Below, piece by piece: positions 1 through 64,000 of a stretch of 64,000 nt of DNA. A model generated the notes under the pieces. The model was not told the origin of the DNA. It saw nothing but the letters and a program-made list of their open reading frames with translations, and did no database searches. How positions within the stretch are numbered: position 1 is the stretch's first letter; each line of letters opens with the position of its first letter. The stretch lies in NCBI GenBank assembly GCA_977862235.1, contig OZ374562.1, forward strand, positions 1,922,001 through 1,986,000, written 5' to 3'. This stretch comes from Dudresnaya verticillata. Its lineage: Eukaryota. Position numbers and translations under genes: made by a program.

Positions 1-2
1 GT

Positions 3-2467
3 GTGAAGCAGACGATCGACAAGCCTTCAGCGAGGCCCGGCAGGAAAATTGCCCTTCAACCCAAGGAAGAGCAAGTCGTCGTAGAGTTCCTGCTTCGCTT
101 TGATCACCGAGGCATTCCGTTGACTCAAGAACATCTCCGGCAGGCTGTTAAAATAGTTGTCCACGGTATGTCTCCAGGAAGGCGTTTGCTACTGCCTTTC
201 AAGAACGGCTCACCGGGCATTTCGTTCCTACGGAACTTCAGGAAGCGCCACCAAAATCGACTTGCTTTCTGCAAGCCGTTGCGTCAAGAGGCCAAACGTT
301 TTTCAGCCGTAAACTGCGAGGTCTTAACAACACATTTTGCTACTTTGGAGAAATTGCTCAAGCAACACGCACTGGACACAAACCGGATATTCAACCTCGA
401 CGAGAGCGGAGTTACGCCCGAGAGGGATATCAAAGTGGCATGTTCTCGCCTTCTCATGCCACGAAACGGATCCCGAGACATGCGCTTGGCAAACTTTAAG
501 AAGATGGATCGCATTACAATGATGACCGTCATCTGTGCTAGTGGAGATACCGCTCCGCCTCTTTTCGTTTTCAAGGGAAGGAAGGTTCCGTTTCGCACCG
601 TACTTCGGAACGCTGTGGTATTTTCAGAGGCTCCCATATGCAACCTACCCGCACATTCCACATGTGCATACCGTGAGGAGAATGGAAATGTTGATACGGT
701 CAACTTTCGAAAGTGGGCATACCAATCCGTCAACCACGACCAACATCTAACCGCAACCGGTAAAGTACTTCTCATCTACGATGGTTATCGCGCACATCTT
801 TCGTTGGAGGTTCTTGAAATACTGGGGCAGCACAATGTGATAGTGTACGCATTGCCAGCCCATACGTCCGGAAAAACACAACCGTTGGACGTGGTACTGT
901 TTTCGTCATTTAAGAGGGCGCTTAGCCAGGTTACTGCGGAGTGTGCATTGGCAAGCCGAGACCTTGACATTTTTGACATGTGCAGTCTGCTTCGAGAAGC
1001 TTACTGTATCTCCTTTACTGGCAATAATATCAAAGCCAGCTTTCGTAGGGCGGGTATCTGGCCGTTGGACGCTTCAAGGCTACTGGGAGTGGAGCGGCCG
1101 CAAGATAACGGACACAATGCTCCCATTTTATGCGTGGAGGCTTTGGAGTCGGCATTCATGCGTAGGCGCGAGGAACTACGAGCCAAGATATTGGGGGAGG
1201 ATGCTGTTATTACAACAAGCGGGTATGTGGACACGACAAATGGGTGCGTAATGTGGCATAGCTGTAAGACCAGCTGTGCCACGCACGCCCAGCTGTAAGA
1301 CCAGCTGCGCCACGTGTGCACTGCTGTGCGCACGCTGTCAGCCGGTGGCGCCGAGGCCCCGCTGAACTGTAAGGAAGTGCGCAGTGGCGCGCGCAGCTGT
1401 AAGACCAGCTGCGCCACGTGTGCACTGCTGTGCGCACGCTGTCAGCCGGTGGCGCCGAAGCCCCGCTGAACTGTAAGGGAGTGCGCAGTGCCGCCCACGT
1501 GTGCACGCGTTCGCGTGTGACACTGAAACTCCCATGTAATTTCTACGTTTATTGTTTTGTAAGTGTACAGCACCGTCTAGTGTAAGCGGCGGTCGAACGC
1601 CCTGCTGTCCTGCGCGCTGTGCGCACGCACTCCGGCGCAGAGCCGTTGAGTGCGTGACACGCGCGCGCGCACTCCGGCGTCGAGCCGTTGAGTACGTGTG
1701 GACCGTTCCGCCTACGCGCGCCCCCGGGTTACCGCTACCCGTACGCGTCGACGCGTGTTGGGGCGCGCCGGCGCACCTCCCGGGTTGGTGCCGCCGCAGG
1801 CCCTGTAGTATATCTAGTAGTCGCCCCTCTGGGCTTCAGTAAACCAGGCAAGCCAGCCTACGCCAGGCTTGCCCTTTCTGCTTTGGGTTTCTTTCCCAGT
1901 CCTTCGCCCTACGGCTTCCCTCTTTCCCCAGCCGTCTAGGCTTTCCTTTTCCTTTCCCTACCGTCAGCTTCGTGCCGCCCCACGACGGGGACGCAGGGAT
2001 CCGGCCGCTGCCGCCCGCGTACGGTACGCCCCGTGCGCGCTTAGGCTTCGACGCCGTTGATCCGCGACCGTCGACGGCGCGCGCGGCCGACACCGCCGCT
2101 CTACCACCACAGCTACCACCCTTCGACGGGTCTGGGTGCGACTGATCGACCAGCGCCGCTAGAAGTCAGTTCGACCTGACGTCTATGCCACACTATGCCA
2201 CACGTAATGACCGCTCCCCATGTTATGAAGCTGGTTCGCGAAAAACAAAACGCGGATCGACGCAAAAGGTCAGCAGAGGAGAGCAGGCGCAATGCGCAAA
2301 TAATTGCCGCGGAGCGCCGGCAGGCGGCCCATGTTGAGTTCTGCAGACGCGTAAGGGGGGAACGAATTGCTCGCATGGCTCAACTTTCTGGTAAGTCTGC
2401 TCAAGACTTCGCTGCCCAACTGAGGAGCTTTGCGGAGCGCCGCGCTGCAGCTCGAGGGCGTGCTTAG
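3..2467 (+). pseudogene. pogo/Tigger-like (Tc1-mariner superfamily, DDE_1) transposase, interrupted by solo LTR at 1252-2202; 5' end outside window
   Basis: CENP-B-like HTH region, then IFNLDESG, LLIYDGYRAH and TQPLDVVLF DDE_1 motifs. Removing 1252-2202 plus one TSD copy rejoins the frame: ...TTNGCV-MTAPHVMKLVREKQ... to the stop at 2467. Confidence 0.9.
1252..2202 (+). mobile_element. Solo LTR, family A, copy 1
   Basis: TGTGGCATAG...CTATGCCACA inverted termini; 5-bp TSD CGTAA (1247-1251 / 2203-2207); near-identical to 30832-31666; internal 104-bp tandem duplication (1292/1396). Confidence 0.92.
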
Positions 2468-3244
2468 AAGGTTGGGGACGTTTGAAATGGTACTCGCCCC
2501 GGTCTTGCTGACGTGGTGGCCAGAAATGTGTGGAATTTTTGATGCGTTTTATGGGCCACGGGGCGCAAATGTTCGATCTTTGTCGCACTTGCCGTTGGGA
2601 ATGCGCCGGGCGATTGTCGTGTAGTTAAACATCCCCAGAAAAGGCGCTTTATATATTCACGCGCTTATTCTCACGGCGCTGAATAAAGAGACATCTGCGA
2701 CTCATATGCAAAAGAGACCACCCGAATTGGGGTTCTAGAACGGGAGATACCGGTCTGGAAACCTCTATTTGTTCCAGAATTACCCGACCCCCCCTTTACC
2801 GTCTCACCCTGGGTGAGAGGGGTGAGACGTTCTGGCATCTGATTGGTCCTCAGCGCCGGTCTCCGCCCCTTTGGCTGGGCCAACGGCGCATCGGTCCCCA
2901 CCCACCTCTCCACCAATAGAAATTCGGTATTGCCATCGGTCTCCACCTCCATATTACTTGGCACCTCCTCATTGGCCCCCTTACCAGTCTCCTCCCTGCG
3001 CGCTAGGTCGGCGCTCGGCGTCGCGGACAGAGTGGCAAGTAACGTTACAGTGTGACAAAGGTGAATGACCGTTACGATTTTCAAATCTAAATGTTTACCC
3101 GCGCTGGGGCGGGCTGTCGATGGTGTCGAGATCATCGTCCTCATCATCGCCCATCGCCCCTCCCCATCATCGCCCATCGACTCTCCCCATCATTGCCCAT
3201 CGCCCCTCACTCCTCTCGGGCATCGCAACGGCGTCCCACCCTCC

Positions 3245-3398
3245 CTCCAGCTGGCCGCTCGCTCCAGCTGACCGCTCGCTCCAGCTGGCCGCTCGCTCCA
3301 GCTGACCGCTCGCTCCAGCTGGCCGCTCGCTCCAGCTGGCCGCTCGCTCCAGCTGACCGCTCGCTCAAGCTGGCCGCTCGCTCCAGCTGGCCGCTCGT
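3245..3398. repeat. 17-bp minisatellite (CTCCAGCTGRCCGCTCG), about 9 copies
   Basis: Direct reading of tandem units upstream of the MULE ORF. Confidence 0.9.
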
Positions 3399-3501
3399 GT
3401 GGTACAGCTCGCTCCACCTGCTCAGCCCGCCGGCAACCACCCACTCACGTGCTGGTCGCAAGCCCCCAGCCTCCCTGTAGCTCAGGTGCAGTGCAGGGCC
3501 G

Positions 3502-6500
3502 ATGGAGGGCAGAAGAGCTACGTGGCAGTACGAAGCTCAATACAGACTTGAAACCCTTTGACGGGTCACTGAGGCTGGATGTTTGAGGAGTCAGAATGAC
3601 CGGCAGATCTTCCTGTCATATTATGACCTCATCAAGAAGAAGGGGCTCCCAATGGATAGGAATCGTTGGTTAAGCCTAGTCTTCGACACCAAAATGCAAA
3701 ATGCTACATTTCTAATGGAAGTATCACTACTCCAGTTCGAATTTGACGGTTCCGTGGTTATCCCGAGACAGGGATTTGCGATAATGCTCCGCACGCAAGC
3801 CAGAACCGGGATTGCTTCGCTACAGGAAGCCCTTTCAAGCTTCTTCGGTGCTCTTGTTCGCGCCAGTAGCACGCAAGACGCTCGTATTGTCATCCCAACA
3901 TGTGATGGTACTCATTGGGGCGTTTTAATCGTAGAGGTAAGCTTCAAGAATCAAATCTCGTGTGAATCCACAGCACAATCGCATGGAAATGGCACCGTAA
4001 TGTGGGGCGATGGATTAGGTTATTCACCCAGGCTGGGAGAGCAAAAGGTGCTGGTATCGTTTCTTATATTGCTGCTTCGAAGGGAATTTCCGCGTGTCAC
4101 ATGGGAGGCATCGCCGCACAACTGGATCACGCATCGAAAAAAACTAGGTTACGCAACACAGGAAGATGGATACAGCTGTGGATTCTATATCCTGGCCGCA
4201 ATCTGTTCTTTGGCAATGAAGAACGGCAGAGGGCACTTTTCCCACATTCAGCAAACGTTCTACAAGCCATATTACAGCGCGACAATCACGAAATCGATTC
4301 GAGACGCTTGTTTGGTGTCTGCATTTCAGGCTCTCAAGTCGGGAACGGGTCAATCGTCTAGCGGGGCTGAAGCACGCCCGGATGTGTACGCGGACAGGAA
4401 CATGATGGCATATATCCGCAGTACTTGGAAATGGCCCCAGAGGAATATTCTACCTCCCTCTACGAGACCCATTATTGTGGATAGCGGCAGTGAGAGGGGC
4501 ACGGAAGAATGGAGCAAACCTGGCGAGAAGGAACGTAGCAGGTGGCAATCTCTGAATTCTTCCAAGGCGCCTGCGGCAGACCCACCCGAGCCCCCTTACC
4601 CTCTCCGGAAGAATCCTTCTCCTGCGGAGAAAACTACGCATAATTCGCCCGCGGCAACGACGCCTGGCGCCAATAATGACATTGAGAAACGCACGTCGCG
4701 ACATATCGACGCGCGCGTCGACGCGACGATATCTTTTGGTGCGGGAACTAGAAAATCGCCACCGCAGATGTCTCATGACTGCATCCCCGGTAATAGTACG
4801 CTCCTGCGGCAAGTAAGCCCGGCACCAGGGCATACATTGGAAACCTCTCCTGAAACAGCTCTGAGAGGGGTTTCAAAGGCCGTCTCCCGCAACACGCTGA
4901 TGACAGGAACTCTCCATGATTTGAGAGCATTACTTAAATCCTGGGACAGCGACCACGAGGACGAAACCGCGCCCGAGGCGCCCCACGCCGAAGCCATGCG
5001 CACACGTCGTCGCGGCACTCCCAGCCCTTCCCTTGGCGAAAATTCCGTAGTGGCAGCGGCATCACCTCTACTCCATTGAAAAGAGGCTTCGCCCCCCATT
5101 CCGCAGCAGTCTGCCCGGCTAGCAGCGGCATCACCTCTGCTCCATTCAATAGAGGCTTCGCCCCCCATTCCGCAGCAGTCGGCCCAGCTAGCCCCTAGCC
5201 TCCTCCCACCGATGGAAGGCTCAGAGCGGCAAAGGACAGAGAAGAAGGCCGTATTCCACCTACTAGGTTGCACAATGAACTGTGCAGAGTATGCCGCGGA
5301 ATTTTCCAGAACCGGCTTCTATTTCGTGAAGACCTACATGCGCCCTTGTAAGGATGGTATTCATGATTGGAAGGTGCGATTTCGATGTCTCCGTAAGGAG
5401 ACACCAGTTGGGGGGCACAAGTGCCAGGTATCTTTCGTTTGTGACCACCGCAAAGATGGACATGGATGAGACGTTTGGGCTGGGTGCAAAAATATTCACG
5501 ATCAGCATGTCCATCCCGCAGAGCCTCATAATGAAAGGCATTCGTATGGGAAGAGGTTGGAGGCATTCTATAAGAGCAAAACACTCAGGGAACTGCTTGG
5601 AGTTCATAGTAGTGGCAATCCGATACTTTCTCAGATTGAAACACGGGTGAAAGACACCCCTTCGATCAACTCCAGGCGAAACAGAGCATTTATTCTGCCA
5701 ATACCACCCAGTTCTTCTTCGGGGGCCGTAAGTGGGAGTATAATTCTATCTGCAGTCCCAGAACCCAAACGAATACAGGTTTCTAGTACCGATTCTGTCG
5801 ACATTGTCGACCAGGAGGACTCTGAGAGCTTAGGTATGAATGTATTAAGCCCGCCACAATCCCAGGTCCCGGATTCCGGAGGCTCTAATCCAGGACCTAC
5901 TACCGAACGTGAGGAGTTGTCTTCGCCTTCCCTGCTTTTCGAGCCCTGTTCAAGCCCGACCGAGGATCTCAAAGCTTGTATTGAGACATTCATGTTATCT
6001 TGTACGCCTGGTAAACGGGGTTCAGAGGTGCGGAGGGACCTCGAGTTCATCTGCATTAGTTTTGGACTGGACATGAAGTTGAAGCGCTCTCACTGGGATG
6101 AGATTGATGGATCAAAAGAGATGAACTGTTGTTTCTACACTTGCGCCAGAGAACATGTGGACAACTGTCCTTTCTGGTTCCGTTTGAATAGCTCATGGGT
6201 AATGCGAGACGATGCCGACTCACCGGGCGGCGATGTTTCAATGCGAAGAGTTCGCAAATACAACAGCATTATCCCTGACATCAATCACTCGCACCAACCT
6301 ATAGTGTCCCCCAAGCTCAAATATGTCTTACCTAGCTCTATATTCAAAGAAGCGGAGGATATGCACAACGCAGCTTTTGTGAGCTTTTCCGACGTTGTTC
6401 GATTTCTGGAGCACAAGTACGGTTTCCTGGTGGACAGTCGCCGTCTACAGAGAAAGCTTTCAAGACAAGTTTCGATTGCAAACCCGAAGGAGCTATCTGC

Positions 6501-7102
6501 AATGCGGTTAGTTCAAAACCTCATGAACATCTGCAATGAGGATCAAGGGTCTTACTGCCGTCTTTCACGCATAGACGAGTCCGGGAGGCTGCACGCAATC
6601 GTTTGGGCCTTCTCTGAGTGGAGAGCAGATTATTTCCAGTTCGGGGTTGTCCCTGGGATATCGGTGGACCGCAAGTATAAAGGGAATGAGTTCTTCATGA
6701 ACCTTATCACCTTTAACGGTAGGACGAGCTGCGGCAAGATCTTCACAGTGATGATGGGTTTTATATCGGATGAAACGGTAGAGACCTTCCGCTGGGTGTT
6801 CAGCAAGTTCAAAGATTGCTACTCGGGTATAGTCCCTTGCATCATTGCGATGGACCAGGACGCCGCATGTATGTCCGCATGTCGTACTATACTACCGACA
6901 ACCTACGTTACGTTGGATGAATGGCACGTGAACCAAAATCAAAAAGGTAACGTGATGGCTTATCTCCAGAAGGGCAAGAGACCTGATCTCTATAAGGACA
7001 TGGCAAGAGATTTGTTCAAAATGCGAAGGGCATCCTCCGCGTCATCCTTTGAGCAGCACCGCAATGCGTTTGAGCGAACATACTTTACTGCTTTGGGAGC
7101 AG
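3502..7102 (+). pseudogene. Mutator-like (MULE) transposase fused to an N-terminal Ulp1/C48-like cysteine protease; three in-frame TGA stops; truncated at 7103
   Basis: ORFs 3583-5079, 5212-5469 and 5557-7485 share one frame. GTHWGVLIV and QEDGYSCGFY are C48 protease His and Gln/Cys motifs. Two FAR1/WRKY-like C..C..HxH regions. MULE core SVDRKYKGN...ETVETFRWVF...AMDQDAA...LDEWHV. Confidence 0.85.
5053..5190 (+). repeat. 69-bp in-frame tandem duplication in the Ulp1-MULE linker
   Basis: GCAGCGGCATCACCTCT... at 5053 and 5122; copy 1 has TGA where copy 2 has TCA. Confidence 0.85.
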
Positions 7103-7490
7103 TGTGGTGCAACGGCAAGGGGCCTCCGAAAACACGCCTATCGACCGGGCCACGCAACCGAATTGGCCAACTCCAAAAAGACACTTGGCCGAAGTCGCTA
7201 CTGTACAGCCACGCGGACGGCGGTGGACGCCGGCAGGGAGCCACACGCATGACACGTGGGCCGTACGTATGCACGTGTCAACCACGTGGCCAGCGCAAGG
7301 AAGAGTGGTCATATCTGGACTACAGAGGTGATCTGGATCGGCCAATCAGGATCAAAACGGGATCGGATTACGGAAAAAGGATTTGGCCGCGCCACCATAT
7401 CAAGGAATCAAGCACGAAAAAAATCAAGGGGAATCTAACTGCTACAGCCACTGATCAACTGACAAGTACTCGATTGCGGTTTTAATCACA
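7103..7490 (-). mobile_element. Probable LTR fragment truncating the MULE
   Basis: Begins TGTGGTGCAACG like the family-B LTR end at 17630; no TSD found; right boundary uncertain. Confidence 0.4.
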
Positions 7491-7839
7491 TAAATTAGCA
7501 ATGGAGGCGCACGGCGGGACTATAAGATCGTATCACTGTAGCGGGGCGGCGCGTCTGTCAATTTACTGTCAGAAAATCGGAGCGCACCAATGCGCGCGCG
7601 TTGTTTGGTACCGCGCGAAAATACAGCCAATCGGGTGGCGCGGCTTGGCGGTCAGCCAATGGGGTTGCAGCTTTGCTGCTGCTGCTGTTGCTGCTGCTGA
7701 ATTTTTCTATTGGGCGGAAAAGGGTGAACTGGTAATATTTTTAGGCGTGCGTAGAAATACGTTTGGCGGCAAGGGATGGTAATGGCGGGCGGATGTTTTT
7801 TTTGTAATTTTTTACGTGTACGAAGCCCTCGAGGGGCCT

Positions 7840-8988
7840 CGTACACTGACTAATCATTACTATGGGGAGAACAAATTCAAACTCCTGCCCGGCTATAGAG
7901 TAGTTAACCGCAAAGGGAGGAAACCGGCCACTTAGGACATCTGAAAAATGTGGACTGACAGACAATATGTTCGTATCGTTCATCATCCCCGGTAGGCCAA
8001 AAAAACGTGCCAGATCCAAAGGTCTAGATCACATATTACTTCCATCCGGACGGTTGGAACGCCTTCTTTCCCCATCATGATCCCTTGTAGCGCTTTCGGG
8101 CAAAGTTTCCAGTCCCACCCTGCACAACCTAAGCAACCCATGCACCCCGGGAATCCTACAGCTGCAAACTGAGCCTCGATACGCTTCATGTCGCCCTTGG
8201 TCGGCGAACGGAGATATTCTTTCGCAAAACACTGCACAACTGAAACACAGAACTCTTTCATCGCTTTTAGAGCTGTGGACTCACCAAGTCTGCAGTACTC
8301 ATCCGCTGCGTCTGCTGATATTCCATAAGCGAGCTGTCGCATGGCTGCTACCGTTTTTTGTAGGGGGTGGCCCCAAATCTTCCTGTGCAGTTTGGCCGCA
8401 GTCCCGCCCGGAGATAGTCTGAATGCATTGATACCTTGGCAAATATATTGTCGAATACGTGACGCGGCATACGAAAGCGTCGTTCAAAAAGCGTGTTTCC
8501 ATAAATCGGCCCCATCTGTCCTGATCCATCATTTCGGGGCATTGCGGGTGGCCAGAAGTAGTCCAACATAATGCGCCTGTGCCCTTGGGAAAAGTTGCGG
8601 TCAATATTGGCAGATCTCCCGGGAAGAGAACCCCCTCTGCATCGCGGGGCTAGTGCGATTGCAGTAGACATCATTTGTACCCACAACGCGAGCGCGAATT
8701 CCATTTCTTCGTCCTCTTGCATTCGTTGCATGATGTCCATGGTGGGCGTTCACACTTCGGGATGAACAATCACAGAGGGCTTGGATCTGCACGGTGTGCT
8801 TGGCTTTCAGCCAGCACAGATGGTTCGGATTTCAGTCGGGTGCACAGCATGGGGCCGGAGCTGATGGGAAGGTGACAGGTCCAATCCAAAGCGGTGGTCT
8901 GAACTTGGACCAAGATTTGAATTGGCCAATAACAGATAGCCATGTATTTGCCGTTGGATTGGAAATTGGGTAACTGTTGGGGATGCTC
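7840..8988 (-). mobile_element. Truncated PIF/Harbinger element with frameshifted transposase (ORFs 8348-8740, 7983-8342, 7741-8019)
   Basis: FERRFRMPR, RQLAYG..AD..DEYCRLGEST, GFPGCMG, EVICDLDLWIWH and G.MND motifs; TIR GAGCATCCCC (minus strand) ending at 8988, followed by TTA. Confidence 0.85.
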
Positions 8989-8991
8989 TTA

Positions 8992-10296
8992 GAGCACGTC
9001 TATCCGTTGAGGTAACTTGTATTTATAATATAGCCTCAGAAATAGTATCTATCCGTGTGGTTATCTCCAAATTTTGTGGTTATATGAGTAAATCTATATG
9101 TAAAAGCGGTCAGATATACATACAGATTTACTCATTTGACCACCATTGTGGTACTTTATCTACCAACAGGAAGCCACCAACTGGCACAGCCAGCTGGGCC
9201 GGCAGCACTTCCCGCGCAAATTCCTGAAGCACGTCAACCCCGTTCCTTGCCCTGTACACACAACCAGTGCGCAGCTCACCCTCTTGCTTCTCAGCTCACC
9301 CTCTTGCTGCACACACAGTAACCCACGCCCGAACCACGCCCGCCCACCTGAACTCTGAACTCCATATCTTTGTCTCTCTCTCACCATCCCGCATTCCAGA
9401 ATGGCATCAAAGGGCAACAACTTCACGCCCGAAGAAGATCTTGCCCTGGCCAAGGCATGGCTAAGCTCCGCCCGCCTGTGGTGAAGTGAGATTCGGCATC
9501 CAAGACGGTGGAAATACATATAGTGCGGTCTCTACCGTTGTGAAACGTGTGAACGTGTATCCGTGTCGGTGTTGTGTGCATTGCTGTACAATGGTACGCA
9601 TTGCTGTACAGCAGTGTAGCGCACCAACCATACCGGAGTATTTGTAGTGTTTATTCTTTATTTTCAGTGAGTATTTGTACAGTATGTAGAGTAGTGCGCC
9701 AGCCAATGAGAATGCTGCGCATGTCCGTGTCGGAGATTGGGACCAGCAGGGCCGATTCCACCATAGGACCAGACCACTAGGGTCTGGCCCCAACGGACCG
9801 GACCGCTCGGTGGCACCCTGACTTGTATATCAGGGCGGCACCGCAGCGGCTCCTAAGGTAAACGGGCAAGCAACCTTAGCCCAATCCTTTACGGTTTTCC
9901 CCGCGCCGAGCCCGTTGCGGTCTACCACCACCACCGTTACGGAGTCCTTCCCGGCACTTGTACCACCCCCTTGTCTGTTGCTTCCCAATATCCGTCTCGG
10001 TGAGCCGCTCGCTGTTCTCCCGTTTCGGTGCGAACTGCTCTACCACCCCGTGGAGGTAGTGTTGCTCTCGCCCGTTAAGGAAAGTCAGGCCAGCTGTCCG
10101 TCTCGGAGTTTGTGGCTTTTCACAATACCACAAACATCCCTTCCGGGGAGACGGAAGAAGACGCAGTGCACAACGTGATGACGCTCTACCGCGAGAAGAA
10201 CAAGACAATCAAGGATGGCAAGGCTCGTCTGGCACCCGCCCTCAAGTGCATTGATGCCGTTATGATATTATCTGAACATCCCAAGTTCTCCCAGAA
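8992..10296 (+). mobile_element. Harbinger 5' end with disrupted Myb/SANT-like ORF (9401-9476 and ~10085-10296), interrupted by an LTR-like insert from 9477
   Basis: TIR-like GAGCACGTCTA after TTA. MASKGNNFTPEEDLALAKAW and IPSGETEED...ILSEHPKF resemble the Myb-like ORF at 11131. The insert starts TGTGGTGAAG. Confidence 0.6.
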
Positions 10297-10727
10297 TGTG
10301 GCATAGCGACGTCCACGGTGACGCGGGGAAGTCTCGCACTGTAATGAATGGCCTCGGAGCCTAACGAATGGCCTCGTTGCCTAACGGATAAACGAAAAGG
10401 GGTGGTAGCGTGGTAGAGCGGAGCGACCAACACGAAGAACCACGGTGTCAACGTATTCGTGTGCGGAAGGGAGAACTCGAGCGATCGATCACCGGGGATG
10501 ATGTGGCAGAATGAGTCGCAGCAGAAGTGCTGGCGCACTGTAAGTCATGTGTGCGCATTAAGGTGTGAGACGCGCACTCGCATCACGCTGTAAGGCGCGC
10601 ACAAGCACCGCGCGCTGTAAGGACGATGCACCCCGCTGGCGTCCCTGCTGGCACCAAATTTGATGGCGAATTGCCATTGGGTAATTTATTGCGGCCGCTC
10701 ACGCGGCCCGACGCGATACTACCACTA
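10297..10727. mobile_element. LTR-like fragment
   Basis: Starts TGTGGCATAG like the family-A terminus and truncates the Myb-like ORF; no TSD confirmed. Confidence 0.4.
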
Positions 10728-11130
10728 ATCCTGACAACAGTATTATTAGAATAATAATTACAGCTAGAATAGCTTATAATAGCTCATAAGAGCATCTCTA
10801 CCGCTTCGCTATTCAGTAAATATATACAATTTTTTAGTATAGATAGAATTTTCCATCTCTACCGCGGCGAATCTATTCTAATCGCGTAAAATTTCAATAG
10901 AATACCCAACCGAAAATGTGTATTGCTCACCCCAATAGCGCTCGCGCGTGAGGCATTCTATTGCTACACAGTGCCATTCTCTGCTCCATCATTGGTTGCG
11001 CAAAGCGCGCGAAGACAGAGAGAGGTACTGTACACAGTACCGTCCATCTTACGCCTCAACCCATGCCACATCGCACACTTCGTCACACCCCGCTCGCCCA
11101 CCTCTACCACTCACGCACACACATCGCCAA

Positions 11131-12119
11131 TATGGGCCGCGGGAAGAGCTGGGATATCGATGAGAACGAGGTCCTCGCCCGCACCTGGATCGCTGCGTCC
11201 GAGGATCCAGTTGTGGGTGCGGACCAGAAGGCCAAGCGCTTCTCCGAAGCCATGCACCGCCGCTTCATCGAGAAGGGACCGCAGCCGCCAGCGGTCCCCG
11301 ACGGGAAGTACGGGAACAGGCCGGTGATGAGCTGCAAGGCCCACTTCGCGGACTTATTGGCAGACGTGCAGAAGTTTGCCGTCGCGCTCCCCAAGGTGCA
11401 CGCATCGAACCCAACCGGGGTGAACGATGATAACGTGCTATCCATGGCCGTCGCCATCCATCTCGGGAAGACGACGGTGATGGAGTATAAGTTCAAGGAC
11501 TACCTTAAGGAGAACTGGCTGTCGTTCAAGGCGTGGAGAGTATTGCATTCTCACCCGAAGTGGCAAGTCAACAACCCTTCGCAAGAGAGCAGTGGAAACA
11601 GCAACCGCGCCAATACGTCCTCGTTCGACATACTTCCGCAAGAGTCAACCCAAAACTCCGCCGTGCCGTCTGCTGTTCGTGCCTCTTCTGCGCCCCGTTC
11701 TGATGAGCGATATACTACAGGAAACCGAACAGCAAAAGTGCCACGTCAAGAATAATTGCGTACACAAGCCGTCCGGTCTATGGCTGAGTCCGCCAAACGC
11801 AAGTCTACCGCCCTCGAAGAACGAAACGCCATCGCTGTTTTTCGCTCCCTGGTGCGGCGCAACATCCAGAGATGGCGCTTTTTTCGCCGCGATGCGCAAG
11901 ACGCACCTCGCGCAGGCTCTCAAGAAAGCTAAAACCGCTGGCGTCGATGAACACAGCCTTCTAGAGGGTGCAGCCGTCTTGGAAGGACCCTTGGGAATAT
12001 CTGCTACCCCGCTGTGCACGCCTGCCAGCCTCGCTGCGGCATCCGAGATGCAGGACACGGTCGACGGTCCTGAAGGGGACCCCGCTGAGGGATCCGCCGA
12101 GGCGCCCTCGACGACGTAA
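11131..12119 (+). CDS. Harbinger Myb/SANT-like DNA-binding protein (stop at 11755, C-terminus disrupted)
   Basis: MGRGKSWDIDENEVLARTWIAASEDPVVGADQK...AWRVLHSHPKW is typical of Harbinger ORF1. Confidence 0.8.
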
Positions 12120-12288
12120 TGGAGGGTATGCGGGGGGCTGAGAGGGCGGTATTGCCCTTCCGCACCTCAAAAATCGCTCGACGGCCAACACGCCGGGGGG
12201 ACCCCCGGACCCCCCTTCTTTTGCGGCGCTTCGTGCCTTTGTTTGCACGATTGTCAACACAGTAGTTTGAGTAAAGACGACGCGTTTA

Positions 12289-15200
12289 CTAGATGCCATC
12301 CCCGCTTCGCTGCCAAATATGCTCTATCAGGTCATGTTTGAGAGACATATAGTCTACTGCGCTCGATATCCTCGTCTCTCTTCTGTCCACCGCTGCAGCC
12401 CATATTCCATCCGTTACTACTTGACCGAGGCCCTCCATTGCGCTTCGAGACTGCCACTCGAACGAGAGGTTCCCAAACATGGCGCGTGCCTCTTCGTGCA
12501 TGGCGACTGACGCTATACCACTACTGTAGCTGTCACGGCGCGCTTCGACGACCATGTTGTGTATTATGATGCACGCCTTCATGACCGTCGCGATGTCGCT
12601 TCTATACCACAGCCTGGATGGACGCTGCAAGATGTGGAAGCGTGCAACAAGAACGCCGAACGCACGCTCGATGTCCTTGCGAACGGCCTCTTGAGCCGCC
12701 GCAAATGCCTTCTCCTTGTTCGTACTGCCCTCTTGAATGGTCTTGACAAAAATAGCCCATCTAGGATAGATACCATCCGCCAAATAGTACGGTAGCGTCC
12801 GTTCTGTGCCTCGAATCTTGTACCGAACGTTGGAAGGGAAATGGCCAGCCAGTATACGTTCTATGGTAGATGAATGGTCCAACACATGTATGTCGTTCAG
12901 CGATCCAGGACTGCCAAAGAAGCAGTGCCATATCGAAATGTGTGATTTATTTAGAGACGCCTCAGTGTCCTAAGTTGTAGCTACGCTACACTATGTGGCA
13001 AGGGAGTACGTCTTCAACCTTCATGCAAACTCTAAAACATATTCGGTACTACATGCTTCCAATGCGATGATTTGCTAACTTGGTTTGCGCTTCTTGGTCG
13101 TTCTGTGCACGGGACTCAAATCCTCGCGTTTGCGCTTCTGACCAACACAGTTTTGGTCATCTAAGACATCCAGAAATGCCTTCAGACTATCTAGGAGTCG
13201 GGCTTGCACGCCCGCATTCCAACGCTTCACACTCAATCCAGACTCAATTCGGGCTTTGTGCAACCTGTAGACCTCGGGACCAAGTCGAGTCTTGAGGACA
13301 TCCGCTTTTCCGGGAAATGACCCACAATACCATCGAATCCCGGCATCTCGCAGCTTACGATCCCTAATGTGTAGAATCGGAACGAATCCAGAGTCGGGAA
13401 CTGGAATGCGCCGCCGACGTTGGCGACACAGGCCCTCCCACGAATCACGGAGATCCTGGTTCCTCATGTCCAGAGGACTCTTATTCTGCGCCCGGAAACT
13501 TCGGAATTCTAACATATCTGTCATGGCGAGCACGTCGCCACAGTTGCGGTGAGCTCGTTTTGTGAGGCGTTTACCAAGACTGCGAAGGCGCAGACGGATA
13601 CGCTGCAACCAGTCCGGCAGCTTGGCCATCTTCAAATGACGTGGTAGGCGCCCGCACCCAAGTGCAAATTCTGCCACTTTGTAGTCCAGCAACTCGAGTT
13701 GATGACTCAAATCGCACTTGCCGGCCGTGTCGATCGGCATCAAATGGGTGCTAAAGTCCGCAACTGGGTAGATATACGTGCGGCAGATGTCCACAAGTCG
13801 TGCGCTAGGCACATATTTGCGGTGTACGCCGACCGCCTTGAGTAAGTTTAGGCGTTGATGAGCCGCCTTAACTCGTTCCAAATTCTTGTCAGGTGCCAGT
13901 TTGGTACCTTTCAGAGTCACTCCCAGGTACTTTGCAGTGTCTACCACGTCAATTTTCTGACCATTCAGGTAGTACATTGCTCGTTTGGTGCAGTTTTCGG
14001 GCTCCAAAACATGGCATTTTGAAGTTCCCCACTGCATACCTTCAAGATCAGCCCATTTCGTGGACGCATCTAAGGCCGTTTGGAGGCCGGTACTAGTCTT
14101 GGATCGGAGCTTGACGTCGTCAGCAAAGATCGTAATGTCGATTTCTTCAGCACTTTCGGAGGCCGACATTGACAAATCCATGAACTCAGGATACGAGTCC
14201 ATGTTGACATTGTACAAAGTCGGACTCGAAGACACGCCTTGAGGCACACCCCGCGACACAATTGCAGTGGTGCCGGTGATATCGCCCTTGGTAACTACTG
14301 TTGCTGGTTGTAACTCCAGAGCGACCATTGCCGCCGTGGTAGGTGACATCTTCTGATTCACTTTCGACATCAACCGCTCGCGGGGTACTGTATCGTATGC
14401 CGACTTCAAGTCGAGCACGGCCGTGTACCGGAATCCAGCTTTTGTGCTGGCTGCATGCCTTAAGATGGCGGTTTCGGTACCAGTTTTCTCACGGAACCCC
14501 AACTGAGTCGGATGAAACTGGTACTCCTTACGAATCATAGACGCGATTGCCTTTGAAAGCATTTGTCGTCCGTGCGACACTAGCGCAATCGGTCGATAGC
14601 TGGTTGGGTCCGATTTGGGACCCCGTTTGTAAATTGGCACCAGCAGGGATGTTTGCCAATCTTGCAATAGGTACCCGAGCTGACTGCATTTCACCCAAAA
14701 GAGTCCCAAGACATGCGCAAAGGACTTTGGGGCGACCTTGAATGCTTCGCTGAAGACTTCATCCGTGCCTGTGGCCTTCTTCGGTTTGGCCTTGACTATA
14801 GCACGGAAAACGTGAGATTCGAAGTTTCGGGAAGTTTCGAAGGGCACAATGGGCGGAATATGTCCTTTTCCAGCCCCTGTCGCGAGGTGTTTTGTAAAGT
14901 TGGCCAGGTCCAACTTCCCAATTGGTTGGTCTCTCCGAGAACCAAGTGGGCCGGATGCGTTTCGGAGCACGGCCTTAACCATTTTGGGACCATCAGTAGG
15001 GTCGGAGGACAGGAGAGCTTCTGTCAAACGCAACTTGCATCGCCGTTTATTGCGATGCACAAGTGCGCGAACCCGTCGATTGAGGGTCTTGTACTGTTCC
15101 CAAGCCTCCGCCATATCCACAGCTCTGCGTCACAGATTGCTTCAAGCACTATGGTGGGCTTCTTCTCTTTACCCTTAAACTGTATAGCCCAGGCAATCGG

Positions 15201-15794
15201 ACAGTTCTTCCATTCCCAGTGCTGGCAGTCTATGGACCCAATGCAACCAGGGAAGCCTCTCGCCTCGTTGATTGCCATGATACGCTTGAGGTCACCTTCT
15301 GTGGGCTCACGAAGGAATTCCTGTCCAAACTCATCAATAATGACCTGGCAGAACTCCTTGAGTGACTGTAGCACAGAGTCCTCAGACATTTCTAGGTACT
15401 CGTCTAGCGCATCTGTCGCAACGCCATATGCCATCATCCGCAGAGCCGCGTTTACTCGTAGAAGCGGATGAATGCCTTCCTTCTTGGCACAGTCGGACCG
15501 TTGAATAAAAATTCTTTTACCACATACTGTACTGTAGATCTTCTCGAAGACGCGGCCTGGGATTCGGAATCTGCGCTCAAAGTTGACCTCGCTGTACTTC
15601 GCTTGAGAACCGAAGTAGTCGCTGCGCAATCGCTGCAGCGCGGCTGCAAATTCTCGACGTTTGTTCTGTTGTTTGCCGAGCTTCGCCCCAGTCCGCCGTG
15701 ACAAGCCCGATTGCGCCTTCTTGATAACTGGCACGATGTCTGTGGCCATCAAATACGAGAAGTTCTCGTCATCACTAGAGTCCTCGTCCTGCAT
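12289..15794 (-). pseudogene. Harbinger transposase split by the LINE (pieces 15794-15110 and 12926-12289)
   Basis: GFPGCIGSIDCQHW...EAICDAELWIW|HCFFGSPGSLNDI...YYLADGIYP...RKDIERAFGVL; the frame rejoins after removing the insert. Confidence 0.92.
12935..15109 (-). mobile_element. 5'-truncated non-LTR retrotransposon (LINE-type RT, ORF ending 13075)
   Basis: YRPIALVS, DLKSAYD, GVPQG and FADD RT motifs; 8-bp TSD GCCATATC (12927-12934 / 15110-15117); AATAAA near the 3' end. Confidence 0.92.
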
Positions 15795-16029
15795 TGTGTC
15801 GAAGTTGCTAGGGCAGGACGAGGAAGGAGCACTGTGGTCCGGATACGGTTAGAAATAAATTCAACCGGTAGAGTTTACACAGTCGTCGTATACACACCCA
15901 AATACCTATCTTCAGACTATTAGATTCACCCAATGAGCGCGGAACATATGGTGAAAAAATGCGCGTTAGAAATATAATTTACCGTACCGGTAAAAACGCT
16001 CTAAGAGCATTTCCGGCTCTGTTACACTT

Positions 16030-16349
16030 AATCGGCCCCTGAGTAGCAGGGGCCTTCTGAATAGAACCCTACGGTGGGTTTGGGTCTTTTTCACCTTTCT
16101 GGAATTCACGGACTCACCGTACCTTTTTCCCCTTTCAGGCGCTCTACGAGCCTATTCTCCGCACGACGGAAGCTCTGCGTGAGCTGGGTAGCGCCGCCCT
16201 TCCCTTTTCCCCTTTTTCCTAGGCTTCGTGCCTTTTTCCCAAGTCTCTACCAACACCCCTTTCCCCCGAGCTACCGAAGCTAGTGCTGGCCATAGGACAG
16301 GTGTCCTGGTTATTTCCGTTCTACCTGGCCCCGTGGCCTTTCTACTACA
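16030..16349 (+). mobile_element. LTR 3' fragment (family D)
   Basis: Ends TCTACTACA; shares twin hairpins, CGTACCTTTT, GCGCCGCCCT and CAAGTCTCTACCAA with 60085-60400. Confidence 0.55.
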
Positions 16350-16714
16350 GATGACGCCGGGTGCGCGGGGCTATCGAAAGCGAGGCTCGACCGTATCCGC
16401 GGTCACGAAGACGAAGACACCGAACTCGAAGAAACAGGCGTTTACCGAAGACTCCGAGGTCCGGGCGCTAGTCGCTTGCCGAAAACCCTCGGAAGTTGTG
16501 CCAGACGACTGGCTAAGTAATACTACGTGAGCACGAATACACGTCAACGCGGGAGACGGTTCGTACTCGAGTGATTCGTAACGGCCTCGGTGCCAACGAA
16601 CGGTCATCTCACGTATGGTGGCGGTTACGAAGTGCGCCAGAGATGCATACGGAGGTGCATGCGCGTCGTGGGCCGCGGTGCCGTTACCCGCAGGAAACAA
16701 CGGGAAGATCACGA

Positions 16715-16930
16715 AGGTGTCAGCGATTTCGTATCGGGTGCGCACTGTAATGCGAATGTCATCGTGGCGCGCTCGATCACGAAGTCCGCTCGGAATTCTT
16801 TCCGAGGTGTCAGCGATTTCGTATCGCGTGCGTGCTGTAATGCGAATGCCATCGTGGCACACGCAGAGTATGAGCACTGTAATACGTTTGCCATCGTGGC
16901 GTGCGCATTCACGGAGTCACTTCGAAATTC
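16715..16930. repeat. ~90-bp imperfect tandem duplication plus partial third copy
   Basis: AGGTGTCAGCGATTTCGTATCG...CTGTAATGCGAATG at 16715 and 16805. Confidence 0.75.
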
Positions 16931-16982
16931 GTATTTCTCGATTATTTTCTCGTAGACCACGGAGTCGTTTTACGCACAGCGT

Positions 16983-17629
16983 CTATACCACAGTCGCGTT
17001 ATCGAGGTCGACCGTCTCAGCGTTGGCGGTCTCTGACGCATCTCTCTCGGTTGCGATTCGGTCCGCGTGCCGCAGCAACTCGGGACAGACTTCAAAGATG
17101 AAGTCCCCGAGGGACTGAACCTTATTCAGAACAGTTCGGAACTTGTCAACTCCACCAAACTTGTCCATGCTTTCCAGAAGATCACTCCGCTGGCGCATTC
17201 GCCACGCGATGAAATCATTCACGGCCAAATTCTTGAGAGTCTGAGATACTAGTTTCTGCTCCCAATTCAGGACGGACGATGGCGAGCGCAGTACGGCGCA
17301 GTATTGAGTGCCGCCGTCAACCCCACCTTTGGTTTTTGAGTACAGAGATTGAGAACAGTGCCTAAACAGCTTGAGTGGCGGAAGTGGTCCATTTTCCTTC
17401 ACGCAGGTATTGACGACCTTCCAAAACGACAGACGCTCCTGAATTACACGACGCGAGTCCGAGTCTGCGAATGCTGGGGCGCTCACATCGCTGCAGTGTG
17501 CCCAGGACACTGCCTGCACTGCAACTAGATTCAGCGTGACCAGACACTGCTCAGAAACGAACGTCGGAACTTTGGCCACAGCAGCGTATAAAATTCCTCT
17601 CTCTCCTGTGGCTATGTAAACGACGTACC
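16983..17629 (-). pseudogene. piggyBac-like transposase C-terminal fragment, cut by LTR B
   Basis: LYSKTKGGVDGGTQY resembles piggyBac YNKTKGGVD, followed by W...L.N.AVN.FIAW. Confidence 0.6.
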
Positions 17630-18467
17630 TGTGGTGCAACGCCCGAACAAGGGCGCAACCCCAGAACCAGACTCCGAGTGGTCCTCCCACGGGTTGGTAG
17701 CAGGCGACGGCGGTGAAGACGACGCCGGTTGGGTGGTAGAGCTAGGGACACGGGTTGTGCCCCGGATGGTTGAAACGTGGACGGGTCGACTGTAAACCCC
17801 CGGCCCACGTAGGAGTGCTGTAGTGCACGAAGAACGATGAAGGCGATTACGCCGGTGAGTACTGTTGAAGCCAGGCAGTAGAACGGGGTACATAAGCCCA
17901 AGTCGCGCACGGTGTCGTCACCGGGTGCGAAGGTGGGGGTATCCTCGAGTTCCTAGGCCTGCCTGGCGCTTTACTGTGAGCGGGGTTCACCCCGTATACT
18001 AAGTATCCCCCGCGGGAGATGCGCGCGCGTGTGTGGCGCCGTGCGCTTGACACTTAGCATGCGCGCGCACCGCGAGCTCACTCAAATATCGCGCAAAAAT
18101 ACCTAGCGTAGAAATACTACTACCGCACTGTAAATCAGTGTAATCTAAGGGTGCGCATTGCTGGGGCGCACCCGAGCGAGGATTCCCTCGGATATATTCG
18201 GCGCGCGTGTTACGCGTGTACACGTGGAGACGTGTCGCCCGTGTGTGCTGTTGGCGCGTGCTGTACGGGCGCGCGCGCACCGTGCCAAGGGCGCGTTCCC
18301 CATTGGTCGGATCTCGCACGCGCGGCATCCGCGCACAGGCCCATCCAAGCTGCCGGTAATCGGCGTATGTTATAGTCGCGGGTGCTCCGCGTGTACCGTC
18401 GTCCGCTCACCGCGCGAGCGGGTGTAGCGATATAAAACGGGGTTTTCCCCAGGGGTCTTGCACCACA
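17630..18467 (-). repeat. 3' LTR, family B (838 bp)
   Basis: TGTGGTGCAA...TTGCACCACA termini; reverse complement of 19403-20241. Confidence 0.92.
18431..18437 (+). promoter_or_regulatory. Candidate antisense TATA box in the U3 end of LTR B
   Basis: TATAAAA pointing out of the LTR toward the accessory ORF ATG at 18740. Confidence 0.4.
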
Positions 18468-18481
18468 TCGCCCCCCTCCGA
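18468..18481 (-). other. Polypurine tract
   Basis: GGAGGGGGGCGA immediately 5' of the LTR TG on the minus strand. Confidence 0.8.
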
Positions 18482-18739
18482 AGAGCGAAACCCGCGGTGC
18501 CGGCACTCATCTTCCAGTGTCATCACCCTGCCTGCGGAGTCTTCTCCGATTGTATCGCGCAGCAACAATCCCGCCGCCGTCTTGACGACTCGTCTGTTGG
18601 CTGACCGCGGCTCTCCGCTTTCCAACTTGGACGACTTGTGTGTGCGCACAACGTGTGTGCTTGGCCGCGTTAGTCGTTGCACGGCTCCCCGCGTATTCCC
18701 TCACCAGGCCCTTTCGCGGAAATCCGCTACACGGCAACT

Positions 18740-21700
18740 ATGAGCCAACCGCCGTCGGCAGTGGCGCCGGGTGCGACGGAAGCTGAGGATTTCTCGGAGA
18801 TCCAGCCCAACACGTCGGAGCCTGCGTCCACGTTCGCCCCGGTGCCGCAACCCGCGTTGGCTGCTGCGCACGTGACCGCCGACCTACCGGCCATCCCACG
18901 TCTACCACCGGTTCCTGCCCCGTCTCCATCGGCTCCATTCATGACGTCACCACCTCCGCCAACACCGACGTCGTTGTTACAGGAAATGGGGAATGCCCCG
19001 GTATCAGGGTCCCAATCATCTCATCTGTCGCCGTCGACGTACGCGGCGGCCTCGTCATCGGGGTTTGTCCCCATTCCTGTCGCACCGGCCCCGCCGACCA
19101 TCGAGTACCCGCGTCCGGCGGAGTTCGTCGGCATGGAGGTGGCGCAGGATCTTGACTTGTTTGCGCGTGCACTGTGGTTTCACCCACGCGACTGTCGAGC
19201 GATGAACATCATCGGGCGTTACGGTGTCGGCGGTTACTTGCCAGGGGGTCTCCCCGTCGATGTACTGCAGTCGGAAGACTGGCGCCTCCACGGGGCGATC
19301 CCAATTCACCACCTCAACGACCGGCACCGTCCCCTAGACGTAGTATTCCGCGATTGGGTTCGCCTTGTCTACCGGCGTCATACGAGCACCATCGGTCGTG
19401 GGTGTGGTGCAAGACCCCGGGGGAAAACCCCGTTTTATATCGCTACACCCGCTCGCGCGGTGAGCGGACGACGGTACACGCGGATCACCCGCGACTATAA
19501 CATACGCCGATTACCGGCAGCTTGGATGGGCCTGTGCGCGGATGCCGCGCGTGCGAGATCCGGCCAATGGGGACCGCGCCCTTGGCACGGTGCGCGCGCG
19601 CCCGTACAGCACGCGCCAACAGTACACACGGACGACACGTCTCCACGTGTACACGCGTAACACGCGCGCCGAATATATCCGAGGGAATCCTCGCTCGGGT
19701 GCGCCCCAGCAATGCGCACCCTTAGATTACACTGATTTACAGTGCGGTAGTAGTATTTCTACGCTAGGTATTTTTGCGCGATATTTGAGTGAGCTCGCGG
19801 TGCGCGCGCATGCCAAGTGTCAAGCGCACGGCGCTACACACGCGCGCGCATCTCCCGCGGGGGATACTTAGTATACGGGGTGAGCCTCCCTCACAGTAAA
19901 GCGCCAGGCAGGCCTAGGAACTCGAGGATACCCCCACCTTCGCACCCGGTGACGTCACCGTGCGCGACTTGGGCTTACGTATCCCGTTCTACTGCCTGGC
20001 TTCAACGGCACTCACCGGCGTTATCGCCTTCATTGTTCTACGTGCGCTACAGCCCTCTTACGTGGGCCGGGGGTTTACAGTGGACCCCGTCCACGTCTCA
20101 ACCAGCCGGGGCACACCCCGTGTTCCTAGCTCTACCACCCAACCGGCGTTGGCCTCACCGCCGCCGCCTGCTACCACCCCGTGGGAGGACCACTCGGACT
20201 CTTGTTTTGGGGTTGCGCCCTCGTTCGGGCGTAGCACCACAGTGGGGTCATCGCGCCGGACCTCGGCGTTGATTACGCGGTATACCGCACGAATGGTGAG
20301 GTGGATTACGTGTGGAATCTGGCCGGTTTAGACCTCCCTCAGGCTTGGCGCGGGCGTGAGCCGCGGGTCTCGCAGGCGGCGTTACTATTTGACGTCCAGT
20401 TGCGGAATGAGTTTCGCTACCTCCGCAAGCGCGGTAGCCTCTTTTGGGACAAGATCCGCTTCGAACGTCGTGAACGCTCACGTCTCGGCATCTTTATTCC
20501 CTATCCCCACGTCGAAGCTTCCCTCTTCAGAATGGTGTACCGCCGACGGTACTACATCGGCATACCGCTCGCCTGGGCATCAGTCGAAACCTGCGAGGGC
20601 TTCCTCGTAGAGTTGCCCAACGTGTTCGGGTATTGCATGAGCGAGTTCTTACGGAACCCGAACACGGGGTTGTGGACGGTGGCCTACACCGAATTCATCG
20701 CGAAGATCACCACGCATTGGCTTTGGGAGACGTATGATACCCTGCGCTTGTGGTTCTTACCTCCGACGGTGACGTCCCTTCTAGATGAGTTGGACCTCCG
20801 CACCGTGCTCGGTGGGCAAAGTAACGACGACGAACTTCGCAGATTACTGCAGCTTCATAGCACTATTGATTGGGACGATCCCGCGGTGGTGCCGCTGTCA
20901 AATTACAAACGCAGTAATCTGCGGCGTAACTTTTCGCCGGGTCGGCGTCACCCCACCTGCGGAGGTTTTGTCTGGTATGACCCCTGGCGACGCCAGCTCG
21001 TTGGCGAACACGAAGCGCGGTTTCACCGCGAACACCCGGTGCCGATGCCGGCGGATTATCCCACCGACTACCTGTACGATGCGATGGAGCAGGGTGTTGA
21101 TGAGGAGGGTAGCGGAGATTTCCCCGATGGTTATAACGTCCGCTTTTCGGGTCCCGACGTCTCTGCTCCCCCGACGTCATATGCCGATTTGGACGGCCCG
21201 CGGTCCCACGCACAACGCGAGTTGCGCGAGGGTGCGGAGTCGTCAGCTATGGGCATGGTTGTTCGGGATGCTACTGCTTCATCGCCGGAGAGAACTCCGA
21301 GGTTGCCTGATGCGCCGCTGGTCGATGCAACCGCAGAGGCCGTCACCCCGATTAACACGGGTGCCACTGGTGGCACACCCGGGCCCACCCGGCTCGCTAT
21401 GGGTGACTTTTTGCAGCGTTCCGGGGTTGAACTCGACTTGAATCTCTCGGAGCGTGAGCTCGGAGAGCGGCTTAGCGCTATTCTCACGGCTACTGCACAC
21501 GAAGCTGGCGATGGTGGGGCCCGTTCACACGCGCCACCTGCGATGGAGTCGACTCCGGTTAACAGGGCGTCCAACCCCCTCGGGTACAGAGCGGCGATGG
21601 GCACGTAGTTGGCTCCAGGGGCCGCGAGCGCGACTGCAGGTCATGAACCCATGGACGTAGCTCCGGGGAACCCGCCGAATGAGGCGGAGTTCGCCCTAGA

Positions 21701-21791
21701 GAAGGGTGGCGAGGCGACGGACACCAATGCTGAGCCCGGCGGTGATATCACTGGTGATCCCATGTTTGCATGGATGAAGCGCACGGATTAG
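18740..21791 (+). CDS. Antisense accessory protein of chromovirus B (~674 aa to 21608, ~735 aa if the TAG is a mutation), interrupted by a solo LTR; function unknown
   Basis: Removing 19403-20241 plus one TSD copy gives a continuous frame ...TIGRG-VIAPDLGVDYAVYRTNGEVDYVWN...; Pro/Ser-rich N-terminus, Trp-rich globular core, acidic tail. Confidence 0.8.
19403..20241 (+). mobile_element. Solo LTR, family B
   Basis: TG...CA termini; TSD GTGGG (19398-19402 / 20242-20246). Confidence 0.93.
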
Positions 21792-21850
21792 CCGCGTATA
21801 TTGGCGTCGGTGCCAGTGCCGACGGGCCCACTGTGAAGCATATAGTCGTA

Positions 21851-23480
21851 GTCGAAGCGGGCGATCCGCGTGGAAATGTTCGTTGTTTGGTCAACGTGAA
21901 ATAAAAACCAACTTGCTTAGTTATCCGTGTTTTGGACACTCATTGAGTAACAACGTTGCTGGTTCAACTTCCAAGGTAGGTTCGACGAGTTCCAACGTTA
22001 GGTAGAATCCGAGCGGTCTAGCCGCGGGTGAATACTCGTTGCTTGTCAACGCCCAAACCATGAGCTTATCCTGGCGAAGCATGCTCACGTTAGTGTAGCG
22101 GAGGCGGTTGATCCGCGCGAAGGTTAGTCAAAATGAATACGCTCGATTGCACGTTAGGCGCCCGAGGGCAAGACCCGTTAACGAGACTCACGACCATTTC
22201 GCATCGGACACTAACAGTCGTTGAGCGGGACTTCCGCGCCTCGGTACGTGTTGGCTAGCAACGCTGCTAAGTCACCCTTCCAGCTTTGCCACCAGGCGAG
22301 GAGCTCTATAAGGTGTGGCGAGAGCGGAGTCGTGGGGATCCACTGTATCATTACCATGTTGCCACGCCGTTTGGTCATTCGTGTTGTCTGAACGGTACGT
22401 ATCGCATGAAGCGGTTGCCCGCGTAAAGCAACGCGATGTCATTAGCGTTAGCATCCGTGTCCGTGGTCGTAATTCAAGCGGTCTGCCCGCGTGGAGATTC
22501 CCGCTGATGATCAGCGTGAAGACAGCCAACGCTTGTCTCGCCACTGAACCTTGAGGGGGAACGATCTTATTGGGTCCATATTGATGCCCGTTCTTGCGGA
22601 GGCTCCGCGTTTTGCTATCAGCGGACGTAATCCCTCCGCGTATCGGTACCCGTTCGCGGGCAGAATAAGTCATTAATACGATCGTCGTGTCCACGTTAGG
22701 GTCGACGCACTGGCGCATTTCCAAGCTATGCGGTGATGGCCGGATCACGCGGGGAGCCACGATCGCTGTTAGTGCGTCGTTGCTACTCGTTGATGTACAA
22801 CGTCGTCTTGTCTGGTTTGCCGTAGCAGGTGACGGTTTTCGCATTTGCGTAGTAGCGGTCTTCGTGTGGTGCCACAGTAACAATTTTCTTCATAGGCCAT
22901 GGTAGATTATTCGTCGTATGTCAGCGTTATTAAAATCACGCCTTCTGGGCGCAGGGTCTCATTCGCCCCGTAGGTGATCTTGGCCTCACATAGGGTGCCA
23001 TTACGGCACCGAATTAGCGGTGGTCGAAGCGGTCCGACCGCGTTAAAGTCCGCTGTTGGGCAACGTATGGGAGTCACCTCCCCCGACATCGAGTCCCGTT
23101 GGGCGGTCATCAGTGTATTTGCGTCGTGGGGAATGCCTCGCCTGGAGTTCACACGGGGCGTAGCAACAACAGTCATGAAGAGAGCGGTCTGCCCGCGTGA
23201 TGATGTTCGTTGGTAGACAACCTGAGTCGGACCGGACGGGTTAGCTTAAAACTTCGCCTCGTGCCATAGCTGGCGTTAGTTCCCGACACCATGGATCCTT
23301 CGCGTGATGATATTGGTCGTAACGCTCCATCCGCATAATGATACTCGTTGGTCCTCAACGTCGTTTCATCTTTCCTGCCGTAGGGGGCGTCGGCCGGCCT
23401 GTAATATTGCGTGTTCGCGACGCGCGGTGGTAACGGCCGACGTGTGGACTACGGTTTGCTATTCGTTGTGATCCAACGCG
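21851..23480 (+). repeat. Interspaced array of a bipartite palindromic motif GCGG-N5-CCGCG-N10-CGTTG-N5-CAACG (~12 full or partial units)
   Basis: Second-half motif starts at 21881, 22037, 22249, 22434, 22502, 22651, 22788, 22912, 23051, 23208, 23346 and 23464; spacers are unique. Confidence 0.8.
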
Positions 23481-23535
23481 TTATAGCTGCTTTCGTCACT
23501 TGGGCTGCCGCTGTAACCGCTCCTGTTGAGGCAAC

Positions 23536-23829
23536 TCAACCCACCATGGCGCGGTGTAAGTCGTTGGGCGTTCCCAGCCTAGCCCTACGGCAATAGCGCA
23601 GGACCTGACTGCGAGGTAGGTTTTCGATCGGCTCGAGTGTGTTCGCGGAACTTGGATATCCAAACCACTTGAGCTCGTAGAGAGTACCCTCGTTAGCGTA
23701 TTCGTGGTTAACCACTTTCTCGATGACAAACATTGTACGCGGAGCTCCCGTAGTGGGGTGTACAGTAGATGGTGCCGTTACTGTAGAGCGAGGATTGGCC
23801 TCAGCATGAGGAGTCGTGGGTATGACCAC
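23536..23829 (-). CDS. Chromodomain at the integrase C-terminus (fragment)
   Basis: FVIEKVVNH...YELKWFGYPSSANTLEPIENL. Confidence 0.85.
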   Translation of the reverse strand: MVIPTTPHAEANPRSTVTAPSTVHPTTGAPRTMFVIEKVVNHEYANEGTLYELKWFGYPSSANTLEPIENLPRSQVLRYCRRARLGTPNDLHRAMVG

Positions 23830-24939
23830 TGGATTTTGATCGATGTCACGCGCCGTGCTGTGGTGGCGCCACCCGTGTTCTGTCGTGGGGTCGACCCCGT
23901 TGTGGTTTGGCGCAAGCGTGCACTCCGACGCGGCTGAGTGGCGATTACACGAGGATTAGCTTCGCTGCGTGCCGTCGTTGACGAGCTCGGCTCGCCTCGT
24001 TGGTCCTCGGAGGCGTCTCCGCTCTTGTCGACACCGTCCACGCTTGCGGCTCGCCTGAGCTGTCTGGTCTGTGCACCGTCCGACGACGAGTCATGAGAGC
24101 TGTAGAAGCGGTCCTCGCTGCGTGGTTGAAAGAAGGCATCACTCACCAGTCTAGGGCAAATGCGCGCGCTAATCACGTGCGCTTGACAGCACGATTACGC
24201 GCGCGCGCACAAACCGCCCCAAACGCGCCCGTTGGGGGGTTTCGGTGAGAGTACAACTGGCGCCAAATGTGCTTAAAACAATCTCAGTAAATAATGTATC
24301 GTGCAGAAAATGGGGTCTTAATTCATTGAACGTGCCAAAAGGCATCCACCGCTGTGATTTGTAGGGGCGAAAGTTTGTCCTGCTGAGTAGAAAGGCCAAG
24401 TTTGGAATCATAAACCAAGAGCTCCGAGCTAGTTCTATCATGAGAATGGAAAATATTTTTAAATATAGAAGATTTCGTTGCGAAAGTCGACGTCAAAAGT
24501 GCGAAACTTTCCCTAAAATGCGATAGTTTCGCATCTCTCAGACCATGGCTGGGTAAGATGTTTCCGAATTTTCGAACATTCGCACTTTCCCGGCCTTCCA
24601 GGGTTCTGTTCTTCGAGAACAAAAGCATGTTTTTCAGAAAGGCACCAATACGGCGCAACTTATGCCATATTAATATATGCAAAATCGAAACTTTCGCGAA
24701 ACTTTCGCCGGCAAAGATGTTACAAACGAAATGATTTTATGGGCACATAATTATTGCACTCCGAGATTCTATTTTGGCCAACGATGCGACGCTCAGAAGG
24801 CGGGTTACTGCACAAGCTTGATATGGGCCTTCTTGTTCCTTGAGACCTTGTCTGGAACCGTCTGCAAGAAGTCCTGGTGAACCTCTCGTGCTTTCAGAGC
24901 ATCGCACTCAAGGGCTGTGACCATCGTGGGACTGCAAAG

Positions 24940-25899
24940 ATGACAGCGTCAGCCTGTGCTCTGCCGTACGTGTCCCCGTCGCGGTTCTCGCAACTTGGGC
25001 TTGCAATTGCGCATAGCAGCCCGGGGTTGAACCCTCTAACAGAACGTCGCCGCTTCCGGTCTCTATTCGAGGTAACACCGGCAATATGTGCTCGCGTCTG
25101 GGATCTGATTCGCAGGCATCATGTTCTCCCAAACGCTGCGCGGCCGGTGCATTTATTGTGGGCACTAATGTTCTTGAAAGTTTGTGGGAGCTAAGAGACG
25201 GATCGCATGATTGGCCGCGTGGACGAAAAGACGTTTCGCAAATGGTTGTGGTTCTTTGTCTCTGTTTTGGCCGGCCTTAGAGCGGTACGTGATGCCCTAA
25301 ACGTTCTCTTCTCCACACGGTACACCCTCTAACGTTTTTACATCGCTGAGAAATTCTGTGTCGACTGGAAGATCAAATGGGAAGATAGATGGCGGGGGAA
25401 TACTCTAACTATGTGCAAGATCTCAGTGGATGGCACTGCCTTCCGTGTCTATGAACCAGCGCCGTTTATCCCAAAATGGTACTCTCATAAGTTCAAGGGC
25501 CCGGGGCTATGCTGCGAGGCAGGTATTTGCATTCATACTGGACATATAGTATGGGTGTTTGGGCCGTTCCCCTGCGGTTCGTTCCCGGACTTGACCATCT
25601 TTAGGTTGCGCATGAAGCAAGCTCTCCAGGCCGGGGAGAAGGCAGTGGCTGATGGTGGTTACAAGGACGGTTCCTTTGTATTGCCGGACGAAGTAGACGG
25701 CGAAAAGCGGAGGGACCTGGCTACAGTTCGTGCTCGGCACGAGACCGTTAATCGCCGCCTCAAGCAATTCTTTGTCCTAGGACATCGCTTCAGGCACGAT
25801 CTTTCTCTACATTCTGTTTGCTTTCATGCAGTTGCTAACATTACGCAACTGATGATAGAGTTCGAAGACCCACGTTTTGAGGTCGAGTATATTGAATAG
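24940..25899 (+). pseudogene. PIF/Harbinger-related (DDE_Tnp_4, ISL2EU-like) transposase; one intron 25285-25371; premature TAA at 25192
   Basis: HLLWALMFLK, SVDGT, WYSHKFKGPGL, VADGGY, RARHETVNRRLKQF; phase-0 intron GTACGT...CTAAC...AAG restores the frame. Confidence 0.85.
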
Positions 25900-26491
25900 A
25901 CAGTTCTTCCGGAGAAGAGCGCACTATCTGCGTTTCAAAGTATGTCCTCAACATCCGGTCTGAACTCATGCCACGGCATGCCAATCGTACTGTATCATAA
26001 AAAAATAATATTCAAGATATATCCTCACATTAATTTATTAAATGGAACACGTGGAAATTTTGCTTCTTCCCGCATCTCTCAGGCTGGCTAGGTTGAACAT
26101 GTTCGACTTAGCAAACCTGAACGGAACGTGCACGTTCGCTGTACATTTAGAAGCTATGCACGGGATGCTCTGTGAAGCATCTGCCTCGCATAGCTACAGT
26201 TGCGATTTGTCCCAAAGTAGCTACTAATAAATATCCTCGGAGCCTATACGCCTAGGTACCGAACTCACAGCAAGCATATTGCATATGCAATCATACGTTC
26301 ACATAGGATGGATATATCCATTGGTATACTAAATGGAAGGCCAAGGCCCGTCACCTTCTACGGTGATCGAATGTTTTCTGTCATTTACAATAGCTATCAT
26401 ATATCCTGTCATTTACGATAGATATATATCAGATATCTGTGGCACAATACAGAAAATAGTAGGTCACATAGTGTGATCGAATTTACGAAAA

Positions 26492-26962
26492 GTGACTGGC
26501 GGACTGTACACCTTCCGGCTCGCCCACCACAGATCCCGGCGATGTTCGTGCCACCGCTGTAAGGCACCAACAGGCCACCCTCGGGACTATCTGCATGTGC
26601 GCAGACGACACCTGTGTCACACAGGTGCGTTTGAGAAGGGCTGGAAGGGCGAAGGTCGGTATTTGGGGTGCCCGCACTGCAACGTCGTTAAGGTGAGGCC
26701 CTGGAACTGTATGGAAGCGTTCCAGGCTAACCTTAACACAAAAGCGTGCCGGCTGTCTCGGGGCGTGGAACTGCAAGAGAAAACCAAGGCTCTACTCGGG
26801 TGGCGGCTGGTACACCGCATCAACGATGAGGACAAGCGGCTGGTAGTGGAAGGAACTGAACGGTTCAGATACCCCGCGTGCGATACTAGGTTGCACTTCC
26901 GCGATCGCTTTACCCACTGCGTCAATTGCTTCCCTAGTAAAGGCATCCAGCTGCCAGCTTAG
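26492..26962 (+). CDS. Small Cys/His-rich hypothetical protein (possible zinc finger)
   Basis: CxxC...HLCH...CPHC and a C-terminal C...HCVNC pattern; GTG start. Confidence 0.3.
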   Translation: MTGGLYTFRLAHHRSRRCSCHRCKAPTGHPRDYLHVRRRHLCHTGAFEKGWKGEGRYLGCPHCNVVKVRPWNCMEAFQANLNTKACRLSRGVELQEKTKALLGWRLVHRINDEDKRLVVEGTERFRYPACDTRLHFRDRFTHCVNCFPSKGIQLPA

Positions 26963-26963
26963 T

Positions 26964-29900
26964 TTACTGCTTCGAATATATCGCTATATCTAATGTAGTT
27001 GCATGATACACTAGTCTGATGAAACTAATAGTTGGCTCCTGGTCCGTATTACGCTCCAAAGCACCTGCTGTCTTCGCTTGGTTCACATGCGCAAGGAAGC
27101 GCTCGCGACAAAGAAAATGGACCTCTGCACACTTCCATCCTTTGCTTGGCAGGTGCTCTTCCAAAGAAATCCCATAACTTTCCATAGGTGCTATATTCGC
27201 CTTTAGCAGGGGTAGGACAGCCCCAGGGAACCAGTAGACACGGCTGAACGCATTCTCTGCGAGGCACACATGGTCATACCCACCAGCGACACAGTTTCGC
27301 ATTAGCATTCGAGCATCTCTTTTTGCTGTTTCGATGAAGTTTCTCATCCGCGCTTCAAGCTTCTTCTTCCCCTTCTTCCCCTGATGTTGATGCCGCCGAC
27401 TTTCTTGCCGCCCCTGCGTCGAGAGTTTTGATTCTTCCAAGCGAAAGGGTTGCATGCCCTCCAGACCACGGTAGCGGATAACTGCTCCGATACAAATTTA
27501 GATGCGACCATTCTTTCCATGTTTGCGACAGTCCCTATAGGGACGGGTCAGCTGACGAGAACGTCGGTCTCAAGAAGGATTCCCCTCGTTCCAAACCCAT
27601 ACTGTGTCTCAACTGGTGCAAAAATGCGGCTCGCGTCAATTTGTTCAGCACTTTCTTGAGCCACTGCATACACGATGTCGTATGAGCCCTCAACAGCCGA
27701 AAGCATGGTGGCTCACGTATGAAAAGTCCATCCGTCGAGTCGTCCTTAAGTGCCCTCGTAAATCGGTCAAGATTAACCTCAAGCAGTCCAATGTACGTTT
27801 TACGAAGTAATGTAATCCCCGGGACCACGGAAAGTTCCTTGCAGTATTTGATATGGAATGGAATCATGCCTCTCGCACGTGAAGTGAGTTCTTTTGCAAC
27901 CAAGGTCTCATCAAAATCAGACTGGTCATGGTTGAGCTAACGCTCTATCAGCTTTCCGTGCTCTATCAAGGACGGACCTCCGCTGCTCCCAGATGCAGAC
28001 AAGGCACGGTTGCTTAGCTGCGTTACTACGTGGATAATCTTCGCCACATGTCCACTTCCCTTGATGTCTACATAGTAGAATTGTGGATACTTCCCTTTGA
28101 GAACTTGATTTCTCCTTGAAGCACTCAACTGCTGTACGATTGATATAGCAAACAGAGCAAATCGTATCTACCAAGTTCTTACATAACAAGGGCTTAGAAT
28201 TATCGATAATCTCATGACAAGAAAAAATTCCTTATGGCCGCAATCTGCACAAGGAACAAGCGTTTTTCGATCACATCGTGACTCAATGGAAGTATAGATA
28301 GCCTCGCAAGGAACGTCTTCTCCGTGTCCGCATGGTCTTATAACCCGTGTGGTGTGCCCACAATTGAGCAAAGGGACAATGTCTCTCCGTAGCCTCTCTG
28401 GCACCCTCTCACCAAGCGTTACAACTGCACAGGTCATCTCAAAACTTCCATCGTATGCAATAGTTATTCTTGGAGGCCTTTCTTCACTCCACTGTTGCAG
28501 TGAGTGAACGTTCTCTTCGAGGTGGCACTGTATCGACAAGATGTGTTCGTATAGCGACGATTCGATTTAAACTACTTCCGTGCATTCGGTTTCCTCCTCA
28601 GCCCTAGGGCATGCGGCTCAGTGGAAAGCGCGACTGCATAGTATCTCTGTCACTTCATGATCACAACGTCTTCGATACGTCACTAGTTCATGACAGTCAT
28701 GGACGTCTGCAGCAGTCTCGCAGTAATATGCATCTGCTTCTACGACAAGTCGATCATGACAAGATTCGAGTCTATTTCCGGGCAAGACTGAAGTAACGCT
28801 TCTCTCAAGATAACACAGTACCTTAAATTCAGGAGTACATCGGGCGCGCACGGCCCGAATATTAATCGGACCGGGCAGGTCCTCCATCTCTTGAAGCGTT
28901 GTTAACTGGTGACAGGTACCTGGTTGCAAGCTGTGCCCATGCTCGCACAATAGATATGTGAACAAATCGGTTAATAGCTCCTCATACGTTGCTGGAGGTT
29001 CACCTCGGCGATAGCATTGTGTTTGATAAGCATGCCCACATGTTCGTTCCACACTGACTTCATTTCTGCATTCTGGAAGCGTCTTTGCTGCAATGTAGCG
29101 ACCAAGCCCACTACATTGGAGATTATGAGTCCGACGGCCACATTTTCTGAAGAAATTGAAGGTTGTAGAACATGACGACTGATTTTCTTGATCCGTGGAT
29201 CAACGGGAGGGCTTTCGAACAGAGTATTCTCGTCTATCACAGTTTCCAGAGCATCACCCTTCGAATCCGAACGGTGAACGAACGGCGATGAGGGCAGGTC
29301 TGCACATATACTCCTCACAAGATACGGGCCATGCATTTCATGCCCACAAAGCGGGATTCTAAACACTGAATCCTGTTGGCACAAGCCTTCTTCACGCAAG
29401 CCTAATGCCAGCTCGAATGCCTCGGCACACTGTGTTATCATATTGTGGCCACAGGAACGGCGATAAGTTTTTCTGATGCCGCAGGGAGGCCCCTTGCAAA
29501 CCTTCTGTTGAGGGGAGATGGATGTCTGCTTCCAAGCACTGCTTCAGACGGCCCGTAATGAATTCCGTGTATCACTACCCGTGGACCTCCTCCGGCTGCC
29601 TCACCATCTTGCTCGGCCCATAAGTCCTTAAGTGTGGTCGGCTCATGGCATCATGAGGAGAGGGGATGTGAGCACCGAGGTCGGCGCTTTACAACAGCTT
29701 CCAAGCATTTTGGCACAACGTCAAGGGATAATTCCTCAACCATCTCTGCACAGGATATCCGTGCTTTGCAACCACAAACGCTTCGGTGTTCAACTCTTCT
29801 GCGGCACGAAGGCGTATTCTCTTCCCACTGATGACGGTTGTAGCACGATGGATTGACTGTAACGTGGCCGCATGCCGGATGGATGTAGTTCTCCACTGGT

Positions 29901-30110
29901 TCGCTGCTAGTTGTCCGCTGGTGAAGTTATCTTCCGAGGAAGCCCTGTGAGGCCTCGGGGCATTGACGGGCGTCTGCGATGGCGGTGCACGGGCGCTGTG
30001 CACATAGCTGCAGCGATCGCCAAAGCGGCAGATGCCGGTGGCGCAGCAGGTCGTCGCGGCGCAGGTCGCGTTGGACAAGGGCGCGCGGAGCGACGTGGAG
30101 CGCCTACCAG
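26964..30110 (-). pseudogene. Degraded gene with tandem NF-X1-like (CGH...C) zinc-finger repeats and an upstream CCCH finger-like motif
   Basis: About 10 CGH/CxH repeats across ORFs 29651-29896, 28971-29441, 28618-29052 and 28168-28539; GICRFGDRCSYVH; many frameshifts and stops. Confidence 0.6.
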
Positions 30111-30325
30111 TGTCTTTACAGTGTAGATTTACACTATAGACAGAAAAGGATTCGTATCGGCTCGGCCACACATGGGTCTGACCCCTTTTGGGTACTACTA
30201 TTATTGGGTAGTGGTCCTAATACTACTACTATATCGAAAAAGGTAGTGGACAGTACAGATTACAGTCGACAAAGTACACGGCTTACATTTTGCAACCCCA
30301 CCAGATGCGCCGTTGCCCCTTGTGA

Positions 30326-30815
30326 GTAAGATCGAGGACATTTCCCCATCCATAACAATGCCCCCCGTGGACTCGTACCCCGTATGTATGCTCCTTTATT
30401 CTATTCCATGTGCTGTGTGGTACATGCTGGGGCGGTAAGAGTAAGGCGCCAGCCGGCCAAACCTCCACCGGGGTAAGATAGAAGACATTTCACCATCCAT
30501 AACAATAGCCTATAATTTGACATCATTTGGGTGGCATAAACATCAACAAACACGACAGCTGCGAGCATAAAAGCCCGTTCCACTTCCCGATCTCGTTGGT
30601 GTTCGTGTCCACGATATATTCTGGTGCGGTATGAGTAAGAACGAAGAAATTTCACCATCCATAACAAAGGCCTATAAATTGAAATCATTTAGGAAACGTG
30701 CAGAACAACGTAGAGACGAGGTGTTAACTTCATTTACTTCATCCCACAATGACTCTAACGGGACACAATTATTGACATCATTGATGCTGAAGACCAATGT
30801 TTTGACCTCATTTAC
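30326..30815 (+). repeat. Three interspaced ~35-60-bp repeats plus recurring TTGACATCATT-like motifs
   Basis: GTAAGA...CATCCATAACAA at 30326, 30473 and 30635. Confidence 0.75.
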
Positions 30816-30831
30816 ATACCGACTTCATTCC

Positions 30832-31666
30832 TGTGGCATAGCTGTAAGACCAGCTGTGCCACGCACGCCCAGCTGTAAGACCAGCTGCGCCGCGTGTGCA
30901 CCGCTGTGCGCACGCTGTCAGCCGGTGGCGCCGAAGCCCCGCTGAACTGTAAGGAAGTGCGCAGTGGCGCCCGCGCGTGCACGTGTACGCGTGTGACACT
31001 GAAACTCCCATGTAATTTCTACGTCTATTGTTGTAGTGTACAGCACCGTCTAGTGTAAGCGGCGGTCGAACGCCCGGCTGTCCTGCGCGCCGTGCGCACG
31101 CACTCCGGCGCAGAGCCGTTGAGTGCGTGACACGCGCAGGCGTACTCCGGCGTCGAGCCGTTGAGCACGTGTGGACCGTTTCGCCCACGCGCGCCCCCGG
31201 GTTACCGTTACCCGTACGCGTTGACGCGTGTTGGGGCGCGCCGGCGCACCTCCCGGGTTGGTGCCGCCGCAGGCCCTGCAGTATATCTAGTAGTCGTCCC
31301 TCTGGGCTTGAGTAAACCAGGCAAGCCAGCCTACGCCAGGCTTGCCCCTTTCTGCTTTGGGTTTCTTTCCCAGTCCTTCGCCCTACGGCTTCCCTCTTTC
31401 CCTAGCCGTCTAGGCTTTCCTTTTCCTTTCCCTACCGTTGGCTTCGTGCCGCGCCACGACGGGGACGCAGGGATCCGGCCGCTGCCGCCCGCGTACGGTA
31501 CGCCCCGTGCGCGCTCAGGCTTCGACGCCGTTGATCCGCGACCGTCGACGGCGCGCGCGGCCGACACCACCGCTCTAACACCACCGCTACCACCCTTCGA
31601 CGGGTCGGAGTGCGACTACGAGACCAGCCGCCCTAGACGTCAGTTCGACCTGACGTCTATGCCACA
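30832..31666 (+). mobile_element. Solo LTR, family A, copy 2
   Basis: TGTGGCATAG...CTATGCCACA; TSD ATTCC (30827-30831 / 31667-31671). Confidence 0.93.
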
Positions 31667-32751
31667 ATTCCATACATCCAATTACAGAACTTAATAATTG
31701 CGTCCGCACCCAATGCCTTTTTCACGCGTAATGCTTCTCCTGACCATTTCCCTGCTTCTCTGACATTTTCGCACTAGTTGAGCGAGCTGCAGAGTCGTCT
31801 TTCGTAGCTTTTCAATCTCTGTGCGTACGCCAGCAATGATATTGGGGAAATCCCCCTGTAAGCCATCCCAGCTGACAGTTTTCCGCTACCAGCAAGGATG
31901 GCCCCCTCACAACAACAACGCGCATACGTGCACACGTGTGCCCCCTCGGCGCACAGTGTCAACCCACACTGCCAAGAGGCTGACAGTGGATAGTTTTACT
32001 AGATAATTACAGACTTGTGCGCGCCACGCAATGCCAAGTGGCGCGCCCCCTTCCACTACCTTAATCCGCCACGAAGGCGCATCCGCCTCGTACATAGTAT
32101 ATTAGGGCCCTGAGGTGCGCCCTCGTACAATAAACAGGGAAGCTTGGGCCCAGCGAGACATACCCTCCTACCCTATCGGCTCTGTCGCTAGGCTGGACTC
32201 CAGTACGTACGCTACCCGTCTTCATCGTACAGAATCCTGTTTTTCCTTTATTTTTCCTTTTTTCTTTCCTTTCTGGGGTAACCCTCTTCTTGGTCTCATA
32301 GTGTTTTACAGTCGCGCTACGGGGCTATTCCCCTGCTCTACCACTACCCCTACCTCACGCTACCACCGGGCCCACCAACTACACGAGGTGCATCCTCTTT
32401 TCAACCCAGTGGATTTGCACCACACCGACGAGGGTGCGGTTAATGCGGCGGACATCACTCTCCAGGCGACGAGAGACAGGCTGTTGAGACGGATGTGTGG
32501 GAGCTTGATTTCCATGGCGTCCAGGCATAGGAGGCTGGCCGACAGGACTGTTGGGTAGCTACCCAGGTGAGCGGAAAGGGCGGCAAGATACGGTCGAAGC
32601 GAATCTGGGGAAGAGGCGGCGTGAGCAGCGGCGGGAGAGATGACATGGGCGGAAGGGTCGGAGATAAGCGATAAGAGGCGAATGACACCGCCGAACTGGG
32701 TTCCCGGCGAAGCAGCCGAAGTAAACCTTGAATAGCTGGCAACTGCGTCAG

Positions 32752-33287
32752 TGTAGTATAGACGTCGGGTCGATCCGACGTCTAATATCGCTGGTCTGAA
32801 GCCGCCACACAGACCCGTCGATGGGTAGCTGTTGTGTGTGGTAGAGTGGTGTCGGTCGCGTGCGCCCCCGCAGGTGCGGATCGACGGCGTCGATGCCGGA
32901 GCGGGCACGGGGCGTACCGTACGCGGGTAGGCAGCGGCCGGATCCCAGCGTCCCTGTAGAAGGGCGGCACGAAGCCGACGGAAAGGAAAAGGAAAGGGAA
33001 AAAGCTTAGCGAGGCAAGGGGAAAAAGGGAAACCGCCCGCTGGCGTAAGGCAAAGGGATCGAACCCGAAGAGGCTGGGGGCAAGCTTCAGCGCGAGCTGT
33101 TGCTTCCCCGGTTTACTGAGCCGTCGATGGCCGACGGCCTTAAATACCCTACGGTATGTACACTACGGCTACTCTACAGTAGGTGCGCCCCACAACACCA
33201 ACGCGGGAGTTGTGCGAGCGCGCGCCCATACACGTGTCGAAACGTCCGGGTAATGACTACCCGTGGGCGCGCGCGGGGCGTAACGGG
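32752..33287 (-). repeat. LTR C copy 1 (U3 side truncated, more diverged)
   Basis: Matches 45508-46043 with more mismatches than copy 2 does. Confidence 0.88.
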
Positions 33288-34061
33288 TGTAGTATAGCTG
33301 TCAGCACACTATCAGCAGCGGCTGTAAGGTATGCTGGCCGCGCCGCACTGTAATGGTGCACACGATGACGCCCGCTGGCGAGTCGTGATTGGGCAGCGTG
33401 CCCTTAGCTTTTTCGTTGAATTAGTAGCGGTCGACCGCATTGCTGCCGGCAGCGGCCGCGCGCCGTGCCGCACACGGCGCGCCCCTGTGAAGCTCTCCGG
33501 CATCGAGCCGTTGAGAGGGCCGCTGCCCGTTACGCCCCGCGCGCGCCCACGGGTAACCGTTACCCGGACGTATCGACACGTGTATGGGCGCGCGCTCGCA
33601 CACCTCCCGCGTTGGTGTTGAGGGGCGCACCTACTGTAGAAGTAGTCGTAGTGCACATAGTGTAGGGTATTTAAGACCGTCGGCCATCGACGGCTCAGTA
33701 AACCGGGCAAGCAACAGCTCGCGCTGAAGCTTGCCCCCAGCCTTTTCGGGTTCGATCCCTTTTCCTTACGCCAGCGGGCGGTTTCCCCTTTTCCCCTTGC
33801 CTCGCTAGGCTTTCCCCTTTCCTTTTCCTTTCCGTCGGCTTCGTGCCGCCCTTCGACAGGGACGCTGGGATCCGGCCGCTGCCTACCCGCGTACGGTACG
33901 CCCCGTGCGCGCTCCGGCATCGACGCCGTCGATCCGCACCTGCGGGGCGCACACGGCCGACACCGCTCTACCAACCCCAACAGCTACCCATCGACGGGTC
34001 TGTGTGGCGGCTTCGGACCAGCACGTATCAGACGTCGGATCGACCCGACGTCTATACTACA
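33288..34061 (+). repeat. LTR C copy 2 (774 bp, inverted)
   Basis: TGTAGTATAG...CTATACTACA; near-identical reverse complement of 45508-46281. Confidence 0.92.
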
Positions 34062-35940
34062 CTCGCGGAATTCGACTTCCAGATCGAGTACCGTCCGGGT
34101 AGGGTACACCATGTGCCGGACGCGCTGTCCCGCCTGGTGAGGCCTCGACGGCAGCAAGAGGAGGTTGACGACGACGTCCCTACCTACGACCCCCCGGTGG
34201 TCGACGGCCAGAAGGAGGGTGCCTCGAGTACCGAACCCAAGGCACCGTCGGTCTTGCTGACCACGCGGTCCCAAGCCAACGCGTCGACGCGGAAGGCGCC
34301 GGATCGACCGGCTGCAGTGGGCGGCACTGGCAGCGAAGCCAAGGAGCCCTCAGACAGCGACGAGCCACCGGGGCTTGCCGACGACGAAGCCTGGGACGAC
34401 TGCGACGACGTCGACCTTTTCGACCTTGGCCGCATCGACGCGAGCCAAGAGCCGACGGACCTCACCCGGGTCGAACCGGTGAAGCTCCCTTCACCACTAA
34501 CCGTCGAGGAATTGGTGGATGCGCAGCGGCGCGATTCTTTTTGCCAAACAGTGTTGGCACGGCAGTCCCGTCGACGGGACAGCCACTTCTTCGAAGACGA
34601 GGGCGGGCTCCTGTGCCGGCGTCACCCCGTCATCTCCTCGCTGGAGCAAATAGTGGTGCCCGAAGCGCTACAGCCGCGGCTTCTCACGCTCGCGCACCAC
34701 TCCCTCCTGGCTGGCCACCCTGGCCAGAACAGGATGTTCTACACGCTCCGCGAGAGCTACTACTGGCCACACATGTCAGCGGACATAGCCATGACAGTTC
34801 GGAACTGTCGGCACTGTGCCAGGAGCCGCATACGCTTGCGGAGGTCCCTTCATCGGTTGAAGTTGTTCCCGGCCACGAGGCCGCTCGAGTCGCTCGCGAT
34901 CGATATCCTAGGGCCGCTGCCCAAGACGAAGTCAGGAAAGCGTCCTGCTCGTCATGACGGATCGATTCACGAAGCTGACTCAAGTAGCGCCGCTGCGCAC
35001 CATCACAGCGTACCACGTCGCAGTGGCATTCTGTGAGAGGTGGATCTTCCACTATGAACCACCAAGGTCTCTGTTGTCCGACAACGGGAAGCAATTCACC
35101 TCTAAGTTCTTTCAGGCCGTGTGCCGCTACCTCGGACTGAACAACGTGTTCACGTCCGCCTACCACCCACAGGCGAACGGTCAGGTTGAGGGCTACAACC
35201 GGACCGTCATGGCCATGTTGATGAATTACATCAACGATCACCAGGACGACTGGGATTGATACGCAGCGGCGTTGACGTATTCCTACAACTGCCATGTCCA
35301 TCGCACGACGCGGACGACACCCTTCAGCCTCGTGCTGTCCCGGCCGCCGCCGGAGTTCACTAAGTTTCATAAGGCAGCGGCCAGACCGAAACCTAGTGAG
35401 GACGTGCGCGCGGACTTCCTCAAGCGGCTCGACGCCGCTTCGCAAGCGCATCGAGCGCTCTCGACAAAACGCAGCGGCGTTACAAGAAAGTATGTCATTG
35501 TCAGAAAAGTCAACTCCCGCATTCGAGCGGGATACTACGTCTTCATCGCCGCGAGCGACGGGGTTAAGAAACCCAAGAAGCTCCAGAGCCCAGCGATAGG
35601 GCCCTACCGCGTGCTGCTTAACGACAAGCGCACGCTGTTCATCGACAGAGGCGGCTTGGTCGAACGCATCGCAGCGGACCGCGCCGTCTACTGTCCCCCG
35701 CCGCTGTGGGAGGATACTGCGCAGCGCAGCGCCTACTTACCCACCACTGAGGAACTCGCGTCCGAAGCCGTCGATGGCCCGCGGTTCGTGGTAGATAAGG
35801 TCCTTGACCACGGTACAGCCGACGATGGCACGCTCGTGTTCAAGGTGAAGTGGACCGGCTATCGCAAGCCGACGTGGGAGCCACGTTATCATCTCCCCGA
35901 GGAGATGGTGAGCCACTATTTCGCATCGCAGCGGCGGTGA
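34062..35940 (+). pseudogene. RNase H end, integrase (HHCC, DDE) and chromodomain, frameshifted
   Basis: LAEFDFQIEYRPG...DALSR; AHH...GHPG...YYWP...CRHC; IDILGPLP; SDNGKQF; YHPQANGQVE; FKVKWTGY..PTWEP. Confidence 0.93.
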
Positions 35941-37304
35941 AACACCAACCGGCTCGAAGCCCTTCGCTCCTCCTCATAACCCCTCGGCGGGGCGCCTCGC
36001 GCTTGAGGAGGGGGCCGCAGGCATTCGTTGCCTTTTTGCAAAGGAAATCGATGCCTCACCCTACCCTGCACTGGGCACCGAGCCCAGACAGGTCACCCTT
36101 GCGCCAGCAGCAGCGGCAGTAGCGCAAGAGGGGGCAGCAGAACGCTGATTCCGGCGCATCGATGCGCGGAGGGCAGCTGCCAGCTAACCAAGCCTGCGGC
36201 AGCGGCCCCGGGCTGGTTGCACGCACTCGCAAGCGGCGAGGAGACGCAGACGGTACCTCGCCTTCGCGCGTGACAGGCGTCGACGCCTCACGCACGCAAG
36301 GTAAGGGGCGCTGACCAGCGGCTACCGAAGCCGCTCACCAGCGCCGCGCACGCGGCGCTACCGTCGCTCACTCCAGGCAACCCTACGCGCCAGCCGCAGC
36401 GGCTGCTGAGCGAGGAGAGGTCACACCAGCGTTAGTGCGGAGCGGGCGCGTCGACGCGCCCAAGGCCGTCGCTGTCGAAGCGAAGTGGTGTGGGACAAAG
36501 GGCAGCGGCCCGATCGCCACTTCACTCGGGTGCACCGGAGTGCCGTTGCACTCGATGTGCAACGGCACCCCAAAAGCGAGCGTCACTTTTGGCGTGCGCC
36601 TCGGCGCGGGGCGCACGCAGCGCATCGAGCGCGAAAAGGGTTCCGGCTACAGTACGTACTGTAGCCGCGGGTCGGGAAACACCCAACCAGGCCAGCGGGC
36701 CGGAAGGCAACAGCCAATGCAAGGGGTTGCGAAAAATCCACAGCCAACGATTGGCTATAATTTGGGCGCAAACCGCCTCCCGGTGGGAGCAACAGCAGCG
36801 GCTGATCGAGCAGCCAGAAGCGGCGCGCCGCCGGCAAGTGGGTGCGAGGCAGCGGCCTCGCCAAAGCTAGCCGTCGCGGCACCAGGCGTCCAAGACGGGC
36901 GCGCAAGGGCAGCCACTGTGGTCTCCCCCATGCCAAGGCGGCATGCCGCGCAGCGGCGCCGGGGCACCACATGGGATCGGCACGCTTGCCTATTGCCCCT
37001 GAGCAGCGGCTCACGCAAGCCCCGCACCGAGACGACCGCTGTCGTGACGCAGTGGCGACGCACGCGGGCTCGATGCGCGCGCGCGCGCAGCACTCACCTT
37101 GGGCAGCGGTCCGACGTGGTGAGCTGCTGCGCCAGCGAACGCTCTCGCCACAAATAGGTTCGCATCGACGCGGCCCGAAGCCATATCCCACCCCTTTCCC
37201 TTTTAACATGTCTAACGACGCAGCGGCGTAACTGGACTAAAAGGCGCAGCGGCGCTCTAATCGCTGGGTGCCGCGGCACCCGCGGATACTATGCGTCGAT
37301 CGCA
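35941..37304 (+). repeat. Hairpin-rich non-coding array of alternating GCAGCGGC and GCRTCGAYGC motifs (~100-nt period)
   Basis: GCAGCGG(C) at 36110, 36199, 36396, 36502, 36795, 36849, 36950, 37003, 37103, 37220 and 37246; TCGA palindromes at 36156, 36277, 36448, 37162 and others. Confidence 0.65.
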
Positions 37305-40207
37305 CTATTGGGCAACGTTGACCCCGGCCCCCGCTTCCGGCTGAGCAGTCATCGACGACGCACAGCCAGGAGCGAAGGGGTCATAACCGGTCGCCTCGGC
37401 CGCAGCGCGCGGCTGAGTTAGCGCGGCAGCGCCCGCCGCGGTACCCGACGCGTGGTACACCGCAGCGGCGCCAGCGGCAGCGGCCACTAACCCAGCAGGG
37501 CTCACTTGCCCCACTGGGGGACCATACCCCTGCGGCATGTAGCCCGGGGGGACGGGCGCAGCGGCGCCCGGCTGCTGTGGGACTCCACTGCCCTGCACCA
37601 CCATTGACGGGGTGTAGCCGGAAGGGCCCCAGGGGAGCATCTGGCCAGCGGGCCCGACGGCATAAGGTAGCATCGGTTGCTGCGCAGCCTGCGCTGGCGC
37701 ATAGGACGGCATCGGCTGCTGCGTCGGCGCCAGCATCGGGGGCGGCTGGTACTCCTCTCGTGGCCGCTTCCGAGGGACCCGACGACTGGGGATGAATGGG
37801 CAGCGCGCCTCAACTCTCCCTGCAGTCGTTGCGCATCGTGCGCAAACCTGTCCCGCTCGGTGCGGTAGCGAAGGGCGATGGCGTTCGCAGCGGCGAGCTC
37901 GTCATGCGTTCCCGTTAGATGGGCCGCAAAGGCGGCAACGAGGGTGCGCAGCGGCGCTTCCTCACCGAACTGTACCAGTGCAGCGGCGCGGCGTACATTT
38001 TGGTCGCTCCAGAGGCTCGCTGCCATCGGCACATCGAGCGCATCGGTTGTGGGCGGCGGCACATAGGCAGCCACCGCCATCGATGGCGGTGGGCCATACC
38101 TCACCGCCTGCCTCGACGGCGTATAGGCAACGGGCAGCGGGTCGACTGCTGCCTGCTTCTCCTGACCTCAGTCCATGGCAGCGGCCGGGGGAGGTGGTGC
38201 CACAGCTCGAGGTGCTGGTGCCGCGGCACGCGGCACCGGTGGCAAGTAGGGCTCGGCCTCCGAGGCCATAACGGCAGCGGCCGACTTGGAAGCCCCACCT
38301 AGGCCCCGACGGGCGCGCGGCTTAGCGGCCCGCTCGACGCGGGCCATGTCCGCCATCGAGGCGTAGCCACGATCCTTCCGCGGCGCGCGTGCGCGTTGGA
38401 TCTTGTGAAAGGTCCCCGCCACTGGGTTGACCCCGCAAATGAACGCATCGACGCGTGTTGCAAAGTGGCGGCGACGGGTGTGCTTCTCTCTGGCAGCGGC
38501 CACGAAGCGCGTCGTGTTCAGCAGCTGCTTTAACTCGAACGTCACCGAAGTGTTGTCCGGGCCTGCCGCGCCTCGGAGGCGTGGGAAGCCCGGGCGCCCG
38601 CTGCGCCACAGTACATCGAGGTACACCAAAATGCGGTCGTCGAGGACCCAGCAAATATCCTTCGATAGGATGTCGGAGGCGTAGCGACGCCCCACCTCAA
38701 AGGCATACTCGTCGGAGCGCCTAGCGAGGAGCTCTCGACGAACTGCCTCCTTTCCCGCCGCGGCGTAGTGGAAATATCGCTCGATGCTGGGCCACGGGAC
38801 GATCATGCCAGCGGGCACGTCCCGGTGCGAGTACCACTCCGCGGAGGGAAACCACGACGCGTCGAGCGCCGGGTGCAAGCGGGCACCCGTGGTGATGAGC
38901 CCATCACCGGGGGCGCGGCAGGTGGCCCAGTCCCGCTCCCCCATGCACAGCCCGAGGATGCGGCGGGCGCAGTTGGCATCGGCCAGACCGCGCGCCTCCT
39001 CCGGCGTCTCCTCGATGGGGACGTCCCTCAACCAATCCAACGAGGCCGCGAGGGGCTTGTGGGACCCATCGACGGGTTTCACAAAGAGGGCTTCGGCGCC
39101 CTTATCCACGATCAGCAGCTGCTTGATCGTGGTGACGAACGAAACGTCACACGGTAGGCCGTTCGGTACGAGCCATACCGGCGATGCGGGCATGAAGGCG
39201 TTGTTGGCAGCGGCCCCGCCATCGTCGCTCGCATCTGCCACGCGCAGGAGACGTTGGACGTCAATCCTTTGCACGGGCAACCGACGTCACTGGTCCAGCG
39301 GGATCTGGTGGGGCGGTGCCTCCCACGCGAAGACAGTGGGAGGCAATGCGGCTGCATTGGGCACCGCGACACCGAGTCGCTGGGGCCCAATGGTCAGAGA
39401 CACCCCTCGCATGGTGATCACCGGCAGAGGGGGAGCCATGGCAGCGGCCGATGACGACTCAATGGCAGCGGCCACGCTTGTGCCAGGGGCGGCCGACGCC
39501 CCTGCTCCGGGGTCGCCTTGCGCCGATGCGCTGAGGCCCCGGCGGGGCACGAATGGAGCCGCAGCGGGCGGCATCCTGCTCCCCCTTGACGCGGAGGCCG
39601 TCGACGACCCCGTCAGATCAAGGGCACGAGCCACGGGTGGCGCATCGACGCGCGGAGCAGCAAAGGGCACAGCGACTGGAGCCGCCTCCTCTGGGCATGG
39701 GGCGGCAGCGGCCGCCCCACTCCGGTCCAAGCCACCCAAACCTCGCAGCGGCGTGTCTTGGGTGGTCACCTCGACCTCCTCGTAGCTCGGCAGAGGTCGT
39801 GTAGCCTTACCCCGGGCCAGCGCAGCGGCTGCTGGCTCCGGAGGCACTCGGGCGGGAGACGTGTCAACCGCAGCGGCGGGACGCATCTCCGATGTCTTAG
39901 CGGGCGCAGCGGCGCCCGCTCCAATTTGGTCAGCAGCTGCTGGACCAATATGCGCAGCGGCGCCGACCCCAGCCGCCGGAGCAGCAGCGAGGCCACTGGG
40001 CACCGAAGCCGCCACCGCAGCGGGCGGTGGGCATGGCAGCGCAGCGGCGCTTGCCCCCAGCGCATCCTGCGCCTGGGGTTGTGGGGCATCTGCCACCGCT
40101 TCCGCCGGTGCAGCCGTCGATGGCGCACCAGCGGGCAGCGACGGCGTGGTTGCGGGCGCCCCTTCGTCAGGGGCGCCCCGGGTGGCAGACGAGCGCGTCT
40201 TGGCCAT
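37305..40207 (-). pseudogene. Antisense accessory protein of chromovirus C (~900-960 codons; two TGA stops, one frameshift); function unknown
   Basis: ORFs 39287-40207, 38168-39280 and 37502-38104 share one frame; Ala/Pro-rich ends and a globular core; candidate TATA (ATATAA, minus) at 40371-40376. Confidence 0.75.
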
Positions 40208-40489
40208 ACCGCACGTCGACGTGGGCACTCGCTTCGAGCGAAGGGGGCGGAGAAGGCGTAGCACGATACACACACGACAGCGGTCACTGGTGTGCTGAAG
40301 CGTGTGGGCGAAGGGGGGATCGTGGAGAGCGATACCCGCAACCTCCCCAGCGCCGACTCCGCGTTGATCCTTATATGCGCAGCGGCGCAGACGGGCGGGC
40401 ACGCGCATACACCGTCGACGGGCGCGCGTGCCAATCACTGTCAACGGCCACTCGGGATTTCCATCGTGGCCCCGGGAAACCTCAACGGC

Positions 40490-43135
40490 CGATATAGGGA
40501 CGCAGGGTTGTGATCGACCACACCACTGCAAAGCACTCGCGCTCCGTGGCCGAGTAGTTTCGCTCCGCTGAGCTTAGTGAGTAAGACCAGTACCCAACGG
40601 GGTGTAACTGGCCGTCCTCTTGCTCCTGGAGCAGGGCGCATCCGAGCTGGTACGCCGATGCGTCCGTGTCGAGGACGTACGGCTTGCCCTCGCGCGGGAG
40701 CCGTAGGATAGGAGGCGATAAGAGTGTCGCTCGCAGCGTCTCGAATGCCTCTAGCGCCGCTGCGCTTGGATTATCGAAATCCACATCCGCATCCTTGCGG
40801 GTCATATCCGTCAGCGGACGAGCGATCTTCGCGAAGTTCCTGACGAAGCGGCCGTAAACGTTACACGCCCCGAGGAACGACCTCACCTTCGTTAGGGAAG
40901 TCGGGAACTGCGCATGGCGGAACGCGTCGATGCTTGTCTTCGCCATGCGTAGTTTCCCCGGCTCGATCACGTGACCGAGGTAGTCCACGCGGGACTGGAA
41001 GAAGTGGCACTTCTTCAGCTTCAGGGACACGCCGCCCTTGCGAAGCGGAGTCAGCACGCGGTCTAGGTGACCGACGTGCTCCGCGATCGACCGCGAGAAT
41101 ATGATCACATCATCGAGATAGATCAAACAACACTGCCATCTACCTCCGCTGAGTATGATGTCCAGTGCACGCTGGAAAGTCGCGGGGGCCCTCTTCAGTC
41201 AGAAGGGCATCCGCAGGTAGCGGAACGTCCCTAGGAACGTCGTGAACGTGGTCTTATCCCTGTCAGACGCTGCGACAGGGATTTGCCAGTACCCCGCGTT
41301 ACAATCCAGCGTGGAGAAAATGGCAGCGTCGCCAAGACTGTCGATACAGTCATCCATGCGTGGGAGTGGGTACGCATCGCTCAGGGTTTTGGTGTTAAGA
41401 CGTCGATAGTCCACGCAAAACCTGAGCGTGCCATCCTTCTTGGGCGCCAGAACGACTGGCGATGCCCACTCCGACGTGGCGGGTTCGATTACCCCTGCCC
41501 GCAGCATGGTCTCGACCTCGTTCTGTACGAGCTTCCGCATAGCGGGGCCCTGTCGATAGGGCATTGAGCGAATCGGCCGCGTGCCGGGTTCCACGTCGAT
41601 GTAGTGTTGCGTAGCGGCAATCGTGCCGAGCGTCCCGTCCCACATGGACTGATGCTTCCGAAGCATGGTGAGGACTTCTTCGCGGGTGACCTTGTCTTCG
41701 ATAGACGAAAGGTCCACCTGCGACTCCCACTCCTCGACGGACTCGCTTTTCTCCGCCGCTGCGGTCGCTGCTCCTTGGAGCTTTGTGGGCTCGGGGCCCC
41801 TTGCCATCGACGGCGTGACTGGGGGGTCGTTGCTCCCCTTACCCCTGGGCCGCTGCCCTTTGGGGGGAAGGGTGGTGATATTCATCACCCTTCCGAACTC
41901 CTCCGCGACGTCGCGGTCCGGGGTTATTAGGGCGACTGGGTTGCGGACCGCATAGCCGACCACGGTACCCTTCGGTAGGGTCCGGGCCTTGTCAGTCCAG
42001 TTGCCCAAGATAACCCCGAAGGGTCGCCCCGACTCGATGTCGTGCACCCCGTTGGTCAGTCTCACGCCGTGGCGGAACTGCAACGAGGGTTTGGGCTCCG
42101 TGTGGACTAACCCACTAGCCCCCGACGTCACCGAGACGAGCCTCTGCGAGTAGGCTGGGACAACCACCTGCCTAGCGAGGCGTATGGTGTGGGTATCATG
42201 ATCCCAGTCGAGGAGCTCCCGCTGGTGCTTCTTCGACAAACCCTTCGATGGGTTCTTCGGCTGCGTTGCCGGACCGGTTCCCTCGCTAGGTTCCTGCGGC
42301 TGAGAATGGGCACCGAGCCTCCTTTCCTCAGCGTCAGCCTTCTCAACTCGACGTCGATTCCGCGCACGTGCGTGTTGATAAACTGCGTGCCTATCAGTAC
42401 GTCGACCGCGAGCGTGTCGGCGACGATGAAAGGCACGCGGAACGTCGTGTTCCCTAACCTCATCGAGAGGTGGACGACGGCGGACAGCCTCAGCGGAGTC
42501 TTGTCGGCGCCTGCCAGGCGTGGCGCGGAGTCGATCTCTGACGCGTTTTCCTCCCAGCCTGCGGGCAGGGCACCTCGAGCGATGAGGTTGTACCCGGAGC
42601 CAGTGTCCACCGCGATGGTATCATAACCCGCGGGTCCGCACCGAGGGACCCGGACACTCGGTAAATCTCGGAGGACAGGAGGCATACGTACCCATCGGGG
42701 GTAGTGGCCGGCTCTGCGTCGATGCGTGGAGCCCCGGTACCCTCGCGTCGAGCGTCGGGTACCGCCTGTCCCGCCGTTGGGGAGCTGCGCCCTTTCCGCC
42801 TGGCCTGTCGCTTGCGTCGACGCCGCGGCGGCCAGGGTGGTTTGGTACGCGTCGCCCACGACGTCCCGTCGACCGCGACGTCGCTCGTGTCCTTCGAAGC
42901 GCCGCTGCGCTCGACGTGGGGGCTCGCTGCCCCCAACGCCGTCGAAGGTGGAAGGGATGGTGGGTCTGGTGTTGGACAAGACGGTGCGCGCGACCGCACG
43001 AGCGGCGCCGCCTTTATTCTTTTTCCGGATCGACCCGGTCAGAAATATCATCGGAATCCGAACTTTCGTGCTCGATTCCGATTGGGTGTTTCGTAACCCC
43101 TGAGGCGCCTCGCATCGATCGCGGAGGCGTGTCAA
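40490..43135 (-). pseudogene. pol: aspartic protease, reverse transcriptase and RNase H (frameshifted, cut in RNase H)
   Basis: VDTGSG; WASPVVLAPKKDGTLRFCVDYRRLN; YLDD; LDTDASAYQLG; ERNYSATERE. Confidence 0.95.
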
Positions 43136-45440
43136 AAAGGAGAGGGGAATCGCTTCCCTGCCCGCTGGCTGTCTCTCCCTTGTGCCGCGCGTCGAGCGCT
43201 TGCGGAAGCCACTCGTCGGCGGTGAGGCCTGTGTGCTCCTGCACCGTCATAACTGATCGGAGCAGTTCGCGGCGCGGGTCAGCCCTCGGAGGCGTCGATG
43301 CCTGAGGTTGACGGCCAGCGGGCTCATCAAAGCCGACCCGCTTATCGCGCAGCAGGAACCGTGGTGCGTCGCCTTGGCGGTACTCGCGGCGTGGGTCTCG
43401 ACGATCCCCGCGGTACCCCTGCGGCTCTCCGCGGTACCTTGGTGCATCCATGCGCTGCGGGGGACCTCTCGCGTCGAAGCGTCGGTCCCCACCCCGCGGC
43501 GCGTCGTAGCGCCGCGCGGGGTTCCTTGTCCTTGCGCCCGCTGGCGCGCGCTCGTCGATGAGCTGTTGGAGCATATTGCGCGAATGCGGCTGCGTTTCCA
43601 TTCGATGGTTGCAGTTCGCATACGCGCAGTACGTCTGCTGTTCCTTCGTGAGGTACGGGCACGAATACATGATGTGCCCGACCTCACGGCAGAACCAGCA
43701 GATGTACCATCCCTGTCGATCAGGGATGACTGCGCGTGCCATCGCCTCCTGCGTTGGAGTGAGCGGTGGTATGCGCTTGGGTAGGACTGCGTCGATGCGT
43801 CCTGTAATGTCGAGAGTCTCGACGGCCTCGGCCGACCCGGCTGTCGATAGCGCGGGTGCGACCATCACGGGTTCGAACCCGTCGGCGTCAGGGTCCACCA
43901 GCATTGTGCTGTTGATAGCAACGTCCCCGCTGGGATAGCTTGGTGGGCCCTCGATGAGCAGTGTACGGCCGCTTGCCGAGCTGCCACCTGACCTGCCGCG
44001 CCCCGAGGTGTTCGTAGGCTGCGCTGCCTTTGCCGAACGGGCGCGGTAGGTTGTGCCCTCGCTATGGGCAATCCGACGAACGGTACTAAAATTGGTCTGT
44101 TCGACCATAGGCAGCTGCCTGACCTTCTCCGCCACTGCGGGTCTTGTCGTGGGCAGCAGGCCCCGAAGGAACGGATGCGTCAAGTTCTCATCGGAGTACA
44201 CGCCAGCGCAGGCGTCCGCATACCCTTCGAGGCGACTAGCAAACTCAAGCTCGGACTCGGCGTCCCTCTGCTTGGCGGTGGTCAGCCGGTCATGGGCGTC
44301 TGCGATGACGTCGTCCGTGACGAACCTCTCGACGAGGGTATTGACCACCGAGGCCCAGCAGGGTGGGGTGCCGCGCTGCGTTGTGCGCATCCCAGAGAAC
44401 AGGTGACTCCAGTACACCTGCGACGCGGTTCCATCGAGGAACCAGGACACCACACGCGCCGCTGCGCCTTCGGATAGTCCAACGCCATTGAATGCTTGGC
44501 GTAGCTGTTGAAGCACACTAAGCAGGCGAATCGGCTCCTTGCCGTCGAACCGGTCGAGCCGGGGCATCAGGGCCTTCATGCGGCTGATAATCTTCGCAGT
44601 GTTGCCGCTGCACACCTGCTGTTGATTGTCCCGCTGATCTACGTCATCGAGACGGTACGAGCGGTAGTCGATCGCCTTAGCGAACTCTGGCACCAACGTG
44701 GTTAAAGGCTCGATGCCTGCCATGAGTGGGCCCCAATGCCAATAGGCAGAGACGGGGCCCTCGTGCTGTTGGGGGGTCGGTCCCCCCTTTGTGTTTTGCC
44801 CGTCGAGGGCTTGTTGGAGCAACCTGGGGTCGACCCCGTAGAACGGATTGGGGTCCCGACTCGGATGGTGCGACCCCGCCGCACTCCTTGGTGGAGATGG
44901 CGGTGGTGAAGGAAAGCGATGCCGGGCTCGTTGCTCGGCAAGTATGGCAGCGGCCAATTCTTGAACTGCACCCGCTGGTGACTGCGGTCGCGGAGTAGAG
45001 CGCTGCGCCGACGACGGGCCTGTAACCCGCTGGCGTTGCCGCGTCGGCGCGCGCTCTATCAACTCAACGCGGCGGCGTAGCTCATCGAGGAGCCCCTGTG
45101 ACCGGGTTATTCCGTCCTCGATGGACGCCAAAGGACCGCGTCGAAGCGTGTCCAGGTCTTGCTGGCCGTCGGCCTTCGCCTCAGCTATCGAAGCTGTAAG
45201 GTGGTCGTACACCTCGGCTAGCGAGTCCATGGTCTCCTCATACAGCAGCTGGAGGTCGGCCACCGAGACCAGACTCCCGGCGAGGGCCTTTTGCAGCGCG
45301 GCCCTCCGCTCGAGCCTCACATCGTGTAGAGGAGTACCTGAGACGCCGATGGTACTCAGTATTGAGGTGCGACGCGTCGCGTACTCAACTTTTCCGGCAG
45401 CGGCCGATGCGGCAGCGGCCGGGTCAGGAGGACTCGACAT
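43014..45440 (-). CDS. gag: Gag polyprotein (808 aa)
   Basis: Follows LTR and PBS; FDGKEP...; Q...ES...FASRL; CWFCREVGHIMYSC zinc knuckle. Confidence 0.88.
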   Translation of the reverse strand: MSSPPDPAAAASAAAGKVEYATRRTSILSTIGVSGTPLHDVRLERRAALQKALAGSLVSVADLQLLYEETMDSLAEVYDHLTASIAEAKADGQQDLDTLRRGPLASIEDGITRSQGLLDELRRRVELIERAPTRQRQRVTGPSSAQRSTPRPQSPAGAVQELAAAILAEQRARHRFPSPPPSPPRSAAGSHHPSRDPNPFYGVDPRLLQQALDGQNTKGGPTPQQHEGPVSAYWHWGPLMAGIEPLTTLVPEFAKAIDYRSYRLDDVDQRDNQQQVCSGNTAKIISRMKALMPRLDRFDGKEPIRLLSVLQQLRQAFNGVGLSEGAAARVVSWFLDGTASQVYWSHLFSGMRTTQRGTPPCWASVVNTLVERFVTDDVIADAHDRLTTAKQRDAESELEFASRLEGYADACAGVYSDENLTHPFLRGLLPTTRPAVAEKVRQLPMVEQTNFSTVRRIAHSEGTTYRARSAKAAQPTNTSGRGRSGGSSASGRTLLIEGPPSYPSGDVAINSTMLVDPDADGFEPVMVAPALSTAGSAEAVETLDITGRIDAVLPKRIPPLTPTQEAMARAVIPDRQGWYICWFCREVGHIMYSCPYLTKEQQTYCAYANCNHRMETQPHSRNMLQQLIDERAPAGARTRNPARRYDAPRGGDRRFDARGPPQRMDAPRYRGEPQGYRGDRRDPRREYRQGDAPRFLLRDKRVGFDEPAGRQPQASTPPRADPRRELLRSVMTVQEHTGLTADEWLPQALDARHKGETASGQGSDSPLLFDTPPRSMRGASGVTKHPIGIEHESSDSDDISDRVDPEKE

Positions 45441-45493
45441 CCTTTACTTCGATCGCGTCGATGCGAGAAGTACTTGGGTCTCGACGACTTCTA

Positions 45494-45506
45494 GGTCGGG
45501 AGACCA
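45494..45506 (-). other. Primer binding site (TGGTCTCCCGACC)
   Basis: TGG-initiated sequence 1 nt after the 5' LTR end; cognate tRNA not identified. Confidence 0.65.
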
Positions 45507-45507
45507 G

Positions 45508-46281
45508 TGTAGTATAGACGTCGGGTCGATCCGACGTCTGATACTTGCTGGTCCGAAGCCGCCACACAGACCCGTCGATGGGTAGCTGTTGGGGTTGGTA
45601 GAGCGGTGTCGGCCGCGTGCGCCCCGCAGGTGCCGATCGACGGCGTCGATGCCGGAGCGCGCACGGGGCGTACCGTACGCGGGTAGGCAGCGGCCGGATT
45701 CCAGCGTCCCTGTCGAAGGGCGGCACGAAGCCGACGGAAAAGAAAAGGAAAGGGGAAAGCCTAGCGAGGCAAGGGTAAAAGGGGAAACCGCCCGCTGGCG
45801 TAAGGAAAAGGGATCGAACCCGAAAAGGCTGGGGGCAAGCTTCAGCGCGAGCTGTTGCTTGCCCGGTTTACTGAGCCGTCGATGGCCGACGGTCTTAAAT
45901 ACCCTACACTATGTGCACTACGACTACTTCTACAGTAGGTGCGCCCCTCAACACCAACGCGGGAGGTGTGCGAGCGCGCGCCCATACACGTGTCGACACG
46001 TCCGGGTAACGGTTAGCCGTGGGCGCGCGCGGGGCGTAACGGGCAGCGGCCCTCTCAACAGCTCGATGCCGGAGAGCGTCACAGGGGCGCGCCGTGTGTG
46101 GCACGGCGCGCGGCCGCTGCCGGCAGCAATGCGGTCGACCGCTACTACTTCAACGAAAAAACTAAGGGCACGCTGCCCAATCACGACTCGCCAGCGGGCG
46201 TCATCGTGTGCACCATTACAGTGCGGCGCGGCCAGCATACCTTACAGCCGCTGCTGATAGTGTGCTGACTGATATACTACA
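45508..46281 (-). repeat. 5' LTR, family C (774 bp)
   Basis: TG...CA termini, followed by PBS and gag. Confidence 0.93.
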
Positions 46282-46708
46282 GTTAGGCTAGTCGCGAACT
46301 GAGCTATCGCGGTGTCGTTAGCGAGATCGACGGTCGCCGACAAGGGGACACGTAAGCTGAGGAAATCAATGGCTGCATGTGTGAGTGTGAGGGCGGTGAA
46401 TGTAGCAGACTTAGAGTCCGTATGCGTAGATGTGGAGGGGGCACGAGGGTTTCTGGCGGAATCGGGCATGTCCAAAACAGAAGCGCCCGAGAACTTCGGA
46501 AAACGAGGACAAGAAAGCGCCAAGAGCGAAGAGAAATAGAACAGAGAGAGTGTGTATTTTACGAAGTTCCGGTCTGTGGAAGTCACCTGAGAGATGTGGT
46601 GGTCTAAAGAGAGAGCTGTGGTGCTGAATCTGGGAGGTGTTGTCAAAGATAACTGTTGTGCGTGAGCTGGGATACTCCAATCCTTACAGTGATACTACTT
46701 TGAGCATT

Positions 46709-49668
46709 CTAACCAGCAATGCTGGCGAGAAGGCAGGCGGCGGCGTTTTGCGGAACGAGGACAGCGGCAATGTGAGAGAAACAACGCAAGCGCGAGGTGC
46801 TTCGAGTCTCATTGAATCGAGTCGCTCTCGCGTCAGCGATGCGCGTAAAATACTGCCGGGCCTTCTGTAGCGATCCACCTGTGGTGTGTATAGCGAGAGG
46901 CAGCAGAGAGTACCTGTCTCCCAAGTCGGACATTAGGGCAGAGTGGCGGGTGACTTTGCCGGCGGCAGCCAGGTCAAGTGTCTGGGCTGGAGAGAGTGCC
47001 GTCGCGTTGACCCGTGCCGATGTAAGGGGATGCGGGATTACCACGCCAATGAGGACGCGGTCGCCTTGCTCCCCCATTGCGGCAATGTCGGGGCGTGTGT
47101 TGTGGACGCTGCCGGTGTCGCGGGGTTCGACGACAGGGTGTCAGGCAGCCTTGACGAGACTGGCGGCTGCTGCTTGCACGACAGCGTCGTGGCGGCTGAT
47201 GCGTGGGGATCCGTGTGGGCACACTAGGGCGTGCTTTTCGTATACGTCCATTGTCTCTTGACAGCCAGCCCGTCCGAATTTCTCCAGCGCGTTGGACAGA
47301 GGGACGCTACAGTAGAATTTGAACCATGTTCTGAATTCACGGGGAGATATGCTGGACTGGAAGGCCTTACAAGAAGAACAGTTTAGCCAGTCCTTTGGGT
47401 CAGGAAGGTTGAGGCACTTGCGGATAGCGATCGTGCGGATGTTCCCGGGCGGAACGCTTGCTGTTATACCCGCGTGAGCGGCGGCGGCCAGCTCCTTCTG
47501 TGAGGGGAAATGTGCTGGCGTCCAGAATACCAGAAGCCCCAGCTTGTCCCGCACGGAATTGTCAGGGCTTCAGAGAGATTCCCAACGGTCATAAGCGTCA
47601 CGCGTGTCCGGTAATGTGCTGAGCAGGTCATGGTCAGAGTGTCCTTGTAAACGAGCAGAGGTCTGATTTGTTTGTGCGACGGAGGCAAGGAAGGCGCAAG
47701 GTGAGAGCGTGACAGCGGAAGATATACCGATGCTGAGATTCACAGGGGTTTTCTGGGGTGCTCTTACTGGCAACTGCAGCTCTTTCCAGGTCGTGGGCGA
47801 CAAAGACCCATCAAGAATGTTGCGGAAGCACTCATAAATGCGCTGGTCCAACTTTCGACAGCCGTCGAGGGCCAGTCGCAGCGGTATAAGCCTCAGCAGG
47901 TACATAACGCGACTGAGACCGTAACAGTACAGGAGGAGAAAGTAAGCGACCTGTGTGTCGTCGAGGAACGCGATGGCTTCAAAGAGCTTGTCCATGTCGG
48001 TCACGTGGGAGAGGAAGAATTGCTCAACAAACTCGTCTGTACCAAGGGGTGCGTTGAGCACCGTAGTACCGTCGCCATATTCCTGTGTGACAGAGTCTGG
48101 GTCAAGAGAACGGGAGCCAGCGGACGGCTCGGACGGCCACCAGACGCTGCAATTGGACAGGTTCAGATCGAGCCCTCGGGCGCGGACAGTATCGGAGTCA
48201 AGGTATTCGAGGGTACGTGCGAGATATTTGTGCGGGCCCACAGCATAGCCGTCATCCAGGTTAAACGCCAGAAGGGACAGTGGCTCAATGTCAATATCCC
48301 CTGAATGCCCGAGGTGTCGTCTGCAGCGATATCTTGTGTAAACTCTGAGAGGGCGCGTAACACTGGCTGAAGCACAACAGAAAACTGAAGCGACCCCAGG
48401 GGGTCGCCTTGCTGAACCCCTAGGATGCTGAGGAGCAGATGCCTGTCGTACCATAGGTTGGCCGGAGCTGTTGCATAGCAGTATTCCACCCACACTGCGA
48501 GGTTCAGGAAGTGTTCTCGGACACCTTTGAAAAACTCGGTTCGACTGATAAGGTTGAAGGTATTAGAGAAGTCTACCTTGAGCGGTACTGACTGCGATGA
48601 GCTCTTGTATTTAGAGGTGAGGGCGCGTAGAGAGTGGAAGATAGTTGCGCATCCAGCCGGCGACGAGACCCCGAGTTGCAGCTTCGCGAAGTACACTTCT
48701 GCATCTTTCGAGACACGGGACATAAGGCAAGAGCCTACAAGACGGCGCAGAGTTTCCCCAACCGCGATGGGGCGGATATCGCCGTTGGGCTGCGCGAGAC
48801 CGGTTAGTGGGGCTCCAGCGAGCCATGGGGCGAGCGATGGGGGCCCGCGGCCCGTGGAGAGCAGATTCACAATCCTGGCGAGGCCTCCTGCGAAAGGAGT
48901 CGCAGAGGCCGGGTTGGGAGCTGCAAGAAACTCGGCAAGATGGTTCGGACGGAGACCACTTCCGCCCCAGCTGATGGTGTCGAGAAGCGCCGCACGAAGG
49001 CGGTGACGTCCTCAATACTAGACTGTGGAGCTTCCGGTTGCTGTGTGTCCGGGGGTATCGCATGCGTCTCGGCTAGTGCAACGGCTTGCAAGGGATACTT
49101 AAATCTCAGTCGCTCCGTGCGTTCATCCGTGACAGTGGGGATTCGGGCGGCTGTCAAGGCTTTGGCCGCTTTTCCAAACGCCCCTTCCCGTGCGAACGAG
49201 ACGGCCGTCGGGCATTAATGAATATTTGAGATGCTGAGGATACGGGCGTTGAGCTGTGGGAGGTCACAGACAATCCTAGCGCGTTCTGCCAAAGTTGCAC
49301 GTACTGTCCAGCTTCCCATAGACGTAGGCGCGCCCGGATCCCCTTCACTGTAGCGTTGCCAAGCTGTGTACGTAGTGCCTTGGTCGGTTGGGCCAGGATG
49401 GCCTTGGGGAAGAGCAAGAGTTGCGTGAACCCTTGCATGCTGCACGATTCTGCTTCGTCCATTCCCGCACGGTGGGGTGACGCGCAGAAAGGTGCGCTAT
49501 TGCCTTTAGCTAGTTTAGTTAAAGGCTCTCTCGGATCTTCCTGCTCACGTTGACGGATAGTCGAGATGAGCTGATCAAAGCACTGAATTGCACCTGGACG
49601 GATCCGGAGGGAATCTTCTGAACCCACAGCTGCCGCCATATGCTCGAGGGCTGGTACCTCACCCTGTA
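46709..49668 (-). mobile_element. CRE-like non-LTR retrotransposon (RT plus C-terminal restriction-like endonuclease), degraded and 5'-truncated
   Basis: IRPIAVGETLRRL, DFSNTFN, GVQQGDPLGS, NLDD; then C...HALVC...RHD and P.AI.T.G RLE-type motifs. Confidence 0.88.
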
Positions 49669-49764
49669 CACATTATAACTATCATTTTCGATGGGCTCGT
49701 ACCAGCATATTTATAAACTATGGCCTCCTCTTGCATTGTGAATGATGTCGTAAATATTTCCCAC

Positions 49765-52100
49765 CTAGAACGGAAACTCTGGTCTGCTGTCCTCGTAGCA
49801 CACAGCTACGAAACTGTTTCGATAGAACTGAAGTTCTGTTTCATTGATTAGCTCTCTGTGTACATCACCAGGCAGAAACTCCAACTCGTGATCCGCTAGT
49901 CCCTCCTTGCACTTGCCGTTGGTTTCCATGACGGTGGACAGATCCCAGTGAAATGGCTCCAACCTGTCGCGGTAGATTTCGTCCCGCAACTCTGTAAGAT
50001 TCTCAACCATTTTTACGATCGCAATGCGCGCCTCTTCTGAGGGAATGAGGTCACCAACCTCTTTCATGTCCGGAAGGGCACATGCTTGTGAGGGGGCGTC
50101 TTCGAAAATCAGGGGGAAGGTAATGAGCCCCTTTTGACCAGTCTTCGCGCCCAAGGGCTTCCATTGGTCATGGAATTGAACTCGTGCCTCGCACGCTGTT
50201 CTGAAACGTGCACCTTGATTTTTCCCTGAAACGCGGAAGAAGCGTACGAATCTGTAACGGGGAAACGCTTTCACCTTCCCAATGCACTTTGTGTTCTCGC
50301 ACAGACCAGAGACGTTTGGGATATGTCGTAATCTGGCTACATGTAGCTCTGGCGTGTAAGATTTGCCCAACGCCTCAATGAGAGCGTCCAATGTAACCGC
50401 ATCCCTGGTTTCCAGTCTGTTGGAGGTGCAGCTAAAGGTCTGATCAATATCGGAATGTGTATGTCCCACTGGTAGAAATGAAGCCTGCACTTCCTGAAAG
50501 ATACCCCACGCGACAAGACGTTCGAGGTGCGAGAACATGAAACGATTATTATTCGCTCTAGTGCAGTTACCCATTTGCTGGCGTAGAGTGGGCTGAACAT
50601 CCCCACGACCATACCGTATGCTCGGCGAACGATTAATTGTCTCTATAACGTGATTGGCACTTCTCTCATACTCTCCCGTCCTCATGAAAGGGCACAGATG
50701 CTTCGTAGGTCCATGCTGAAGGACACCCACCAGCTTCACTTTGATAGCGTGTTTGTCAACAGCGTTCGTGTTGACAACAAAGTGTGGAAGACCAAAGGCT
50801 GACTGGTCCGCCCCGTCCACAACAATTGAACAGTATTCGTCAGGGAACATTATTGCCTTCTCTGCGGTTTTCTTGTACTGCACGCGCCCCATCCACACCA
50901 TGGCCATGTGCTGCCGGCGGCGCATCCTGAAAGTCTGAGCAGCCTTTTTTGTCTGTATCTGCCTCGGCAAGGCCGGCATGAACATCCTCGCATTCAGTAC
51001 ACTTCGTGAACCGCCGAACCATTCGCACCCTTATATGCGCACAATATGACCTCCACGTTGTGTAGAAGTAGCTTTCTGTAGGAGGTGTGTCATTTGGATA
51101 CAACACTTTCTGATCCGTTACAGAGTTCTCATAGACAGTCTTTCTGTCGAAGTAGGGCAGATGCAACTCCGGTCTATCCGGCATGCGGTCAGCAGTTGTC
51201 TCAGGAAGGCGCTCAATGAAGGAAACGATTCTGTCCCTGTTCTCACAACTCACGTCATGAGTTCTCAAATTCTGGAAACCCGAGGATCCGCTAAACGTCT
51301 TAACCGATGTTTGCAAATCCCTGAAGAAACCGAACACCTTCTCCAATAAAGTGTAACAAACAGGCTAGCCATTGAATCGACATACCTTGTCAGATTGCAG
51401 TAGACGAGACAGGTAATCACGCCTCTCATTCTGTTCCATTATTAAAACCCGGCGAGCTCCAGCTTTTAAGTACACCTGCTCGCAAGTCATAAAGCATTTC
51501 TTCGTAGCGCAACATTTCTTGCGCTCCCAGTCTTAAGTACCTATATTTTTCAGTGCTGCCTTGCCTCGACGCATCAGCGCGGAATTTCCAGTTCTGGACT
51601 TCTTACGAGACCGTGTGTGAAAGCGATAAATACGCTTTTCGGTGGACCCTATTGGGCTCGTTACGTGATTCCGGAACATCGTTCCGTTCCGTGTCGGGCG
51701 TTACTGCCTTTCTTTGAGTCTTCATCTGAGCTGCCTCCCTCGCTTCTTATATATAGAGATTCACCATGTCCTCCATCTGATATGCGTCCCAGCAGTGCTC
51801 TCGTTTAACCATGTGATTCAGAATCTAGGGAACATCCCCTGCAGACTGATACTGAAACGGGTTCGGTAGCAATTCTGCTCCTGGGAGACAATGGAGACTA
51901 TGCACCACAACCCACACTTCGTCATCGCTTTGTTGTGAGTTGAGCGACCGTCCCTCAATAGCGGTGCAAAATCGCTCACTAACATCCGCCATGTCTGTGT
52001 GTGTCAGGAGCAGTGTAGCTCGAGCCACAGCTCTTCCACAGAGTGTGAACGACACACGAGCACCCGGCTTCAGTTGAGAAAGCGTGCAACTGGCCATCAA
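49765..52100 (-). pseudogene. Sola-like DDE transposase
   Basis: LHLP...FYTTW...FTKCTEC; IVVDGADQS; NC...NNN; FLPVGHTHSDIDQTFS. Confidence 0.7.
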
Positions 52101-54559
52101 TGCGGTTTGGCGTATGGTTAAAGTGCAGTTCCTTCGTAGTGCGGGACAGTAAAAGTAGTGGGCGGGGGGAGAGGGCAGTACTCCTCGGAGCTCGTGGCGA
52201 GGTGCGGGCGCAAAATACCCTGGAGGCCTCCCTGACGCCCTTCAATTTCAGTCAGGGAGCTCAGTAGAAGCTAAGGGGCGTAATAGTTGAGACTGGGCTG
52301 AAGAGGAGCCGGAATGAGTGGTAAAATCGGAACAGATGTTGGAGACACTGCAGCACGACGGAGATTCGTTCTGGAGACTTGTTCGATGACACGCGCAGTT
52401 ATGCGCCAATGGAAAGTAAATATCGTGTACCTGTCGTGTCCTGCACCCCCCGACACCGTGAGCAGTGTAGATTCGAGATTTCTGTGGCGATCCAGCCCAA
52501 TATTCTGATAGCTGAACAGTCCCGGAAAAGAGAGAGACGTAGGGATATGACCGTACACGGTCGCACAAGGTTGCCGGCACTCACCACATATCTTCCGATT
52601 GGCTCTCGAAACCGCAGCGTACAAATCACTCCCGAAGCCACCAAGCCACCACGCACCATGTGTGGAGCCTCTCGGGGCTCGCCGGGCCACATCCCCACAG
52701 CCGATGACGCCATTTTCCCGGTTGGCGACACCCAACCAGATGCTCCCAAAAAGAATATACGCCCATACAGTCAGAACGTCAGCCCGCGTTGGAAAGAGAC
52801 TCAAAGACTGCTGTTCCGACCCTGCGCTCCACGGCCGCGATCTCCGCAACGCCACCCCCGACCCTCATCCCGGAGCATCGTTCCACGCTCCCTCACAGCC
52901 GTCGCCGAACATTATACCCCACGCCTCTTCCAACCCTCGTCCCTCCACTTCGCCCCCTGTCCGGCCTGTGAAGTCCCTGAACCGGGTACGCTTCAACTCA
53001 AACGATCACCACAAAGAACCCTTAGGTGCAGTGCATGCCGCTCCACGCCCGCCGGATCCACTCTTCTACGTGTTATACATATCTCTAGCGCGATCTACGC
53101 CACGGCCCTCGAGATGACCAAGCCTTCCGCCGTCACTAAGCCTTCCCGACGCCCTACGAGTGGATACTCGCTGACCACGGATGGCGTACTGAAACAACTC
53201 ACAGAGTCTCTCCAGGAACAGAACGAAGGATTACGAGCGACGCGCTTCCGTGTTAACCAGTGTAAGGAAGTACCTTTTAGGTCTCTTGTGAACTCAAAGA
53301 GTGCACTCAATGAGAAAGCCACAGAGCGGGTACCTGGTAGCGGTGGTAGAGTAGGAGGAACCCAGAGGGTAGACGAGGGCACGTAACCTGATTGGAAGCA
53401 CGATACTGAAGGTATTTCACTGGGCGGGCGGTTAACCGGGCACGGGTGACAAGTGTGCTGCGGTGACGATAGCTTGGAGACGTAGTTGGGCCGGAACGTG
53501 CTTGCCTTTACTGTACAGTGACCGCTGCGGGAGGTACCCTTATATGGTACTCCGACTGTCAGGCAGCAACCCTCATTCTGGGCTATACACGCCCCCTATC
53601 CTAAGCTATAATTTCTAAAATTAGAAGACAGATACTAAGCTACTGACCTACAGGGTGACACTTGGACCAATCATAGGCTACCCGTCTTGTCCCTGCTGGC
53701 GCCCTATAGGTAACGCTATTTCAGCGCATACACGCGGGCAGAGGGCCCACTTCTGTAAGCCCTTCACTGTATTACAACCAGGTTGAGCAGCAGCAGAATG
53801 TCCGCATGGTACAGATGGAGCAGCATCAGAAGGCGCGCATGAACCAGATCGAGCAGAACCTTAGTCAGACGCGAACCACCCTGTCAAACCAAATTGAGGA
53901 ACGCGCAGCCGATTCAAACCGTATTGCCAAGAACATTGCTGAGTAGCAAACGGCGCGCCGTGTAGCTCTCTTCTCGAATGGTTCATATAGTCTGCCTGCA
54001 CCCACCCTCAATACTGCCGACAAAAGAGTCCCAACGACTCCCACACCCCACCTGCAAGTCCCAGAGAATCCCAAGGAGACTACTATGGACCCAACCGGAC
54101 CCCTACAACCTATGCCGATGCCACTGCACGCCCCCGGCCCCACAAACGTCTCGGCCAATGACCATGGAAGTCCTTGCCAAGACCTACAGAAAGGACCGTG
54201 AGCCCCTTGCTTCCACATGGGAGCTTGAATCCCCTCTCATCGCGTCCTACTTCCAATATGATCAGTGGGTCCCGGTCGGAGACTTGCACCGATGCTTGTT
54301 AAACGATGCCGTGGACGGGAACCGCAGGGCTCTCCGCGGAATCTCGTATCACTGAAAATTTTCTGATTAACGGAAAGTTGGAAATATTTTTCGGAAACCA
54401 CTCAAAGTGCTATAACTTTGGAACGAAGCATCCGTTCACAGAATGGATTTCAGTAGGGTGCTCCTGGAACTCTCCTATTTCGCTTGAGACCATAAAATAT
54501 TTATTCGGATATTTCCCGATTTTTCACTTATTCTGAAAAGGCCGCATCGCTGTCATCAC

Positions 54560-56036
54560 TGCTCGTCCTCGCTTTCCGTTTCCATTGCCTCATATTCTAC
54601 GGCTCCACTTCAAAGTTGCGCCTGTTGTGGGCGATTATGCGCAGTAAATCTTCTGAGAGCTGGGATTCTTCCCACTGCCCGTTATAGTTTAAAGACATGC
54701 CAACCCTCACCATGGCCTTTCTTTCGTACTGTACGACATTCGTATCTCGCTGTGAGTTAACTGCTTGGATGACTTGAGCAGAGAGCTTCATAAAGAAACT
54801 AATCCCAGGATTAGGCAAGTTGCCGCTGCCCTCAGACCACTCCCCACATTTGATGCATTTGTATTTGAATTCGTCCCAACGAACTCGCCATGCGTCTTTT
54901 ATCTTTTGAATAACAAAATAATCAGCAGGTTGACCAAGATAGGTTGCGTTTGGTGGGAGCTTCTGAAAGGTTTTGCCAATGGACCTTTATTTCTCGGCTG
55001 TATCCTCATCCACAACATGTCCTGGGCAGTTATCCACGTATAGGATTCTCTGCTGTCAAATCGGAAGAGGCTTAATTGCGCGGATCTCAGAGAGCCATGA
55101 ATTGAAAACGTTCCCGTCGATCCAACCCTTTGGCCCACTCCTATAACAAACACCAGGGAAATCATCGACAACACCTTTGATAGGGTAAGAGTGATTTTCT
55201 TTTTTAATATCAACATGGGAGCTTCAATTCGCGCATTCACTCCGCCTGTCAGCCGCACCATCGTTGTGATAGGATCGCCCGCGGATACAACATCAGCATA
55301 CTTCACGTGGTTTTCCCCTTTGAATCCAAGCACTTTCCCATTGTCCATGTTGCACATGAAGTGAGTTTCATCGCCATCCTCTATGCGATCCTCATTGAGT
55401 AAGCCCGACTCGAATCCCCTCTTCAATCGATAAAGATGGAAAGCAATGGACTCATCAATTATTTTCTCCTTAGCAGGACTGGTTAGAAGTTTGCCAGCCT
55501 GCGCGCGAAGAACAGCATTGTTGGCAACCATAAAATGCTGCACGCAACGAATGGTAATCTTGCGCCCTATTGGTAAGTTACCATCAATTGCTCCGGAATT
55601 GAACTCGCTCTCAGGTGGAGCGTCCCGAATTCGAGCCCTTGCGCGGGTCTGTAATACCCTGGCGGAAAACGTAATGCCCAAGGAGCGTAGACGGTCAAAC
55701 TCGGATAGCAGTTCCAGAAAGAATGCAGATGCCCGTATCGAGCGCTTTCGACCGCGGCATTTACAGTAGAGCTTTAAACCTTGATTGTTTGATGCCTCCC
55801 TTGATGTCTCCGGAAAATATATGTCTTCGTTGACCTGCCACTTTCAAGGCCAGTGTCTGTTCGCGCTTCCTCCGCCACAAACTGACCTTATTCAAGTTGG
55901 CCTTTTCCGTAGCCGGGAAGAACTGTGGGAACTTTCTCACGGCGTTTGAGATAATGTGCTGTGTTCCGTTGGTGGTGGCGAAGTCTACCATCCCTTTTGT
56001 TGCCCTGTGGAGATCGGAGATGCTCCATACATGCAT
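54560..56036 (-). pseudogene. pogo-like DDE_1 transposase, frameshifted
   Basis: IEDGDETHF, ITTMV...G...P, YVDNCPGH and PPNATNLGQPAD motifs across frames. Confidence 0.8.
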
Positions 56037-56559
56037 TTTCCGGTGGCGCGGAGTGGTTGTGGCCGGATGAGCCGGTTGATGCGGAGATGAGAGCGCTTGT
56101 GTTGCGGGGGGTGGTTCTCGGTGATTGCTCGTCCTGCATCGGGATCGACGCGGCGGTTGCGAAGTGCTTGTGCAATAACCCTTTCGATAAGGCCGTTTGA
56201 GCGCGGCATATCCTCGTGTAACACTCAACAGGCGTGAGGTTGCAGATAAGGGAGGTGGGATTTGGGGAGTGCAGATTGTTGTTCTGGGACAACATCGATA
56301 TACGTTTGGGCGGCAGATCGGGTACTGCACAGTCAACCACGATGACCAAACCTGCCGGTGGTGCTTCCAATTCACCGCCGATCACATCCGTTTTTGCCGC
56401 ATAGTTATACCTCGGAGAGCAGAGCAGGGGTGAGGCACAATACAGAATAGTATCTTACTGTATTTGATGCGTGCAAGCACAACAATATTGTTATAACAAA
56501 CCTTCGTGCGCGAGACACGTTCAGAAATTGGATTGGCCCAATGTATTTATGCACCCAAC

Positions 56560-58130
56560 AAAATATTGCCGCCAAATCTAAATCCTGTGATCGGTGTACT
56601 TTTAAAGTTCCTCATTCCAATAGTTGTTTCGATGTAATAGAACTTTAATACCTATGTAATTTGAATGTCCACAAAATTGTTTATGGACCTTCTCAACTAT
56701 TTCTTGGTCTATGACCACGGGCGAAAAGTTTTCTCCTTGATTTGCACGGTTGCACAAATTATGGTCTTAGTACAATTGGTAATTGTGCATCATTGTAAAC
56801 TAGAAACTTCGAGTAGGGGATGTATAAATGGAACTCTTTGTCACAGAGAGCAATAGAATCACTGCCGTTAGGTAAGTGAAGCATTTTAACACCGTTATGG
56901 ATAATATTATAGTGCTCCGTAAAATGTCTTCCAACTAACCATTGAGATGACCCAGCGATAATGAGGTGACGATTTTAAATAATGTCCTCTCTCTAAGTCT
57001 TAACACCGAAAACAATTGATTTCAGGATCTTCCGGGACTCACTGGAGCTAGTTCCAGCCACATATTGCCAGTACTCATAACATTCGAGTTGACGGGGTAC
57101 GAGATCTAATTTTCTAATTCAATTTGGCTTGGGCTGTAGAACTTTGTACCCTTCTTCGCCGATACCACTGTAAGGGGCTCCATCATCAAGGAGTGGGCCT
57201 ACAAATGTGTCCAACGGCTCATCACAGCATAGGCATGCCATATTAACCGTAACCTTTTATGATGGATTGATCAGCCGGGGTTTCAGTCTAAGATGGCTGT
57301 TCAGTGCATATTGTGTGGAGATTAAGGTATCTATCGGAGTTATGGTCGCCTTTCCAGTGCCCATTTTGCTTGCATTTCATATTTGACTTCTACTCTTCAC
57401 ATCCGCGAGTTCTTCAGGCGTCAAACGACGCTTTTTCTTTCGGGCTTGCATTGAGGCCTCCTTTTTTGTTGTAACTTGGTTCAAATTCATTAAAAGACTA
57501 TCTGATGGGTTCTTACCTGGATCAAACTGTCGTAAAACAGAAGCAACAGTGTTGTATGAAACCGATTTCAATAAATGGGCTGTTGTAGCATTTGCTCAAC
57601 GCTTTCGCTAGTTGAAGCTTCTGTGAGAAAGAAAGCCTTGGATTATTCTCAACATTGCATTCGACGAACAACATGAACGCCGTGAAAGCTTCTGGGAGCT
57701 TGGAAGTATCGGAAGTAGCATTGAAGTTGGAGACTTGGGCATAAAGCGTGATTCGAAATTTTTGAACTATTCAGCTTGTCCACGCTTGGTATCCATGAGA
57801 TGGATAAAATCTTGATAAAATCCATAGGAAACAGAGAGCGAAGCGCGTTTGTATACAGCATTAACAAGTGATGATGATCCAGCATTAGAATGAACATCAG
57901 TATCTGATCCCTTGCCCGACCGTACAGCTGGAATTGTATCATAATCCCATGAACATTTGTAGGTATCTTAGTTGAGTTTGAATCTGGGAGCGCGTCACGG
58001 AAAAATTTCCATAGTTCCACGGAGATTATATACTCCTCCTGATTTCCTTTGCCTTCCGTCGAAGGGACATTTTTGATATCCCAGGAGAGTCAATGACGGC
58101 TCGGAAGTGTAGTAGGCTTTTCTGGACCCA
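56560..58130 (-). pseudogene. Ty1/copia-like gag-protease-preintegrase remnant
   Basis: ELWKFFRDALPD...LYGRARD (gag-like), LLDDGAPYSGIG (protease-like), VHKQFCGHSNY..LL.RN..W (GAG-pre-integrase-like); heavily degraded. Confidence 0.55.
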
Positions 58131-59659
58131 TGATGATGTAATTTGTGGTGCAGTCTCGAAAGAAACAAACGATAGAACAAACCCGAGCTATAATATGGAT
58201 CTGGGAATGACTTCTGTTCTATTTTTGTATCGTGCATCAATCTTGTTTCAATTTTTTTCTATTCAGCTTAGATCCATGCTGCCGACAATTGCATGTATGG
58301 AGAAGAAGAATATACAGAACATGCATTACTTCCGAAAATGAGATATCTTTCTAGAACAATTACTATTACAGGTGCATCGGTATTGCACTTGATATCGTGT
58401 ACTGCATCTGAGGATCTGAATCCTAGTAGATTGCAGTGCCCCGTTGCTCTAAGTGAGAATCTGCTTCATCCTACGCTCGAGCTCGTGCCTAACTACCTCT
58501 GCACCAGCAGCTCAAAGCAGATATACAACAATGCGATTCGTTGAAACTGGTGCGGTAATCCTTGTGGTGACGCGCTGGCGTTTCCCCATAAATGTAGCTG
58601 GCAGTTGCACCGAGCAGTTGTCGAGTAGGTCAACAAGAGTTCGCGATAATGTAAGGTGAGAAGGGGCGTGTCAGCTGATGTACACGTTCCGGGAAAGTCG
58701 AGACGGATACAGATGCCCCGGCCGATTCGACCCCGGTCGCGCGACCATGGGGCGCAGTGCTGAGAATGGCAAGAAACCATACGTCGGACGCATTTCCGGA
58801 TGAAGCTACTCCGTGTAGGTTGTAAACATCAGAGAAGGGAACGACAGACGGAACAACGAATCCCAAACTCATTCCTTAATAGATACCCCATAAGGCGCGC
58901 GACAAGAAGTAGAATCAGAGGTAGTCGCATCCAGTCGAGAGTAAAGCAGATCGAGGAAACCAATAGTCCCCTTCCCAATCGAAGAAGGTTTCGCGTGCAC
59001 CCTCGCGATCAGACCAGGAGCGAAAAGAATGTTCAAGTACACTTTGTGCTGAAGTGGCAGACAATGGAACGGTCGCTCTACGCTGAGGTCCAATGCAGCC
59101 TGAGAATACTTTACGAAAGCTTACCCACTGCCTGCAGTGATTAGATGTGAGAAATGCTTTGTTTATGATGTTCATGGCCCGCATCAGCCACATTCCAGCA
59201 ACAGAGCGATATCCGCGAAGGTCAAGATTCGACATGGAGAGCCCACACCCATTGGGGTGTTCACTCGAAAATCACAACAGGAACAGAAAACAACGACTGA
59301 ATGTTTCCGCAGAAAGGACTTTAGCTGCATATCACCACCGTTTGTGCTACGAACAAAAAGATGTGCTGGTAAGGGTTACAGGGAATTGAGTTCCAATCAA
59401 TGGCTACTTGCCACCTTCACAGTTTGAGTTGCAAATTTATACTCAGCCATTGTTTGCACGTGACCGAAAGAGGAATTGCAATGCAGTTCCACGTGGAATA
59501 TTGTGTCAGCTTGCCATCGATTTTAGGGGGACTTTGCCACGACACACGCGACGACCGTCGGACTAAAACAGGCTTTCCGGCATTCGAGCCTGCTGAAGAG
59601 CCGCCACCCCTGACTTTCATATTCAAACGCCCAGGTTCGACACAACCCCAGATTCGACA

Positions 59660-59718
59660 TGTGCACATGCCCAGCTTTGACAAATGTGACAGTTGTGTCA
59701 AAACTGGGCATGTGCACA
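59660..59718. repeat. 23-bp inverted repeat with a 13-nt loop
   Basis: TGTGCACATGCCCAGCTTTGACA / TGTCAAAACTGGGCATGTGCACA (22/23). Confidence 0.85.
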
Positions 59719-59799
59719 CGTTGCAACAGACGTTGGATATGACTTGCGCTTGGAGTGCATGGCAAAAAACTCCGTAAAACACCCGAACGCAATACACGT

Positions 59800-60400
59800 G
59801 GCGTGCTAATATAATGCACCGCGCGCTGCCGTGGTGTAAGTACCAGAACATTACTGGACGCACCGCAGGGCCATTTGGATGGCTCCCTGTGATTGGAAAC
59901 ATATTTATGACTATTCGCGCAGACAAGCGCCCGATTGTGGGCACTGTACTTTAGGCGCGCATTCGCGGGGACAGTGTATGGCCGCTAGTATGGCCGCCAA
60001 TTCACTAGCTGTAATTGTGCTAACTGAGATAGTTTATAATAGGGATAGCGGCGAAGGCGCTTTCGGCCTTGGCCATATTTATTGGGCCCCTGACTAGCAG
60101 GGGTCTGCAACCCACGGCGGGTTTCGGTTTGAACCCTTTTTCTGGTCTGCACGTGTCCATCGTACCTTTTGTCCCATTCCCGGTGCTTTACAAGCCTCCT
60201 CACGCAAGAATACGTTATCTAAGTGTGCCAGGGTGGCGCCGCCCTATTTTCCTTTTCCTTCAGGCTCTTTTCCGGTTTCCCTGCTGTTCAAGTCTCTACC
60301 AAACCCCTCTTTGAGTTACCCAAGTTTCGGTCTGTGCGCCGTCAGGACTGCGGCCCTTGGCGGTCTTGGCGGGCTTCTGACTCGGCGCGCCATACTACTA
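59800..60400 (+). mobile_element. LTR-like sequence (family D relative)
   Basis: Homologous to 16030-16349; ends ATACTACTA; left boundary uncertain. Confidence 0.5.
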
Positions 60401-60812
60401 TATTTTTATCAGCTCTCGGTGGAGAAGCTCTACGAGTTACCTAAGCGCGCTAAGCCGGAAGATGTAGATGTCGATACTGAGGAGTTGTTGGATGACATAA
60501 CCAAAGAATTCCGAACCTTCCAAAGGTTTTCGCTAAAAACCTCAAAGCTTTAAGGTCTCTTTTCCACTAGAGATTGTAATTAATCAAAAGATAGTTTTGG
60601 ACTTGATGTTTCTAGATGGAACATTCCTTCATGTTGTATATTTGCAAGCTCAATTTTCTTCACCTGCTTTTCTACCCGGCCGCTCTCTACAAGCAATATG
60701 GTATGTTTTTCCCTAGAATGCTGGGCAACTGTTTATACAGATTTCCCAGATTATATTAGAACTGATCGCGGAAGCCTGTTTACTTCTCGTAGTTGGAAAG
60801 AAATTATGGACA

Positions 60813-61703
60813 TGTAGCAATACGACGGGTACTGTAAGCGTTTGGGAAAATATACGCGGTACTTATAGCTAGAAACAAAACGAAAGTTGCGTCAGAAGTG
60901 TGGCGCAAACCGTATGGAGACGATTGACAACTCCCGGTTGCCCGATACCCGGTGGGTAGCGCGCTTATAGCGAGGGTGAGGTAAAGCGATGAGAACACAC
61001 CGAGGGCGGACTGTGAACTCCCTGGGCGGTAAAGGCGAAAACAAAGAAACAAAAGGGAAAAGGGGGATAGGGAATAACACGTCTTGGACGTAGACTGGAA
61101 CGGAAGCACGGGTGGCGCAGTTGCCCTCGGCATCAGTTGAAAGAACGCACTAGCGGAGGGGCTCCAGGTCCGAGCCCGGCTGGCCGGGTTTATTCCAACG
61201 TCCCAGATGCATTACTTAATCTACTACCCCTACTATACAGGCGGCCCCGGCGCGGCTTGGCGCACGGGAATTCAGGACGGGTGTCACACCACCGCGTGCC
61301 TGACACATCGTCGTAGTCATGCAGACGTGTACCCGGGAATAAGGAGTAGCTTACAGGCGCGTGTGCGCAGCGATGTGGGCGATCCAAATTCGGATCCCGA
61401 TCCTTGTCAGCATTGCTGGCGCAAGGCCATTACAGGCGCGCGCCTTACCTTCAAACGAATCCCGATGCCTGATCCCGATGTCCGGTCCAGATCCAATCCG
61501 GACCCGGGCCATACTTACAGGCGCGCGCTTTAAACCCCGTGGATCTCGATGTGAAATCCGTATCTGCGGCCCGCAAGGTGTACAGTACTCCGGGAAACAT
61601 GTCCGCGTGGGGCGCGGCGTCCATGCGCCGGTGGGTCAGTCTTTCGTCAGTAACGTGATGATAAGTTTTACGCCATGTTTAATGTGAGCTCACGCGAGCA
61701 ACA
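60813..61703 (-). mobile_element. LTR-like sequence
   Basis: TGTAGC...GCAACA termini, pyrimidine tract on minus, internal TTACAGGCGCG x3; no TSD. Confidence 0.45.
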
Positions 61704-64000
61704 AAGGCCCATATGCGAGCGCACCGGCACAGGGTACCAGAAGGGGTAGGGCCAGTAGTATGGATCTAGGGAGGGCTAGAAGTGGGGGGACAGCAGTTGG
61801 GGTGTACGGTGGGGAGGGCATTGGGAGAGGGAAGTCAGCGGCACAGAGGTTGCGTATGGCAGAGAGTGTTTGGGATACTTGGTCAAGGTCGGCAGGGGTG
61901 GGATCGCGAGTGGACTGGGTGTGCAGGGCTCGGCAGTAGGTTCGTAGGACCGTTCGTTTCCGTGGGCAGTGCGGGGGTATGGGGAAGGTGCCAGGTGCCA
62001 CCGAATGGTGAGCAGGCGTTCCTGGTGGTTGGGGAGCAGGAGCGCTGTGGGATAGCGGTGGTGACGGTGTAACGGGGCAGGCCAGCGCCCCATTAAGGAA
62101 GAGCACCATTCTGTGGTAAGTGTCGAGGCGGCTGCGGAGGGAAATATCGGATGCTGCATCATACTGCACAGCGACAGATAGCTGGCAAGCGGCAAGGCCT
62201 GTAAGATGTGTTGCGCGTGTCAAGAAACTGGGGAGGCGGGGGATATGGCATGGTGGCGAAGCGATACAATGCGTCTCCGCTGTAGGACCTGCAGCCGGAG
62301 TGCCATTGGCAGAATCCGGAAAAGTGCTCTCAACGTGTGAAGACGTGAGGTGGGCATGCAGGCAGATCGCTGAGCGATGACAATGCGAGAGAACTCCCCG
62401 TCAGGACTGTCCAAGACCTTCAGCAATTCTGAATTGTAGCTGACAAAGGAGCATCCATGTTCGTAGACTGATCTGTCGAAGGTGTGGTAAATGAATTTGA
62501 AAGACTGTGCTGGCATGGTGTGGGAGACGAATCCAAGTGATACGAGGGATCGCAAAACCTTTTTGGCTGAGACAATGCGTCACAGGATGGTTGAGACATG
62601 GGTCCCCGAGCATGAGATGTCGACCCTGAGGTAGGGAGTCATCCTCTTGCACAGCAATTCTTGTTGACAAAGACGGAACTGTGAAGATGTTGGGCGACCG
62701 CAATGTCGCGGCTCCAGGAGGACGGAGCACTTGGTGAGCGCCCATGTCATTCCGTACTCTAGGACCCAGTCTTTGCAGACGTGTAGGGCTTGGAGGAGGG
62801 CATTTGGTGAGTCGGCATGGATGAGGCAATCGTCCGCAAACAGTCGAACAGGAGAACGGGTGTCAGGTCTTCCAAGTGTGTCGCAGAGCGAGTAGGCAAG
62901 GGCTTCGACGTAATGATTGAATAGTATCGGGCTAAGGGGCGATCCTTGGATGACCCCGCGGCGAATTTGAGCTGTTGAGTTTGTTGCATCGCCCGCGATG
63001 CGCACTGTCAAAGCGTCAAGTTTGGATCTGATTATGGCAACAAGATGTGGCAACAAGATGTGGCGACAGCCAATCAGCACAGAGCTGGAGTAGTTTGTTT
63101 TGGTCAGCCCGATCGTAAGCACTCTTGAGGTCCAACACAGCGATATAATCGTCTCATGTTGCACTGGCGGCGGCAGTGAGTGCGACGGCCATGTCCGGGC
63201 GAAGGCGTCGTTGGAAACCGAACTGCATTCGGTGGGGTTGGAAGACGGATTCCACCTCATACGCCATTGCTCTTTCGATGACCGTTCTCGCACGGGATAG
63301 AATACATAGCGGTCGGTAGCATGCTGCATGCGATGGATTGCCGGATTTGTACACCGGTACAAGGAGTCCATCTTGCTACTGTCGTGGAAAAACTCCAAGC
63401 TTTCCACATCATCGCCATACTGCGAAGAGTAGGTTTTCTGCAAGGTCGGGACAGAGTTTAAACATTTCGACTTGCGTGCGGTCAGGTCCGTTGGCTTTTC
63501 CTACATCCATGGCAGGTATAGTAAGAGATATGGAGGGCTTTAACGATGGGGGTACATAGAATTCTACCGGGGTCGGGGCTGGGGGCGTGTCGGTTGGGGA
63601 ATTCATGTGCCGAGTAAACCCAGCAGTGGCGAGGATGGAACCGGATGCATTGAGCATGAGTGTGCGCCTCTTCCTTTTTCGTTGCTGTACCCGGATTTCT
63701 TTGGCCAGCTCAGACTGTGGGCGGTTTAGAAGCTCCAATTCATATCGATCTTTCTGTTTCTTCTTGATGGCTCGAACTAGAAAATGGATGGCGCGTTGTG
63801 ACGAACTGTACTCGATTTCGGCAGTGGTGCGTGCTGTTGCAATGGTTCCGTCCAACTGCGTGTGAAATTTGGATGTCCATAGCATTATGCTGCCCGGGGG
63901 GTGAAGGCGTTGTCAGTCGGCATGTCTCAGCACTTGAGGTGCCATGCGGCGGTTGGGGGACTCCACTTCAAGGGGGACAGGATGTTGTGGGCCAGAGGGA
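61704..64000 (-). mobile_element. Degraded LINE-type non-LTR retrotransposon (RT), running off the window
   Basis: KANGPD, YRPLCILS, QFGFQ, GVIQGSPLSPILFN and LFADD across frameshifted ORFs. Confidence 0.88.

What the first reader, a model, noticed from the sequence alone, without database searches (positions are those of the whole stretch)
17630..24110. Candidate new module in chromoviruses: antisense accessory protein plus cognate interspaced motif array
Seen: two distinct Gypsy chromovirus families (B here, C at 32752-46281) share the same extra layout 3' of the chromodomain: a non-coding motif array, then a large ORF antisense to pol (next to the PPT/3' LTR in B). Each family has its own motif, and that motif also occurs in its own LTR (B: GCGG-GTGCT-CCGCG at 18378; C: GGCAGCGGCC and GCATCGACGC). 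Known: Arabidopsis VANDAL DNA transposons encode VANC anti-silencing proteins that bind family-specific motifs amplified within the element. Antisense extra ORFs are also known in some plant Gypsy elements, mostly without function. Inference: this is a family-specific protein-plus-array system, either DNA binding sites for anti-silencing/activation or a processed structured-RNA array acting with the protein.
Basis: partly seen in the sequence, partly recalled or inferred. Interest (0 to 1): 0.9.

Follow-up and report, generated by a model that had tools for sequence, protein, structure and literature searches.

The report
Backwards retrotransposon gene with hairpin barcodes
Two broken jumping genes, likely from a red seaweed, carry a conserved extra gene read backwards plus family-specific short self-complementary DNA words; these likely act as tiny RNA hairpin tags that let each family recognise its own copies, but the long array seen here is not a fixed partner of the gene.

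Summary
B (17630-~24140, 5'-truncated) has chromodomain, a 1.9-kb array, an antisense ORF split by a same-family solo LTR, PPT and 3' LTR. The ORF belongs to an unnamed family (441 relatives; one from a red alga), antisense behind pol in 34 of 41 long related loci, under purifying selection, with a confident predicted fold; C's ORF is probably a remote member. But 32 relatives have only 148-881 nt and no array there. C's "array" is no discrete array: its motifs are 4-bp-stem mini-hairpins (fixed loop, covarying arms, 46 of 50 paired) scattered through the whole element, coding regions included, biased to the genomic strand. Related clades use other loops; one clade has no hairpin excess yet keeps the ORF. 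Best reading: family-specific self-recognition tags, most likely RNA hairpins read by the accessory protein (0.4); Gag packaging signals (0.3) and VANC-like DNA sites (0.2) remain open. Antisense ORF plus 3' arrays is known (Retand, Boty); the family and the hairpin barcodes were not found in print.

The parts
17630..18467 (-). B 3' LTR (TG...CA); one GCGG-N5-CCGC site at 18378, about 40 nt upstream of a plus-strand TATAAA at 18431 that faces the antisense ORF (promoter role inferred)
18468..18480 (-). B polypurine tract
   Evidence: sequence
18740..19402 (+). B antisense ORF, first piece (221 codons, no stop; low-complexity start, then family profile positions 18-119)
   Evidence: (E=1.6e-19)
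19403..20241 (+). Same-family solo LTR inserted in the ORF, opposite orientation to B, target duplication GTGGG, 95.6% identical to the 3' LTR
20247..21608 (+). B antisense ORF, second piece (family profile positions 122-410, then low-complexity tail); holds two GCGG-N5-CCGC sites (20883, 21017)
   Evidence: (E=5.5e-97)
21610..23535 (.). B motif array: 8 GCGG-N5-CCGCG sites and 8 CGTTG-N5/6-CAAC(G) sites, often as a composite unit of about 40 nt with a 25-nt register
23536..23739 (-). B chromodomain (end of pol; upstream pol is missing)
   Evidence: (PF00385 E=2e-9)
32752..33287 (-). C 3' LTR remnant (94% identical to the 5' LTR); flanking duplication GTCAG/GTTAG, one mismatch
33288..34061 (+). 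C LTR copy in inverted orientation (98.1% identical), joined at its end to the tail of RNase H
34064..35940 (+). C RNase H tail, integrase and chromodomain (inverted block, frameshifted); carries mini-hairpins at 6.4 per kb
35941..37400 (+). C non-coding stretch ('array'): mini-hairpins at 11 per kb, 13 of 14 CAGCGG cores on the genomic strand
37401..40207 (-). C antisense ORF (about 900 codons, two in-frame stops and a frameshift; end approximate); core 38171-39286 is a probable remote member of B's family
40506..45440 (-). C gag (with CCHC knuckle), protease, RT and most of RNase H; carries mini-hairpins at 5.7 per kb
45508..46281 (-). C 5' LTR followed by a TGGT-type primer-binding site; 11.6 hairpin cores per kb

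Best explanation
B and C are broken chromodomain LTR retrotransposons, likely red-algal, that carry a conserved antisense accessory gene and family-specific short self-complementary words; the words likely fold as 4-bp-stem hairpins on the element's RNA and are likely read by the accessory protein, which would thereby single out its own family's transcripts for protection, export or packaging. Shown: the gene family, its antisense position behind pol, purifying selection, vertical inheritance with pol, the motifs, their clade specificity, and in C their covarying 4-bp arms and strand bias. B's array is read as a local amplification of a 40-nt two-hairpin unit, an optional feature and not a fixed partner.
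For: 441 relatives of B's core at E<=0.001; profile from those proteins alone hits 31 of 80 related loci at E<0.001, all on the minus strand; with a second profile 34 of the 41 loci long enough carry it behind pol and 38 of 38 hits are antisense. dN/dS 0.09-0.39 in the 10 pairs with 67% or more identity and dS of 0.18 or more. Confident model of the closest homolog, pLDDT 91.9, pTM 0.90; many conserved Arg, Trp and Tyr. The ORF is the fastest-changing gene (35-48% identity where pol segments are 53-81% and Gag 56-71%), as expected of a specificity factor. C hairpins: first and second flanking pairs complementary in 46 and 38 of 50 sites (permutation means 19.5 and 15.6, maxima 31 and 27 in 5000); pairing 0.88, 0.81, 0.72, then 0.33, against 0.27 for 3193 other 4-nt loops; 31 hairpins in coding stretches against about 1 after synonymous shuffling; genomic-strand bias 13:1 in the non-coding stretch, 22:9 in gag-pol plus INT, 16:3 for the second loop. 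Other clades have other loops: RACTC 35 in L023 (1.4 expected), CWAG 22 in L046 (0.6), AGCG 47 in C (0.7), with a compensatory T-A/C-G change at a homologous site in L046/L055/L080.
Against: Eleven of 33 loci, one clade at 100% bootstrap, show no hairpin excess (ratio 0.74-1.07) and still keep the ORF under purifying selection; 32 of 32 measured gaps lack an array. ORF and pol trees agree, so motif and protein changing together is explained by linkage. Reverse-oriented C hairpins are as well paired as forward ones (14 sites: 0.86, 0.93, 0.71) and the RACTC/RAGTG clade shows no clear strand bias (L023 20:15), which fits DNA as well. B has the opposite grammar (fixed arms, free centre) and its array shows no folding excess (mean z -0.3 and -0.4; hairpin ratio 1.37, z 1.9). 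The C-B homology is modest (E=0.0019, probability 14.6%). Several distant or decayed pairs give dN/dS 0.38-0.84. An antisense TATA like B's was found in 0 of 12 related LTR starts.
Confidence: 0.4

Rival explanations
1. The hairpins are dispersed packaging signals read by Gag, giving family-specific packaging of the genomic RNA; the antisense protein is a separate regulator and its position next to B's array is incidental.
For: Dispersal over the whole genomic RNA, a shared loop on short stems and genomic-strand bias match the packaging-signal pattern of RNA viruses (PMC6281560, passages). C's Gag has a CCHC knuckle and 21 of 29 related loci examined have one. The ORF persists without hairpins in one clade. 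Unchecked earlier notes describe similar hairpins in copia-type elements (a lead only).
Against: The hairpin-free clade also keeps Gag with its knuckle, so it does not favour Gag. Reverse-oriented hairpins are equally paired. B's motifs have fixed arms and free centres, unlike loop-read signals.
Confidence: 0.3
2. One reading: the protein binds the motifs as duplex DNA, as a dimer on spaced palindromes, and lifts silencing or activates the LTR and its own antisense promoter.
For: B's sites are classic spaced inverted repeats with a free 5-nt centre and a fixed 25-nt register; one site lies about 40 nt upstream of the antisense TATAAA; B's array has no folding excess; clade-II words occur on both strands equally. 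Precedent: VANC21 binds a nine-base motif amplified as tandem repeats (PMC5735166, passages); Retand TRP28 is predicted to bind DNA (PMC11963269, passages).
Against: Covarying arms with more than 10 arm types and a sharp end at four pairs are not expected when half-sites are read independently. C's words sit inside coding regions too, whereas VANC motifs are described in non-coding regions. No VANC-type Pfam domain in 101 family members. Arrays are absent from 32 of 32 relatives measured.
Confidence: 0.2
3. The words are by-products of mutation (template switching that perfects palindromes in C; local duplication in B) and have no reader; only the ORF is functional.
For: Both orientations are equally symmetric; other palindromic 6-mers in C show slightly raised flank pairing (0.29-0.37); the ORF does not need them in one clade.
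Against: The symmetry is tied to specific loops, ends abruptly at four pairs, and 3193 other loops sit at background; it survives a synonymous-shuffle control; in B the arms are kept while centres and linkers have diverged; non-LTR regions of the window show ratios of 1.02-1.18.
Confidence: 0.1

Closest known systems
Antisense additional ORFs between pol and 3' LTR (aORF-3R): maize Grande gene23, rice RIRE2, Silene Retand, PvRetro13 (Vicient and Casacuberta 2020, PMC7264820; parts 1-2 of 3 read)
   Same: Conserved ORF antisense to gag-pol between pol and the 3' LTR, present in most copies, function unknown, regulatory role proposed.
   Different: Here the carriers are chromoviruses, likely of red algae; the protein has no Pfam match shared by its members; clade-specific mini-hairpins are not mentioned in the parts read.
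Retand elements with TRP28 antisense ORF and family-specific tandem arrays (Vicient 2025, PMC11963269; first fifth and passages read)
   Same: [quoted passage not shown]
   Different: Retand is non-chromovirus and angiosperm; its arrays are tandem repeats, whereas B's and C's are interspersed palindromic words that Tandem Repeats Finder does not report; no Transposase_28 hit.
brtn of Boty-like Ty3/Gypsy elements of Botrytis cinerea (Zhao et al. 2011, not read; cited in PMC7264820 and in passages of PMC8365987)
   Same: An antisense extra gene in a non-plant Gypsy element.
   Different: Fungal; no sequence comparison was possible; that Boty is a chromovirus is recalled and stated in unchecked earlier notes, not shown by a call.
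VANC/VANDAL anti-silencing system (Hosaka et al. 2017, PMC5735166; passages)
   Same: Element-encoded fast-evolving protein and family-specific short motifs amplified within the element.
   Different: VANDAL is a Mutator DNA transposon; VANC has DUF1985/DUF287 and binds a fixed duplex word in non-coding tandem repeats; here C's words have free but complementary arms and invade coding regions.
Multiple dispersed packaging signals of ssRNA viruses and HBV (Twarock et al. 2018, PMC6281560; passages)
   Same: Many short stem-loops with a shared loop motif spread along a packaged genomic RNA.
   Different: Described for viral capsid proteins; my search for the same in retrotransposons listed only this review; reader here unknown.

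Membership tests
Chromovirus (Ty3/Gypsy with chromodomain) | Chromodomain at the end of integrase, gag-PR-RT-RH-INT order | tested here: met
   C: Retrotrans_gag, RVT_1, RT_RNaseH, Integrase_H2C2, Chromo; B: Chromo only, upstream pol missing
Chromovirus (Ty3/Gypsy with chromodomain) | TG...CA LTRs, PPT/PBS, 5-bp target duplication | tested here: met
aORF-3R (antisense additional ORF) | Long ORF antisense to gag-pol between pol and 3' LTR | tested here: met
   B directly; 38 of 38 ORF-bearing loci antisense
aORF-3R (antisense additional ORF) | Present in most copies and conserved as protein | tested here: met
   34 of 41 long loci; dN/dS below 1 in all 18 pairs
aORF-3R (antisense additional ORF) | Transcribed from its own antisense promoter; nuclear protein (shown for Grande gene23) | not testable with these tools
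   Only a TATAAA at 18431 and NLS-like basic runs in C, L064 and L071 (pattern recalled)
Retand / TRP28 | Transposase_28 (PF04195) domain | tested here: not met
   0 of 101 members at E<=0.1
Retand / TRP28 | Non-chromovirus lineage; tandem repeat arrays | tested here: not met
   Chromodomain present; no tandem array at 21610-23535 or 35941-37400
VANC/VANDAL | Host element is a Mutator-like DNA transposon | tested here: not met
   LTR retrotransposon
VANC/VANDAL | DUF1985/DUF287 or plant-mobile-domain sequence signature | tested here: not met
   No such Pfam family among 101 members or
VANC/VANDAL | VANC/MAIN-like fold | tested here: inconclusive
   Fold searches; whether the VANC21 structure is in the library could not be checked (paper not held)
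VANC/VANDAL | Family-specific motif amplified in non-coding regions | tested here: inconclusive
   True for B's array; C's motifs also fill coding regions; no array in 32 relatives
VANC/VANDAL | Sequence-specific duplex binding and loss of DNA methylation in trans | not testable with these tools
   needs EMSA/DAP-seq and methylomes
Dispersed packaging signals | Many short stem-loops with a shared loop along the genomic strand | tested here: met
   C; not shown for B
Dispersed packaging signals | Bound by the capsid protein, promoting assembly | not testable with these tools
   needs binding and assembly assays
Processed repeat-spacer RNA array (CRISPR-like) | Regularly spaced, near-identical repeats or a known RNA family | tested here: not met
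   B first-type sites are 91-433 nt apart; 0 Rfam matches in the window; no folding excess in B's array

The most novel reading that the evidence does not exclude
Red-algal chromoviruses carry an ancient, unnamed antisense protein that reads a family-specific barcode of 4-bp mini-hairpins written through the element's own RNA, coding regions included; loop and protein change together from clade to clade, giving each family a private self-recognition code among many co-resident relatives, an RNA-level counterpart of VANC.
Probability: 0.25. Interest if true: 0.85.

Novelty: new variant of a known kind. Interest (0 to 1): 0.62.

Why it matters
The function of antisense accessory ORFs of Gypsy elements is an open question in the reviews read. 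Here one such family has hundreds of members, uninterrupted copies, a confident predicted fold and, in the same elements, sharply defined clade-specific candidate ligands (AGCG, RACTC, CWAG loops; B's spaced palindromes). That allows a direct cross-binding test of protein against motif for several clades, and asks how a retrotransposon tells its own RNA or DNA from that of close relatives.

Tried and rejected
No whole genome is held, so genomic copies could not be collected. Sequencing runs: none was listed, no RNA holder listed; this is no evidence on expression. PDB sequence search with the family profile: 0 hits. ESM Atlas: no usable hit for P0001 or C. Single-sequence model of C's core failed (pLDDT 34.6). 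Homodimer prediction for P0001: no answer. Viral contigs held no relative of C's RT or B's ORF; prokaryote genome contigs were not searched (not run). Direct BLASTP of B against C: nothing; HMMER profiles did not hit C; only profile-profile comparison did. An apparent RT-versus-ORF tree conflict from the 133-residue RT tree, which would have suggested gene swapping, vanished with the longer pol tree. C/D-box or kink-turn reading of B's unit: considered by eye, not conserved, dropped. A G-U bias of B's inner pair to the plus strand (5 against 0) is too weak given strand composition. Two attempts to test a small C-terminal helical motif used the wrong frame, so it is untested. Literature: 10 searches listed no paper describing this red-algal family or such hairpins in Gypsy elements; subscription papers (Steinbauerova 2011, Zhao 2011, red-algal genome papers) and all supplements were not seen and may bear on this.


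Full report
Anatomy of B. B reads on the minus strand. From the right: a chromodomain (PF00385, E=2e-9) with no integrase or RT upstream in three-frame translation to 24700; a non-coding stretch 21610-23535; an ORF on the plus strand; a purine tract; and the 3' LTR 17630-18467. The long inverted repeat is not a pair of terminal repeats: 19403-20241 is a solo LTR of the same family, inserted in opposite orientation with a GTGGG target duplication and 95.6% identical to the 3' LTR. It splits the ORF into 18740-19402 and 20247-21608, which match consecutive parts of one family profile (positions 18-119 and 122-410).

B's motifs. Five of 8 first-type sites are followed by a second-type palindrome exactly 25 nt later and one at 23 nt: a composite unit of about 40 nt whose arms are kept while centres and linkers have diverged. 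Unit spacing is irregular (91-433 nt), there is no tandem array, no Rfam match and no folding excess (mean z -0.3 and -0.4 over 24 windows). The LTR site lies about 40 nt upstream of a plus-strand TATAAA facing the ORF; 0 of 12 related LTR starts showed such a box, so this is a weak hint.

Anatomy of C. 5' LTR 45508-46281, gag-PR-RT-RH on the minus strand to about 40506, then an inverted block holding an LTR copy, the RNase H tail, integrase, chromodomain, a non-coding stretch and the antisense ORF, and a 3' LTR remnant at 32752-33287; the flanks GTCAG/GTTAG look like a target duplication. The ORF has two stops and a frameshift.

C's motifs are mini-hairpins, not an array. Their density is the same in the 'array', the antisense ORF and the LTR (11.0-11.6 per kb) and half that in gag-pol and INT. 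Around GCAGCGGC the first and second flanking positions are complementary in 46 and 38 of 50 sites (permutation means 19.5 and 15.6; maxima 31 and 27 in 5000), the third in 15 of 50. Counted from the closing C-G pair, C[AGCG]G (67 sites) pairs at 0.88, 0.81, 0.72, then 0.33; C[ATCGAC]G (16 sites) at 1.0, 0.75, 0.62, then 0; 3193 other 4-nt loops pair at 0.27. Both are therefore 4-bp stems with a fixed loop and free arms (11 arm types). Eight coding stretches hold 31 such hairpins against about 1 after synonymous-codon shuffling. Orientation favours the genomic strand (13:1, 22:9, 16:3), but the 14 reverse-oriented copies are just as well paired, which RNA-only recognition does not explain unless the CGCU loop is also accepted.

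The protein. HMMER found 441 relatives of B's core at E<=0.001 among 50%-identity representatives; of 10 clusters looked up, one member has a name, an unnamed product of Agarophyton chilense, so the host is likely a red alga (inferred). No Pfam family is shared: 7 families matched one member each of 101. AlphaFold2 of the closest homolog P0001 with 133 rows gives pLDDT 91.9 and pTM 0.90; fold searches are listed under Tried and rejected. Conserved columns are rich in Arg, Trp, Tyr, Pro and Glu, without a Cys/His cluster. C's core aligns collinearly over 89 columns with the family's best-kept motifs (E=0.0019, probability 14.6%) and scores 28.3 against a maximum of 17.7 for 125 decoys: probably a remote member. 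The long antisense ORFs of L064, L071 and L077 behave similarly.

Relatives. Using C's RT, 80 loci were fetched from metagenome contigs (best 80 of 527); many are near-duplicates, so they are not 80 independent lineages. A profile built only from the proteins hits 31 of the 80 at E<0.001, all on the minus strand. With a second profile built from 28 of those ORFs, 34 of the 41 loci that extend 4.2 kb past RT carry the family, and all 38 ORF-bearing loci have it antisense behind pol; of the 7 misses, three are the L064 group and L002 has a hit at E=0.0015. dN/dS of the core is below 1 in all 18 pairs: 0.09-0.39 in 10 pairs with 67% or more identity and dS of 0.18 or more; 0.49-0.84 in 3 close pairs whose RT is equally high (0.55-0.73, decayed copies); 0.38-0.74 in 4 distant pairs; no replacement in one. 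ORF and pol trees agree, and the ORF diverges faster than pol or Gag.

Do ORF and array go together? No. In 32 loci with both a chromodomain and the ORF the gap is 148-881 nt (median 308) with no B-like array, and top word enrichments are mostly at control level, against -log10 p of 13 for B's array and 54 for C (exceptions are C/G runs, L023, L035, L046 and L067). What recurs instead is the C-type signal. Of 33 long loci chosen from the 80, 22 have 1.26-2.06 times more 4-bp hairpins than resampled sequence (z 4 or more), as do C (1.61) and B (1.51), while 11 do not (0.74-1.07) and other window regions give 1.02-1.18. Loops are clade-specific: AGCG and ATCGAC in C, RACTC/RAGTG in the L008-L023-L054 clade, CWAG/ATAA in L046-L055-L080 (these patterns were picked from the same data, so the expectations are optimistic). 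The 11 hairpin-poor loci are one clade at 100% bootstrap and keep both the ORF (dN/dS 0.09-0.29 in four close pairs) and, in most, a Gag knuckle.

Mechanism. I commit to hairpin tags on the element's RNA read by the accessory protein (0.4), because complementary free arms demand a single-stranded structure, the orientation is biased to the genomic strand and the ORF is the fastest-changing conserved gene. Gag-read packaging signals (0.3), VANC-like duplex sites, which fit B best (0.2), and a mutational by-product (0.1) are the rivals.

Comparison with the literature. Antisense ORFs between pol and the 3' LTR are known in plants and in Boty (PMC7264820, parts 1-2 of 3), and Retand elements combine them with family-specific arrays in about half of the elements (PMC11963269, first part and passages); the layout is therefore not new. 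Plant eORFs fall into many unrelated groups, and that survey's main text has no mention of red algae (PMC6317226, passages). VANC details are from passages of PMC5735166 and PMC13547354, dispersed packaging signals from passages of PMC6281560. Ten searches listed no description of this family or of such hairpins in Gypsy elements (see Tried and rejected). Earlier notes of this scan describe similar hairpins in copia-type elements and zinc-cluster antisense genes in fungal Gypsy elements; these are unchecked leads. Verdict: a new variant of a known kind, with a testable set of candidate ligands; interest 0.62.

Noticed in passing
window 32752-46281: Element C is internally inverted: an extra LTR copy (98.1% identical) sits inside the 3' LTR in opposite orientation and is joined at its end to the tail of RNase H, while about 30 RNase H codons and the ORF's upstream region with the PPT are missing at the other junction near 40505. 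Nested insertion plus deletion, or an autointegration-like event, are both possible.
   Followed up: partly
window 1256-2191 and 30836-31667: Two 94-96% identical blocks, each with an LTR related to C's and shared upstream flank; more like a duplicated segment with a solo LTR than the two ends of one element. Each keeps one C-type AGCG hairpin.
   Followed up: partly
window 3562-7485: MULE transposase (PF10551) preceded by a 505-aa ORF with His, Asp, Gln and Cys spaced like a Ulp1-type protease (pattern recalled; no Pfam hit), and a 17-bp tandem array at 3241-3397 upstream.
   Followed up: partly
L031 3713-5437, L032 3184-3648 (L049 similar, broken): A DLF...NPPF adenine-methyltransferase-like domain follows pol in these relatives, which also carry the antisense ORF; fits the Pyropia DAM-LTR clade of bioRxiv 10.64898/2026.05.21.726589 (passages).
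   Followed up: partly
window about 21405-21500 and the C-termini of P0003, P0004, P0021, P0027: A short, seemingly conserved helical motif after the disordered linker of B-family proteins (seen by eye); my two tests used the wrong frame, so it is untested.
   Followed up: no
window 10952-15848, 25333-25899, 47570-51030, 62580-63500: Other mobile elements: a PIF/Harbinger-like element (Plant_tran) interrupted by a LINE RT, a DDE_Tnp_4 transposase, further RT fragments and a DUF7869 ORF.
   Followed up: no
L067 (whole locus): AACACGCC enriched (11 copies, 0.35 expected) in a locus without INT or the family ORF behind RT.
   Followed up: no

Follow-up and report, generated by a model that had tools for sequence, protein, structure and literature searches.

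CRISPR arrays consist of near-identical direct repeats separated by spacers of uniform length. Their spacers stem from mobile elements or viruses, cas genes lie close by, and the arrays are processed into unit-length RNAs. TIGR arrays, as outlined in PMC12045711, are built of regular edge/loop repeats with box C/D motifs, in units of ~36 nt, and are accompanied by a Nop-domain protein. Among LTR retrotransposons, the Retand/Grande elements of the Tat clade carry an antisense TRP28 ORF in the region between pol and the 3′ LTR, and tandem arrays, the function of which is unexplained, occur in about half of them. The antisense ORFs of Retand elements, for whose products DNA binding is predicted, share this region with the repeat arrays (both points in the account given in PMC11963269). 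In the VANDAL transposons of Arabidopsis, the anti-silencing protein VANC binds short motifs of the YAGTATTAY type that have built up in non-coding repeats (in outline, PMC5735166; also 10.64898/2026.08.24.746577).

Here we describe an array of two short palindromes, dyad A (AGCGG-N5-CCGCG) and dyad B (CGTTG-N5-CAACG), found in a 64-kb window, i.e., the whole stretch of DNA that was analyzed, to which all positions refer. The array resembles CRISPR and TIGR loci in that conserved short elements alternate with variable sequence beside a protein gene. In contrast to CRISPR, it contains no near-identical repeats, its spacers are not of uniform length, no Cas partner was detected, and the setting is a eukaryotic retroelement. 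The CRISPR likeness proposed in the initial annotation is therefore not retained: the repeats are not identical, half units occur, the spacing varies from 53 to 265 nt, and the spacers had no match within the 64-kb window or in 50,697 phage records. The absence of cas genes, which the same annotation had stated, was borne out by the lack of any Cas domain in the 34 ORFs scanned of 92 (≥150 aa), those flanking the array included. The array differs from TIGR-Tas in being irregular and in having boxes C and D together in only one of seven units. No Nop domain was detected in the neighboring antisense-encoded protein, for which searches of Pfam and of known folds gave no match at all.

The likeness to Retand/Grande, in the described outline of those elements, lies in a long region between pol and the 3′ LTR, where an accessory ORF in antisense orientation occurs together with an array of repeats specific to the family. 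Retand elements are non-chromoviruses of flowering plants, whereas the element described here has a chromodomain and is probably red-algal. Furthermore, it has no TRP28 match, and its array consists of interspaced dyads rather than a head-to-tail tandem array. With VANDAL/VANC it shares a family-specific short motif that has accumulated in a non-coding region of the element, beside an accessory protein gene. VANDALs are Mutator-like DNA transposons and not LTR retrotransposons, and VANC motifs are 8–9-bp non-palindromic words in tandem repeats that act on DNA methylation, whereas the motifs considered here are spaced dyads and putative sites. No likeness of the antisense-encoded protein to VANC was seen. 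The design is thus a variant of an antisense accessory gene combined with a repeat array, and is not CRISPR-like.

The array lies within a chromodomain Gypsy element

The array is hosted by a minus-strand Ty3/Gypsy LTR retrotransposon with a chromodomain (Table 1). An LTR-retrotransposon context had already been proposed, and it is confirmed by an LTR with TG...CA ends, a polypurine tract, a 5-bp target duplication, and a chromodomain that ends pol (Pfam PF00385 (Chromo), E=1.2e-9), all of which are as in chromoviruses. As the purine tract beside the LTR is on the minus strand, this LTR is the 3′ LTR of a minus-strand element. To our knowledge, the textbook chromovirus layout does not include an antisense gene in a 3.7-kb insert that separates pol from the 3′ LTR.

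The accessory ORF (18740–21608) is antisense to pol and is located between the 3′ LTR and the array. Since the stop codon of pol is on one side of the array and that of the antisense ORF on the other, the array lies between two convergent stop codons. Each of the two LTR copies carries one perfect A dyad, 40 bp upstream of a TATAAAA motif. The initial annotation had overlooked the flanking antisense gene, the LTR dyad, and a parallel case in a second element of the window.

Table 1. Positions of the features of the element and its dyad array in the 64-kb window.
Feature	Position	Strand	Details
3′ LTR	17629..18467	-	839 bp, TG...CA ends; inverted copy of 19403-20242, 802/839 aligned bases identical
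Single perfect A-type dyad in LTR	18377..18391	.	CGCGG-N5-CCGCG; second at 19479-19493 in solo LTR
TATAAAA in LTR, candidate promoter element	18431..18437	+	40 bp downstream of dyad; faces antisense ORF
Polypurine tract adjoining 3′ LTR	18468..18479	-	11/12 purines on minus strand
Accessory ORF, 5′ part	18740..19402	+	Pro/Ala-rich start, then profile positions 12-115; hmmsearch E=1.5e-20
Solo LTR, same family, opposite orientation	19403..20242	+	Target duplication GTGGG (5 bp); splits accessory ORF
Accessory ORF, 3′ part	20243..21608	+	Globular core, profile positions 118-508, E=4e-116; acidic low-complexity tail
Dyad array (A and B), non-coding	21782..23478	.	7 full and 8 half units, plus recurring CGTTA/ACGTTAG
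Full unit 1	21856..21896	+	B spacer 6 nt
Full unit 2	22012..22051	+	Sole exact consensus match
Full unit 3	22224..22263	+	Left B arm TGTTG
Full unit 4	22477..22516	+	CGCTG/CAGCG double change
Full unit 5	23028..23065	+	8-nt linker; CGCTG vs CAACG, uncompensated
Full unit 6	23183..23222	+	17 consecutive bases in common with unit 4
Unit 7	23321..23360	+	Decayed left A arm, remainder in register
pol C-terminal remnant	23536..24150	-	Low-complexity linker (frameshifted, stop-containing) followed by chromodomain at ~23608-23730; stop 23536-23538

This copy of the element is dead: pol is lost past ~24150, and the RT and integrase core are missing. Neither the rest of gag-pol nor a 5′ LTR was found by self-comparison of the 64-kb window. 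An LTR-like stretch at ~24175–24210 is not regarded as established, since its score of 30 was also reached by the best of 300 shuffles.

Protein scans confirmed no related locus in metagenome contigs, GTDB genomes or viral contigs, and these collections yielded no further copy of the element. Scans with the DNA pattern gave 17 viral and at least 120 metagenome loci, with one match per locus. Among the loci listed, none had more than two A+B units within 1.5 kb (looser pattern), and none matched the element by blastn or by the accessory-protein profile. These single matches were therefore taken as chance occurrences.

Composition of the array

In the ~1.7-kb array, dyads A and B stand in a fixed arrangement, 10 nt apart. 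A mismatch-tolerant scan of the 64 kb detected seven full units within the array and one weak match outside it. Together with A-only and B-only half units, this gives 15 positions in all. The initial annotation had counted about 12 units, mostly 118–157 nt apart (range 68–212); these figures are superseded, with measured distances of 53–265 nt over the 15 positions and a single exact match to the 20-base consensus (at 22012). The distances cluster near 75 and 120 nt. Other particulars of that annotation were correct: the GCGG starts given at 21857, 22013, 22225, 22478, 23029 and 23184 all belong to complete or near-complete units, the linker is 10 nt long in six of the seven full units and 8 nt in one, and the CGCTG/CAGCG double change is present at 22502–22516.

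Within positions 21851–23480, GCGG-N5-CCGC (dyad A) and GTTG-N5/6-CAAC (dyad B) were each found 8 times, against a shuffle mean of 0.07 for either, and the combination A+B was found 6 times, against a shuffle mean of 0. None of 2000 dinucleotide shuffles reached the counts for A, B or A+B, and motif frequency is thus above that of shuffled controls. To allow for the post-hoc choice of motif, the best 4-mer dyad with a spacer of 3–10 was also sought, which gave 8 copies, whereas 300 shuffles averaged 1.7 and never exceeded 3; this control should be read with caution, as an unrelated GCGC-N4-GCGC dyad also occurs 8 times in 36801–38430 (68% GC). The pentamer TGATG is over-represented in the array (7 vs 1.6). 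Tandem Repeats Finder reported no tandem repeat within it. The dyad array is a real, non-random and unusual feature. The array also contains an open frame of 205 codons on the minus strand (22272–22889), which was rejected as a gene, with no Pfam/NCBIfam match and low Atlas recognition (911).

DNA dyads or RNA hairpins

Fixed arms and a fixed spacer length, combined with variable centers, are the signature of dimeric DNA-binding proteins, such as those with Gal4-type CGG-Nn-CCG sites or LexA. Ligands that are RNA hairpins usually have conserved loops and covarying stems. The arms of the units are fixed, the centers are 5 bp long, the half-site centers are 10 bp apart, and lone half units occur. 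For these reasons, recognition of double-stranded DNA by dimeric proteins fits better.

The other reading, which we regard as fairly improbable, is that the units are twin RNA stem-loops in the 3′ region common to the genomic RNA and the antisense mRNA. They would serve in packaging, dimerisation, export, 3′-end formation or protection, and would perhaps be bound by Gag or by the antisense-encoded protein. If perfect, a dyad would be able to fold on either of the convergent transcripts, and the array starts ~60 nt past the pol stop. When isolated, units 1, 3 and 4 and the minus-strand unit 5 adopt the twin hairpin, and three of 14 single-unit folds have z near −2. In an alignment of nine units, 90% of the 81 arm cells can pair. 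The B stems also speak for the RNA reading, since on the minus strand (the sense strand of the element) four of eight form with a probability above 0.9 (0.92–1.0).

Against this reading, the average folding of 120-nt segments (14 per strand) was equal to that of shuffled sequences on both strands (mean z +0.10 on the plus and −0.12 on the minus strand). In context, A stems formed with a mean probability of 0.33 and 0.41, and B stems with one of 0.31 and 0.57. The stems are just 4–5 bp long and their loops are variable. Despite their conservation, the outer A and G in dyad A pair in only one of eight dyads on the plus strand and in none of eight on the minus strand. The nine-unit alignment has two double changes, one of which comes from a decayed arm, and 25 of 500 shuffles had as many; the one clean compensatory change is not significant. 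Arm variants show no strand preference: unit 3 keeps its pairing only on the plus strand and unit 5 only on the minus strand, and in unit 6 and the dyad at 21954 pairing is broken on both strands. The array had no Rfam match at E up to 5 and none at the gathering score, with one weak unrelated match outside it. A preference for the term hairpin, used in the initial annotation, over DNA dyad is accordingly unsupported. Readings of the array as tRNA or as an Rfam family were rejected, as was a C/D-box or K-turn reading, with boxes C and D together in a single unit.

Conservation and origin of the units

The four arms have a mean pairwise identity of 0.87–0.93, compared to 0.29 and 0.25 in the 20-nt flanks and 0.255 for random sequence, although the arm values are partly circular because the units were selected via their arms. 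These and the following identities refer to the six units with a 10-nt linker; the unit with the 8-nt linker was excluded. As the arms are far better kept than the flanks, selection on dyad symmetry or on half-site sequences is indicated. From the initial proposal of selection on structure or dyad symmetry, the part on dyad symmetry or half-sites stands, and the part on RNA structure lacks support (z ~0).

The loops do not vary as freely as first stated. The linker has a mean pairwise identity of 0.44 (p=0.0002), the A loop one of 0.39 (p=0.02) and the B loop one of 0.32 (p=0.09), again against 0.255 for random sequence. The run of 17 bases shared by units 4 (22477) and 6 (23183) includes a loop, and their flanks have no homology. 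The spacers, which had been described as unrelated, are nearly so and do not align beyond a slight excess. Of 66 pairs each, 6 on the same strand and 3 on opposite strands had p<0.05, with 3.3 expected in either case (mononucleotide shuffles), and several similar pairs owe their similarity to a third recurring motif, ACGTTAG. The residual identity in loop and linker, the 17-base run and the non-aligning spacers together lead to the conclusion that the ~40-bp unit has a common origin, with the arms held and the spacers randomised.

A rival reading, which we consider quite unlikely, is that the array is functionless decay. The residual identity in linker and A loop, the bases common to units 4 and 6, the clustering of the spacings and the death of the element copy itself all suit such decay. 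Unexplained tandem arrays occur in about half of the recently active Retand elements as well (in the account of PMC11963269). On the other hand, uniform decay would not leave four separate arms so well preserved beside randomised flanks, and the dyad is found again in the LTR. The blank result of Tandem Repeats Finder and the spacers that do not align also speak against an old tandem repeat.

The antisense-encoded protein

The core domain of the antisense-encoded protein retrieved 443 cluster representatives (50% identity) at E up to 0.001, 36 of them at 1e-30. Among ten clusters looked up, the sole named member came from the red alga Agarophyton chilense (CAN8068179.1) and is annotated as "unnamed protein product"; it is on this basis that the element is held to be probably red-algal. 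We infer that the relatives of this protein are also retrotransposon genes. No Pfam or NCBIfam family was above the cut-off for the protein, and for TRP28 (PF04195) there was no Pfam match in the ORF halves or in 16 relatives, where one weak unrelated row was the only result.

Structures were predicted with AlphaFold2 for a 280-residue part of the protein (pLDDT 96, pTM 0.93) and for an intact relative, P0002 (411-residue model; pLDDT 92, pTM 0.89). Foldseek searches of PDB and BFVD gave no match for the antisense-encoded protein at E 0.001. In a wide structural search, the best Z for the 280-residue model was 2.2, and for the 411-residue P0002 model none of 48,161 solved chains reached Z ≥2, in a search where models of >400 residues can miss single domains. 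The best hit of a PDB sequence search (E=0.01) fell on the acidic tail, and the first match in the Atlas (0.86) serves as a lead only. The family is large, unnamed and, in these searches, without a fold match. The confidently predicted 385-residue domain is a candidate for a new fold, whatever its ligand.

Conserved residues of the family include R117, E121, F159, R160, E175, R176, R179, E216, Y231 and W246 (P0002 numbering). Residues 151–205 form a conserved basic stretch with a mean net charge of +6, and R176, R179 and R117 are conserved at 0.91–0.96. The core is about neutral overall (net −1), and no known DNA-binding fold or domain was found in the protein by Pfam, NCBIfam and fold searches.

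A second Gypsy family in the window

A second Gypsy family occupies 32750–46281 and is partly inverted. It has the same order as the array-bearing element, i.e., an integrase, a non-coding stretch and an antisense ORF that starts at ~40208, with a TATA-like motif near it at ~40370. The integrase has an Integrase_H2C2 match and closes with a chromodomain-like stretch at 35940, as read from the sequence. The antisense ORFs of the two elements were not accepted as homologous: they have one short weak similarity, with an hhalign probability of 0.5%, below that of shuffled controls.

In 34064–40460, the motif GCAGCGGC occurs 35 times in forward and 2 times in reverse orientation. The forward copies are divided among the integrase (5), the non-coding stretch (10) and the ORF (20), against 0.4, 1.7 and 3.8 expected under an order-3 Markov model. 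Codon choice also enriches the motif, with 12 of 21 in-frame Ala-Ala-Ala triplets using these codons. The two families have a layout in common, and each has accumulated a motif of its own; by analogy, this resembles the VANDAL pattern, where related families differ in their motif as far as they are described. The core AGCGG is common to GCAGCGGC and dyad A, which could instead indicate a factor supplied by the host and not by the elements.

Discussion

The function of the array is read here from anatomy, and from one dead copy. We put at about even the chance that the array serves, in double-stranded DNA, as a series of sites to which dimeric proteins bind in a sequence-specific manner, and through which they would regulate the integrated element. 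Each dyad would be read as two half-sites with centers 10 bp apart, i.e., one helical turn, and A and B, with centers 25 bp apart, would make up a composite site. Old local duplications and short template switches may have spread the units; selection would then have kept the arms while the spacers were randomised. In the manner of VANC in VANDALs, binding would maintain transcription of the element or guard it against silencing by the host. The LTR dyad near TATAAAA, the lone half units, the GCAGCGGC parallel and the basic stretch in the antisense-encoded protein were counted in favor of DNA sites. Counted against them were the need for two specificities with two dyads, the neutral core of the protein and the minus-strand B stems that form, as well as the strong strand bias of GCAGCGGC, which would also suit a motif at the RNA level.

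If the dyads are DNA sites, host factors are the somewhat more probable binders, and the antisense-encoded protein of the element itself is a plausible but less probable one. CGG-N5-CCG is the format of Zn2Cys6 sites, and a Zn2Cys6 protein was considered as a candidate binder.

The kind of silencing that would be countered may differ from that in VANDALs. [quoted passage not shown] VANC-type demethylation may thus not apply, and counter-silencing could, by extrapolation from C. merolae, concern H3K27me3.

Very unlikely, in our estimate, is that the dyads are recombination or integration sites, where the array would act as a decoy or preferred target and the 5-bp center would correspond to the integrase stagger. 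The family does make a 5-bp target duplication, both dyads have 5-bp centers, and same-family LTRs stand in opposite orientation in both Gypsy elements of the window. The array nevertheless does not include the one readable insertion (the solo LTR at 19403), which is flanked by neither A nor B arms. No scar of an insertion was visible within the array, and none of the 34 ORFs scanned had a recombinase domain. A CRISPR- or TIGR-like guide array, with the units as processing signals and the spacers as acquired guides for the antisense-encoded protein, is highly improbable: the interspaced layout, the nearly unrelated spacers, a neighboring gene for a protein without known fold, the excess of TGATG and the box C-like and box D-like motifs of unit 6 would suit it, but the spacing is irregular with half units, box C-like RTGATGA occurs at just two places in the array and both boxes at one unit of seven, no Nop, Cas, RuvC or HNH likeness was found in the Pfam and fold searches, and the spacers match nothing in the window or the phage records.

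In the array described here, the repeat has been reduced to its conserved arms, so that the candidate signal is directly readable and testable. Its partner gene defines a large unnamed family (the 443 clusters described above) with a candidate new fold. A literature search, with most subscription journals and the Repbase entries outside its scope, gave no description of such an array or ORF in red algae. LTR elements can exceed half of the genome in these algae, with 55% in Gracilaria vermiculophylla (as given in PMC12966425). We hold it to be unlikely that the protein and the array form a cognate regulatory pair. In its wider form, to which we assign a similarly low probability, red-algal Gypsy elements would encode their own regulator, an antisense-encoded protein of new fold with hundreds of subfamilies, together with a matching array of sites between pol and the gene. 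This would be a counterpart of VANC that evolved independently, with Polycomb perhaps replacing DNA methylation as the silencer. If the protein and the array are indeed such a pair, they would constitute a retrotransposon-encoded counter-silencing system in red algae.

A second Gypsy element with the layout of the first

The second Gypsy family (32750-46281) has the same layout as the first element, the chromodomain LTR retrotransposon that holds the dyad array: the end of pol is followed by a non-coding stretch and an antisense ORF, for which no homologue was detected. The motif GCAGCGGC was strongly enriched and strand-biased in this second element, and the codon choice of the element also bears it. 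The element is internally rearranged: its minus strand carries gag-RT, and its plus strand carries the end of RNase H and the integrase. Its partial LTR is adjoined by a same-family LTR in the opposite orientation (33288-34063, 32750-33287, and 45506-46281); each of the two Gypsy elements therefore contains an LTR from its own family in inverted orientation. A third LTR-like repeat is about 72% alike to the LTR of the second family, and a 104-bp tandem duplication lies close to the start of its first copy.

Features of the Gypsy elements and the third LTR-like repeat
Feature	Position	Strand	Remarks
Third LTR-like repeat, two copies	1252-2192 and 30832-31666		Copies 94-97% identical
Outward-facing dyad, CCGCTC-N7-GCGAGCGG-like arrangement	18404-18422		In LTR of first Gypsy element; AGCGG core
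Antisense ORF, second Gypsy element	about 40208 to about 37430	minus	Interrupted by stops
Primer-binding-site-like sequence, second Gypsy element	45489-45505	minus	Begins TGG; immediately follows 5' LTR

The AGCGG core and the dyad array

The AGCGG/CCGCT core of the two Gypsy motifs (dyad A of the array, AGCGG-N5-CCGCG, and GCAGCGGC) also occurs within a 17-bp tandem repeat of nine copies and a 69-bp duplication (3241-3397 and 5053-5192), close to a MULE transposase (5470-7485). The outward-facing dyad is flanked on one side by the A dyad of the LTR (CGCGG-N5-CCGCG) and on the other by the TATA-like motif. Within the array, bases 2 and 4 of the 5-nt A centre were complementary in six of eight dyads (21856-23197). 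These bases cannot pair in a hairpin across a single base, and their complementarity possibly reflects extended dyad symmetry, or else chance. The array also contains a stop-free frame of 205 codons on the minus strand (22272-22889), which showed low recognition and no family match and is probably fortuitous.

Other mobile elements

Upstream of the MULE transposase, a 505-codon ORF (3562-5079) without a Pfam match carries a protease-like stretch (His, Asp, Gln-x-Asp-Gly-x-Ser-Cys-Gly), which we take to resemble Ulp1. An insertion bearing an RT (13075-15129) interrupts a Harbinger-type transposase (Plant_tran, 12289-15848). DNA transposons and retroelements lie nested within the window.

Follow-up and report, generated by a model that had tools for sequence, protein, structure and literature searches.

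Antisense accessory genes in two Ty3/gypsy chromodomain retrotransposons of Dudresnaya verticillata likely belong to one uncharacterised protein family

Two chromodomain elements and their antisense genes

The window, a 64,000-nucleotide stretch of contig OZ374562.1 from Dudresnaya verticillata, is packed with mobile elements, two of which carry an extra open reading frame behind the chromodomain end of pol. We refer to these elements as B and C and to their extra genes as ORF B and ORF C. The features of element C and its accessory gene are as follows.

32752-46281, minus strand: element C, a Ty3/gypsy chromodomain LTR retrotransposon with a 5-base target duplication (one mismatch), internally rearranged
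45508-46281, minus strand: 5' LTR of element C, 774 bases, TG...CA
43014-45440, minus strand: gag of element C (Retrotrans_gag PF03732, E 7.8e-6)
40482-43246, minus strand: pol part with protease-like, RT and RNase H sections, broken and truncated within RNase H
34062-35940, plus strand: part of the inverted block coding for the end of RNase H, the integrase (H2C2 finger) and the chromodomain (35785-35901)
33288-34061, plus strand: inverted full LTR, matching the 5' LTR at 759 of 774 bases
32752-33287, minus strand: 3' LTR remnant, the last 536 bases, with 502 of 534 aligned bases as in the 5' LTR
37305-40207, minus strand: ORF C, the antisense accessory gene in element C, about 967 codons when read end to end, ATG at 40207
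38399-39403, minus strand: globular domain conserved in ORF C, about 335 codons, common to 10 homologs at 26-42% identity
38399-38845, minus strand: part of that domain aligning with the B family (137 profile columns)
37799-37900, minus strand: heptad-like helical stretch, where four longer homologs have a coiled-coil-like tail
37758-37772, minus strand: basic nuclear-signal-like motif at the start of the Pro/Gln/Tyr-rich tail of ORF C (pattern match only)
40370-40377, minus strand: TATA-like box 170 bases upstream of the ORF C ATG (pattern match only)

Element C has the features of a chromovirus, namely a gag gene, the order PR-RT-RH-INT, a C-terminal chromodomain and LTRs bounded by TG...CA, with the pol order being restored only when the inverted block is read backwards. 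The inversion comprises the block 33288-40480. The inverted full LTR ends on one side near position 238 of the 3' LTR and on the other within the RNase H coding region, no target duplication is common to its two ends, and roughly 100 bases of RNase H together with the polypurine tract are missing from the element. The rearrangement has the look of an integration of two LTR ends at separate sites, or of an assembly error. Just after the RNase H break, at 40441-40480, a 9-base direct repeat flanks a short hairpin, an arrangement that is frequent at repair joints. Element C also stands out in composition, with a GC content of 60-69% against a background near 50% and 55 copies of a GC-rich 8-base word, of which the remaining counted regions have 7; this may reflect either acquisition from a host with higher GC or a binding site. 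LTRs of a third family, approximately 71% like those of element C, are found at 30832-31666, as a solo LTR with a 5-base target duplication, and at 1252-2192, with internal duplications.

ORF C today reads in the same direction as gag-pol and opposite to the integrase and chromodomain of its own inverted block, and was therefore antisense in the native element. Within that block it follows the integrase and chromodomain, which puts it past where pol ends and before the 3' LTR, with the polypurine tract lost in the rearrangement. Two in-frame stops, at 39287-39289 and 38168-38170, and a frame change near 37770-37810 break the gene, and its homologs align across the first of these stops. A preliminary description of this DNA had set the protein at 38168-39280; this interval does lie inside ORF C, although it takes in the middle piece only, as the conserved domain begins upstream of the stop at 39287-39289.

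Element B is less complete, and the following parts can be recognized.

17630-18479, minus strand: 3' LTR (17630-18467) and polypurine tract (18468-18479) of element B
18430, inside the 3' LTR and on the opposite strand to it: TATA-like box 310 bases before the ORF B ATG (pattern match)
18740-21608, plus strand: ORF B, the antisense accessory gene in element B, interrupted by a solo LTR
19403-20241: solo LTR from the same family as element B, inserted in ORF B, with a 5-base target duplication and 801 of 838 bases as in the 3' LTR
20565-21005, plus strand: part of ORF B matching the block shared with the C family (ends approximate)
23608-23730, minus strand: chromodomain remnant of element B pol (PF00385, E 2e-9), 43% identical over 47 residues to that of element C

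Nothing of the pol of element B survives in the window but the chromodomain, which with the polypurine tract and the LTR is all that is left of the element. The order is chromodomain, ORF B, polypurine tract and LTR, and ORF B is antisense to the chromodomain. Both accessory genes thus run opposite to the chromodomain of their own element, as had been proposed, and the low-complexity Pro/Ala-rich N-termini and tails ascribed to both products can be seen in the translations. The solo LTR within ORF B was inserted in the opposite orientation. Between ORF B and the chromodomain, approximately 1.9 kb (21609-23535) holds degenerate minus-strand frames that match nothing else in the window and are possibly a second decayed gene. 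The LTRs of elements B and C share short matches only (the best of 26 bases), and because their LTRs are nearly unlike and their chromodomains are as divergent as listed above, we assign the two elements to different families.

The remainder of the window contains MULE transposase, non-LTR reverse transcriptases, a Plant_tran (Harbinger-type) nuclease, DUF7869 and a further reverse transcriptase (3562-7485, 13075-15848, 47570-51030 and 62580-63500), a 17-base tandem array (3241-3397), and minus-strand frames with a CCCH finger and cysteine-rich repeats (26964-30216), which perhaps derive from a decayed gene of the NFX1/helicase type.

Homologs and probable relatedness of ORF B and ORF C

Both accessory proteins have homologs, and all of these are unnamed. 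For ORF B, 3 homologs were found among 1749 candidates at 36-45% identity, two of them from Agarophyton chilense, which point to a red alga as the likely host. One homolog, P0001, is intact (547 residues) and matches both halves of ORF B, which are therefore parts of one gene. Word-index searches with ORF C, at near and longer lengths, returned no match among 7550 and 7992 candidates, and phmmer against 1.84 billion representatives gave 12 matches at E up to 0.001, of which two (a repeat protein and a phage S74 chaperone) were dropped and 10 kept. The resulting families are shallow, with 4 sequences for B and 11 for C when the window proteins are counted, and searches with the locus in metagenome, viral and prokaryote collections found no relative. 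The window itself contains a single copy of each element. We infer that the homologs also sit in retrotransposons.

Each subfamily has a conserved, mainly helical domain of about 330 residues, in which Gly, Pro, Trp, Arg and Asp/Glu make up most of the conserved columns. In both conserved cores, GC content is higher at third than at second codon positions. A six-cysteine cluster is present in none of the 11 C-family and none of the 4 B-family core rows, and one Cys is conserved in the C family. The tails differ, being coiled-coil-like in the C branch and a small two-helix module in the B branch, and a tail-to-tail profile comparison gave P 0.82. The coiled-coil-like tail lies at the end of four long C homologs; a profile built from the tails of the longer homologs did not single out the ORF C piece at 37799-37900. 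A tail-profile match at 28974-29543 (E 0.023) was taken as chance, since the region is cysteine-rich and has no LTR context. The two-helix module forms the C-terminal end of the B family (P0001 residues 502-541, pLDDT 61-77), and its counterpart in ORF B, at 21393-21500, was placed by eye only. A HeH/SAP-like identity of the module is no more than a lead, because its Ish1 match is faint (E 0.092) and there is no fold match.

The preliminary description had proposed that the two proteins are distant homologs on the basis of four colinear blocks. All four blocks exist and are colinear when mapped onto both ORFs.

B 19235-19264, C 39143-39172: block 1, YLPGGLPVDV / LVPNGLPCDV, 6 of 10 residues identical
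B 19316-19336, C 39050-39070: block 2, NDRHRPL / DGSHKPL, 3 of 7 identical
B 20598-20624, C 38783-38809: block 3, GFLVELPNV / GMIVPWPSI, 3 of 9 identical
B 20691-20792, C 38609-38710: block 4, ungapped, 6 of 34 identical

Comparing the two proteins directly does not separate them from chance. The best BLASTP match between B and C has an E-value of 0.087 and falls on blocks 1 and 2, blocks 3 and 4 are not found, and tBLASTn stays at chance level. In shuffle tests over 16 score settings, ORF C against ORF B or any of the 3 B homologs gave z-values of -0.8 to 1.5, and the B-family profile against ORF C alone gave P 0.27. Ranking the open reading frames of the window leads to a similar picture, with ORF B placed 4th of 574 under the C-family HMM (E 1.8) and ORF C 174th of 574 under the B-family HMM. 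Likewise, the B-family HMM singles out only 2 of the 11 C-family rows.

Comparison at the level of family profiles supports the relationship. HHalign of the untrimmed alignments gave P 0.009 over 79 columns, and of the trimmed cores P 4e-4 with a probability of 35% over 137 columns, in a register that pairs blocks 3 and 4 as originally described and runs on to a short aromatic-Asp-Pro stretch that precedes the domain's end. The score of 36.7 compares with 15.4 ± 2.7 for a block-shuffle null and was reached by 0 of 92 shuffles, and the reversed alignments scored 13.8 and 18.3. When both window proteins are removed the score is 27.6 against 15.5 ± 2.8 (0 of 100 shuffles, null maximum 26.4), with a probability of 5%. 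These block shuffles do not keep long-range helical order and may therefore flatter the match somewhat. A C-family HMM built without ORF C recognizes P0001 at P 8.8e-6 and P0003 at 5e-5 (0 of 300 shuffles each), P0002 at 0.0011 (1 of 300) and the second half of ORF B at 0.0013 (0 of 300), and gives no score to the first half (35 of 300).

The cross-family pairs agree on a common register. Among the 32 pairs that cover one anchor (the other 12 of 44 lack it), 16 have their best local alignment there, compared with 0.7 expected at the fixed anchor and, for any register, a mean of 3.5 and a maximum of 10 over 200 nulls. Of the 4 pairs in which ORF C itself is a member, none has its best alignment at this anchor. 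Columns of Gly, Pro, Glu and Trp agree between the families with the right spacing.

As for the blocks, 3 and 4 are recovered by the family profiles in the register first described. Block 1 is recovered weakly, with the N-terminal halves alone giving P 0.048 over 13 columns and a forced global alignment also placing it. Block 2 is a chance pairing, as the forced global alignment pairs the block of C with a different stretch of the B family. Distant homology is thus upheld at family level, by a profile match at P 4e-4, scores beyond all shuffles and half of the informative pairs in one register, and the profile alignment that had been suggested as a check is significant at moderate strength. 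Judged from these alignments, ORF B and ORF C quite likely represent one old, unnamed family of antisense accessory proteins. The link between them is moderate, rests on the C-terminal half of the domain and is one that a database search would miss.

Domain identity and predicted structure

No known domain was matched in any of the libraries tried (Pfam, PHROG and PDB), in agreement with the view that the family is uncharacterised. Pfam gave no match for B, C or the scanned homologs, PDB sequences and phage records gave nothing meaningful, and in PHROGs 1 of 14 members matches one unnamed family, again without a meaningful result. PF04195 (TRP28/Transposase_28) does not match B, C or the 3 B homologs at E up to 10, nor the 12 C matches at E up to 1, and no known nucleic-acid-binding domain was found in the ORF B/C family.

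AlphaFold2 models reached a mean pLDDT of 47 for C (14 alignment rows) and 37 for P0001 (5 rows). These separate, low-confidence models place the elements of the shared block in the same order, helices and then a two-strand hairpin, which backs the relationship weakly at best. Searches with Foldseek against PDB and with VIA-align (both models), and against BFVD (C), gave no match at E < 0.001 or Z of at least 5, and because the models are of low confidence these blanks say nothing on whether the fold is new. The Atlas gave no usable match for P0001.

Known counterparts and possible role

An antisense gene between pol and the 3' LTR is a layout already known from plants and from Boty, of which ORF B and ORF C are a variant. 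PMC7264820 and PMC11963269 describe such genes (aORF-3R) in plant Tat/Retand elements, including maize Grande gene23, rice RIRE2, Silene Retand and the TRP28/Transposase_28 (PF04195) proteins. In Grande, gene23 has a promoter of its own and its product is nuclear, and a regulatory function is proposed for ORFs of this kind (PMC7264820); Retand TRP28 is predicted to bind DNA (PMC11963269), and sunflower aORF proteins are discussed as silencing modulators (PMC11728184). ORF B and ORF C resemble these genes, as described there, in position and orientation, in the long region between pol and the 3' LTR, in the large and partly disordered protein and in the suspected regulatory role, with the coiled-coil-like tail as a further likeness in the C branch only. 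They differ in their elements, as the plant examples in those papers are non-chromoviruses of flowering plants, whereas B and C have a chromodomain integrase, a likely red-algal host and no PF04195. Outside plants, an antisense extra gene behind pol, brtn, is described for Boty/BcGypsy1 of Botrytis cinerea and Sclerotinia in PMC7264820 and PMC8365987, and by that description this non-plant Ty3/gypsy gene is a similar case. The literature that was covered, including PMC6338049 and 10.1101/2025.02.11.637652 but with Repbase, REXdb, supplements and subscription papers outside that scope, contains no account of a gene of this kind in the LTR elements of red algae. PMC7264820 and PMC11963269 treat it as an open question where antisense ORFs behind pol come from and what they do.

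One possible hypothesis, to which we assign about an even chance, is that these broken antisense genes behind the chromodomain end of pol belong to one family and encoded a soluble nuclear factor that sustains expression of the element. Under this hypothesis, transcription would start at an antisense promoter lying either beside or within the 3' LTR, for which the TATA-like boxes 170 and 310 bases upstream are candidates. The product would be a soluble nuclear protein acting on the element's own DNA or RNA and keeping the element expressed, perhaps against silencing or in export of the genomic RNA. Basic nuclear-signal-like motifs occur in 5 of the 13 pieces examined and are lacking in 8, and it is mainly by analogy that we infer a nuclear regulatory role. 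CERV of the C. elegans element Cer1 and the retroviral accessory regulators Rev and HBZ offer precedents for a nuclear accessory protein acting on the RNA or transcription of its own element; CERV, which comes from a spliced Cer1 mRNA, exports Cer1 RNA (PMC10309623). The parallel is one of analogy only, as no sequence or fold link connects these proteins to ORF B or ORF C.

Were B and C homologous and the protein cytoplasmic, it could have served as a scaffold, a particle co-factor or a movement helper. The large size, the long disordered arms and the coiled-coil-like tail would suit a scaffold, and the patchy occurrence of nuclear-signal-like motifs is compatible with such a location. We consider this improbable, since the few antisense proteins encoded between pol and the 3' LTR for which PMC7264820 and PMC11963269 give data are nuclear or predicted to bind DNA, and a separate antisense transcript would fit a regulator better than a part of the particle.

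Still less probable is that B and C have nothing to do with each other, each gene having been captured on its own at the same favourable location, and that similar helical patterns produce the match between them. Chance-level results in all pairwise tests, the ranks of 4 and 174 among 574 frames and the differing tails are what separate capture would predict, and unrelated genes do occupy this position in fungi and plants according to PMC7264820. What speaks against it are profile scores that no shuffle reached, with or without the window proteins, the 16 of 32 pairs in one register and the agreement of the Gly, Pro, Glu and Trp columns.

That the domain is a highly diverged enzyme, such as a NADAR/YbiA (PF08719) ADP-ribose hydrolase countering host defence, is very doubtful. 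This identity was suggested by the Atlas, where the matches listed for ORF C are all NADAR-like or unnamed at a score of 0.76, which is below the Atlas chance level. ORF C alone also resembles YbiA over 36 residues (E 0.013) and scores P 0.011 against a 10-sequence NADAR HMM. The likeness is absent at family level: the profile-profile comparison with NADAR gave P 0.76 for C, 0.92 for C without the window protein and 0.57 for B, none of the 10 other members tested scores, and the NADAR-like residues of C are not conserved in the C family. We rejected NADAR because neither family profile matches its profile and no other member scores; it is also missing among the fold matches, though the model is poor.

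Slightly less credible again is the reading in which the antisense RNA is what matters, through self-silencing by double-stranded RNA, and the protein is incidental. Such transcripts have been proposed as regulators themselves (PMC7264820) and both window copies are broken, but pol is broken in the same copies, and conservation of a protein domain at only 26-45% identity would be needless for a function at the RNA level. Least probable of all is an env-like or membrane protein, which the position between pol and the 3' LTR would allow and to which 19-residue hydropathy peaks of 1.68 and 1.71 in two of seven homologs might point, since both ORFs lack the sense orientation of an env gene, neither window protein has a hydrophobic stretch of the membrane-anchor type (peaks of 0.84-1.47 in a hydropathy scan, in keeping with the earlier doubt about a TM helix or env-like protein), the homolog peaks lie at differing places, and the poor model has no viral fold match.

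The preferred reading, of one family encoding a soluble nuclear factor, can be carried considerably further. In its widest form, which we think unlikely, an antisense gene of ancient origin would be common to the whole lineage of red-algal chromoviruses, and its product, with a new helical fold and swappable tails (a coiled coil or a small DNA-binding-like module), would be a self-encoded anti-silencing or RNA-export factor, equivalent in red algae to VANC or Rev and partly responsible for the growth of seaweed genomes through LTR elements. If the more restricted reading is true, a domain has been kept by two element families with nearly unlike LTRs, and a gene of this kind would be heritable with its element over long times. 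Red-algal elements would then form a third lineage with such a gene besides plants and fungi, with conserved residues that can be put to the test. The family may also serve as an annotation marker, as databases list such proteins as host gene models without a name.
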